Shown here one piece after another: positions 1 through 64,000 of a stretch of 64,000 nt of DNA (positions are counted from its first letter, which is position 1; every line of letters starts with the position of its first letter). The notes beneath the pieces were generated by a model. That model saw only the letters and a program-made list of their open reading frames with translations. It had not been told where the DNA came from and did no database searches. Origin of the DNA: Marsupella aquatica. Its lineage: Eukaryota > Plantae > Marchantiophyta. The translations under genes and the position numbers were made by a program. The stretch covers positions 15,492,699 to 15,556,698 of the forward strand of contig OZ316894.1 in the NCBI GenBank assembly GCA_973895155.1, in the 5' to 3' direction.

Positions 1-3000
1 CGGTCCCACTGGTAGGAGCAACACTTGTGCTCCTGCCTTGCTGTACATAGGTAGATTCGGGCAAGTAGATTACTGTTAAGTAGATTAGGCTTACGATGCA
101 AAGAATGGCGGATCCACTACCAGGATAAGTACCTGGGCAGCGGGGAGCTCAGGGCCTCTTCTTTAGCAAGTTTTTAGTTTGCACCAGCCGGGCTGGGATC
201 AAGTAGTACGAGAAGCTCTCGGTTAGTCATACAGTGACCCTTGTGTATATTCATGTTTCCTCATGCCTAAGAGCTGAATAGAGTTGGCCTCACGGCTTAG
301 TTCGCAGAACTTGTGTATGAGATGTACTGTTTGTATGGCAAGTGCATGGTATGACTCAGTCAGAATGAGTCATTTTGCTATTTGTGTGTCGCATTAACTT
401 GTGTGAAGAGTGCCCACATCAACAGAAGGAAGGAAAGTAAGCAGGGGAGTGAGAGTTGGATGTGTCGAGCTGAGAGAGGTCTTAGCGGCTTAACCAAGCC
501 TATTGGGGATCATTCCGGCGGCGGAATCCAAACATACCTAACAAGACGGAGGGGAAGACAGGGGAAGACAGGGGAAGGCCTATATTAGGCCGGCTACGTA
601 TCTCATGACCCGATGAAGAATCTGTCCAGTATATGTGTGTAAAATGTTATTAGTAGTAGTAGAAGGTTAGCAGCGTCCCATGCCGCTAAGCCACGGAAAC
701 GGCCTCGCCAAGCACGAAACCTGCGGGAATCGGCTTGAGCTGGGGGGTTTCTTGGGTTTAGGGAGCCATGGGACGCACCACAGACACGGATAGAGGTTAG
801 CGGACATGGATAGCGGATATGGACAGAGGTTAGCGGACACAGATAGCGAATACGGATAGAGGTTAGCGGACATGGATAGCGGATACAGATAGAGGTTAGC
901 GGACACGGATAGCGGATATGGATAGAGGTTAGCGGACATGGATAGCGGATACGGATAGGTTAGTGGACACGGATAGCGGATACGGATACCGGATAGTGGC
1001 CAGTGGCTAGCGGATTTAGATTGGGGTTAGACTAAACCCGGGACAATGGATAGCGGACAACGGATAGCGGACAACCGACACGGACAACAGACATGGACAA
1101 TGGATAGCGGACAACGGACACGGACACGGATAGTAGACAACAGGCACAGATAGCAGACACGGATAACGGACATGGACAACGAACACGGACAACGGACACG
1201 GACAACTGACACGGACAACGGACACGGATAGCGGACACGAACATGGATAGCGGCTTAGCTCGAGGCCACGGGTTAACTCTTCTAAGGTTAGATAGGGTAG
1301 CTAGGCTAGCCGAACTCGGGTTAGCTACGTAACTTGGGTTAGCGTAGCAATGAGTACCCCCTCTCGGTTGCGGGGGCATAACTTTCTGTGTATTTGGCCA
1401 AATCGGCTATAATTGACCTCGTTGGAAAGAGGAGCTCAAGCCGCTTCCAACGCTGCTATCCACGCAGCAAATGGTTGAATAGAGGAATCAGGAGAGGAGG
1501 CGCAAGCTCGCAAAAACCATGGAGGAGGGCCAAATCCGAAGTACATAGCCAATTCGAGATAGAAATAAAGTTGCGAGTTAGGGTTCAGTAGTTAGAGATA
1601 GTGGCGGCTCTGTTAGGGCTGGGATGGGGCTCCAGCAGTGTAGTATCCACCCATTTGGGCTCAGTATGAGAGTATATAGAGCAGCCCCCCGGTAGAGGCA
1701 AGGGGGGGGGGCCTTCAGTTGTGTGATCTCACTTAGAATGAGCAGCAGGGAGGAGCTCTGTGCAAGCAAGGCTGGACTTGGACGTTGCGTGTTGGGGAGA
1801 GCTTGGTTGTGCTATTACTCAGGGAGTAATCAGCCAAGCTTCACAGTTGCAACGGGTTGCTAGGTTTGCGAGTTGGATTGTGGCTCTTTCTAGTGGGCAG
1901 CACAACTGGGTTCTTTTCCCCCGATACAGAGCCTTGGTGATAGGTGATGTATTGGTGATTGTAAACTGTGGGAAGGATGTCAATTTGATTTGTGGTGAGC
2001 ACATTAGGGAGGCTGAGACACTGATTGAGGGGCAACAAGAGGAGCATTTACAGTTCAGTCTGGCAAGGCTACGTGATCCATGGGGAGTCCCGGCCTTTGT
2101 CTGGTAGAGAGCACTAAGGGATTTATGGCCAGAGCTGAGCTTGCAGGGCAAGCATGAGGCCGGGCCTCATTGCAGTCTGGGGTAGATCGCCATTAGGCCT
2201 GGTACCAGCTTTGAAGTCGAGTCAATTATGCATGCGTAACTTGACGTTCTGAATTGGAGGTGTGAGATCTGTATGTGCCCCCAAGAATGAAGTGCAGTGA
2301 AGGAGGTTGAGTTTAGGATTGAGTTTGCAAGGCAAGTACGGGATTGGTTTGAGTCCAATCTGCCGTCGCAATCTGGAGTGAGCCGGGCTCAGGTTCAGGA
2401 TTGAGCTTGCATGGCAAGCATGGGGCTTGCGGGGCAAGCACGTCACAATCTGGAGGAAACAGCCTTCGGCCCTAGTGTTTGGATCAAGTGTTCTCAATGA
2501 ACTATTGTGCACATCTTTGAATCTAATTGAGTTTTCCTCTTAGGCCTCATTTCTCTCATGGATGTGTGTGTGTGTGAGGCAATCTGAGTGTATGATGGGG
2601 CTAGCAGCGCCACTAAGAGGTGTACAGGGTGCATTGAAGCGGGCTGGGTGAGGACTGTCATAGCTCTGATTGCTGAGAGTGGAATGGCAGAGTGGTGGGG
2701 CAATGGCTTAGAAGTCCCTAAGTCGGGAATCAGTCAAGAGTCACTGGTTTATGGGTACATTCCGGTGGCGAAATAGAAATATACCTATGACAGTAAGCAT
2801 ACATATAGACATATGCGCACCGTAGCACTAGGCCCTGTGTGTACGGGCCCGATATGAAGACCCCTTCTCACCAGAACTATCATGAGCACTGGATCTGATT
2901 CCCAACCTTGGTTCTTAGGGATTAAGCTTGGGTGATGTGTGACGGAGTCTTGCTATGATAGTCTGGTGTTAAGGGCATAAACTGGTGTTTACCGGCCTTC

Positions 3001-3093
3001 ACAACATCCCTTCGTGATCCTCAAGTACAAGGAGATGGTTTTGGCACCCATAGTGACGTTTTTGGTGTTAAGACCCATGTCAAGCGCGTGACA
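1..3093 (+). mobile_element. LTR of family A (copy A1; 3' or solo LTR, left end not defined in window)
   Basis: ~1270-3093 is the reverse complement of the LTRs at 25040-~26950 and 38434-~40260. It ends ...CATGTCAAGCGCGTGACA at 3093 and is followed by CCCAA, not a PBS. 1-1270 differs from the other copies. Confidence 0.8.
781..1252 (+). repeat. Compound minisatellite (~36-bp GGATAGAGGTTAGCGGACAYGGATAGCGGATA units, then 6-7-bp GGACAC/GGACAAC units)
   Basis: Directly visible tandem units. A short seed (CGCTATCCGCTATCCGCTAACC) is present in copy A2 near 26968-26989. Confidence 0.9.
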
Positions 3094-3320
3094 CCCAAGG
3101 ACTCGGGAGGACTCTGGGTCCTTGCCCAAGGACTCCGAGTCCTTTCCCAAGGACTCTACCCAAGGACTCCAAGTCCTAGTCATGGCCGAAGGACTCCAAG
3201 TCCTTGCCCCACGACTCCAATAAGGACTTCAAGTGCTTATGAAGGACTTCAAGTGCTCAAGCGAGAACTGAAAGTCCTGAAGAAGGACTTGAACTCCTTG
3301 GCCCTTGTTGTCCGAGTCCT
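3094..3320. repeat. Array of AGGACTC/AGTCCT motifs, often as the near-palindrome AGGACTCCRAGTCCT
   Basis: More than 10 occurrences visible in ~230 bp. Confidence 0.85.
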
Positions 3321-3533
3321 GCTAGTGTGACAAACCATAATGACAACCAAAGGCAAACAAATAAAGGACAAAAGAACATCACAAGGTAGGAAACCCATAG
3401 TTACCTGCTTGATCTCTACAACTAGTTCACAGTAGTGGCTCTTGTTTTACGCCCTGATTTAGTTTGATGCACATAAGACAATTTTCTATATTATTCAGTT
3501 TACAGCACCCAGAGAAAAACCTTCTTCCTTTTG

Positions 3534-6032
3534 CTACGGGTCTCTCACAAGAAATTGCAATCTTTTCCTGGAGTTTGATGACTTGGGAGGAACAACTTGG
3601 GATTGGATTGCACTCCTGGACTGTGGAGGAGATGTTTCTTCTGCTTCAATTTGAACAAGGCTCAACAGTTGCCTGAATGAAACATTCTCGAGAGACTCGG
3701 GAGTGAAGGGCAAGGTGCCAAGCTCAAGAGATGTCAATGGGGTACTGGTCACCTTGCTAGCTACTTCACTCTCTTGCTTCTGTTTCTTCCTCACATGCAA
3801 TCCGATGGCTGCTGTGGAATTGAACACTGGCAATTCAGGAGACTCATCCACAGGGGCACCCTGTTCATGCACCACACTAGTGTGGTCCACATTGTTCAAC
3901 AACACAGTTGCTTGGACCTCGGCTTGTTCCTGCACACACAATGACGACATTCACTTAATGGCCCAACTAAAAACTCAAATTGTCCAACTACCTAAACATG
4001 ACCTGCAGACCTAGTCTGGTTATACACATACCACTGCTTGCGTGGACTGCATCTGTTGCAAAAGGTGACGACGTGTGCCCAATTGGGCACTATTAGCCCC
4101 ATATGTTGCCTTCAAATCCTGAATATAGGAGCCTTCACCTGACGGCAGCTTGTCTACCGCTCTCTTTGGAAGACCCCAACTTCGAATCCAATCTTCACAA
4201 AAGGGTTCCCCACAAGCAAAGCAACAACTTGTCCTTGTTTTATCCCCCAACAAGGTAAATAAACAATGCGGATGATAGGCGTGGCCACAACTTGCTGGAA
4301 CCCAATTGAAACAATGATACCCGTGGCAACAAACTGGACAATTACTCACGAACACTTCAATTCCCACTATCACAGTTGATGTGGGAACAAATCAAGGCTG
4401 CAATGTTGGACATGGATTGGACAACACAGGCTCCAAAATGGACAATTCGGCCTTTTGAGCTGCTGCAGCCAACTCCAAACGCTTCACATGTCCTTCCAAC
4501 TGTGATTCCACAACTTTCAAACGAGCCACCTTGTGTGGTAACTGTTCAAAGCGCTTCTTCCTGGTCTCAATGAGCTTCTCAAATGTAGCCATCCCCTTTA
4601 GGATAAATGACTCAGATTCCTTCAAAGCCTCCATGGCCTTGTTACCCTCCTCCAACTTTTGTTGCAGGATAACAACATAGCTTTCCTGCCCACCCCCAAA
4701 AAAATATGCACACGACAACATTATTTGCAGCTCATCATCAATGCATCAATGCCTCGTCCTGCTAAATTGAATCCAACATCTCAACTAAACATATATATCC
4801 AGCCTACAGATAGTTTGATGGACACAAAGGACAGGTATATATATGGTCTGACATTGTACCTCCTCATCTTGCTCTCCCTTGAGCTCCTCAAGCTCTATTT
4901 CCATTGACATGTCATCATACAAGGTGTCTGCGGCCTTCACTTTGATTCTCACATCTTGCAATTCTTGCTGTAGTTTCTGAAGTTGGTCCACCAGACCAGA
5001 GCTGAGTCTTGGATGATCCTCGTTTGCTGCCTCCAAGTCTTGCACAGTCTTATGAACCTTACTGATGCTCTCATGGGTGTCTCTAAGACTGCATTTGATC
5101 GCGACTATTTGCCCATCCAGAATAGCAAGCAAAAGACTTCTTGGCACTATAGGGACAACAGGAGAAATAGGCTTGGTAGGGAGAAGCATTGTTGCGGGGG
5201 CAGAAAGGGCAGCCTCCAATGGTTTGGGATGTGCGCTCTCATGTGCGCTTCCCTTGCTACCAAAATCCGCTCCTAAATTGGTTGTCCCCGGATGAGCTTT
5301 GTCCCCTGGCGCTTGATGCTTGATACAAATCTTTTTCCTAACCCGATTCTGAGTATCTTCACTAAATTCCTGAGGCACTGGTGGCGAATACAGACGCAAC
5401 CTCCTAACGCAAGGAGGCCCATCTGGCTTACCCTTGCCATCTCGCTCCCATTGGGCAATTTGCCCCTTCAGCTTCAACACCGCATACACACACCAGTCCA
5501 CCTTTCGCCTTTGGATCCTTTTTGCATATGCCCCTTTGATGAAAGTGAAAGACAAGAATCCATTCACTGGTGCATCATAACCATCCACGACTTGGGATAG
5601 CTGCAAAACCTCCTCAATTGGGAGGCCCACACAGAGACTCAACTTATACCCATTCCTGTCTTTCTCTCCAAACACTTTGGCCAATTGCTCCTTGGAAATG
5701 TCTTTGATCTTATGAGGACTAACACCTTCATTTGGAAGACCAAATGTGACATGGAAATACTCCGCGTCCTTCACATAATCTTTAGGATCCCATGGCTCTA
5801 GAGGCGGTTCCACCTTAGTCTTTGGTTTTGCAGTTTTGATACTCTCTACAAGAGCTGGAGAGTCGGGAGAAGCACGATCTGGAGCTTGGGAGGCATACGT
5901 GGTTGGTTTGCTAGTGGACCGGACTCTGCTGCCATGAGGGAGAACAGGGTCTGGGACTGTAACTATCTCCATTTCTCCTTCCTCAAGAGTAGAAGTTCTA
6001 GGAGCTTCTGGATTATCAGTTGAGGCATCCAT
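3534..6032 (-). pseudogene. Spliced gene: transposon accessory NG[YW] domain, coiled coil and RING-H2-type zinc finger; one in-frame stop
   Basis: ORFs 4785-6044, 4392-4721, 4020-4373 and 3534-3950 can be joined by GT-AG introns (~4858-4686 and ~4031-3930). 4392-4721 and 4020-4373 share a frame across one TGA. The motif CPVC..SCGHAYHPHC..CFAC fits C3H2C3. Confidence 0.7.
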
Positions 6033-6769
6033 GACGGCATTCAAAAATATGCTAGTACAGAGGAAAGTTGTGGTGAAAACTCAAAGTATAAGCAAGCGTA
6101 TCGGGCCAACACCTACATTATTACCTCAGGACTGCTGCGGATTGAAAATGGATGTTGGTTGGATTCAATCACCAATGACTTGGGTAAAATTTCCTCCGTT
6201 GGCTTCAAACAAACTGCCCGCTCGGCCTACATGCATTACACAATGGAATTAGAAGGTTGCATTACTCCAACCAATGCAGCTGACGGATAATCCCGTGTTA
6301 ATAGCACGCGAACATATAGGGGTACATACAACGGACTATCAAAAAGTCAACTAAGGAATCAAAAGAATGCTAGCCATCATTTTTGAGAGTTTGATCATCA
6401 TGTGCAAACCAAACCTATGTCAGCGACCCATCGAAGTGCTCAGATGTGAAAAAAACAATGAAATTGCTTTCGGAAGTAAGTTGGCCGTCCTCCACTAGCT
6501 TCCCTTTGTTGCCAATAAACTCTGTTGCGACAAGAGCTCTCGGGCTGTAATTATCTCAATGGTTTGAATGGGCCAGGCCGACATGGACAATCTTGCAATG
6601 CGCAACAAAATACCTACTCGTTTGCAATTCTCGTCGCTCTCTCTTCCTGCCCCAACACTCGAACACTACTGATTTTGGCTATGGACCTCAAGCTGCTTGG
6701 TGTCCACCATGAAACACTTTGTAAAATTTGATAACTCAGGCATAAAACTCTCAATAATACTCCTTTGTC

Positions 6770-7168
6770 CTCGAGTCCTTACTACTGTTGAGACTATCAC
6801 GCCAAAGTTGGAAGGACTTGGAGTCCTTGTTTTCAAAATGTCCTGGCCGGCGGGGATTGCAAGGACATTTATTGTAGGTTTCCAAGACTTCCGAGTCCTT
6901 TTTTTGAAAAGTAAACGACGGCTACTCGCCTCGAGGACATTAAACACATCATAAGTACTCTATATGAGGATACGAGTGCAAGCTTTACTAGGGTCCTACT
7001 AAATCCAAAAAAGTTCATTTAATGGAATCAGTTCACCAATTCAAATCTAGCCTTTGATATACATATCCTCAATCTTGGCCATTGAGGGATATGTTGCACA
7101 TTTAATGCAAAATGGCAAGGACTCGAGTCCTTTTTGTGGAGGAAAAAGGAGAAAAATGGTAGTCCTCA
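6770..7168. repeat. Second, sparser cluster of AGGACT/AGTCCT motifs
   Basis: Examples: GAAGGACTTGGAGTCCTT (~6811) and AAGGACTCGAGTCCTT (~7117). Confidence 0.7.
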
Positions 7169-7179
7169 ATCATGCAATC

Positions 7180-7921
7180 CACGTTGCTGTTTCCGTTGTT
7201 GCAACATACTCCGCTTCTGTAGTAGACTAAGCAATACACTTTTGTAAAGTAGACCTCTAACTTATGCATCCACCTCCCAGTGTGAACACATAACCTGTTG
7301 TTGACCTCCTCCAATCCAGATCCTATGCATAGTCAGCATCTATATAGCCCATCAATGATCTAGCATTATCAACATGTGCATCAAACAATAGACCATGATC
7401 CACGGTACCCTTCAAGTACCAAATAATCCACTTCATTGCTTCCCAATGTACCTTCCCTAGATTCAACGTGTACCTGCTCACCTTGCCCATAGCCATGGCA
7501 AGATCAGGTCTAGTCCAAGTCATCAAATACATGAGACTCCCCACTGCCCTGTCATAAGGAACCTTTGACATCAGCCCCTTCTATTCTCATCCGTAGGACA
7601 GAAAGCTGATGACAACTTCAAGTGTGGAGCCAACGGGGTACTTACTGGCTTGCTATCCCCATGTTGAACCTTGCAATTACCTTCCTTGCATAAATGTCCT
7701 GCGTCAACCATAGTTTACCAACCTCCAAGTCCCAAGTGATCTCCATACCCAAAATTCTCTTAGCTGGCCCTAAGTCCTTCATCTTAAACTCTGCACTAAG
7801 CAGTGTCTTGAGCTTAACAATCTCAGACCTATCCTTGGCCGCAATAAGCATGTCATCCACATAAAATACAAAAACAATGAATCCAAAGACAATATTCTTT
7901 TCCGGTTTAAGATACACACAG
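7180..7921 (-). pseudogene. pol: Copia RT C-terminal half and start of RNase H
   Basis: Motifs YVDDMLI, FKMKDLGPAKRILGMEI, PYDRAVGSLMY, TRPDLA, GYIDADYA and STTEAEY. Confidence 0.93.
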
Positions 7922-7926
7922 GGGTC

Positions 7927-10900
7927 TGTGAGTATTGGGTAATACCAAAAACCTGAAATTACTGAAAAAATTTAAACTTTTTACAGTGTTTAAGCCTGCT
8001 GTTGCTGTTAAAGTACCAAGTGTAAACTACGGGTATACTTTATAATGGGATTACGCATTTACGCGTATAAGCGTTACGGGTTTACGGGTTTACGATGTTA
8101 CGAGTTTTATGCCGATACGGGATTACGGTTTACGCCTTACGCGTTTAAGGAAAGTTCACGTTACGGCGCTACGGCTAACTTCGCAACGGGACTTAGCAAC
8201 GGAATGGGGACTTCATGCCTTGATAGGAACCAGGCACAGAGTTCAGGCGCTCACTCTCATCTCTTCACCACCCCTATTCACTTGCTCTTTCCCTTCGAAA
8301 GTAACCTTCGCAGCACGCAAATTATCGTTGCAGCTATGGCGAACCTGGGTGCTGAGGAACAATATCAAATTGAAGCTCTAGCAGTCTCAAAAGTAGTGGC
8401 AGCTCGAATACCACGAGCGCCTGATAGTCTTTCTAATTTACAAGACTCTTTACAGCACTTAGGATTGGAACGCTTACTCAAGATTCCCTGGAATGTCAAG
8501 CTCAACTCCTACTTGCAAGATTTTGTAAAGGGGACTATCATCCCGATTGAATTCAGGCGAATGATTCGAGCTCGCCCCAACCTGTGGACTGTTGAGCAAA
8601 TTGCTTACGCCTTTGGATGCCCGTCAGAAGGAGAGGCGTTATATTCCAAGAAGCAGGACTTATCTACTCCATACTTCTCAGGAACTTGAAATCTCAAAAA
8701 TGGCTGGAACTTGTCCCAGTGTACTTATCCTGAATTGAGAGTGCTCATGGAATTTCTAGTACCCATTCTTCATCCGAAAAAGCCAACCCTTTGTCCTGTG
8801 GCCTTGGCTAACACTATTGTAGCTGCTCACAGTGGAGCTATAAAAGTAAATTAGGCCTTACTTTTGTTTAATGTAATGAAGGATCAAGTAAGGAGTTTGG
8901 AATCGGGGAGGACCACTTGCTTGCAGAATTATCTCTCTCAGCTCTATTATGCCCATGACTGTTTACATCTTGAGGAAGAGACAGAGAGGGGGTTACTCCT
9001 AATTGACCTGGGTATTGAAGAAGAAATTCCCATGGAAGACATTGTACATGTCACCCCATTGAATTTGAATGATCAGAACGTTGAGGAGAATGCTGATGTT
9101 CCTATGGAGGATACTTCATTAGAAGTCCCTACACATTCTCCTATGCATAGCAGGGAAATTGTTTGCCAATCAATAAGTAATGAGAATACCCCTAGCCGGA
9201 CTATGGATGCAGATCCACTAGAAGTTGAAGAAGTAAGGAGCATTCATCAACAAGACGATGTTGCTACACCAACTGATGCTACTCCTCATGTGACCACCGG
9301 GTCCACTCCTTCGAAGGCAGAGTCGAATCAACAGCTTATTGATAAGTTGACATCTCTCCTCAGTTGCAGTGATGATGGACTATATGATGCTGTTAATAAT
9401 TTGAGAATGGAGGCTGTTAGTTTGAGATCACCATTTCATGATCAGCTAAGTCCTGTCAGAATGACCTCTTCCCCAAGAGAACCAGCACCAATGGAGTTTG
9501 TGATCTGTACTCCTATCACTGTACAACCCCCTCCCCTAGAAACAAGTGAACCTGTTCCAGTATCAGATAGTACCAGTTATGTGGCCATTGTGGATGACTT
9601 GCTAGAAATACTTCAGTGTGAACCTCGACAGATAGCATCTGTGGTCAGCAACTTGATCCAACAATGTCCAACTGCTAGTCCCACTCCTAGCCCAGGTTCG
9701 CAACATTACAGCCCTGATTCCAACTATGAACCCACTGAAGGACCCACCTACAATCGGTCACAATATGAGCATCCTTATGTCAGAGAGGAAATGCCTAAAG
9801 ACTCTGATCCACCCTCAGATGGTGAAACTTATAGATGTTATGATAATTCTCTTGAGTCATCCCCAAGGCAGGGATTTGAAGATGTTGATACTGCCTTAAG
9901 ATCCAATCCAAACTTAGTAGCAGTTGTCACCTCATCTACTTAGACAGCTCGGAATGCCACCATCGAGAGTAGATACCCGAGACATCCAGAGTCCCAAGTG
10001 CACAGGTATGTGGAGACCTGTAAGATAATGCAGGCCAACAGACCACCGGTTGGAGAGTTTTGGAGATACTACTATCTCAAAAAGACAGAGGCCAGTTATA
10101 TCTTCGACCTCAGGTGTTTTGGAACTTCCAAAGTAGAGATGGCACAATTCGATGAGTTCTGGACTGACTCTCTCTACTTCTGACCTATTCTTGCTGTGAT
10201 GCTACTTCAAGGACATGTGGAGGTGGAGGATCCAGATTTAGTTCTGGCATATTTTGGAAATTTGGCAGCTTATGCCCTAGATTTTGTGATTTCTTTTCTC
10301 ATGCAGAGTAAGAAATCTACTTCTCCCCAGAACGCTTACCTTCCTCGAGAACCCAAGGTTACCCTTGTTTCAACTAGCTCATTTGCTGAGAAACAGAGGA
10401 TCTGGAACAATGTCACCTCTCAAACTCTGGCCAACTTCAACCGGTATTTCAGAGATGTCAAATGGAGGCTTCACCCTTTCTATTCCAGGATGCTGAACTC
10501 TGATGAATTCCTATACCATTATCCCCAAGTATATGCTGCTACTTGCAATAATTATGACGTGATTGGGATATATAGAGAAGCTCTTCGAATAGACATATGT
10601 TATCTAAGGAAGAGAATGCCCCTGATGTATCCTGAGAGACAACTAAGATGCCTACCTTATTCCCGAGGATCCCCACACCAGGCTGAGCTAATGGAAGTTA
10701 CCCAGAATCAAACTGTCACGGCAGTGGAGCTACTCGAACCAAAAGACATTCGACAACAAGCTTGAGGAGTAATCTAAGTGTTTTTAGTTAGTTTTAAGAG
10801 TAGTGCATCTTTCCCTATTTTTCAAAATGTGTTATAGAGCTTTAAAAGCTATGAAACTTCTTTAGTATATAGTCTATACATAGAGAAACTCACTGGAAAA

Positions 10901-11936
10901 TTTTCAGAATTTTCCGAGCCAGGAGTAGAAAGTTAAAAATAGTTGAATTCGGTAAGTCTTAAGTCTACCGCATTCACCGGATTACGCCTTTACGTTTTTA
11001 TGCTTTTACAAGTTTACGTCTTTACGCTTTTACGGGTTCTTACTTAGCCATTTCCCGGCTTTTCACTTACTGAATCGCTATTTTGACTTTTTGAGGAGTA
11101 TGAAGAGGCATGTCTCTTCGACCCTATGACCTCTTACTCTGTAGATTTTACTATAAGAAAAAGTTTAAGGAAAGTATAGCAATTTTTGCCTCTTCTTGGT
11201 GTTCAGCCAGTTGATCATGAATGTTAAGAGTTCAAGATCAAGTTTGACACCAAGAGAAGACTTCCCTCCTTCTTGTGGTTTATACTTTTGAATAAATCAT
11301 AGGAAGTAAAATTCCTTTTGTGCAAATCTTTTGAGTTGTGATGACAGACTCCTTATTGGTGACTCATTACAATCTCCTGAGTTCTTAAAGTTAACTCATT
11401 GAGTTTATGTCTTAAAAAATTTGATGGATTTTCTTTCATGATACTTAGTACCATCTAAATGTTAAAGTAGTCACTCTTTTAGATTTTGTCTGAGTACCAC
11501 TTAGAAAGAAAAGACAAGACGTGTTGACGGCACTTTAAAGGAGTACTCTAGTAAGCATTTTAGACCTGAAAAGCAATATGGATTTGAATCCTTAAGTCTT
11601 TTCATTTTGACTTATGTCTAAGGAGCAACCTTGGTGAATTCCAGACTCCCTTAGCATACTTTAAGATATTTTCCCTTGTGTTTTGTTAATCATTTCCTTT
11701 TCATTAATTTATGTTTACATGATGCTGAGATATCATTGAAAACTTCTCACCGCTGTGGAGCGATCTTCAAAATACCTTATTAAAGTAATCAAACTTGATT
11801 ACTATGTGTAGAAAACATTTTTAGTTCTTTATTATTGTTTAAATCTATCAAACCAACCCCATCTTGTTCTTTACGGGAATGAATACCGAGTTTGGAGACC
11901 TTTAAGTATGTTTTTGGTTCTTCATAGCAAACTACA
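7927..11936 (+). repeat. 5' LTR of element B (4010 bp)
   Basis: TGTGAGTATT...AAACTACA, near-identical to 19967-23978. Confidence 0.96.
8336..10765 (+). pseudogene. LTR-encoded accessory ORF (~809 codons, unknown function, N-terminal NG[YW] domain)
   Basis: ORFs 8045, 8864, 9998 and 10196 are all in one frame. Stops unique to this copy are sense codons in the 3' LTR copy; only the TAG at 9941-9943 is shared. Confidence 0.8.
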
Positions 11937-11945
11937 TGAGATTTT

Positions 11946-11963
11946 TGGCGCCGCTGCCGGGGA
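11946..11963 (+). promoter_or_regulatory. Primer-binding site, tRNA-Asp type (TGGCGCCGCTGCCGGGGA)
   Basis: Lies 9 nt after the 5' LTR and is one mismatch from the Athila-type PBS TGGCGCCGTTGCCGGGGA. Confidence 0.88.
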
Positions 11964-12402
11964 ACAAATCAAGGAAGGTTTGAAGTACAGGCAGTAAATG
12001 CCAAAATAAGTTTTTAATTCAGTAAGAATGATGGAATAAAATAAGGGTGATTCCCACCATGGAACCTATTGGAGAATGGGCAATTCCAAGGCTGGAAATT
12101 TGACCTTATACAGTGGGAAATGCACCAGAGGCATTTAGGGAAAGGATTGGAGGAGAGAATCCTGCCACAATTTTGGAAAGAAAGAGGAAAGCTAAGGCCA
12201 AGAGGGAAAGATTAAGTGGTGCTTAGTAGGGGAATATCCTTTCCAAGCAAGAGATGGTGAGGAAAAGTAGACCTCAGAAAAGAGAAAGAGCCTTAATTAG
12301 GTCTAGGGATAATCAAACACACACGATTATCAGTGCCACTGCACGAGATAGAACAACTATTTTGAGAAGGCAAGCGTCCAACCAAGGAGGAGGAAGTTAC
12401 TT

Positions 12403-13047
12403 TTGGGGGGCGAATTGATGAAGGTTGACTCATGGGACACCAATATTTTGTATGATTGTGTGTTTATTTTCAGAAGAGCCATAGATGGAAGACTGGAATT
12501 GATTGAAGCCACTCAAGATGATGAATTTGATGCCAATTTTATTCCCCCATTACTAAAGGAACATCACATTAAGGAGGAAATATTGGAGAAGAAACTTGAG
12601 TATCAATTAAGGAAAGCGTTGGATAAATTAAAAGGGAATCCATTGTGGAGAAACCAACTCGATTATGTTTTAATAGAGTTTTATCAGGATAATCCCAATT
12701 TAATACTCCGGGAGGAAAGACCGATTATGACCTCCAATAGAAGGGAGCTGGTTGACACATGTAAGTGGCATGCCAAAAGTGGATGGGCTTTGTTAAAATG
12801 GAGGGATTCAAGTACAGAAAGAGCATCCTTTAAATGGACCTCCACCCTCCCTCAATGTTCTAAATTGACAGATGTAATAGTCTTTAAGAGAGTTTGGATT
12901 GATGATGAGGAATATAAGTTGCAGCCCATTAAGGAAGAACATGATTTAGAATTTGTAATAAGCAAGAATGGTCAAATTAGTAACTGGGTTACTGAAGAAG
13001 AAGAACTGAAAATCAAGGAGGTGTTGGGAAAAATTACACATTGTTGA
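12403..13047 (+). CDS. Extra ORF upstream of gag in element B (unknown function, probably part of a longer decayed ORF)
   Basis: 214-codon open frame with protein-like composition between the PBS and gag. No recognised motif. Confidence 0.5.
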   Translation: MGGELMKVDSWDTNILYDCVFIFRRAIDGRLELIEATQDDEFDANFIPPLLKEHHIKEEILEKKLEYQLRKALDKLKGNPLWRNQLDYVLIEFYQDNPNLILREERPIMTSNRRELVDTCKWHAKSGWALLKWRDSSTERASFKWTSTLPQCSKLTDVIVFKRVWIDDEEYKLQPIKEEHDLEFVISKNGQISNWVTEEEELKIKEVLGKITHC

Positions 13048-13846
13048 ACACCCTTGGGTGGATGCCATGGACACTCTAGAAAATTTGTTGAATAACTACC
13101 GGACCTCAGCATAAAAGAGGACAACATAGAGGGGATTTCCCCAAATTAAAACCTTGATTCTAACTTTGAATAAGCAATTTGGTAAAATAATTGAAATGCC
13201 TCTGATCAGGTCTTTAGGCACTTTGAGAGTAAGGAATTTGCATAATTGGTATGTTCAAACATGGGTACTATCCCTAAGAGGAAGGAGGGGTGTTCATTGG
13301 TTAAGTATTACCTGGTGGGAAGGAGGAGTTTTGCATCTGGTTATTTTAAAGTTAAATGGTAGAGTTACTGGAGAGGAGTATATCCTTATCTCCATACAAG
13401 AATTAGCTAGAAAAATATTGCAAAATCAAAATAGAAGACTCAGATAAGGAAGGACGAGCCAAAGTTGGTTGTAAACCAATCAGGGGAGAGACACCTTCCA
13501 AGGGGCACCACCGTAATATGAGGAGACGCCTTACAGGTAAAACGTTACGAGGGTACAACTCTACGGTTTTACGGGGCTACGCCTTTACGTCTCTACGACT
13601 TTACGTTTTTACGAGTTTACGGGTTGACATTTTCGAGGTTGAGGAGTTACGAGTCAAGGTTGCGTCTCTTCGACTCGCGACTGAGTCTTCTGACTGTTTG
13701 GACATACCGCCCATAAGACCCCAGCGGAAAAGGCACGATACCAAGGGACGCGATTCTTCCTGCTAGGGGAGACGGTTCAAGAAAGACTAAGGGTCAACCC
13801 GACGCCATAGCCTACCACCAAGGAAGATCAACCCTTAGAATGTGGG

Positions 13847-15979
13847 ATGTCGGATAAAGGGAAGCGAAGTTGGAGATTAAGACAAGAAGAAAAAGCAGGA
13901 TCAGAAGCCCCACCAGATCCCCTTAATCCTAGGAAACTATTGCCCGAATTCCAATCCCCAGATTACCCAACACCGGGACATGTAGCGGAAAGAGTCACCC
14001 TGATCCAGCAAAGTGAAACAGAGGGAACAGTACAGAATCCAACAACAAGTCGACCTGTAATTTATAAATTACGCTCCAGAGATGTGCAGTACATTTCACC
14101 CAAGCCTAATAAGAAAGGAGTTGACATTGTCAAACCGTTAAGAAGAACGCAAAGCTTGGATGAATATGAGGGTACACCTGCGTTGCAGATAATAGGAACA
14201 GAAAAGATTACCAATACAAGGCATGAAAGTATAATTGGAGGAGGAATTCAGCAAATTGAATCTTTAAAATTTAATTCTGACTCACCTTCACTTCAGAGAA
14301 CGCCCATTGGAGAATCTGCAAAATTAGCAGAGATACCTCCCTCGCTTGGTTATGGAAGTGCTAGCAGCAGCCTTAGCACAATAAGCACTCCCAATTCCTT
14401 AAATTCAACTTCACCATTGACATCTCGAGGATCAGTCACCAGTACTAGTTCACAATCTTTGGGGACCACTCCTCCAATCAATTTAATCCTGGTTCCTATA
14501 AGGAGAACTCAAATGGCTCGAAACAATATTCGCTATGATACCTTTAAAGGAACATCCAAGGAGGATGCTGAAACCTTCCTAAAAGAATTTGAAGCTGCAG
14601 CCACCTCAAATGGGCAAACCCAAGACGTTGAGAAAGCCACAATTTTTGGAGGATTATTAAAGAAGAACGCCCAAAAATGGTATGATCGATTCCCAGACAA
14701 AAATGATTGGGGAAAAATGAAGACCAGTTTTCTGGACAAGTATAAGGAGGATGGTGTTGAGGCGAGAGCCTTTGCCAGAATTTCTCAACTCACCATGAAG
14801 AAACATGGATCGGTCAGGAAGTATGTAGATAAATTATTGGACCTGGTGGATAAATATAACCCAAATACAGCTAAATCTACCATGAGAGATTGGTTTATCA
14901 ACGGTCTTCCCTCCCAAATAGCACGATATGTAAGAAGGGAAGGTGGTACAACTTTCAAAGAGGCATAGGAAGCCGCACAAAAATATGTGGACTCTGAAGT
15001 CTCTGAGAAGAAACGAGTTAAAAAGGACTTGAAAAATGGCAAAAAGAAAAAGAAAAAGAAAAAGAAAAAGACAAAGTCTTCATCAAGCTCAGAGTCTGAT
15101 GATAGTGACACCACCAGTACTGAGGGAACAAGTTCCAACTCAAGCTCTACCAGTAGTACAAGCTGCAGCTCAAGTTCTGATGATGCAGATACCAAGACAA
15201 AAAGGATGCAGAAAAGCACAGTACCTCAAAAAGCCAAGACCTTGGATAAAATGATGGATTCCTTAACTAGTAAGTTGACCAAACTCTCTGTGAATGCTGC
15301 CATATTTAAACCAACCATGAAATTTCCACCCACCATCCGAAACAATGTTTGGTGCACACGCTGTAATAACCAAGGACACTATCACCATGAGTGCCCCACA
15401 TTGCAACGAGCTGTCAATTATGGAGAAGAGGAAGAGTTGTTAGATTATGGAGAAATCTATGCGGTCCAAGCACCATTTGCAGGACAATACTTTCCCCCTG
15501 CTGCAGGACCTTCCTCGTATAATCGACCAATGCCAAGACCACCGATGGGACCTCCTGGAGGATACCCACCTAGGGGGGCACCAAGAGTACAAGGGACTTG
15601 TTATAATTGTGGTCAACCAGGGCATTATTCACCGGAGTGTCCGTACCCAAAGAGAGAAGTAGGATACACTCCAATTTGTGGCAACTGTGGAAAAGAAGGA
15701 CACCTTCCCCTGGAGTGTCCAAACCCATCAAAACCAAAGATGATAGTGAGATTTGCTAAGGATCTTGTGAAGGAAGCACCCAGGCCTGAGGAGGTAAGAA
15801 TGATCTACAGTCAGGAAAACATGGAACAATGTAGTCATGTGGCCATAGAAACAGAAAGAGAAGAAAAGGTGCACAACATTTATGCACAGAATCTATCAGG
15901 CACCATTCCAGATGTTGAAGTGGAACACTTACTACAAGATCATGTTGCGGGGATGCCCAACCAACGAGTCCAAGAATGA
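13847..15979 (+). pseudogene. gag: Element B gag with three CCHC zinc knuckles
   Basis: Capsid-like FKGTSKEDAETFLKEF...WFINGLP, plus CTRCNNQGHYHHEC, CYNCGQPGHYSPEC and CGNCGKEGHLPLEC. One in-frame TAG at 14966. Confidence 0.9.
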
Positions 15980-16228
15980 GACCGTGTTCTGGAAACTTAC
16001 GCAACTACCAGATCCAAGTCTCATCACGAAAAGAAACATATTGAGGACGGGTCTAAGCAGAAGAAATCATCCAAAAAGAAGAGCAAGACAAGGATACCAG
16101 CAGAGGAAGGAATCCCAAAAGAAGATGACCTAGCGTATGACAGGTATGACCCCAAGTACTTCCAGCCAGATATATCTGAAGAGATTAAAACTCAAATACA
16201 TGAGTTAACTGAGGATACACCCCTGCTA

Positions 16229-19200
16229 GTGGAACGGAAGGAAATGCCTGCAGAGATAAAGAGGCCCGAGTCCAAGCTGTCCATGGTACCAACACTCAGG
16301 CCGAAAGGGTATGATATCGTGGACGTCGTTAAAAACCAACCTGCCAACATTACAATTGGGGAACTATTAGAAGACAATCCCACTTATAAAAAGCAGTTAA
16401 GGACCTTGCTGACAGGAAGGAGGAAAAGAACGAAACTACCTTCTGTCGAGGCCTTGAGACTAGAATGGGAGGATAAGGGACCTCCAGAAATTGAAGTCCA
16501 GATCATGGGGTGTGTAATACCCGAAGTACCAGTGGACGGTGGGTCAAGTGTAAACATCATGACCGAGGAAACAACATTCAACATTGGAATCCATAAATTC
16601 GAGAAGACCTTGCAAGTACTACGAATGGCAGATCAATCCAGAGTAGTACCCGTGGGAAAACTTATTGGTCTCGATCCAGTTATTGGAGGACTGACCTTCT
16701 CTTTAGATTTTGTAGTTCTTCGACCTGAAGTTCCCTCCTCCTATCCTCTGCTCTTAGGTAGACCTTGGTTATTTAAGGCCAAAGTCAAGGTTGATTGGCA
16801 CCAACGACGGATGTCCTTTGGGAAACCAAGAGTCACTATCAGCTGGGTAGATGAACCTTATTTAGGCGAAACCCAATCAGATGATGGGTACACCTCTGAT
16901 TTTTTGGATTCTACCCTCCTTATCAAAGCCCCCAAGTTTGAACCCCTGGAAGTCGGATATCTGGATATCCTAGAGGTAGAGGGTGACACACCAAGTGAAG
17001 GGACCCTCACACCTGTCTCCTGACATGAGGAGAGGGCAGAGGAAGAAACCAGGATGGGAAACTCGGACATAAACAAGACGCTCTTCTGGGATGACATTTC
17101 ACCAAATGAAACCGATGGAATTGTCGACCTTCGAAAATGCCAGAAGATTGAGATAGAACCAGGAAAATTTTTAAATATCAGTAATCATATTGAAGGGGAG
17201 TTGAGAGAGAAATCTATTGATTTGCTGACTCAGTATAAGGATGTGTTTGCCTGGAGCCATAAGGATTTAAAAGGAATACCACCTCACCTAGGAGAGCACG
17301 AAATTGATTTAATGGAAGGAGCAGTGCCAGTAAGGCAAAGACAGTATCGTTTAAACCCAAAATATTCCATGCTTGTCAAAGAGGAACTTGATAAGTTAAC
17401 CAATGCTGGTTTTATTTACCCAGTACTTAGCAGTGAGTGGGTTTCACCCATTGTAATTGTTCCAAAGGAACCCGGACCAAATGGGAAGCCAAAAATCCGA
17501 GTATGTCAAGATTTCAGGAAGCTGAATGCAGCTACTAGGAAGGACCATTATCCCTTGCCATTCATAGACCTTGTGTTGGATATGGTTGCTCTCCATGAAC
17601 TTTATAGTTTCCTAGATGGGTACTCTGGCTATAACCAAGTATCAATTCGAGAGGAGGACAGAGATAAAACTACTTTTACCACCGACTAGGGAACTTATGC
17701 TTTCCGTGTTATGCCCTTCGGACTCTGTAATGCACCTGGGACTTTCCAAAGGATTATGATGATCATTTTCCAGGATTTTCTCAGAAAATTTCTGGAAATC
17801 TTTATAGATGATTTTTGCGTTTATGGATCAGCCAACCAACACCTGGATCATTTACGACAAACATTCTAGTGCTGCAGAGAGTCGCAGTTCTATCTACATC
17901 CTGAGAAATGTTTCATTGGCATGAAGGAAGGTATTCTACTAGGACATGTTATCTCACAAAGAGGAATTGAGGTGGATGTGGAGAAAGTTCGGGTTATTTT
18001 GGCATTACACCCCCCTGGGAATTTGAAGGAGTTGCGAGGCTTCCTGGGCTATGTGGGGTATTACAGACAATTTATACGGAAGTATGCTGACCTTGGCATG
18101 CCCTTGACTCAGTTTCTCAAAAAGGAAGCGGAATATGTGTGGACTGACGACAGGCAAAAAGCTTTTGAAGTTTTAAAAACCAAACTAACTGTTGCACCCA
18201 TTCTACAACCGCCGGATTGGCAGAAACCTTTTCATGTTTATATTGATGCCTCAGCTTTTTGTGTTGGAGCTGCCTTGAGTCAATTAGATGATGACAAGAA
18301 AGATCACCCAATATATTACGCCAGCAGGCAAATGAATAGTGCTGGAAAAAATTATACGCTCACAGAGAGGGAGGCCTTAGCGGTCATTTTCTCTTGTAAA
18401 AAGTTCAGACACTATCTTTTGGGTTATAAAACCATTTTCCATACGGATCATTCTTCCCTAAAATACCTGGTGAATCAGGCAGATTTAAGTGGGCGCATCG
18501 CTAGGTGGGTACTTCTTTTACAAGAATATGATTATGAGGTACAGGTTCGAGCCGGGAAACACCATGAGAATGCAGACTTCTTATCACGACTTCCTGGAGA
18601 TCCTAGTGTTGAACCTTTGTCTGATCAATTTCCGGACGAGCAGCTATGGCATTTGGAAGGAGAAGAATCAAGGTACTTTGACATTGTTCAGATGCTTACT
18701 CATGGATTCTATCCACCAGGCTTGAATGCAGAAGAAAAAGCTGTTTTCCTATACAAAGTCGGACCATATACTATCGTGAGAGGTGTTTTGTTTAAATTAT
18801 TACCAAATCAGAGACTTCATCGTTGCTTGGAAGCTCAAGAAGTTCCAAAAGTAATTTCAGCCTTACACACTGAAGCCTCTGGTGGACACTATGCCATTAA
18901 TACAACTGTTAAGAAAATTAAGGATGCTGGATTTTGGTGGCCTACCATGCACAAGGACACTTATAACTACATTCAAAGCTGTGACCCTTGTCAACGCATA
19001 GGGAAGCCTATGGCCACATCAAAATGACCTTTAACTCCCATTTTACCTCTATCTCCATTTGAAAAATGGGGGATAGACTTTATTGGCCCCATTTCCCCTG
19101 TTGCTAGACGAAGTAGAAGCAGATATATCATTCTTGCTACGGACTACCTCACCAAATGGGTGGAGGCTAAGCATACTAGGAAGAATGATGTTGCCACAGC

Positions 19201-19937
19201 CGCCAGTTTCTTATTTGAAAACATTATTACCAGGTATGGCTGCCCTTTGGAATTGGTAAGTGATCGAGGCCTCCACTTCCTTAATGAGACAATTGAGCTC
19301 ATTACTGAGAAATATTTGATTAAGCATCAAGACCACACCTTATAACCCCAGAGCTAATGGACTGATTGAGAGAGCTAACGGGTTAATGGGAAAAATATTG
19401 AATAAAATGGTGGAAGCACATAAAACTGATTGGGATATCAAACTCCACTCTGCTTTATGGGCTTACAGAACCGCAGGAAAGATTACTACCTTGAGAACAC
19501 CATTCTACTTAACTTTTGGTATGCATAGTGTTACCCCTATTGAATTTGAATTACCTACTGAGCGGCTTCTGATCTCAGAAAGATTACCTGAGCCGGATAG
19601 CTTCCACATTAGGCTGGAAACTCTAGATGAGTTAGAAGAGCATAGGCTTTTGGCCTTAGAACAGGCCCATCATCAACAGGACAAACGGAAAGAGGCTTAT
19701 GATAAAAAGCTGAGAACACCTGCTCTACAACCGGGAGATTTGGCACTTGTTTACGACTCCAGGTATATGTTTTTCCCTGGGAAACTCCACACTCACTGGA
19801 TAGGGCCTTACAAAGTGGTTACTGTATGGCCAAATGGGTCTTTAACCTTGGAAACCTTGGATGGAGAACCTCTTGCAACAAGAATCAATGGTTTCAGGGT
19901 GAAGAAATATTATTTACCTCATTCTGAAGGCTTGTGA
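16229..19937 (+). pseudogene. pol: Element B pol: protease, RT, RNase H, integrase
   Basis: VDGGSSVNIM (PR), LDGYSGYNQ and FIDDF (RT), YIDAS...TDH (RH), GGH...CDPC, WGIDF and SDRG (INT), HWIGPY. Several stops and a frameshift. Confidence 0.95.
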
Positions 19938-19953
19938 GGGCACGGCGCCGTTT

Positions 19954-19963
19954 GAGGAGAGGG
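19954..19963 (+). promoter_or_regulatory. Polypurine tract of element B
   Basis: GAGGAGAGGG, 3 nt before the 3' LTR. Confidence 0.8.
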
Positions 19964-19966
19964 CTA

Positions 19967-22900
19967 TGTGAGTATTGGGTAATACCAAAAACCTGAAATT
20001 ACTGAAAAATTTTAAACTTTTTATAGTGTTTAAGCCTGCTGTTGCTGTTAAAGTGCCAAGTGTAAACTACGGGTATACTTTATAACGGGATTATGCATTT
20101 ACGCGTATAAGCGTTACGGGTTTACGGGTTTACAATGTTACGAGTTTATGCCGATACGGGATTACGGTTTACGCCTTACGCATTTAAGGAAAGTTCACGT
20201 TACGGCGCTACGGCTAACTTCGCAACGGGACTTAGCAACGGAACGGGGACTTCATGCCTTGATAGGAACCAGGCACAAAGTTCAGGCGCTCACTCTCATC
20301 TCTTCACCACCCCTATTCACTTGCTCTTTCCCTTCGAAAGTAACCTTCGCAGCACGCAAATTATCATTGCAGCTATGGCGAACCTGGGTGCTGAGGAACA
20401 ATATCAAATTGAAGCTCTAGCAGTCTCAAAAGTAGTGGCAGCTCATATACCACAAGCGCCTGATAGTCTTTCTAATTTACAAGACTCTTTACAGCACTTA
20501 GGATTGGAACGCTTACTCAAGATTCCCTGGAATGTCGAGCTCGACTCCTACTTGCAAGATTTTGTAAAGGGGACTATCATCCCGATTGAATTCAGGCGAA
20601 CGATTCGAGCTCGCCCCAGCCTATGGACTATTGAGCAAATTGCTTATGCCTTTGGATGCCCGTCAGAAGGAGAGGCGTTATATTCCAAGAAGCAGGACTT
20701 ATCTACTCCATACTTCTCAGGAACTCAAAATCTCAAAAATGGCTGGAACTTGTCCTAGTGTACTTATCCTAAATTGAGAGTGCTCATGGAATTTCTAGTA
20801 CCCATTCTTCATCCAAAAAATCCAACCCTTTGTCCTATGGCCTTGGCTAACACTATTGTAGCTGCTCACAGTGGAGCTATAAAAGTAAATTGGGCCCTAC
20901 TTCTGTTTAATGTAATGAAGGATCAAGTAAGGAGTTTGGAATCGGGGAGGACCACTTGCTTGCAAAATTATCTCTCTTAGCTCTATTATGCCCATGACTG
21001 TTTACATCTTGAGGAAGAGACAGAGATGGGGTTACTCCTAATTGACCTGGGTATTGAAAAAGAAATTCCCATGGAAGACATTGTACATGTCACCCCATTG
21101 AATTTGAATGATCAGAACGTTGAGGAGAATGCTGATGTTCCTATGGAGGATACTTCATTAGAAGTCCCTACACATTCTCCTATGCATAGCAGGGAAATTG
21201 TTTGCCAATCAATAAGTAATGAGAATACCCCTAGCCGGACTATGGATGCAGATCCACTAGAAGCTGAAGAAGTAAGGAGCATTCATCAACAAGACGATGT
21301 TGCTACACCAACTGATGCTACTCCTCATGTGACCACCGGGTCCACTCCTTCGAAGGCAGAGTCAAATCAACAGCTTATTGATAAGTTGACATCTCTCCTC
21401 AGTTGCAGTGATGATGGACTATATGATGCTGTTAATAATTTGAGAATGGAGGCTGTTAGTTTGAGATCACCATTTCATGATCAGCTAAGTCCTGTCAGAA
21501 TGACCTCTTCCCCAAGAGAACCAGCACCAATGGAGTTTGTGATTTGTACTCCTGTCACTGTACAACCCCCTCCCCTAGAAACAAGTGAACCTGTTCCAGT
21601 ATCAGATAGTACCAGTTGTGTGGCCATTGTGGATGACTTGCTAGAAATACTTCAGTGTGAACCTCGACAGATAGCATCTGTGGTCAGCAACTTGATCCAA
21701 CAATGTCCAACTGCTAGTCCCACTCCTAGCCTAGGTTCGCAACATTACAACCCTGATTCCAACTATGAACCCACTGAAGGACCCACCTACAATCGGTCAC
21801 AATATGAGCATCCTTATGTCAAAGAGGACATGCCTGAAGACTCTGATCCACCCTCAGATGGTGAAACTTATAGATCTTATGATAATATTCTTGAGTCATC
21901 CCCAAGGCAGGGATTTGAAGATGTTGATACTGCCTTAAGATCCAATCCAAACTTAGTAGTAGTTGTCACCTCATCTACTTAGACACCTCGGAATGCCACC
22001 ATCGAGAGTAGATACCCGAGACATCTAGAGTCCCAAGTGCACAGGTATGTGGAGACCTGTAAGATAATGCAGGCCAACAGACCACCGGTTGGAGAGTTTT
22101 GGAGATACTACTATCTCAAAAAGATAGAGGCCAGTTATATCTTCGACCTCAGGTGTTTTGGAACTTCCAAAGTAGAGATGGCACAATTTGATGAGTTCTA
22201 GACTGACTCTCTCTACTTCCGACCTATTCTTGCTGTGATGCTACTTCAAGGAGATGTGGAGGTGGAGGATTTAGTTCTGGCATATTTTGGAAATTTGGCA
22301 GCTTATGCCCTAGATTTTGTGATTTCTTTTCTCATGCAGAGTAAGAAATCTACTTCTCCCCATAATGCTTACCTTCCTCGAGAACCCAAGGTTACCCTTG
22401 TTTCAACCAGCTCATTTGCTGAGAAACAGAGGATCTGGAACAATGTCACCTCTCAAACTTTGGCCAACTTCAACCGGTATTTCAGAGATGTCAAATGGAG
22501 GCTTCACCCTTTCTATTCTAGGATGCTGAACTCTGATGAATGCCTATATCATTATCCCCAAGTATATGCTGCTACTTGCAATAATTATGACGTGATTGGG
22601 ATATATAGAGAAGCTCTTCGAATAGACATATGTTATCTAAGGAAGAGAATGCCCCTGATGTATCCTGAGAGACAACTAAGATGCCTACCTTATTCCCGAG
22701 GATCCCCACGCCAGGCTGAGCTAATGGAAGTTACCCAGAATCGAACTGTCACGGCAGTGGAGCTACTCGAACCAAAAGACATTCGACAACAAGCTTGAGG
22801 AGTAATCTAAGTGTTTTTAGTTAGTTTTAAGAGTAGTGCATCTTTCCCTATTTTTCAAAATGTGTATAGAGCTTTAAAAGCTATGAAACTTCTTTAGTAT

Positions 22901-23978
22901 ATAGTCTATACATAGAGAAACTCACTGGAAAATTTTCAGAATTTTCCGAGCTAGGAGTAGAAAGTTAAAAATAGTTGAATTCGGTAAGTCTTTAAGTCTA
23001 CCGCATTCACCGGATTACGCCTTTACGTTTTTATGCTTTTACAAGTTTACGTCTTTACGCTTTTATGCCTTTACGGGTTCTTACTTAGCCATTTCTCGGC
23101 TTTTCACTTACTGAATCGCTATTTTGACTTTTTGAGGAGTATGAAGAGGCATGTCTCTTCGACCCTATGACCTCTTACTTTGTAGATTTTTACTATAAGA
23201 AAAAGTTTAAGGAAAGTATAGCAATTTTTGCCTCTTCTTGGTGTTCAGCCAGTTGATCATGAATGTTAAGAGTTCAAGATCAAGTTTGACACCAAGAGAA
23301 GACTTCCCTCCTTCTTGTGGTTTATACTTTTGAATAAATCATAGGAAGTAAAATTCCTTTTGTGCAAATCTTTTGAGTTGTGATGACAGACTTCTTATTG
23401 GTGACTCATTACAATCTTCTGAGTTCTTAAAGTTAACTCATTGAGTTTATGTCTTAATGAATTTGATGGATTTTCTTTCATGATACTTAGTACCATCTAA
23501 ATGTTAAAGTAGTCACTCTTTTAGATTTTGTCTGAGTACCACTTAGAAAGAAAAGACAAGACGTGTTGACGGCACTTTAAAGGAGTACTCTAGTAAGCAT
23601 TTTAGACCTGAAAAGCAATATGGATTTGAATCCTTAAGTCTTTTCATTTTGACTTATGTCTAAGGAGCAACCTTGGTGAATTCCAGACTCCCTTAGCATA
23701 CTTTAAGATATTTTCCCTTGTGTTTTGTTAATCATTTCCTTTTCATTAATTTATGTTTACATGATGCTGAGATATCATTGAAAACTTCTCACCGCTGTGG
23801 AGCGATCTTCAAAATACCTTATTAAAGTAATCAAACTTGATTACTATGTGTAGAAAACATTTTTAGTTCTTTATTATTGTTTAAATCTATCAAACCAACC
23901 CCATCTTGTTCTTTACGGGAACGAATACCGAGTTTGGAGACCTTTAAGTATGTTTTTGGTTCTTCATAGCAAACTACA
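19967..23978 (+). repeat. 3' LTR of element B (4012 bp)
   Basis: Direct repeat of 7927-11936, followed by TSD GGGTC. Confidence 0.96.
20375..22798 (+). pseudogene. Second copy of the LTR-encoded accessory ORF
   Basis: Colinear with 8336-10765 and carries a different set of premature TAG stops. Confidence 0.8.
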
Positions 23979-23983
23979 GGGTC

Positions 23984-25034
23984 AAACACACTCCTGTAAG
24001 CTTGTGCACAAATTCAATCATCATCAAGCTTCTTTCACTGTCTTGGTGACAGCTTCAACCCGTACAAGGATCTCAGCAATCTGCAAACCAAATCCTCTTG
24101 CCCTCTCTTCACAAAACCTAGCGGTTGTCTCATGAGATCACCTTTTCCAAGGTGCCATAAAGGAAAGTTGTGACAACATCCATCTGATCTAGCAGTAGAC
24201 CAAACATAACAACAAGCACACACAATAGTCGTATTGTTGAGTACTTAGCAACTGGTGAGAAGACCTCATTGTAATCCACACATTTTTCTCGTGTGAATTC
24301 CTTGGCTCCCAACCTAGCCTTGTAGACCTTTGATCCACCTCACGTGGACTGATCTTTCAGCTTGTATATCCACTTGCTGTCCACCACTTGTTGTCCCTCA
24401 AGTAGCTTGACAAACTCCCAAGTTTTGTTATCCTTCAGTGACTACATCTTCGTTTGCAGTCCACTCCTGCTTCTCCTTAGAAGCACTTGCCTCATGAAAT
24501 GAAGAAGGCTCCCCTTCTTCCAAAATCAATGCATCACCCTCATCATCAATAACAAAATCCTCCTCTTGCAACTAAGATGAATCAATCCACTGTCCATACC
24601 TTAGTGGAGCGCGTATAGTGCAACCAGATGTTCTTCTAGCCAATGACTCTAGTTGATCTGCATGTGCTGGTACAATCTGAAGCTCAACAACATCCATTTG
24701 CTGCTCACCAGCATGAACAAACTCCTCTGGTTCCTCTGGCATAGGAACCAAATCCATAATTGGAGCAACTCCTTCTCTCCGGCCATGCACCTCATGACCA
24801 ATTTCCCCCTCAACAAGATCCAGTATAGGAGATTTTCCTTTGTCAATAGGGAGACCTGAGTATTCTCCGCCTCCAATAATCTAGATTCAATGAAGGAAAC
24901 ATCCCTATTGACAACCAACTTACAAGCAATAGGATCCCATAGCCTCTAGGACTTCACACCACTTTGGTATCTAAGAAAAATATATTTCTTGGAGGTAGGA
25001 TCTAACTTGGTCCTATTTTGCTTTGATGTGAGAG
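23984..25034 (-). pseudogene. pol: Copia integrase C-terminus, linker and RT N-terminal half
   Basis: TKLDPTSKKYIFL, VVNRDVSF, EPSSFHEA, DYNEVFSPVAK, QMDVVTTFL and LYGLKLSPRQ. Confidence 0.9.
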
Positions 25035-25039
25035 CATAT

Positions 25040-27536
25040 TGTCACGCGATTGACATGGGTCTTAACACCAAAGACGTCACTATGGGTGCCAAAACCATCT
25101 CCTTGTACCTGAGGATCACGAAGGGATGTTGTGAAGGCCGGTAAACACCAATTTATGCCCTCAACACCAGACTATCATAGCAAAGATCTATCACACATCA
25201 CCCAAGCTCAATCCCAAGGAACCAAGGTTGGGGATCAGATCTGCGCTCATGATAGTTCTGGTGAGAAGGGGTCTTCATATCGGGCCTGTACACACAGGGC
25301 CTAGCGCTACGGTGCGCATAGGTCTATACGTATGCTTACTGTCATAGGTATGTTTCTATTCCGCCGCCGGAATGTACCCATAAACCAGTGACTCCTGACT
25401 GATTCCCAGCTTAGGGACTTCTAAGCCATTGCCCCACCACTCTGCCATTCCACTCTCAGCAATCAGAGCTGTGACAGCCCTCACCCAACCCACTTCAATG
25501 CACCCGGTACACCTCTCAGTGGCGCTGCTAGTCTCATCATACACTCAGATTGCCTCACACACACACACATCCATGAGAGAAATGAGGCCTGAAAGGAAAA
25601 CTCAATTGGATTCAAAGATGTGCACAATAGTTCACTGAGAACACTTGATCCGAACACTAGGCCCGAAGGCTGTCTCCTCCAGATTGCGACGTGCTTGCCC
25701 TGCAAGCCCCGTGCTTGCCCTGCAAGCCCCGTGCTTGCCCTGCAAGCCCCGTGCTTGCCCTGCAAGCCCCGTGCTTGCCCTGCAAGCCCCGTGCTTGCCC
25801 TGCAAGCCCCGTGCTTGCCCTGCAAGCCCCGTGCTTGCCCTGCAAGCCCAATCCTGAACCTGAGCCCGACTCACTCCAGATTGCGACGGCAGATTGGACT
25901 CGAACCAATCCCGTACTTGCCTTGCAAACTCAATCCTGAACTCAACCTCCTTCACTGCACTTCATTCTTGGGGGCACATACAGATCTCACACCTCCAATT
26001 CAGAACGTCAAGTTACGCATGCATAGTTGACTCGACTTCAAAGCTGGTACCAGGCCTAACGGCGATCTACCCCAGACTGCAATGAGGCCCGGCCTCACGC
26101 TTGCCCTGCAAGCTCAGCTCTGGCCATAGATCCCTTAGTGCTCTCCACCAGACAAAGGCCGGGACTCCCCATGGATCACGTAGCCTTGCCAGACTGAACT
26201 GTAAATGCTCCTCCTGCTGCCCCTTAATCAGTACCTCAGCCTCCCTAATGTGCCCACCGCAAATCGAATTGAAATCCTCCCCACAGTTTACAATCACCAA
26301 TACATCACCTATCACCAAGGCTCTGTATCGGGGGAAAAGAACCCAGTTGTGCTGCCCACTAGAAAGAGCCACAATCCAGCTCGCAAACCTAGCAACCCGT
26401 TGCTGTGAAGCTTCACTGATTACTCCCTGAGTAATAGCACAACCAAGCTCTCCCCAACACGCAGCGTCCAAGTCCAGCCTTGCTTGCACAGAGCTCCTCC
26501 CCGCTGCTCAGTCTAAGTGAGATCACACAACTGAAGTCGCCCTCCATCTCTACCGGGGGGCTGCTCTATATACTCTCATACTGAGCCCAAATGGCTGGGT
26601 ACTACGCTGCTGGAGCCCCATCCCAGCCCTAACAGAGCTGCCATTATCTCTAACTACTGAACCCTAACTCGCAGCTTTATTTCTATCTCGAATTGGCTAT
26701 GTACTTCGGATTTGGCCCTCCTCCATGGTTTTTGCGAGCTTACGCCTCCTCTCCCGATTTCTGTATTCAACCATTTGTTGTGTGGATAGCAGCGTTGGAA
26801 GCGGCTTGAGCTCCTCTTTCCAACGAGGTCAATTATAGCCGATTTGGTCAAATACACAGAGAGTTATGCCCCCGCAACCGAGAGGGGGTACTCACTGCTG
26901 CGCTAACCCGAGTTACATAGCTAACCCGAGTAGAGCTAACCCGTGGTCTCGGGTTAGGCCGCTACCCGCTATCCGCTATCCGCTAACCTAGCCTAAGCTG
27001 AGCCCGAACCCGAGCTTACCTATGCTAACCTGAGCCCGAGTTTAGGCTAACCCGAGTTCAATCTAATCCGAACCTAGGTTAAGCCTAAGCTGAAGCTGTG
27101 CTGACCTAAGCTAAGCTGAAGCCGTGCTTACCTGAGCTAAGCTGAAGCCGTGCTCACATAAGCTAAGCCGTGGTCGAGCTTGGGTTAACCCGAAACTGAA
27201 GCCGAATCCGCTAATTCCGGCCATAAGTTAACCCGTCACATTAATCAGGCCGTATCTCTCTTAATACACCTCCGTTTCCCGAGTGTTTTATATCGATTTT
27301 ACTCGCCTTGACCAGATCTTTCCAATGCTCTTTACAGATCCGGATTTGGTGACATATTGAAAGAGATATGGTCGTCGACCACCCGCGACATAGTTTTTAT
27401 TTCCCTACTCTTAACGCCATGATTGCCCTTATTCTTGCCATCTTGCTAATTGTTATGTAATATCAATAGCTACTCCTTGCATACAGCAACCTACTTAATC
27501 AGATTACAAAATAAGGACCATGTCATTGGCGTCACA
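25040..27536 (-). mobile_element. Solo LTR, family A (copy A2, 2497 bp)
   Basis: TGTCAC...GTCACA with 5-bp TSD CATAT (25035-25039 and 27537-27541), inside the copia integrase. Orientation comes from the PPT next to copy A3. Confidence 0.95.
25691..25849. repeat. 20-bp tandem repeat GTGCTTGCCCTGCAAGCCCC x8
   Basis: Seven perfect units plus one differing at its last base. Copies A1 and A3 have about two degenerate units. Confidence 0.97.
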
Positions 27537-27541
27537 CATAT

Positions 27542-29717
27542 GCATCACTTCCAAAAATTACCAAGCCATGATAGTCTGCTTGCCGCTCATAGCGCATCTC
27601 AAATGGCGTTTTGAAATTGATAGCACTAGAAGTAGAAAGATTTACCAAATAAGCTATAGTATTGACAATTTTTGCCCAAAATTCATGTGGTAAACCTGAT
27701 TGGCTCAACATAATTTGGGAACACTCCAATAGTATTTGATTGAGCCTCTCAAGGACACCATTTTGCTGCAAAGTATAAACTATGGTGAGATGACAAGTTA
27801 TCCCCTGTTTTGAACAATGCTCTTCAAATTCCACTGAAGTGTACTCCGCACCGTTGTCTGACCTTAGACTCACTCTTGTATCCAAACACTTGACCGTGTT
27901 TCCAGTCTAATTCTCCACCTAGGTCTTCCACTTCTTAAAAATGGACAAGACATTAGACTTATGCGTCATGAAATAAATCCACATAAATCTTGAGTAATCA
28001 TCAATAAATGATACATAGTCCAACTTTCCAGAGTGTGAGGGAGTCGGGGATGGACCCCACATGTCACTATGTATGTACTCAAGAACCATTTTGGAACGAT
28101 GAGTTCCAACACTGGAAGCACGACGATGCTACTTTCCAAGAATGCAATGCTCACGAAACTCTAATTTACAAGACTGCAAATCATAAATGAGTCCATTCTT
28201 TTGTAAGATAGCCAAACCCTTCTCACTCATGTGGCCTAGCCGTGAATGTCACAATTGAGTCATCTCTCGTGAGACTTGGTTACATTGGCCTCTCCACATA
28301 CAATATTGCCGTGCAACACAAAAAAATTCTTTTGTCTGCTCCCCTTCAGAATGGCTGTCTCTCTGGACATGACTTGAAGCTCACCATCAATAACGCTCCA
28401 TTGATGACCATTTGAATCCAACACACCGAGTGAAATCAAATTCTTATGCATTCCAGACACAAACCTGACTCCAGACATTGTGTGCACAGTGCCATCAAAC
28501 ATCTGAATCTTCACAGACCCAATACCCTCAATTTGATATGAGTGATCATTTCCCATTAGAACTGAACCGTTTGAAACAAAGTAAGAACTAAAAAACTCAC
28601 GAATATAACAAATGTGAAAATTTAGAGCAAGCACAATCAAGAATCCACGCATCATCTGCTCTCCTAGATGACGTGCATAGGGCATACCCCTGGCTTCATA
28701 ACACATACTCATCATTTGAGTAAATCAGCGTCTCCATCAGCCCTAGCCACATTTGCCAATGAAGATTCAACTGCTTTTCCCTTATATTCTTGCTTGAAGT
28801 ATCCAACCTTGTTGCATTTCCAACATGTCACCTGCTTTCTTTCCGGGGACTTGCCCCTTGACTTAGATCTGGATTTAGATCTAAACTAGGTTCTACGGTC
28901 CCCAGTTGGTCGCTACATACTCCTCCCATGGTTAACATTGAGAGCATCACCAGTTGATGAAGGCTATGATGTGATCTGCATCTTCTATTGAAGATCAATA
29001 GTAAGCAGAGAACTCACCACCTCATTGTATGAGATGGTATTCCTATCACGATGCAACAACACTCGTGATAAGGACTAGTAAGATGGAGGTAATGAATTGA
29101 GAAGTTGCAGAGCCTTCTTCTCATCATTCAATTCCTCCCCAAGGTTTTCCAAGTCAACGACCATGTCGTTGAAAGCATCCAAATGGTCCTGCAACTTTGT
29201 ACCGGTTTCCTTCATCCTAAAACTCATCAGTTTGTAGGAAGTGTAGAGTCGGTGCAACAACTCTTTCCGGTGATACTTGCTCTGCAACTCTACAAACAAG
29301 GACATGCAATCCTTATGTGCACCCAACTGCTTGATGATGGGAGGCATGAGATAGAGTCTAACACACCACACTCCTTGCTCCTACATGCGGTCCCATTGTT
29401 TCTCATCAACATTGTCTTCACAAGGGCTCAACAGTTGGCCCATCCCCAAGCATAGAGCACTCCCTTCACCTACTTCTCCCAGAGCAAGTAGTGAGAGCGC
29501 CCATCACACTTTGTGACTTTATACTTGGGTCCTTATCTTCTTCTTTTGCACTACCGTTAGCTTTGGTAGTAGAATAGCTTCCTCCACCACACGTCGCATC
29601 GGTGATGGTACTGGTGTCACGTGCTCTTCCTCTTGCTCCACTCTCTACCTTAAATTGTTGCAATGATCCTTGTGCTTCAAGTTCCACATCTTCAAAAATC
29701 TTCTCCCAATCATTCAT
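27542..29717 (-). pseudogene. gag-pol: Copia gag, protease, GAG-pre-integrase and integrase core
   Basis: LLNSLPPSY, degenerate CWKC knuckle, WILD, KNLISLGVLD, HSRLGHMSEKGL, LRSDNGAEY and QQNGVLERLN. Confidence 0.92.
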
Positions 29718-31546
29718 ATGAGAAAATCACAAAAACATATCACAACTTCTCAAAAAAATCAAAACTAAACACCGCCGCATAGCCCACAAAGCTAGGAGTC
29801 CAACACTGAAAACCAAAATTGAAATCAAAATTTGACGAAAAAGTTATTCAAATTTTGGTTGGGGTGGGTAAAACCTTGGGAAACTCCCATGTTTTGACCA
29901 CCTCAGGGAATAACCAAAATGCCAAGTACAACCCGTCATTGGAATTGCAATTAGATTGGACAGGTGCATCGCGTTGCTAACTTCAATGGCTACAACCTCG
30001 CCAAAAATGAACCAAAAAGTTATTGTTTGGCGCATGGAAATCTTTGTCGGACGACTAAAAACATGCTCTCTATATTTTTGGAATATTCTCTGTATAGTAC
30101 AGCAGGTCGCATAGGGGGCTGTTCCCCCTATCAAAAAATAGGCCTTAAAAAGGGGGTTTTAAGCCCCTCTAAATAAAATGGGCGTATGAGGGGCCGGGGT
30201 ACGCACACGGCATACAGAAGGGCATAGGGCAGGGATGGGGCGAGTACAAGGGCGCAGGAGTAAAAGACAAGCAACTACATACGCAGCCGCGAACAACAGG
30301 AGACCAGGCCGGGGAAACATTTCGCCAAAAATTTGCGGCCGGCCGGCAGTAGGGGCGGGCAAGGGCTTTGATGCGAGGATGATCGAAGGGGCAGGGCCGG
30401 GCGTAAGGGCTCGCAATGGCGCTACAACATTGCGGCTGAGTATGCAAGATTGGGAGGGGGGATTCGCGGGGTTAAAGGGGGTATGCGGGTATGTTGGGTC
30501 GAAAGGGTTTGGTGTGTATACACACCAAAAAAGGCCCTTAAACCCCTCTAATAGCAAAATTTGTCTTTTAAGACCAAATTTGCCGATTACACACCTTGCC
30601 GCCGCCAATTCCATGAGTAAAAATGATGGCCGTAGACGGGAAATGTTGTCAAATTGTGCCGACACAGTTAGCAAGCTTAGCAAAGAAAAAACCTTTTGGG
30701 TGCGTCACACGTCAAGTGCCAATCCCGGACTCAAAAAAACTGCATCGCCGCAATGTCATTGTTGAGCCCTAGCACTTTGCGTTTGTTGCTTTGAGTCAAA
30801 TGTGACAATAAGAAACCCAATTCATATGAAAACAAGCTCCATAGCCTATGAAAAAATCTGAACGCCTCTTTCAATCGTTGTGTTGTACTCGGTAAACACT
30901 CGGCAACACCTCAGCTACCAAAACGAGAGGCTTTACACCGTGCCAGGAAACAGGAAAATGATTTTCTGTTATGAGCAAAATTTTACTGTTACGAGCAAAA
31001 ATGAGATATAAAACATTTCTCATTAAAACTCAAAATTTTCAAAATATTTTTAAAAGTGATCATTTTTGGCTAGCACCAGGCGCTACTATTACTAGCTTGG
31101 GGTGCTAGTAAAAAAATGTCAAAAATACAAACCCAAAAAAAACAAATTCCAAAAAAATTCTCAAAAAATTCTCATCCATTTGTTGTTTACTGTTTCCTTT
31201 TTACTGTTTCCTGGCATAATGGTTATACCCTACTTGCCTTAATCTTCAACTTGAGCTGTAACATGCGACGCCTCCCACACCGCACAGCTCACATCATTGC
31301 AGAAACAAACTCTGGTCCCTCCCCCAAAAATACCGTCAAACACAACAAATCCAGAACGACGCAAACTCCAATTCCTCCGCACTACGAATACCGATCAGTG
31401 AGTTCTAAACATTGATAGAAAGCCCTTTCACTAACCTATTCGCTCAGCCACACACATTCAAGTTTCATGCAATAAAACTCTACATGCAACACCGACAATG
31501 AACATTGGAAAACCATCACAAAAAAACCTTGTCACCTCCCAAGCAT

Positions 31547-31558
31547 GCTCTGATACCA
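31547..31558 (-). promoter_or_regulatory. Copia primer-binding site, tRNA-iMet (TGGTATCAGAGC)
   Basis: GCTCTGATACCA on the + strand, 2 nt from the LTR. Confidence 0.93.
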
Positions 31559-31560
31559 AT

Positions 31561-31930
31561 TGTTGAGCATAGACAATAATTGCAACAACAAGCCCATGAA
31601 CCATCCAATGCACAAGAGTTGACATAGAGAGATACGTGGTTCACCTCCACATGAGGCTACCTCCACGAGAACACACAAGAGCTTTACTGCACTCTCGGCC
31701 GACCGGCCATACCAAGCATCCACAACGCAAGCTCTCTCTATCTCTCAACTAGCTCTGTAACGATGAGCCTGAGTTCCCACTCTCCAAGCAAACACCGCTT
31801 GGGTATAGAGTATGCACAACATGACTAACCTAACCAAGTCTGTGACTAAGATTAGCCTTAACTATGGTACAATTGTAACTCTAGACCTAAGAGTAAATCC
31901 TAACACAACCTAAGGCACACGCAAACAACA
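31561..31930 (-). repeat. Copia 5' LTR (~370 bp)
   Basis: TGTTG...CAACA terminal inverted repeat next to the PBS. The partner LTR is absent, so the outer end is unconfirmed. Confidence 0.75.
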
Positions 31931-31987
31931 AGATTATTGAAGAGTGATTTGGTCCAAATATTGCGGCGTGTCTCGCATGTGAGTGCA

Positions 31988-32212
31988 ATGGGTTGATCCC
32001 GGATCAAGGTGATTTGTGTTGAGGATTGATCCCGGATCAAGCTAACTCGTGTAGGGTTGATTCCGGATCAAGCTAGTTTGTGTTGAGGGTTGATCCCGGA
32101 TCAAACCAATTTGTGTTGAGGATTAATCCCGGATCAAACCAGTTTGTATTGAAATAAGATTGACCTTGGATCAAGCCTATTTGTGTTGAGAGTGGGTTGA
32201 TCCCGGATCAAG
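31988..32212. repeat. Seven ~33-bp units, each centred on the near-palindrome TTGATCCCGGATCAA
   Basis: Cores near 31993, 32026, 32057, 32090, 32123, 32160 and 32197. Confidence 0.9.
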
Positions 32213-32239
32213 GTAGCTGGTGTTGAAGGTTAGAACAGA

Positions 32240-34146
32240 TTGGTCATCACGGAGTCCTCTAGTGATATGGGGCTACCCAAGGGACAACGGGCTGGTTTCA
32301 CTTGAAGTGGAGTGCAATTTTGGCCGATAACATTGCTATTCGTCAATAGTGGGATTTCAGATAGTGATTCTATCGAGGACTTAATAGCCAGCTCTCCTCG
32401 TCATTGGATGACTGCACCATTGCTTTGGGACATGGATGAGATGTATGGGGCTACAAAGGGCCCAAGGAGGTACTCTAGTGCAGTGGGCACCATTGATTTG
32501 GATGACTTCATCCAAGAGTTTGATACGTGGTGAAATATGTAGATATTGCGTAACATCACATTGTTTACCCCTTTCATGACATGGAAGAGATTGTTTCAGC
32601 ATTTGGAGGGGTCACCCATGGATGACTACCATGGGTTTTGAAAGGCTCATTTGATTGATATTGAGGCATGAAGACAACATTGGTCACCAAACTATGTGTC
32701 CATCACTTATGGCACAAGTGTAGTTGCCCAACCCAATGCTACAATTGTTGCTTCATCTAGCAGCGCTAGCCAAAGTGGTACTCCAACAACATCCATTGCT
32801 ACTTCTACCGGTGTGATTGTGGCACGGACTTGAGGTGCTCCAACATTTAGCCATGTAGTAGAGTTCTTTGAGGTATTGAAGCACAATTATCAAGGTGTGA
32901 GAACTGATAAGTTGAAGGGTCTTCAAGAGTTTCAGGGCAAGACTGGAGAGAGTCTACGCGAGGCATACACCCATATGCAAAGATTGAAAATTGTCACAAA
33001 GGGAGTGACAGAAGCCTGAGCAATATTCTGGATAGGGAGCTACGGCGTAGAATGAAAGATGTCACCTACTTAGGGATTCAGATCCCACATTGGCAGTTGT
33101 TTTTGCACTTGTGAGCGCATTGAGCTCAACATGGTGAATGAGAAGGTGGTGACTTATGGATTTGCCAAGGAGGCACCAAAGGTTGCATCAACACCCACAT
33201 CGCAACTTGTTGCACGTACGAGCTAGAGGGAGAAGCCTACAACATGGGAATCTATTAGTTAGAGACTTGTGCCCTCCTATGTTGGACAACAGTTAGGATA
33301 CAGCTAGGATCTTGGACCCATGGTGGGGATCATGCACAGAGATATTGCCCGGATAATAGGGGGCAAGGAAGAGCATCTACGTCTGATCAACGACAATGTG
33401 ATCATTGTGGATTTTTTGGACATCGTGAAGATAGGTGTTTTGTACTCCATCCTAAACTATAGTGGGGAAGACCACATGCATATGATCAAGGAAGAGGAGG
33501 TAGAGGTGGTGGACGTGGCCAAGGCATGCCACATGCAGAAAGTCAAGGAGGTGATGTTGCTCTTGCTGTGACCACAGATCATAAGGATGCTAAGCTTGCT
33601 CAATTGAAGCAACAACTACCTGCTATGGCTAGTTCTTAGGTGAGACCTACTTATGGTAATGGGGCTTTTACATCCTATGGAGCTTCCACATCTTATGGAG
33701 GTGATGGAGATCTTGCCAACATGGGATTCAAGTGTGGCACAACACATATTGATGCAGCATTGACTCAAGGAGCAACAAAAAGCCCTTGAGCCCCGAGGAG
33801 CAATGGTAGAGTTGGATCCCCAAAGAGGGATGCTCATCATCAAACAAAGCTTCCCGAGTTGTTTACATTGTCAAAGGCAATTCACACTACCTCTATGAAC
33901 CCGGTTTGGACTAACCCAGATGGGAGTAAGTTGGCGGAATCAAGTGATGTTGCATCAAAGATAACAAGTACCTTGTTGGGGGCGGCCACTACTATAGTGC
34001 GCACGCCATTATTTTTAGCTATATATATGCTAACATTGGGAGTTAGTCCCGTTGATGTGTTTAAATTGGCGGCCATATTATGCGAGGACACTCCAGCTGT
34101 TGCTTCTTATGCACAAGCAACACCCAATTCTGAAGTAGTGGATTAT
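32240..34146 (+). pseudogene. gag: D1 gag (heavily decayed)
   Basis: LLWDMDEMYGATKGPRRY..VGTIDLDDFIQEFDTW is shared with D2 at 54547 onward. Confidence 0.8.
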
Positions 34147-34151
34147 ATATG

Positions 34152-37100
34152 TGTGACACGGGTAATGTGTCACCTAATCGAACGCAGGTCCTAGATTAGG
34201 ACTTATACAGTCATTAGGACCGTAACCGTAGCGTAGAATAGCACGAGTAGCCATCTTTGCCATTATGAATAGATTAGGAGTAGGTTAGTTGACCGAATGA
34301 TTACGAATTAAGAGAGGATTATTACGCTCAACTGAGGTACGGTGGATGCGGCGGAGTAAAAATCCGTTAGGGGAATCATGCTTGGACCAAGACGCCGACC
34401 TAAGCTCATTATCAACGACCAAAACGGCTTTGCCCTCTCACGCTTGAGCTCACCCTGGCACCTCCATAAGAGCAGAGTCGATGGAGCTGCGAGCCATTTG
34501 CTCATTTCCACCTTTCAGAATTCGCGGACGCTGCCATTCTCTCGCCTTTTTGGCTCGAATCAAGCTGACCTTTACGAGGAGATCATCGAGGGATAAGGGC
34601 GGATTGTGGCAAGATTTAGTCAGGGCAAGTAAGGCCTCCACCACTGAGCGGACCGGCCGGCTGGGAACGCGGACTCGACGAACCAGACTGCAAAGGTTAG
34701 TATGACCCTTACAGCCTTGGGATTTTGGACCTTGTTTGGCAAGGTAGGTGCTAAGTTCTCTGAGACTTACTGGTACTCTTATCCCGAGAAAGCCGCTTAC
34801 GAAAGAAGATACGCAAAGTTGGTGGCCAAGGTAGCACAGGTTAACTGCGAGAAGACAACCATCACCAGGGATTCCAGCTACAATGAGCTACGAGACTACA
34901 TCACCGAGCTATATCTCAGCGAGGAAGGGCTTAGATCGGTAGTAGAGGTGATTTTTGAAGTCCCCGCGAAGTTCTTTAGGCTAAAGGGCAGCCAACGGCT
35001 TACTCAAGCGAAGTTCCACAAGATCTCGGGATACTTCGACCAGCAGATCGCAACCGAAAAGTGCCAAGAAGACATCAGCAGACAACGGGAAGCGGCGCGT
35101 AATCTTACGTTCCTCGGAGAAAGCTCCAACGCCTTCACCCGGGATATGGCTACCCCGACACCACCAGCCCCTCAGCCAATGACCACTGGCGTACCTCCGA
35201 ACCGGTCCCAAGTCCATCCCATGAACAACACCGAGTATTCCTTGGACTCCGAGCGTGTTAGTCCGCAGCTTGAGCAACATTCTCAGAAGTGGGCAAGGAC
35301 GACGCCGGCCCCCGAAGCAACAACGCAAACCAACGCCGCCCCTGCACTTGCCCCGACAAACCCCCCAACCAACCAGACCCGACAGCCCGTGGATAACCCG
35401 AAGTCCAACTTATTATAGGTAATCCGCGTCCCCGAAGTAGTCTGGATCGTGATCAAGAAACTCGACCATACGGACTATCTCAAGGAGCATCAGTTGGAGC
35501 AGTTCGCTCACTTGCTATGGAGATCGTGCGCAGCCGGGCCAAAGGAGATTTGTGAGTTCATCTCCAATTTTGACACTGACGCATTGACCACCAAGGTTTT
35601 AGGGCAGACCTTATCACTCACAGAGCATCGGTTAGCACAGATCTTTTGTCTGCCCACCGGGCCAGTGTCAGTTGAACTCCGAATTTGGGATAAGGGGTAT
35701 ACGCCTCGGCACTTCAAACCCAAGGGTAAGACAGACAACGGATACAAGCAGGGGTCGTGCACCAATTTAATCTGTATGGAACGGCTTAACTTCATACGGA
35801 CTACCATTCACATGATTGAGCCACGATCCGAGATCTCCCTCTGTACGATCGTACAGGTGGAACAGTACAAATGACGGAGCTGGGCCCAATTCTTTTACCG
35901 TAGGTTTTTGGGAGAGCTTAAGCGGGCTCAGGGAGGTATGGCTATTGGGGGGAAGACTTACCTGGGAAGTCATATAGCCATCATCCTCTGGTACAAAGCA
36001 CGGCGGGAGGCCAGGGGAAAGAACATGGCCACCTCAGCCCCGACTAATGTCACCCCCGCTACAGAGGAGGCTACCCCGAGCGAGCGGACTACCATGCCTC
36101 GGGCAAACCCCAAGTCGGAGACCCCGATGAATACTCCATCACCCCCTCCTGTTGAAATTCCACCCCCCCTTCCGTGGAGCCTCCGCTACCCATAGTACAA
36201 CCACCCCCAATCCCTCCACCACCTGCAGAAACCTTCCCCTCCCCAGTACAGACTACGGAGGAGCTTATTGCCCCGCCCGAGGAACCACCGGTGCCCGAGA
36301 GGATGGAGGACTACCAAGTAGCCCCGGGGACCATGGCCTACGACCTGGTCCAGAAGTTTAGTCAGACTCTGTCAGGGGAACTGGCGACATACATCGGACA
36401 ACAAGTCTCGACATACTTTCAACCAGCCTTCTTCATGTTAGAGCACCAACCACGGATCGTAAGCCGCTTGGAGGACGAACTCATGGCGAAGGGGAATGAG
36501 ATCGGGCGCCTCCAAATGCTGGTAGAACACCTCAAGGAGGAGGCCACTACCCGCCGTGAGGAATTAGTCCGCACCATCGAACAGCGGGATGGACTAACCC
36601 AGGAGTTGAGCGGGGCACAAGAGGATCTCAAGAAGCTGGACGACACCGTGCTTCAGTTGCGCTTAGAATCCTTGGCTCGGGTTACCAGTCTGACCGACCT
36701 CAACAACCAATTCCTACAAGCAGCTCAGCAGGTGGCTAGTCTCTCCGCCGAACGGGATAAATTGTTGGTGCAGGACCAGACCTATCGTGACTCCATCGAC
36801 CAGCTCAACCTGGAGGTAGCACGGCTCCAGATAGAGGCCGATGAAGCTGCAAACGAGGCGGAGGAGGCGGTGCGGGACAACAAGGCCATGTAGGACCGCG
36901 TTACCCTGCTCATCCTCTAGTAGGGAAGACCAGGGCCCACCCCTGATCAAGGCGGCTTGAGGTCTCGCCCCGACAGGGGGACAAACCCTGGTCCAACCAC
37001 AGCACGCATGTAAGGGGTGGTTAGCGAAGGGTGTGAGCAGGCACCGCGCGGGGCAGTGGAGTCAGCGACATCTTTTTTATTAGGCTTAACGACATAATAG

Positions 37101-37998
37101 CTGTCATTAGGCGCCGATTAGCAGCGCAGTAGGAAGAATTAAGATAGGATCAGTTAGGATTAGCCGACGTGGGATCGAGTCCATCAACAGACTAGATTTG
37201 GTCAGTAGATTAGCTGTTGCCACCCCGGTCAGCGCCCTTGCCGCTGACGGTCACCCGGTCAGCGAAATACGGTCGGTTAGTCAGAAGTTAGTTAGCCAAT
37301 AGGCATTACCCCGGGAGGTAGTATCTTTCGGTTCCTTTTTGCAAATGTAGTATTTAGGCTTCCCCTTCCGCTGTGGGAGGGGGAGAAGGCTTAGTTATTT
37401 CAGCATACGAAAAGGCGAGGCACAAGGAGTCCCGGCCTGAGTAGGGTCAGAGTGCACTAAGGAGTGAGAGCCAGAGTCGAGCTTGCTGGGCAAGTGCGGG
37501 GCGGGGCCTTGTAGAGACTGGGCATCGACTGCCTTAGGCCTGCTGACCCCCTTAAGAAGTCGAGTCAACTATGTAAATTGATTCTTTGCTGAGTAAATTT
37601 AGTCTTTTCCCTCTAATGTTTCCGCGAATAACTGGTGTTGTGTGTATGCTTTGTCTGGGCAAAGGCACCATTTCAAGGGACGTACCGGGTGCGGACTAAT
37701 GGTAGGGATTGCCACCCATTGCATGTCACAAGGTTTTGTCGCGTCGATGGCTTGAAAGCCCAAGCCGGGAGTTAGTCCGAGTCACTAACTGTGGGAATAT
37801 TCCAGCGGTGGAAAACAAATATACCTATGACTAGTGCGAGTTGCGTAAGTGTTATACCAGTAAGTATATTGCCTTAGCCTGACTTAGGGCTAATCGAGGC
37901 CACTACACACCTCCTTGCCCGAACCCTCACCCCTACTAGTGGTCAACGTCGCCCCATGGAACTAAACTGGATTTAAGGCCCGGGTTAGGGGCGTGACA
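34152..37998 (+). mobile_element. Solo LTR E (3847 bp) carrying a long ORF
   Basis: TGTGAC...GTGACA with TSD ATATG (34147-34151 and 37999-38003). No gag or pol inside. D1 sequence resumes on both sides. Confidence 0.9.
34702..36893 (+). pseudogene. LTR-E accessory ORF: NG[YW] domain, Pro-rich linker, long coiled coil
   Basis: ORFs 34702, 35449 and 35908 are in one frame. A frameshift at the poly-C near 36163 leads into the heptad-rich ORF 36174-36893. Confidence 0.75.
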
Positions 37999-38003
37999 AT
38001 ATG

Positions 38004-38433
38004 TTGACTCCACCTATTGTTAGTGGTGAGACATGGCATGTAGCAACAGCGAGGTTGATAGATTTACCAACACATCATACATTTGAAAGAACTAGGTTTA
38101 AACCTAGTGTTGTGTCATTGGATAATTGGGGTGGTATCTTCCAATTAATTGGGCCTACTGGAGCAATATACCTACCAAAGAGAGTGTTATTGGATATTGG
38201 TGCTCATCCCTTGATGTTGGGAAAGTTGGCAATATAGGGATTATGATTGCGTTCAGATAATTTGGAGGATTGCCCCTTTCCCATTTAGACTTCATTGGGG
38301 GGACGTAACCCACACAACATATCACCAGGCGCCCGCTTGACTTGAGGATTCAGGAAGATCATGCAAAAGATAGCTCACACATACGATCGCAAGCTATTGT
38401 GACTAAGGCTAAATCATATGACGTGTTGGTGGG
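38004..38433 (+). pseudogene. pol: D1 aspartic protease
   Basis: RVLLDIGAHPLMLG and SYDVLVG, homologous to D2 LLDTGAQPLMLG. Confidence 0.85.
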
Positions 38434-40843
38434 TGTCACGCGATTGACATGGGTTTTAACACCAAAAACGTCACTATGGGTGCCAAAACCATCTCCTTGT
38501 ACCTGAGGATCATGAAGGGATGTTGTGAAGGCCTGTAAACACCATTTTATGCCCTTAACACCAGACTATCATAGCAAGACTCCGTCACACATCACCCAAG
38601 CTTAATCCCTAAGAACCAAGGTTGGGAATCAGATCCAGTGCTCATGATAGTTCTGGTGAGAAGGGGTCTTCATATCGGGCCCGTACACACAGGGCCTAGC
38701 GCTATGGTGCGCATATGTCTATACTTATGCTTACTATCATAGATATATTTCTATTCCACCACCGGAATGTACCCATAAACCAGTGACTCCTGACTGATTT
38801 CCGGCTTAGGGACTTCTAAGCCATTGCCCCACCACTCTGCCATTCCACTCTCAGCAATCAGAGCTGTGACAGCCCTCACCCAACCCACTTCAATGCACCC
38901 AGTACACCTCTCAGTGGCACTGCTAGTCCCATCATACACTCAGATTGCCTCACACACACACACATCCATGAGAGAAATGAGGCCTGAGAGGAAAACTCAA
39001 TTAGATTCAAAGATGTGCACAATAATTCACTGAGAACACTTGATCGAAAAATAGGCCCAAAGGCTGTCTCCTCCAGATTGTGACGTGCTTGCCCTGCAAG
39101 CCCCATGCTTGCCATGTAAGCTCAATCCTGAACCTAAGCCCGGCTCACTCCAGATTGCGACGATAGATTGGACTCGAACCAATCCCGTACTTGCATTGCA
39201 AACTCAATCCTGAACTCAACCTCCTTCACTGCACTTCATTCTTGGGGGCACGTACAGATCTCACACCTCCATTCAGAACGTCAAGTTACGCATGCACAGT
39301 TGACTCAACTTCAAAACTGGTACCAGGCCTAACGACGATCTATCCTAGACTGCAATGAGGCCCGGCCTCACGCTTGCCCTGCAAGCTCAGCTCTGGCCAT
39401 AAATCCCTTAGTGCTCTCTACCAGACAAAGGCCGGGACTCCCCATGGATCACGTAGCCTTGCCAGACTAAACTGTAAATGCTCCTCCTGTTGCCCCTCAA
39501 TCAGTGTCTCAGCCTTCCTAATGTGCTCACCGCAAATCACATTGAAATCCTCCCCACAATTTATAATCACCAACACATCACCTATCACCCAGGCTCTGTA
39601 TCGGGGGAAAAGAACCCAGTTGTGTTGCCTACTAGAACGAGCCACAATCCAGCTTGCAAACCTGGCCAACTGTTGCTGTGAAGCGTGGCTGATTACTCCC
39701 TGAGTAATAGCACAACCAAGCTCTCCCCAACACACAGCTTCCAAGCCCAGCCTTCCTTGCACAGAGCTCCTCCCTGTTGCTCAATCCACGTGAGATCACA
39801 CAATTGAAGTTCCCCCCTGCCTCTACCGGGGGGCTGCTCTATATACTCTCATACTGAGCCCAAATGGGTGGATACTACGCTGCTGGAGCCCCATCCCAGC
39901 CCTAACAGAGCCGCCACTATCTCTAACTACTGAACCCTAACTCGCAACTTTATTTCTATCTCGAATTGGCTATGTAGTTCAGATTTGGCCCTCCTCCATG
40001 GTTTTCGTGAGCTTGCACCTCCTCTCCCGATTTCTCTATTGAACCATTTGCTACGTGGATAGCAGCATTGGAAGCGTCTTGAACTCCTCTTTCCAACGAG
40101 GTTAATTATAGCCGATTTGGTCAAATACACAGAGAGTTATGCCCTCGCAACCGAGAGAGGGTACTCACTGCTGCGCTAACCCGAGTTACATAGCTAACCC
40201 GAGTTTGGCTAACCTAGCTATCCTATCTAACCCGAGTAGAGCTAACCCATGGTCTCGGGTTAGACCGCTACCCGCTATTTGCTAACCTAGGCTAAGCTGA
40301 GCCCGAACCCGAATTTACTTATGCTAACCCATGCCCGAGTTTAGGCTAACCCGAGTTCAGTCTAACCCGGGATAATCTAATCCGAACCCGGGTTAAGCCT
40401 AAGCTGAAGCTGTGCTTACTTGAACTAAGCTGCCGTGCTTACCGGAGATAAGCTGAAGCTGTGCTTACCTAAGCTAAGCCGTGGCCGAGCTTGGATTAAC
40501 CCGAAACTGAAGCCGAACTTGCTAATTTCGGCCACAAGTTAACCAGTTACACTAATCAGGCTGTATCTTCCTTAATACACCTTTGTTTCCCGAGTGTTTT
40601 ATATCGATTTTACTCGCCTTGACCAGATCTTTCCAATGCTCTTTACAGATCCAGATTTGGTGACATATTGAAAGAGATATGGTCACCGACCACCCGCGAC
40701 ATAGCTTTTATTTCCCTACTCTTAACGCCATGATTGCCCTTATTCTTGCCATCTTGCTAATTGTTATGCAATTTCAATAGCTACTCCTTGCATACAGCAG
40801 CCTAGTTAATCAGATTACAAAATAAGGACCATGTCATCGACGT

Positions 40844-41997
40844 TGTCCGGGTGACCGTGTTTTCTGGCAAGAGCATGTTGGCTCTTTTGAAGTTAACCTT
40901 GCATGCTCATAAGTTCTACACTAAAATCAAAATGATAATTCTAGTTACAAGGGTAGTGGGTATTAAGAAAGGTTAAGGTGAAACTAAAATACTGTTAAAC
41001 CCTACTTCACCATACTTGCGGACCAATACATCACAAAAATTAGTTTTCTTACGACATATGATCCTAATATCTCCAAGAGAAAATGAAACAGGAATATCAT
41101 CTGGACTCCTATTCAGATCCATGACTTCAATAAAGGACAAAGATGATGCACTCCCACTCCTTTCGGTACGACACCACTGGGTATATTATTGGCTCGTTAG
41201 AACCATAACAGCAGTTGCAAACTGAGCTCCAAAATGATAGATTAGATGTTGCCTCATAGATGGTTTGTCTAAAAGATGGACTCTAATCAAAAACGGATTA
41301 CGAAGGGGAAGATCAGGGATAACTCTCTCTCCTGGATTCATGATGGCTCTCCTATTCCTTTGCTATCCGGGCCAAAGGACGCCCCACCTCTATATTCCCA
41401 AAGAAACCTTATTCCCTAAGGTCCCATCTATAAGTCTACCACTCATTCATTTGCTATCCGGGCCAAAGGACGCCCCACTACTATGTTCAAGGCACAAAAG
41501 AGCTTCACAACCTTGAATGATAAACACTGTGGAATGAGGGGAGAGTGCCCCTCACTTTATTTATAGTGCACACCAAGAGGGCATGGATCAAGCCCAAGCA
41601 CTTGGATGAAGGCCAAGTGTCAAACATCTAATACCTAAGAGTGTGCTAGTACTGTTCATAGTTCGTGAAACTACTTTTAGAAGGTGGAACTACCATGCGT
41701 TGGTGGAACTACTATGCGTTGGTGGACCTACTATGCGTTGGTGGACCTACTGTGCGTTGGTAGAACTACTATGCGCTGGTGGACCTACTGTGCGTTGGTA
41801 GAACTACTATGCGTTGGTGAATATTATTGTAGTTAGTGGAACTACTCATATGCATTGGTGGAACTACTGTAGTATGTTAATATAACTAAAGAAGTTTAAT
41901 AAAGTTTAAATTTAATAATCTAACTACTAAATTACTTATATAATCTATAGCATATTAAAACAAACAATTTTTTATAACTTAAGAGAAAATCACGACA
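40844..41997 (-). repeat. 3' LTR of element C (1154 bp)
   Basis: Direct repeat of 48136-49180. Contains a 20-bp tandem array TGCGTTGGTGGAACTACTA at ~41685-41870. Confidence 0.95.
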
Positions 41998-42050
41998 CAT
42001 CACCCCTACCAAACCTGTGCATCCTCCGGTATGCACCACACCTAGAATCG

Positions 42051-45000
42051 CTACATGTCTTCTTCATCTAAAGCCTCATAGTCGTCGGGTTCAAACTCTT
42101 CCTCTGTCACAAATCGAGTTCGTCGTTTAAACAATTTCACTCGCTTCCCTACATAGGGATTGCGATGAATTGCTCCATCAAGTTCTCTTACCACATATGT
42201 TGCATTAGGACAAACCTCCTCCACCACAAATGGTCCTCTCCAACGACGTGCAAACTTCTTCAGAGTAGAATGTTGTTGTTCCAACCCTCCCTCATAGATC
42301 AAGACCCAATCTCCATTCTGGATGGGAATTGGTCTCAAACGATGGGTCTTGTCAAATCGTTCCTTATTCTTCTCACGAGCCTCCTTTAGCCTTAGTAACG
42401 CCTCCTCAATCTTCTCCTTGGTCTGGCTAAAGTGCTCAATCCTTCGCTCCAGCAACTTTTCTCGAGAGATTCTATCTTGCCATTCAATCATCCTCCAACT
42501 CTGAACGTTTTCCTCAATCGGCATCAAAGGCAAATGTCCAGAGACTAATTCGGCAGGCGTAATTCCTGTTGTGGTAGTGCATGTCATTCGATCTGCAAAA
42601 ATAGCAAATGGTAGAAGATTGGGCCAAAGCGATGGTTTTCCTCGACAAGATTTCACCAAGGCATTCACTATCGGTGGGTGCCCTCGCTCAATCTTTCCAT
42701 TTCCTTCTGGGTTGTAGGCAGTAGTGAGTTTGAGCTTGATGTTGAACCGGTTGAAAAATTCTGCAACCTCTTCAGAATTCAGCTCTCCTCTATCTGCTCT
42801 CATTTGCACAAAACAACCATGACGTGTTATAACGTCTTCAAGTATGAACCTGCATACTGCTTCTGTAGTGTTAGAGGTTAAAGCCCTTCCTTCAACATAA
42901 GAAGATAAATCTTCTCTTGCAAGGATAAGGTACTTTGCCCCCTAATTCCCCATGGCATGTGCACCACATCTACTGCCCACTGAAAATGTAAAGAAAGAGG
43001 ACTAATGGGATTAAGTCCATCTCTAAACCGAACTTTAGAGTAATACTGACAACTCTCACAAGATCCAACATAGGATTTTACATCCACATACATGCCTGAC
43101 CACCAGTACTACCTTTGAACCCGCTCATAGGTAGCTCTAACTCCTCGATGTCCTACTTCAACAGCATCATGAGAATTCCATAAGACTCTCTTCTTCTCTT
43201 CATCTGTATCAAGAACTCTACAAGGAACATGTCCTTTCTTCAAAGACCTTCTCCATAAAACATCATCCTTGAGCATGAACTTGTAAGCCTTCTTCTGTAA
43301 TTGTTGAAACTTCTCTTCTATCATTTCAACAGGCCTTTGAAGAGTACTAAGGTACCTTCCAATCAAGAGCAACTCTCCAGAATAGAGCTCCTCTCGAAAT
43401 GTTAAGACCTCAAACTCTTCATTCATCACTTGAACTGCCTCCACTTCATTCTGATCATAGTGGGCTCTTGAAAGCATATCTGCTACTAGATTATCTTTTC
43501 CAGCAATGTGTCGAAGCTCGGGGTTGATCATCCTAATAAAAGCTATCCAACGTAGCATAGCAATGTCTGGAGTATCACAGTTAGCAATCATCCCTAAAAG
43601 TGGTAAACAATCAGTCTCAAGAATGACTTGTGCTCCAATCAAGTAGACTTTTTCTTGACACAAGGCTATCCTTGCTCCCTACAACTCTTGCTTGATTTGA
43701 GGGTAATGCCTTTGCCTTGCTGAAAAGATCTTAGCTCCAAACCTTGCTGCAAATCTTCTCCCCTCCTCATCATCCTGCCCTACCGCCCATCCAGCAACAT
43801 CAGGACTTGAATCTACAGTGACAATGATGGGTCTTCCATCATAGCATAAGGGACGTAAAACAAGGGGGCTAAGTAAGGCCTCTTTTAACCTTTGCATAGC
43901 CTCCTTATGTGCCTCTGTCCAAACAAAGTGCACATTCTTCCTCAATAATCCGTACAAAGGATCAGCAATATGTGCAAAGTGAGGAATCCAAATCCTATAG
44001 AACAAGCAAGCGCCAAGGAACCTTCGCACCTCCGAAGTTGTCCTACAATCTTTCATCTGATTGATTGCATCTACTTTTCCTCCATTTAGCTTCCTCCCAT
44101 CAACTCCACAAATTTGTCCTACAATTAGGACTTCACGAAGCCCAAATGAAGATTTCTCACCAGAAAGAGTGAGCCCAACCTCAATCAACCTCTTCAAGAT
44201 TGCTTTCACATCTTGAATGTGCTCCCATACAAATTGTCGCAAGCCATCTTCACGTATAGTCTCATCTTTCTGTCTCCAAGCATCCCTTGATTGGCATATC
44301 ATCAAGGAATGGCTGTGTCTTCTCTGGAATGAAACAGTGTAATACCTTATTCATGGCATTCTGCATGTGAGCCACCGAGTTGGTTGCCCCTTGAGGCAAG
44401 GTACACATGCGAAGTAGCCCCAAAGGTGTCCTCATAGTGGTGATATCTCTACTACTCTAAGCCAACTGAAACTGATCATAGCCTAAATAGAGGTCATCAC
44501 ATGAATAGATGGCTCTACCAGCAAATTCTTTCGCAAACTCATCTACTATAGGTCCTATTCCAGTATTGCGAATAGTAACCTTGTTAGGTGGTTGCATGTC
44601 CTAAATAAATCTAAGTTTACCATTTTTCTTACGAATGGTAAACCAACGATTAGAATAAGGTGCATCTGTTCTTTCTAAAATCCTAGTGGAAAGCTTCTCC
44701 TTTAATAGATCAATAAGTTTAGGTAACAAAGCCTTGGGCATTGGAATGGGTTTCAAGTCCCAAGGAACATGCGGGACAGTGAAAATTACCATAGGAGTAA
44801 CAACACTAGGATTCACACATCCCATCTCTTCAGGACAAAAGGCAAAAGCCTTACCATGATCACCAATCATTTGCTGAAACTCTTCTCTCTCTTCTTTTGT
44901 CAGCAACCCATCATCACCAATCCTTAGTTGATTAAGGGTCTCCTTCGTGAATTTGTGGCCAATCTTAGTCCGATCTCTAAGACTGGTCTCTTTACCTGCC

Positions 45001-47989
45001 TTCTCCAAAATCTCCCTAGCATCCAAAGGTAAAGGAATTGCTGCTGGTCTCACTTTCTTCTCCACTGTTTTGTACTTGGTGTTGACCTCAACAAATTGAG
45101 ACAACTCGCCATACAGCTCATGATTGATTTCCATATGAGCTTTCCCCTCTGAAAGACCTTCAATTATTTCTTTCAAAGACACTTCTACTCCTTCTTCATC
45201 TAGAAGGCCTTCAATCTCTTCACTTTTCTCTAGCAATCCATGTATTTGCATAGTATCCTCAATCCTTGCAATTTTCTTTTTGAATTTTTTAGTAGCTTCA
45301 CACACTTTCACATAAGAAATTCGACAATGCAAGCTTTCACCTTCAAATGAGCTTGCCAACAAACTATTCACATTCCAAGTCACCAGCGGGTCATTGGCGA
45401 TGGCGCCCCGCCTTCCCGCATTGCTTAACGAGACGCCTTTCATAAATCCTCATTTCCCTCCTTGGGTTCAGGTCCTCTCAACTCCTTCCGATTCCTCCAA
45501 TGTCCAGGTTTCACTACAGGAAATTGGATAACCCGCAATTCATCCCGACTCCTTACCTTTGTCATATGAGTGCCATCTGGTAGGACCTTGTACTCCATTC
45601 GAGCTTGAGTAATGTAAGGCTGCCCTAGAATGAGATCATAGGGCAAGCTATCATGCACAAAGATGTTAGTTGGTTCTATCACATGGCCAACCTTCACTGA
45701 TACTCCAGGGCATCCTCCCCAAAGTATATTCTTTGAACGATTGATTGAGTTGACAGACCATTGAGTATCACAATCAATCATCCATTGCCCAAGATCATAG
45801 ATGCTTCTTGACATTAGATTCACCTCAGATCCTGTGTCAATCAATGCTCGAGCTTTGCCCTCCATTCCTCCAAGCTCTACCTCCACAACTGAGCAAGTTC
45901 TTGCCCAAAACGGCTCCAAGATGGACTCCTTGTCGTCTCCTGAATCAGGATTCTTCATAGCTGAAGCACACATGATCCACACACTTTGTGAGGCCTTGAG
46001 CACCTCTTCACAACTAATTTTTGCCATATCCTGGGTCACTGCAAATCCTGTTGTTGCTTTCGCCAATGGTTTCCACCTCTCCAATACCTCAACTCCTGAC
46101 ATATTTGGTTCAGGAACTTCCTTTGTTGAAGACCCTAGCATCTGTGGTCTAGGGATCTTCTCCGCATTCACTTGATACACTTCACACTCCACACTGGCTT
46201 GAGAAACAATTGAACCTTCTCCATCTTCATCAACATCAGAAAAAACCTCCATTCCCAAGGCATGAGGTCCTTCCTTGTAAAATTGTTTTCGTTTCACCTT
46301 TGCAAGTAATGCATCTTAAGCCTTGGAGTTCATGCAAGCAAAAAACTCCTCATTGGTGACTCCGCTCACCTCCGCTTTCCAAAACTTCTCAGCAACTTGA
46401 TCATACGCAATGTGCTGCTCAACATCTCTTCCAAGGACCCAACCAGGTCCTTTCTTTTCCACCTTCTCTTTTTTTACCACTTCCATCTCCTTTGAGGATG
46501 AAGGAGTCAAAGTAGGCTCCTTTGTTGTACTTCCTCTATCTTCAAATCGAACACTCCTCCTTGTTGGGACTCTTGATGATGGCTGCAAAATAGAGGGTCC
46601 AGGCTCAACCTTTTGTTTTCCTTTGGCACATTCTTCCAAAGGTTCCGACGACTTTCGTTTCTCCTCTACCATAGAATCCCATAGAGATCCCACTTCTGCA
46701 GTGAAAGAAGAGATCAACACTGGATTACTCCAACCTGACTTCCTCTTTACAAACTCTGGTAGTCTCTTCTTGTCTGTCTCTGTTGACGAAGAACTTCCAA
46801 AGAGGGTGTAAACATCTGCTTCATGCTCATCCTGATCTCCAAAAGTTACTGCAATGGCTGAAGTATGATGTTCAGTCATTCTTCTCTCCACCAACACCTT
46901 CATACCGCCTTTGTTTGTGTTTACTGGAATAAGCTCTCCTGAATCATGATAAGCAAGCTTTCTTATGCCATCATGATCAATGAACTTGACTATTCTCTCT
47001 CTCAGAGCAACAGAAAGCTCCCCACATTCATGCCTTGAGTGCTCCTTACTATCACACCAAATACAATTCCAACTCCTTGCTCCGCCAATGGAACTCCCGG
47101 CTCCTGGACCACCTCTTGAAGCTGGTCTTGATGCACCTCCTCCCATCTGCTCGAAGGCTTGGGTGGCAAGAATGGTAAGATTTTTCATGAGTTCAGATAA
47201 CTCATCCATTTTGTCCATGCTTTTCTCACCCCTACCAGTTGTTGACTCTATTTTTTCCATTCTCCTCATACAAGTCACAGGTGCAACCGCATGTACAGCA
47301 CCTTCATGACTCAGCTTCTTTCTTTTATGCTTTTGGCTGACCCTAAGCACAGCAATCTCAATCTCCTTCCAAGTTGGTGGACTGGCTCCACGACTTGGGT
47401 TCATCAATTCCAGAGCAAGCTCCAACTCGTCTTGAAGCTTCTCATCAGCAGCTCAGATAAGTAAAGTAGCCTTCTGTACCTTGATAACTTCAGAACCAAT
47501 CTCAGGAAGCTGATTAAACTTCTTCGTAAACTCCCTTATCAGTTCTTGAGGTCCCAACTTCTTGCTTCTATCGGCCACCCAATCAAGGAAAGATGCTTGA
47601 GTAACCCGATTTGGATCTTCAAGCTGAAATTCTTCTTTCATCTTCAACTCAAAGACCTTCCATGGTTTCTCCCCAGTAGCTCTATCTATCAAGGTAGTAA
47701 CAATTCCCTTGAGTTCAGGTTCCACTAAAGATACAAACTCCTTGACTGCAACTTCTGCATCAATCTTATGAATTGTAGCCTTCGTCCAGTACCCCTTGAG
47801 ATACTTGGTTGCATTTTGCCCATCAAATTCTCCTTGCTTGGTAAGAACCGAGTGTAGGTACTTCGTGGTCCTACCAAGCAACTCCTTCTTCTTGTTCTCC
47901 TCCATCTCCTTCTTCTTCATTCCATGTAAGTAAGCAGCAATCAAGGATGAAAACCTCTCCATGTCAGTTGGATTCATCTCAGTTCCCAT
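42051..47989 (-). pseudogene. gag-pol: Element C gag-pol
   Basis: FDGQNATKYL and CIWCDSKEHSRHEC (gag), LIDTGSEVNLM (PR), YSNRWF and PFLDDMPIKG (RT), VTVDSS and ETDC (RH), GHRG..CESC, ADRGEL and RWRGPF (INT). Confidence 0.95.
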
Positions 47990-48113
47990 GATTACAATTC
48001 TTCCCTCTTGACTTAATAATATAAACAAGTTAAGAACTCAAAGTTCTAGAATCATATTTCTCTTCATCCATTAGAACTCAAACATGCACAAGCTAACTTC
48101 CAAATCCAGCGGT

Positions 48114-48131
48114 TCCCCAATATGATCGCCA
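48114..48131 (-). promoter_or_regulatory. Primer-binding site of C (TGGCGATCATATTGGGGA; possibly tRNA-Arg type)
   Basis: TGG-initiated 18-mer 4 nt from the 5' LTR. The tRNA identity is a tentative inference. Confidence 0.7.
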
Positions 48132-48135
48132 GTTA

Positions 48136-49180
48136 TGTCCGGGTGACCGTATTTTCTGGCAAGAGCTTGTTGACTCTTTTGAAGTTAACCTTGCATGCTC
48201 ATAAGTTCTACACTAAAATCAAAATGATAATTCTAGTAACAAGGGTAGTGGGTATTAAGAAAGGTTAAGGTGAAACTAAAATACTGTTAAACCCTACTTC
48301 ACCATACTTGCGGACCAACACATCACGAAAATTAGTTTTCTTACGACATATGATCCTAATATCTCCAAGAGAAAATGAAACAGGAATATCATCCGAACTC
48401 CTATTCAGATCCATGACTTCAATAAAGGACAAAGATGATGCACTCCCACTCCTCTCGGTACGACACCACTGGGTATATTATTGGCTCGTTAGAAACCATA
48501 ACAGCAGTTGCAAACTGAGCTCTAAAATGATAGGTTAGATGTTACCTCATAGATAATTTGTCTAAAAGATGGACTCTAATCAAAAACGGATTACGAAGGG
48601 GAAGATTAGGGATAACTTTCTCTCCTGGATTCATGATGGCTCTCCTATTCCTTTGCTATCCGGGCCAAAGGACGCCCCACTACTATGTTCAAGGCACAAA
48701 AGAGCTTCACAACCTTGAATGATAAACACTGCGGAATGAGGGGAGAGTGTCCCTCACCACTTTATTTATAGTGCACACCAAGAGGGCATGGATCAAGCCC
48801 AAGCACTTGGATGAAGGCCAAGTGTCAAACATCTAATACCTAAGAGTGTGCTAGTACTGTTCATAGTTGGTGAAACTACTTTTAGAAGGTGGAACTACCA
48901 TGCGTTGGTGGAACTACTATGCGTTGGTGGACCTACAATGCGTTGGTGGACCTACTGTGCGTTGGTAGAACTACTATGCGCTGGTGGACCTACTGTGCGT
49001 TGGTAGAACTACTATGCGTTGGTGAATATTATTGTAGTTGGTGGAACTACTATAGTCCGTTAATATAGCTAAAGAAGTTTAATAAAGTTTAAATTTAATA
49101 ATCTAACTACTAAATTACTTATATAATCTATAGCATATTAAAACAAACAATTTTTTATAACTCAAGAGAAAATCACGACA
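48136..49180 (-). repeat. 5' LTR of element C (1045 bp)
   Basis: Matches 40844-41997 apart from an ~90-bp indel and array length. Confidence 0.95.
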
Positions 49181-49239
49181 ACGTCACATATCCCCCTACT
49201 TAACTGTGAAGCGTCCCGCTTCACACAACATCTTGGGTT

Positions 49240-49735
49240 AGGTCATGGATTGGACCTGCTATGGTATTGGATGCTTCATGTGTATTGGATGCTGCATGTG
49301 TGGGTTGCTGTGCACATTGTCCACGCTTGTGGTGGACTAATTTGTTACCATGTGAGGTGTTGAAGCAAGCATTTGATAACATCCCTCGCTCAACAGCCTT
49401 GGTGGTGGATGATATTTTGGATCCAGGACATCATGCCCAAGGTGTGACCCAACCTGATAGACCTCCATTGGCAATGGTCAATGTAGTTGGGCGTCCATGT
49501 TAAGCATTACCTACTTTTGTGAACCATTCTGTTTCATATGCTTTCCCAGCAGGTGGCCATGAACTTGTATGGGATACAACTCTACAGCAATTGGTGGAGC
49601 TTCCTGCTGATGAAAGAGAGTGTGCTATGGGATTGTTGACAGGCACCACTACGGTTGCCTTGGTGTTAGAAAGTTCACGTCGCCAAGTTCTTGGTCAAGC
49701 AATGGATTTGAATTGCTTGACTTGGATTATGAGCT
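49240..49735 (+). pseudogene. D1 C5 DNA methyltransferase, C-terminal half (motifs VIII-X)
   Basis: LDAACVGCCAHCPRLWWTNL and LPADERECAMGLLTGTT...RRQVLGQAMDL, homologous to 60895-61380. Confidence 0.85.
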
Positions 49736-49984
49736 TGCATGGGAGTAGCCGAACAATTGCAGATACATTCAATCTGTTGGTATTATTGATTGTCCATTGG
49801 TGAGCTTGCAGCCTACTGGGACGGTAGCAACCATAGTTAAGGGCGAGCAAATGGTCCATGGACCTATGGCAGGATTGGCCAAGGCTGGACAGATTGTTGA
49901 GCAGATTGGAACTGCTCAAACTATTGCTAAATAGAAATCATCAACTATCTCTTCAACCCCAAAGGATGACATCACAACTTTGAT

Positions 49985-51228
49985 GGAGAGTTGGGAGCCA
50001 CAAATTGGCCCTAAGTTGATGGGGGGAGAGAGACATCGAATGCATCAATTCTTGAAGAGTTACTAGAATTGTTTTGCATTTAGCATGAAGGATTTGGGAA
50101 CATTGAAAGACCCTGGTATTTAGATTGATTTGGCTAGTGATGCACCAATCTTTTCATAGACCATATCGGTACAGTGACATGGAGAGGGCCTTGATTTGGA
50201 GCAGAACCCAAGATTTGTTGGAGGCTAGTTTGGTGGAGATCTCATACGGGGAGTATGCATCTGCCACAATTATGCCAGCCAAGAAGAATGTGCATGGCAA
50301 TTACACAGATAGGCAAATGTGTGATGCTTATTGACCTATTAATCATCAGACAAAATTGATCGATATGCCATGCCCACACTAGAGGAGATCTTTGATGCTA
50401 TGGGGCATGTAAAGGTTTTAGTTCATTGGACCTTGGAGCGGGGTACCATCAATTGCCAATAAGGCATTTTGATAGGTCCAAGACAACATTTTGGGGAATT
50501 GATTTGTAAGGCAAGGATCATTTGTATCACTGGTTGCTCTTACCATTTGGGTTGAAGAATGCACCAGTTGAATTCCATAGAGTCATGGATTGAATCCTTG
50601 CACATTTGGATTTTGTGAGATGTTACATTGATGATATTTTGGTTTATTCTTCTACCATGGAAGAACATCGGAGACACTTGCAGATTGTGTTTGAGAGATT
50701 GAGGGAACATGGTTTGAAGCTCCATCCCGGCAAGTGCAAGTTCTTTCAAGAGAAGATTGAGTATTTGGGCCACACTATCTACCTAGGAGGATTGGGTGTG
50801 CAACAGACTAAGGTGGAGGCCATTACACAGATCCCTCATCCTACTGATGTGAGTAGAGTTTGTGCATTCTTGGGATTGGCAAGCTACTATAGGAGGTATG
50901 TTAAAGGATTTAGCTAGCTTGCTAAACCTTTAATAATACTCACTAAGTTGGATCACGGATGGATTTGGGGTGACAACTAGAAGCATGCTTTCCAAGAGTT
51001 GAAGGAAAGACTGGCGTCAACACTTGTTTTGAGAAAACCCATTTGTTTTGAGAAGACCATTTTAGCTACACACTGATTGGAGTGGAGTAGGACTTGGAGC
51101 AGTGTTGACTCAGAAGGATGATAAGGGGAATGAGTTTGTTGTGGCGTATGCCAGTAGATTAAACAATTCAGCAGAGGCTAAGTATAGCTCTTATGAGGGG
51201 GAGTTTTTGGCAGCAGTGTGGGCCGTGG
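49985..51228 (+). pseudogene. pol: D1 RT and partial RNase H
   Basis: [42 protein letters not shown] and YSSYEGE. Confidence 0.92.
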
Positions 51229-51321
51229 AAGGATCATGTGCGGAACTCTGCAGCATGTCATTTTCCAAACATTGATGGTACAATGGATCCAAGCTTGGCA
51301 CATGTTCATGCTGGCTTGAAG

Positions 51322-51462
51322 TGTATGTTATGTGGATCTACTCAGGGAGCACCTACTATGTTGATTTGTGATTAGTGTTCTAGAGGATGGCACATGTTGT
51401 GTTTGACACTACCATTGGAAGTGATTCCTAGTAGATCATGGTTGTGTCCTCCATGTCGATGA
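51322..51462 (+). pseudogene. PHD finger (C4HC3) at the C-terminus of D1 pol
   Basis: Reads CMLCGSTQGAPTMLICD*CSRGWHMLCLTLPLEVIPSRSWLCPPCR* with one internal TAG. Confidence 0.88.
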
Positions 51463-51637
51463 AGCCAACTAGTTATCACTTGTGTTTGCATGAAAGATAT
51501 GGATTGCAGGTAGGTGATCAATGAGGCTCACTTGCACCCGACCTCCTAATCTTAGCACCTAAAAAGGTGTATATCAACCTTGTAGAACTCATGGCTAGCT
51601 AGAGTTAGGGGACCTTACTCCCAGCTAGGGGGGCGAT

Positions 51638-52125
51638 TGTGGGTTTTGAACATGTGTGGACATGGGTTCCATTTGGACTCCATTTTCTTATGTTTGTGAT
51701 GTTGGATTGTGACTATGCTTGGATGTGTGTGACAAGCGATGTATGTTGTGTAGCAATGTATATGCGCACGACAACTATCACACCATTTAGAGTGGTACTA
51801 TAGTATATCGTACTTTCTAGGCATAGAGGTTTGTTTGTGTGCTATATGAGCATTTAGTGTTTAATTGGTGTTTGTGTGAGGGATCATAGTTATTCCCTTG
51901 TGTTGGCCAAGGGTCTTAACTTTCAATGTTGAGCTTGTAAGCCTGTGAGCATTTGAGCACAAGCTCTGGTGGCTATGGTGTGGCTGACCAAGTTGTGTTC
52001 TACATGTAACATGGATTCCTTGAAGCACAAGGTGCATTGGGCTTGATATACGTGTGTGATTGCATTGGGCGGGATTGTTGTTGGATTGGCACCGATTGTT
52101 GTTTGATTTTTATTGTCGAGATTAT
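51638..52125 (+). repeat. D1 3' LTR, left part, preceded by PPT AGGGGGGCGA
   Basis: Begins TGTGGGTTTTG right after the PPT. Homologous to 52126-~52945 apart from an ~350-bp indel. Confidence 0.82.
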
Positions 52126-53149
52126 TGTGGGTTTTGGACATGAGTGGACATGGGTTCTATTTGGAATCCATTCTCTTATGTTTGTGATGTTGTATTGTGA
52201 CTATGCTTTAATAGATGTGTGTGAGAAGCGTGATGTATGTTGTGTAGCAATGTGTATGCGCACGACATGCTGTTTTGGCAGGATTTGGTAAGGGAACAAA
52301 CTAGGCCCCACAAACCCCAAGAATCCATGGTGCTCCTAAACCCAGCTGAGCTCAGGAGGATTTAGTCCTCCTTGAGAGCTTTCCAACGCACCCAATAAGT
52401 TCTCCAACGAACCTCCCGTTGGGATGTTATCGTCATTTCCGTTTGGCATTTTCCCTTAGTGTCATGATCGCCGTGACTCACAACTTCGGCTCTCCCTTAG
52501 CACCCAGGGAGACACCACTCCCCTCATATATGCTTCTAAAGACCTGCCACCCTTGGACCTACTTTGGTCCCCAAATTTTGGCCCCCCACTTGGACCTCAA
52601 CCCGCATGTCTGGGCATGTGTCACACCATTCTAGGTAGTGTTAGAGTGTATTGTACTATCTAGATCCGTATGTTTGGTATGTGTGTTATATGAGCCGATA
52701 AGGTTCCATTAGGTTTGTGTGAGAGGGTACTTCTCACTTGTGAGGCATTGAAAGGTCATCTTTCAATGTTGTGCCTTGGAGAGAAAGGAGCTTGAGTGGC
52801 TATGGTGGCTGTGAGCTCCGCTTGTGTAACGTGGATTCCTTGAGTAGTGCAAGGTGCGTTGGCTTGACATATGTGTGTGATCGGATTGGTGCAAGATTGA
52901 TGGGGTATTGTTGACCGGGATCGTTGTGCCGATTGTATGGAGATTACATTGAAAGATCAGTAGCTTCAAACTCTGTTGTGCAGACAGAAGCTCAGTCCGA
53001 GTTTGTCATTGATGATTTGCGGTAGATCAAATCGATTGGAGCTGTTGTTTTGATCCGTGGTACCTCAAATCATGGAGTGGATCGCCGGTATTGAGAAGTT
53101 TGTGTCTGATCTGTGCTGCCATTTGACGGATAGTATGCTGCTGCCCACA
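52126..53149 (+). repeat. D2 5' LTR (right end tentative)
   Basis: Starts TGTGGG like the D1 3' LTR. CCCACA at 53144-53149 gives a terminal inverted repeat, but no canonical PBS follows. Confidence 0.6.
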
Positions 53150-53624
53150 TTTTTGTGAAGTAGATCGGGTTGGCTGAGTGCGGATGTTGATAGATCTGCG
53201 ATTGTACGCTATAGATCTGTGATTGGTGAAGGTTTTGAGTTGGAGGTCGATTGATGATTCCTGGAGGAAAGCGAATGTTGAGTAGATGTCGGATAGTGGA
53301 AGTCGATCCCTTGAGGCTTCAGATCCGATTGCCGACTACTATGAGGTTTTCAGATCTGATTGTCGGTGACTATGGGACGATGCTGGCAAGGCGTAGGTGA
53401 AGCGAGGGCTCTTTTCCTGAAGGAACGGATCTGCCGATGCCCCGTGCGGTGATATCATTGTTTCCGTGAAAGAAACGAGGGTCAAAGGTGTTGAATCGAG
53501 CTGCTGCCGATTCTGTGGAAGGGCTGCATTTTTCATGAAGGAAATGACTTGCGAAGTTGCTGGAACTCGCAGATCTGTTTGACAAGGCGTCGACGCGGTA
53601 GACTGTCCGTCGCCTGTTCCAAAT

Positions 53625-53776
53625 GTGTTCTATGAAGGGAAACCAAGAGACAAAAATCTGAATGTTGCCAAAACTTGATTCGGCGTAGCGGGCGTGAAGG
53701 GCTCACCGGATGCGTTCTGTGAAGGGAAATCGAGAGACAAAAATCTGAATGTTGCCAAAACTGAATTTGGCATAGC
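53625..53776 (+). repeat. Two ~60-bp direct repeats in the D2 leader
   Basis: GTTCTRTGAAGGGAAAYCRAGAGACAAAAATCTGAATGTTGCCAAAACT occurs at ~53626 and ~53714. Confidence 0.85.
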
Positions 53777-54546
53777 AAAGCGTTGCGGGCTCACTCTTTG
53801 GCTCATCTCGGCGTTTAGAGGCTTCGAGGCAACTCGTGGGTTACTCGGGACGTGAGGGCGGAGCAGGAGCGAGCGGGCCAGCAAGGCAGCTTGCTGGGAC
53901 GTGAGGAGTAGTTGCAAGCTGCTGATTTTGGAGCGGCCATTTTGGTGCATAACTACAAGTGAGAGGTCACCCATCCCAAAGCTATTCCTTCCCCATGCAC
54001 TTAACTATGTGGTTCTTAAGTGCTCTTGTGTACACACACTCTTTTCCACTTTGATGTTAATGGAATGAACACTTAGGCATTTTATACACATTCTAGTTTG
54101 TTTAGATTGCCATTTTGGGCAAATCATATAAGCTCCCTCAAGGTTTTTGATGCTTCTGAATCCATCTAGATGCATGGATTGAACCAATTGTGCATGGATC
54201 CTTAGCTACGACATTGAACATTGAGAGGCCTATTATGAAGGCCCCACATTGAACATTATAAAAATTGTTTGATTGATGTATAATAACTATTGATGTGGAG
54301 AGTTATTGTGGATCTCTTCTTGTTGATTGGATCCTCTCCACATATGCTTCCTGTTTATGCGCCATGTTAGTTTGGCGTGGGCGCTTGATTCTATAGGAGT
54401 GATCCGGGTTTGCAACCGGACATTCTAATTGTGCTACGTATTTCTCTCCTGGTGATGTTGGAGTGATGCCCAACACACCATGGTGAGTGCTTGTGTTGCT
54501 GACAGGGACAGATTGCCCTTAGGGTTAGCATATAGATTAGGTTAGG

Positions 54547-56669
54547 TTGGACACCACAGATTCTTCTGGTGCTGCTGGGTTACCCAATGGACGACGGACC
54601 GGTTTCACTCGGAGTGGGGCACAGTTTTGGCCAGTGGCATTGGTAGCAGTCAGCAGTGCAGCTTCAGACAGTGATTCCGACGAGGACCCAGTGACCAGTT
54701 CTCCTCATCATCAGGTGGTTGCACCTTTGTTGTGGGATATGGACGAGATGTACGGGGCTACAAAGGGCCCAAGACGATACTTTGGTGCAGTTGGCACAAT
54801 TGATCTAGATGACTTCATCCAGGAGTTTGATACGTGGTGCGATATGCAGACATGCGTAACGCCATGTTGTTTACCCCTTTCATGGCATGGAAGGGATTAT
54901 TTTAGCATTTGGAGGGGCCACCCATGGATGACTACCATGAGTTTTGGAAGTCTCATTTGGTTGAGATTGAGGCATGGAGGCAACATTGGTCGCCTAATTA
55001 CGTGTCCATCACCTATGGCACTAGTGCGGCTGCCCAACCCATTGCCACAGCTGCTGCTTCTTCTAGCAGCACTAGCCAGAGTGGCACACCATCCACGAGC
55101 AGCACTCCAGCAACATCCACCGCTACTCCTGCCGGTGTGATTGTGACAGGAACTGGAGTTGCGCCAACATTTAACCTTGTGGTGGAATTCTTTGAGGTAC
55201 TGAAGCAGAACTATCAGGGTGTGAGAACTGATAAGTTGAAGGGTCTCTAGGAGTTCCAACGCAAGACTGGAGAGAGTCTATGTGAGGTATACACTCGTAT
55301 GCGTAGATTGATCACTGTCACCAAGGGAGTGACGGAGGCTCAGGCAATCCAGTTTTGGTATGCAATTTTGGACAGAGAATTGCGACGCAGAGTGAGAGAT
55401 GTCACTCTGCTTAGGGATGCAAATCCCACATTAGCAGTTGTTTTTACCCTTTCTGAACGCATTGAGCTCAATATGGTGAATGAGAAGGTGGTGACTTCCA
55501 GATTTGCTAAGGAAGCACCAAAGGCTGCATCTACATCCACACCACAACCTACTGCACAAAAGAGCGAGAGGGAGAAGCCGACTGCATGAGAGTCTACCAG
55601 CCAGAGACCTGTGTCCTCTTATGCTGGACAACAGTCAGGATGTTGGACCTGTGGTGGGGATCATGCACAGAGATATTGCCCAGATCATAGAGGATCAGGG
55701 GGAGCATCAGCGCCTGATCAGCGACAGTGTGATCACTGTGGAGCTCCTGGACACACCAAGGATAGGTGTTTCTCACTCCACCCTGAGTTACGGAGGGGGG
55801 ATCTCGTACACATGATCAGGAAAGAGGAGGAGGAGGTAGAGGTGGTGGACATGGTCGTGGCATGCCACATGCAGGGAGACAGGGAGGTGACGTTGCCCCT
55901 GTTGTAACCATAGATCCAAAGGATGCTAAGATTGCTCAATTGGAGCAACAGCTAGCTGCCATGGCTAGTTCCCAGGTGAGACCTACTTCTGATGATGGGG
56001 CATCTATATCCTATGGACCTTCCACATCCCATGGTCCTTCCACATCTTATGGAGCTGATGGAGATCTTGCCACCATGGGATTCATGTGTGGCACTGCACA
56101 TATTGATGCATCAACAACTTTGACACGTGGGGCAGCCAAAGCTCTTGAGCCCTGAGGAGCAGTAGTGGAGTTAGATCCATAGAGGGGGGATGCACATCGG
56201 CAGATAAAGCTTCCTCAATCTTTTACATTGTCAGAGACAGTTCAGACTACCTCTATGAACCCGGTTCGGACAAACCCTAACGTGGGTAAGTTGGCAGAAT
56301 CAGGTAGTGATGCAACAGGGATGACAGATACCCTGCTGGGGGCGACTACTGCCATAGTACGCACCCCATTATTTTTAGCGACAAACATGCTGAACTTGGG
56401 AGTTGGTCCTGCATAAGTGTTCAGATTGGGAGCTACACTCTATGAGGACACTCCAATGGTTGCCTCCCATGCAGAAGCAGCTTGCAGTGTTGAAGCAGTG
56501 AAGACCATGCCACCTACTGCTACTAGTGAGACATGGCATGCAACAGCAACGAGGTTGGTGGATTTACCAGCACGCCCTCCATTTGAGAGGACTAGGTTTA
56601 AACCTAGTGTTATATCATTGGATAATCAGAGTGGTATCTTCCGATTAGTTGGGCCTTATGGAGCAGTAT
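54547..56669 (+). pseudogene. gag: D2 gag and gag-protease linker
   Basis: LDDFIQEFDTW, Q-RKTGESL, knuckles CWTCGGDHAQRYC and CDHCGAPGHTKDRC, RGG-rich tract. Frameshifts near 54850 and 55800. Confidence 0.82.
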
Positions 56670-56674
56670 ACCAG

Positions 56675-59600
56675 TGTCAGACCCTCGCTTATGAGCTAAT
56701 AAGCCTTATTGTACTAAAAGCTTGCACTTGATAGCTCTTTATCACCAGGAACTACGGGAGGGACGCTCCATAAGAAGGAACTACCTCTATTTCCATTAAG
56801 CCTTTGCTTCTCCTTGAGACTGTGCAGATGTATTTGGTTTCCGTCACCATAAATGGGTATTCTTTGCTTTCCACTGCTGGAAATGTCCCCCTACCCGGCA
56901 AGACAACTAATCTAGGTCTCCCTTTCCCAAAGAGAAGACTTCTGGACTCACAACCATCATATGAGCAACATGCTAGACCACAAGGGCCTCAAGATTTCAG
57001 ATGAGTGCACATCAACAATTTCTTTCCCAGAAACACGCTGAAATTTCATAAGAATTTCAAAGGAAGTACATGGGTAGGTTGTCACTACCTACTTGCTATA
57101 CTTTAGCTTCTTCAACTCCTACTACTTAACACTATGGTCCTTTCAAGCCTCAAGGCATATACTTGAGTTCTAGTACCCCTAGAACATCTACCTTAGTTCC
57201 CCTAAGGTCTCTTAGTGCTACTCCTTGATTCTCCATACTTGGACCCACACAAAGTAACTCACACCAACTTAAGTACTCCTTGCTTGGCTCCAACTCATCA
57301 CAAAGTCCAAAACCACCCCAAAGGCCAGCAAGTGACTCATCACTAAAAAAGACCAGCCCACCTTTCAAGGGGGTCAAAGATCCTTACTTATCCTCCTAAC
57401 TATCTCACTAACTCACTTGTTTGTCTTACCTAACTAATGAGCTAGTTGGTGGCCTTTTGAAAGCCTAAATCAACTCCTTGATTTTAGCCCTTCATTCAGG
57501 TCCACCTCACCTCCTGACTTGGCTGTCCTATCCCTCCAAATCAGGGACTAAGTCAGTCTCCAAAGTATAGTCATCCCTATCTACCAAATAGCTCTAAAAA
57601 TAGTAGAGGGATCAACTTCCAATGGCCCTCCAAGTTCCTCCAAAGTCTCCATGTAACTCAGGTCCTTAGGTACCCTCCATGTTGGCTTTAAGGACTCCAC
57701 TCCTTACCCTCCTTATTCCTGGACTCCAGAACCAGCCTAGGTCCCCTTGACATGAAAGAGCCCTTCTCCAGGCCTCACCCATCCGATTAGGGCCTTGCGA
57801 ATGACCCAAGCATGGTACCTCCTTACCGTACTGGTTAGTGGCTTGGTAATCTGGTTGTCCTCTCTGAAATGCTTGAGGTACACCTTGGTGAAAGCCCTCA
57901 GATTTGAACTTCTGCCCCTCTTGTGCACCTTTGAGCAAGCTAGGTATTGGAACCCCGTGAGACTACAAACGTAAAGGCCCAGTACTCCTGTGAAATATAA
58001 GCCCTGGTCTTGACAGTAAGTGCATGGGTGAATGGAGAGAAAGAACTCATGGAAATAGGAGAATGAATGCTTCCCATCTATGGTAGAGTCAACTGCCTGA
58101 TTCAGTTTGGAGCAAGGAGAGAACTAAGCTAGGACTTAGAGAACTGAACTTGTTTGAAGGGATCGTGGCTTATTTGAAGGAAGTCTGGCTGGTGCTTCTG
58201 TTCATACCAGCCCTCCATTCTCACAAAAAATATCTCCCTTCCATGTGTTCTTCTCTCGATTGTCGGTTGACCTTGGTAGCATTCAATTTGTGAGTCCAAA
58301 GAGCAGCCATTCTAATTTCAGAAATATCTCTATGGACTTGATACTAATCCTGCATTCAATTCTTGAGTCCAAAGAGCAGCCATTCTAATTTCAGAAATAT
58401 CTCTATGGACTTGATCCTGCATTCAATTCCTGAAGTTAAGGGCCACAGCTCAGATTTCTTGTCAATCACCCTAGCTGAGGAAATGGTCTTCTAGCTGTCC
58501 ACTGTTGCCACCTCGAAGTTCCCCTATAGAAGGTGCAAGTTGATTTTGCCTGAAGAGCCCCCTTGTTAGCAGTTGATGACTTCTCCTTTAGATGTAAAAT
58601 ATTCTCTCTGATTCAGAAATTTCAATCTTCTCTGTTAATTTCCCTTCCAGCCTTTGCTTTCCCTTCGATCTCCTCCTTTAATTCATGCTCCAGAATTTCT
58701 TCTTCTAGTTCAGGTCTTCTGATTCTCCTTGAGCCCAGCATTCCAGCCCACTTCTTCTTACTTGATTTGGTGGAGTATTGGCTCTCCATTCAACTGCAGC
58801 GTCGAGCTCCATTCTCCCTTCAATTTCACTTTGATTTTTGCTCTATTGAATTCTGGGCTCGACACCTGGCCTTAGCTAGCTCTTTTACATTGTAACCCTG
58901 CCCTTTACAGATGTAAATGAGTCCACCACGTTTCTCTACGTAGCTGAATTACCCCTTTGTATGCACAAAGAACATTCCTCCCTTTAAGTCTCCCTTTAAG
59001 TGCTACTTATGGCATTTAACATTAGCCATCTTCGCCTATAGCTCAAAACTCACTCATTAGAAAAAAACTATTATGAACATACTCCTGGCTTTCCTAGCCC
59101 TAGGGCTTCCTAAAACAATTCTTAGAATTGATATATAACTAAACTTGGCTTTTCTATTATTGTTCAAAGTCTGCAATCCGTCATAATTCATAGCTACTTT
59201 TACAGAATTTGGACCACTCCCAAAAAGTATCTATAAGTCCAAAACTAGGTTTAGTAATTCTAAGGGATAGTGTTAGGTATAGTAACACCATGGCTAGCCT
59301 TCAAAATACATTTTTTGCTCTATGGCTATTTTCCCTAGGTCCTGCAAGTTGGCTATTTTAAGTTTTGTTCCACTGTAAATAGCTTCTAATTGAACGGTCG
59401 AAATGACTTGCACTTTTACAAGGGTTCTCCAGGGCCTGCCTAGAACCTTCAGAAAAAATCCCAGCCTAAATTACAAACTCTAAGGATCTGATTACCTATC
59501 TAATCCACTAATCCACTGTTAAGTTAACCGTGGTTTAAACTAATTAAACTTTCTTACTCTGCTTTACTGAAGAGAGTTTACTTCAGTTTCACTTCTACTT

Positions 59601-59693
59601 CCCACTCATTTACAGGCATAATATGCTTACTTAGAACAAAAAAGAAAAAATCTAACCTAAAACTAATTTAACCCACTAATTGAGCGGCTCACA
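56675..59693. mobile_element. Solo LTR F (3019 bp)
   Basis: TGTCAG...CTCACA with TSD ACCAG (56670-56674 and 59694-59698). Removing it restores the D2 frame. Internal duplication at ~58292-58430. Confidence 0.9.
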
Positions 59694-59698
59694 ACCAG

Positions 59699-60050
59699 CC
59701 AGAGAGGGTGTTACTGGATACTGGTGCTCAGCCCTTGATGTTGGGAAAGTCTGCCATACGTGGATTGGGATTGCGTCCAAAGGATTTGGAGGATTATCCC
59801 TTTCCCATTCAGACTTCATTGGGGGGACCTACACCTACACAACATATCACCAGGAGACCACTTGATTTGAGGATTCAGGAAGGTCATCTGACAGATAGCT
59901 CACAGATATAGGCACGAGCTATTTTGACTAAGGGAGAGTCATATGATGTGTTGGTGGGATGTACAATGCTCTACCCCATGGGATTTATTCTTGATTTTTG
60001 GGAGGAATCAGTGTCATATAGACCTGATTGGCAGTCAGGAGATGCTCGAT
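59699..60050 (+). pseudogene. pol: D2 aspartic protease
   Basis: RVLLDTGAQPLMLG...SYDVLVGCTMLYPMGFILDF. Confidence 0.9.
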
Positions 60051-60421
60051 TGAGAAAATTGTCAGTGAGATTTAGTGGACCTATGGGAGGCCCTAAATCC
60101 ACACCATTGTCTTTGGCAATATTCAGTGGTCTAATTGCTGGACCTGATAATCTGATTGAGGGTAATGCGCATGCAGCAGATGTTCCACCATTGGAGGAGT
60201 CTCATGAGGAGCACATCATGCGAGGATTACCTGTTGGCAGTGTTGTGCCACCAGTGTGGGGCATTGCACAGGCCTTGCCATAGGCAGCAGCACGATTGGT
60301 ACATGATGCATGGCGTCATGCTTTTACACCACAGTTAGGAGCAGAGCAGTCTCTTGCAGATGGACCTGTGACTCTTTCACCATTGGATACCACTCCTATT
60401 GCTTGGCAGTATCCATCGGAG

Positions 60422-61380
60422 GGTATTTATTTGTTGGATCTTTTTGGTGGGATTAGCACTGGATTGGCTGTTGTTCTTCAGGCAGGAATTTTTGTGCGTC
60501 GTTATTTGTATGTGGAGGCAGATGAGACAGCACGGAGGGTCTCATTGCGACATGTGGCTATGTTGGTGGATAGATATCCACAGTTGCTGCCAGTGGATGT
60601 TGTTCGTGGTTATCAGCATGCACTACCTACTGATATTTCATTGCTGGGGGCGGATCATCTGCATCGTGTTGGCTCCATTGATTTGGTGATTGCTAGTTGG
60701 CCATGTTAGGGCCAATCTAGAGCTGGCGTTGGGCATGGACTTCATGATCCACGCTCTGCACTGTTCTGGGAGATGTTACGGGTGCTGCGTCATCTCCAGC
60801 TACATCAGACACAGTCTCCAGCATACATTTTGGAGAATGTGCCATTGTTAGGTGATGATCGTAGTCAGATTGTTGCCAGTGTTCACCAGGTGAGGTCTTG
60901 GATTGGACCTGCTGTGTTATTGGATGTTGCACGTGTGGGTTCTCGTGCACATCGTCCACGCTTATGGTAGACTAATTTGATCCCATGTGAGGTGCTGAAG
61001 CGCGCATTTGACAGCATTCCACGCTCACCCGCCTTAGTGGTGGATGATATTTTGGATCCAGGGCGTCGTGCATAGGGTGTGACCCAACCTGATAGACCTC
61101 CATTGGCAATGGTCAATGCAGTTGGGCGCCCACGTTGTGCATTACCCACTCTTGTAAGCCACTCTGCTTCATATGCATTCAGAGCAGGTGGCCCTGGACT
61201 TGTGTGGGACACAGCTCTCTAGCAGTTAGTGGAACCTACTGCTGATGAGAGAGAGCGTGCTATGGGATTTTTGACTGGCACCACTGCAGCTGCCTCTATG
61301 TCAGAGGGTTTGCGGCGCCAGGTTCTTGGTCAAGCAATGGATCTGAATTGTTTGACTTGGATTATCAGCTTGGGAGTAGC
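60422..61380 (+). pseudogene. DNMT3-like C5-cytosine DNA methyltransferase domain inside D2 pol
   Basis: Motif I LLDLFGGISTG; II YLYVEAD; III TDI; IV DLVIASWPC*G (PC at 60701-60706); V GLHDPRSALFWE; VI YILENV; VIII GSRAHRPRLW*TNL; IX-X ERERAMGF...RRQVLGQAMD. Order is unpermuted, with in-frame TAG stops. Confidence 0.93.
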
Positions 61381-61606
61381 TAAACAGTTGCGGATGCGCT
61401 CTGCTAGAATTACTGATTGTCCCTTGATGAGCTTGCGGTCCACTGAGACAATACTAACCACAGCTGGGGGCAAGTAGATAGTCCATGGACCTATGGCAGG
61501 ATTGGCCAAGGCTGGACAGATTGTTGAGCAGGAAGGGACTACTCAATCTATTGCTAAATAGCAATCATCGGCTATCTCTTCTACCCTACAAAGAGATATT
61601 AGGGAT

Positions 61607-63064
61607 TTGGTGGAGAGTTGGGAACCACAGCTTGGCCCTAAGTTGACAGGGGAGGAGAGACGTCGCATGCATCGATTCCTGAAGAGTTACTCGAATTGTT
61701 TTGCATTTAGCATGAAGGATTTGGGGACATTAAAGGGTCCTGGTATTCAGATTGAATTAGCTAGTGATGCGCCAATCTTTTGTAGGCCATACCATTACAG
61801 TGACATGGAGAGAGCTCTGATTCAAAGCAGAACTCAAGATTTGTTGGAGGCTGGATTGGTGGAGATTTCATATGGGGAGTATGCATCTGCCACAATGATG
61901 CCAGCCAAGAAGGATGTGCATGGCAATTACACAGATAGGCGCATGTGTGGTGATTATAGACCCATTAATCGCCAGACAAAATCTGATAGATATGCCATGC
62001 CCACACCTGAGGAGATCTTTGATGTTGTGCGGCATGCAAATGTTTTGAGTTCATTGGATCTGAGGGCAGGGTACCATCAGCTTCCAATTAGGCATGCTGA
62101 CAGGTCCAAGACAACAATCTGGGGGATTGATTCTTATGGCAAAGATTGTTTGTATCAGTGGTTATTCTTACCATTTGGGTTGAAGAATGCACCAGCTGAG
62201 TTCCAGAGAGTCATGGATCGAATCCTTGCAGGTTTGGATTTTGTCAGATGTTATATTGGTGATATTTTGGTCTATTCTTCTATAGTGGAAGAACATCAAC
62301 AACACTTGTAGATTGTGTTGGAGAGATTGAGAGCACATGGGTTGAAGCTCCATCCTAGCAAGTGTAAGTTCTTCCAAGACCAGATTGAGTATTTGGGCCA
62401 CACTATATACCCAAGGGGATTGGGTGTACAACAGACTGAAGTGGAGGCCATTACATAGATTCCTTGTCCTACTGATGTGAGTAGAGTTTGTGCATTCTTG
62501 GGATTGGCGAGCTACTATAGGAGGTATGTTAAAGGATTTAGCCAGCTTGCTAAACCTTTGACCATACTCACTAAGTTGGATCAGGAATGGATTTGGGGTG
62601 ATGACCAAGAGCATGCCTTTCAGGAGTTGAAGCAAAGGTTGGCATCATCCCCTATTTTGAGAAGACCCATTTCAGGCAGACCATTTCAGCTACACATTGA
62701 TTGGAGTGGAGTAGGACTTGGAGCAGTGCTGACTCAAAAGGATGATGAGGGGAATGAGTTTGTTGTGGCTTATGCCAGTAGATCAAACAATTCAGCAAAG
62801 GCTAAGTATAGCTCTTATGAGGGAGAGTGTTTGGCAGCAGTGTGGGTTGTTGCACACTTTTGTTGCTACTTGTTTGGTAACCCCTTCACCTTGATCACTG
62901 ATCATCAGCCTCTTAAGTGGTTAATGGAGTCTGACAAGCTTACAGGGAAGCTTGCACGATGGGCATTGTTGTTACAGGAGTATGATTTCCAGGTGATGCA
63001 TAGGCCTGGAAAAGTGAACTTGGATGCAGATGGATTAAGCCGCAATCCATGTACCAGTCAGTAG
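61607..63064 (+). pseudogene. pol: D2 reverse transcriptase and RNase H
   Basis: RMCGDYRPIN, LDLRAGYHQ, LPFGLKNAP, YIGD (mutated YIDD), [17 protein letters not shown] and DADGLSR. Confidence 0.95.
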
Positions 63065-63106
63065 GATGAGACTAGAGCCAGATGGCATGATGAGTCAGAT
63101 AAGGAG

Positions 63107-63666
63107 ATGGTGTCAGGATGGCATGCATCTACCTTTCTTTGTTGGGTGCCAGCATACAGTGGATCTGTGGACTCTACCTCATTGGATGGAGTGGATGATG
63201 AGTCTTCAGATGTGGATGTTGGTGAAGTAACTTCTGGACAACAAGATATTCACAATGATGTGAGAGTGTTGGAATATCTGCGTAGTGGTTCTATTGTTGG
63301 CAGTGTTGATGCCAAAGAACGTGACAGGGTTCTACAAAGAGCCAAGAGGTTTCGATGGGAGGGAAACCATCTTTTGAGAGTACTGCATGATGGTAGGGTG
63401 TTGGTGGTACCAAAACCATCACAACGAGTACATTTGGTGCGACATGCACACAAGGAGTTGGGGCACTTTGGTGTGAAGCGCACTTATAGTTTACTACAGA
63501 CACAATATTGGTGGCGTGGTATGCACACTCATGTCCAGCAGTTGATAGCTAAGTGTGTGGTATGTGATAGAGTGAGAGCATCATTTAATGCTCCCACTCC
63601 CCAGTTGCACCCGTTGTTGATCATGGGTTTGGGATATCGTTGGAGTTTGGATTTTGCTGGTCCATT
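63107..63666 (+). pseudogene. pol: D2 integrase N-terminus (HHCC zinc finger and first catalytic Asp)
   Basis: AHKELGHFG...YWWRGM...CVVC...WSLDFAGP, then the CACTA junction. Confidence 0.92.
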
Positions 63667-64000
63667 CACTAGTAGAAATACCCCCTATTTTTGACCAAAC
63701 CACTATTGACTAATGTGACAAGGTTATGGAAGTTTAGGGAGTTATCACTACATATGTCTTAAGTATCACTTCTACAAACTATCCACTCATTTGTTGCAAC
63801 TCCTTCATAAGGAAAATGGCAGGTCCACTATCCAAGCCAAATGTCTTAGTGCTAAGTACTTATGTGAGTGAGTGCTAATCACCAATTGCCAAACATTCAA
63901 GCTTTTAATGTGAGAAAGTCTCAAATAGTAGAGGTACCCCATTAGGTGAGCCCCTTACATGTCACTGGCTCCTTTACATGAGCCCCTTGCATGTCATTGG
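63667..64000. mobile_element. Left end of a CACTA (En/Spm) DNA transposon
   Basis: Integrase homology stops exactly at CACTAGTAGAAA. Short subterminal repeats GAGCCCCTTRCATGTCA follow near 63948-63997. The other end is outside the window. Confidence 0.75.

Follow-up and report, generated by a model that had tools for sequence, protein, structure and literature searches.

A Gypsy retrotransposon carrying a DNMT3 methyltransferase is already known in print, from Klebsormidium only, and what is new here is the position of the enzyme in ORF1 and the land-plant range. According to the available part of PMC5890265, KnitGypsy-Dnmt3 of Klebsormidium nitens combines Gypsy with DNMT3, has DIRS-like repeats and carries its DNMT in the Pol ORF, which bears out the algal precedent for DNMT retrotransposons named in a first, sequence-only reading of the present DNA. 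The same part of that paper reports that KnitGypsy-Dnmt3 produced no methylation in yeast, an assay that its authors call inconclusive. In the accessible portion of the paper on EpiLTRs, the streptophyte Gypsy-DNMT3 elements are regarded as a separate acquisition (bioRxiv 10.64898/2026.05.21.726589). A review describes DNMT retrotransposons as absent from 'land plants, such as tracheophytes' (PMC6338049), and papers from 2025 and 2026 still cite 'streptophytes' as the only host group. Our literature search, which covered few subscription papers and not Repbase, found no description of a land-plant family, in agreement with the earlier statement, nor of a readthrough site or circle integration.

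We analysed a window of 64,000 nucleotides from the liverwort Marsupella aquatica. Our preferred reading, which we hold with somewhat better than even confidence, is that it contains a decayed Ty3/gypsy-type copy whose ORF1 would encode Gag-PR-DNMT and end at a leaky stop, and that DNMT made at capsid level would likely methylate the new cDNA.

The element in the window and its decay

On the forward strand, 59699-63667 can be read without a frameshift as 1323 codons in a single frame, interrupted by 11 stops that are all TAG, and the eight ORF starts previously assigned to one frame all lie in it. The earlier calls of protease, methyltransferase, reverse transcriptase (RT), RNase H (RH) and integrase (INT) held when the X-read protein was searched with Pfam, the protease at a score under the cutoff, with the E values listed below; what had been overlooked was a gag-like region, a PHD finger, the split form of the terminal repeats and the presence of another copy in the window. 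The extent 59699-63666 stood for the coding block but not for the full element, as copy 1 begins ~7 kb upstream of 59699 (5' repeat from 52619, gag from about 54541), is interrupted by a 3019-bp insertion and is cut by a CACTA-like end. Its features are as follows.

52619 to 52948, forward strand: 5' repeat A (TGTCAC...CA), the promoter-bearing part of the LTR; 68% to A of copy 2 at 51778-52088
52949 to 52959, forward strand: putative primer-binding site (predicted self-priming); complementary to 52756-52766 inside A, 10/11
54541 to 56674, forward strand: gag-like region, carrying two CCHC knuckles, and beginning of the protease region; by tblastn, 38-62% to intact ORF1 proteins
56675 to 59693, no strand assigned: later TG...CA insertion of 3019 bp, foreign to the element; 5-bp TSD ACCAG, copy 2 unbroken at the same point
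59699 to 60073, forward strand: aspartic protease, LDTGA at 59714; Asp_protease_2 E 0.017 on the X-read protein, under the Pfam cutoff; precedes the DNMT in relatives
60416 to 61384, forward strand: DNMT3-like C5 cytosine methyltransferase domain, unpermuted, with four decay stops; Pfam, profile, fold and motifs
61559 to 61567, forward strand: conserved ORF1 stop in type I readthrough context, TAG CAA TCA; comparison with relatives
61646 to 62413, forward strand: reverse transcriptase, catalytic motif YIGD at 62252 in copy 1; RVT_1 E 8e-29
62594 to 62983, forward strand: RNase H; RT_RNaseH E 1.4e-33
63236 to 63666, forward strand: N-terminal part of the integrase (HHCC); Integrase_H2C2 E 1.6e-15

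The 3019-bp insertion interrupts the protease region, and the CACTA-like end at 63667 truncates the integrase. The gag-like region is decayed by stops and changes of frame, and Pfam gave no Gag match on two fragments of it. The stop at 61559 is one of the 11 in-frame stops and is not decay; the other ten are, and together with two insertions and a changed RT motif they mean that copy 1 is dead. Contigs of four sequencing runs over 60280-61800 indicate a many-copy family, most of the depth being without two of the decay stops.

Fragments of a second decayed copy are spread over 32237-52267, with 77-85% nucleotide identity to copy 1.

32237 to 34140, forward strand: gag region; 77% nucleotide identity to 54544-56500
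38010 to 38433, forward strand: protease region, cut by an insertion; 83% nucleotide identity to copy 1
49237 to 51222, forward strand: C-terminal half of the DNMT, junction stop, RT and part of RNase H; 85% nucleotide identity to copy 1
51322 to 51456, forward strand: PHD finger, at the integrase C-terminus; PF00628 E 2.3e-10
51626 to 52267, forward strand: 3' end with polypurine tract, B (51639-51773), 2-nt spacer, A, and B (52127-52267); repeat comparison

As a separate observation, the named homologues of a neighbouring element are from liverworts and one Physcomitrium.

Identity, descent and range of the methyltransferase

The C5-MTase motifs, which had been claimed to run from I to X in unpermuted order, do so at 60440 (LFGG), 60677-60706 (WPC), 60833 (ENV), 60950 (HRPR), 61247 and 61325. 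PF00145 (DNA_methylase) matched the X-read protein with E 2.5e-8 (34.2 bits, cutoff 22). A profile of 20 DNMT sequences searched against the PDB placed DNMT3A/B/C first (DNMT3A E 8e-18), with DRM2-type enzymes at 3e-7 and bacterial enzymes at 1e-4 (HhaI 2e-4), and an AF2 model of the X-read domain (pLDDT 90, pTM 0.90) gave only DNMT3A/B/C among the Foldseek matches listed, the best with E 2.8e-18. The domain is DNMT3-like: by profile and fold it stands closer to DNMT3 than to enzymes of the DRM, DNMT2 or bacterial type. Of the checks suggested in the sequence-only reading, Pfam confirmed a C5-MTase, and the structure search, like the profile, upheld the preference for DNMT3 over DRM.

Among the loci of relatives with a full single-frame domain, ENV was intact in 39 of 40 and WPC in 38 of 40; the RxR motif was matched in only 20/40 of these mostly decayed loci. 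The dN/dS of the domain was 0.09-0.23 between lineages, most pairs being near synonymous saturation, 0.12 at a dS of 0.26 in the sole unsaturated intact pair (L048/L050), and 0.885 between two sibling copies. As judged from these alignments, the domain is under purifying selection. It is also intrinsic to the family and co-descends with RT: a DNMT tree of 46 rows and an RT/RH tree of 30 rows made by a quick method, both from element sequences without host DNMT3 or K. nitens, share their nesting, and the window copy sits in a 100/100 clade containing all named bryophyte rows. Purifying selection and co-descent with RT argue against a later insertion of the DNMT, a candidate that we rejected, and for the claim that it was an original part of the element; no locus carries a TSD-flanked DNMT insert, although the DNMT served as bait in finding all of the loci, which kept DNMT-less sisters from appearing. 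Depletion of CpG and CHG as a sign of self-methylation was likewise rejected, because host methylation confounds it; CpG depletion is mild in intact relatives (o/e 0.55-0.78, with the same confounding).

Out of ~8000 scored candidates each, the homologue search listed 101 near-length and 54 longer proteins, and the eukaryote names among the homologues listed are Marchantia, Calypogeia, Riccia, Sphagnum and Closterium. No K. nitens name occurs among these 155 matches, and no fern or lycophyte among the named ones; relatives made up 0 of 44 candidates in viral contigs, and a protein-cluster atlas returned generic RT clusters only. The 80 metagenome loci of relatives, obtained with the DNMT as bait, are mostly siblings of one Sphagnum-like family, several being the same insertion assembled twice; whenever a locus extends over protease and RT alike, the DNMT lies between the two. 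In many Gag-PR-DNMT proteins (1150-1450 aa) RT is missing and the protein stops 58-129 residues beyond the domain. P0137-P0152 hold RT-RH-DNMT-INT-PHD in one protein, with the DNMT in the RT/RNase H ORF. Judging from homologue names, the family occurs in mosses and liverworts, with liverworts and Sphagnum as its named relatives, and the range of DNMT-bearing retrotransposons now includes land plants. Stop-free copies of ORF1 are present as gene models Mp4g09160 and Mp8g17980 in Marchantia polymorpha, a genetic model, which makes the role of transposon DNMTs testable; such copies may also inflate the DNMT counts of bryophyte annotations.

The stop between methyltransferase and reverse transcriptase

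The sequence-only reading had assumed a single ancestral Pol, PR-DNMT-RT-RH-INT, broken by point stops only, which is contradicted by the conserved stop at 61559 that parts DNMT from RT. The DNMT and the start of RT are both spanned by 59 of the 80 loci (mostly siblings, about six lineages). Of these 59, 58 have a stop at the corresponding site, and in 54 CAR comes directly after a TAG or TAA that is in frame with RT and lies 26-33 codons ahead of it. The five misses comprise three motifs displaced from the anchor by an indel, one TAG TAG CCA and one TAC, and a sense codon at the junction was seen once, in L068. CAR follows 15 of 444 decay stops, against 54 of 59 at the junction; it is conserved there and its flanks are not, and the motif persists although the linker varies in length (261, 318, 360, 432, 438 and 441 nt). 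The window and L081 have TAG CAA TCA and L048 has TAG CAG TTA, all matching UAG-CAR-YYA. The full UAG/UAA-CAR-YYA occurs in the window, L076 and L081 and in 5 of the 54 tallied loci, CAR in 54/54; 47 of the 54 junctions, belonging to one family with duplicate assemblies, read CAA CCC ATG, an incomplete CARYYA with an ATG that could serve reinitiation. In copy 2 the alignment gives TAG AAA TCA, with the homologous stop kept and no CAR.

Intact relatives consist of ORF1 (Gag-PR-DNMT), the stop, and ORF2 (RT-RH-INT-PHD). In L048, ORF1 (1369 codons) and ORF2 (1047 codons; RT, RH, rve, PHD) are parted by the stop alone, and L081 likewise has two long ORFs in the same frame with only the junction between them; in both, ORF2 is without an initial Met. 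The closest protein, P0103, terminates exactly at the junction stop. As the conserved stop parts DNMT from RT, the DNMT ends the Gag-PR-DNMT ORF.

The notion of one Pol polyprotein in which all stops are decay draws on the single frame of the window block, on five spliced gene models that join DNMT to RT, and on the reviewer response of de Mendoza, which in the available text of PMC5890265 puts the Gypsy DNMT in the RT ORF. It is at odds with the homologous stop in nearly all loci, otherwise intact elements included, and the four joined gene models inspected have four different junctions, as expected of automatic intron calls. We find it hardly credible, and the comparison of relatives rules it out for this lineage, short of a sense codon proving common at the junction of intact elements, where L068 is the one case seen.

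A second alternative is that Pol is reached by splicing of the stop, by reinitiation or from a separate transcript. In Ogre elements, stops between PR and RT are removed by splicing, which offers a precedent. Some gene models of the family are spliced, and an ATG lies two codons past the stop in the Sphagnum-like family. On the other hand, the window, L011, L048, L049, L050 and L081 have no post-stop ATG, the linker is in frame with one stop only in intact copies, CAR is kept and its flanks are not, and the splice junctions of the gene models disagree, which together render this alternative improbable. The type I readthrough motif UAG-CAR-YYA has been defined in tobamoviruses (PMC3542737), and it works with UAA too, with Tyr inserted, according to the accessible parts of PMC3542737 and PMC2754532. 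A gag-pol stop is reported for Tca2 (PMC2194720). The junction stop is likely leaky, and its context makes readthrough at UAG-CAR-YY(A) highly probable.

Ends, proposed cycle and comparison with known systems

Copies have the form A-coding-PPT-B-A-B or A-coding-PPT-B. Target site duplications were scored in ten loci of relatives, the window copies having lost their opposite ends; 6 of the 8 testable loci have exact 4-bp duplications, one agrees at 3/4 and one hinges on the start of A, and the duplications enclose the whole A...B unit. Pfam found rve (DDE integrase) in L048 and L049. The Ty3/gypsy traits present are the order Gag-PR-RT-RH-INT (with Gag recognized by position and CCHC knuckles only), the DDE integrase, TG...CA ends, 4-bp TSD and a polypurine tract; two identical terminal LTRs are missing, the ends being A and B instead. 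Membership in DIRS was rejected, as rve and TSDs stand in place of a tyrosine recombinase without TSD. With regard to chromoviruses (Tcn1), a predicted self-priming site is present, and the integrase is followed by a PHD finger and no chromodomain.

The B/A joint reads GACA-nn-TGTCA in the window and in eight loci of distant lineages (L015, L022, L033, L048, L049, L069, L079 and L081), and the pattern was also matched three times elsewhere. The second joint, A/B, is variable, with letters of the primer site or the PPT side left in L046 and L033. In four elements of differing sequence the site after 5' A is complementary to a stretch within A (10/11, 13/13, 12/12 and 12/12). Split repeats, 4-bp TSD, the B/A palindrome and the self-priming site together suggest integration of circular cDNA. 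L027 (one B) and L079 (B-A-B) have the same 3' flank in different forms, so that single-B copies may be secondary; they may also be recombinants or collapsed assemblies.

We propose that self-primed reverse transcription would yield BA-coding-BA, that its ends would join into a circle, and that integrase would open the circle at the internal GACA-nn-TGTC palindrome to give A-coding-B-A-B, a route that we rate as slightly favoured. If so, these ends may document circular cDNA integration occurring in nature. Split repeats would also arise with no circle if reverse transcription involved an additional strand jump, or if the insert was rearranged later, and this deserves serious weight at clearly less than even probability: the proposed circles are deduced from the end structure, integrase cleavage of circle junctions is described for retroviruses only in the accessible literature of our search, and the circular contig L081 may owe its form to the collapse of a repeat. 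Such a course fits poorly with TSDs that bound the entire A...B unit, and with the contrast between a B/A joint fixed as a palindrome around a 2-nt spacer and an A/B joint that is variable and bears primer remnants.

At the level of expression, ORF1 would give the bulk Gag-PR-DNMT, with Gag identity likely, and occasional readthrough would add RT-RH-INT-PHD. Because the DNMT lies in ORF1 ahead of the leaky stop, it would be packed at capsid abundance, and the position of the stop implies an enzyme made at the level of Gag, not Pol. Inside the particle, the protease would then release the DNMT, for which the DNA within reach is double-stranded cDNA, and methylation of this cDNA before integration is marginally the better bet; a new copy would in that case enter the genome pre-methylated. 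The PHD finger would read histone H3 and pick targets, a role to which we assign an even chance. Under the same expression, the DNMT could instead act on insertion-site chromatin or host genes, or be a non-catalytic DNA/RNA binder in the particle, which we consider possible but rather unlikely. A Gag-level dose would exceed the need of one cDNA per particle, the PHD finger hints at chromatin, and the K. nitens domain showed no activity in the yeast assay as given in the available part of PMC5890265; conversely, the catalytic PC and ENV are kept under purifying selection, and the related SymbioDIRS-Dnmt3 performs de novo CG methylation according to the same source. Counting against the preferred reading as a whole are the KnitGypsy-Dnmt3 result without yeast methylation, the CAA CCC ATG junctions (47/54), the TAG AAA TCA of copy 2, the sibling loci with their duplicate assemblies, the RxR match in only 20/40, the missing Pfam match for Gag, the flank shared by L027 and L079, and CpG depletion that is mild and confounded. 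The broadest version, an old green-plant lineage with DNMT3 on every Gag, self-methylated cDNA, a circle opened at a palindrome and PHD-guided insertion, is only tentatively advanced and would be rather unlikely in its entirety.

Among known systems, the Tcn1/Tf1-type chromoviruses (PMC6317226) resemble the present family in having no tRNA primer site, in predicted self-priming and in their occurrence in mosses, and differ, in what the available part describes, by a chromodomain where the elements studied here have a PHD finger, split repeats and a DNMT; that part of the survey contains no mention of PHD, methyltransferase or readthrough. Tobamoviruses share the UAG-CAR-YYA before the polymerase, per the accessible sources, whereas here readthrough is predicted and would follow Gag-PR-DNMT in a retrotransposon. 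The EpiLTRs of Cymbomonas and Euglena, as far as the available text of bioRxiv 10.64898/2026.05.21.726589 goes, are LTR elements too and combine a cytosine methyltransferase with a chromatin reader, but their DNMT is DNMT4-related and accompanied by a DAM domain and a chromodomain. SymbioDIRS-Dnmt3, in the portion of PMC5890265 at hand, shares DNMT3, A-coding-B-A-B repeats and proposed cDNA methylation, and has a tyrosine recombinase in contrast to the DDE integrase and 4-bp TSDs found here. The closest system is KnitGypsy-Dnmt3, which has Gypsy domains, an intronless unpermuted DNMT3 under purifying selection and DIRS-like repeats; the available description of it makes no mention of PHD, readthrough, self-priming or circle integration, and has the DNMT share the Pol ORF with RT and RNase H, whereas in the family studied here the DNMT ends ORF1.

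Surroundings of the two copies

The second decayed copy of the family ends only 351 bp upstream of the first (gap 52268-52618), and the two lie in identical orientation, a closeness that may reflect chance or target preference. Other features in the window are:

63667-64000: CACTA-like terminus cutting the copy 1 integrase
40844-49180, minus strand: LTR element nested inside copy 2, LTRs 94-96% alike
1245-3097, 25040-27532 and 38434-40843: three copies of a repeat of about 2 kb
7920-23978: Gypsy element unrelated to the DNMT family, 4-kb LTRs 97.7% alike
4788-6080, minus strand: open frame of 431 codons

The repeat of about 2 kb contains 20-bp tandem units in at least two of its three copies, one of which breaks up the copy 2 protease. 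The unrelated Gypsy element carries gag, knuckles, RT, RH and INT, and its named homologs come from liverworts and one Physcomitrium. For the 431-codon frame, a Pfam search gave no convincing match.

The DNMT-RT junction in relatives

Among the 59 metagenome loci covering the junction between DNMT and RT, L068 is the only one without the stop, having a Tyr codon in its place. Tyr is the residue inserted at readthrough of TMV-type stops (PMC3542737, PMC2754532). The annotated Marchantia gene models Mp4g09160 and Mp8g17980 (proteins P0104 and P0105), which match the ORF1 of the element, terminate past the DNMT, at the analogous point.

Intact elements and a second architecture

Two loci, L081 and L082, are intact eukaryotic-type elements located in prokaryote genome bins, a placement most likely due to contamination. 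The L081 contig measures 9285 bp, its ends overlap by 127 bp, and it contains the B|A junction once. L082 and the homologous proteins P0137-P0152 show the domain order RT-RH-DNMT-INT-PHD in a single ORF, and both the DNMT tree and the RT/RH tree set them apart from the family in the window. This architecture may be that of KnitGypsy-Dnmt3, the Gypsy element of Klebsormidium nitens, in which case either the DNMT domain has moved or there were two captures.
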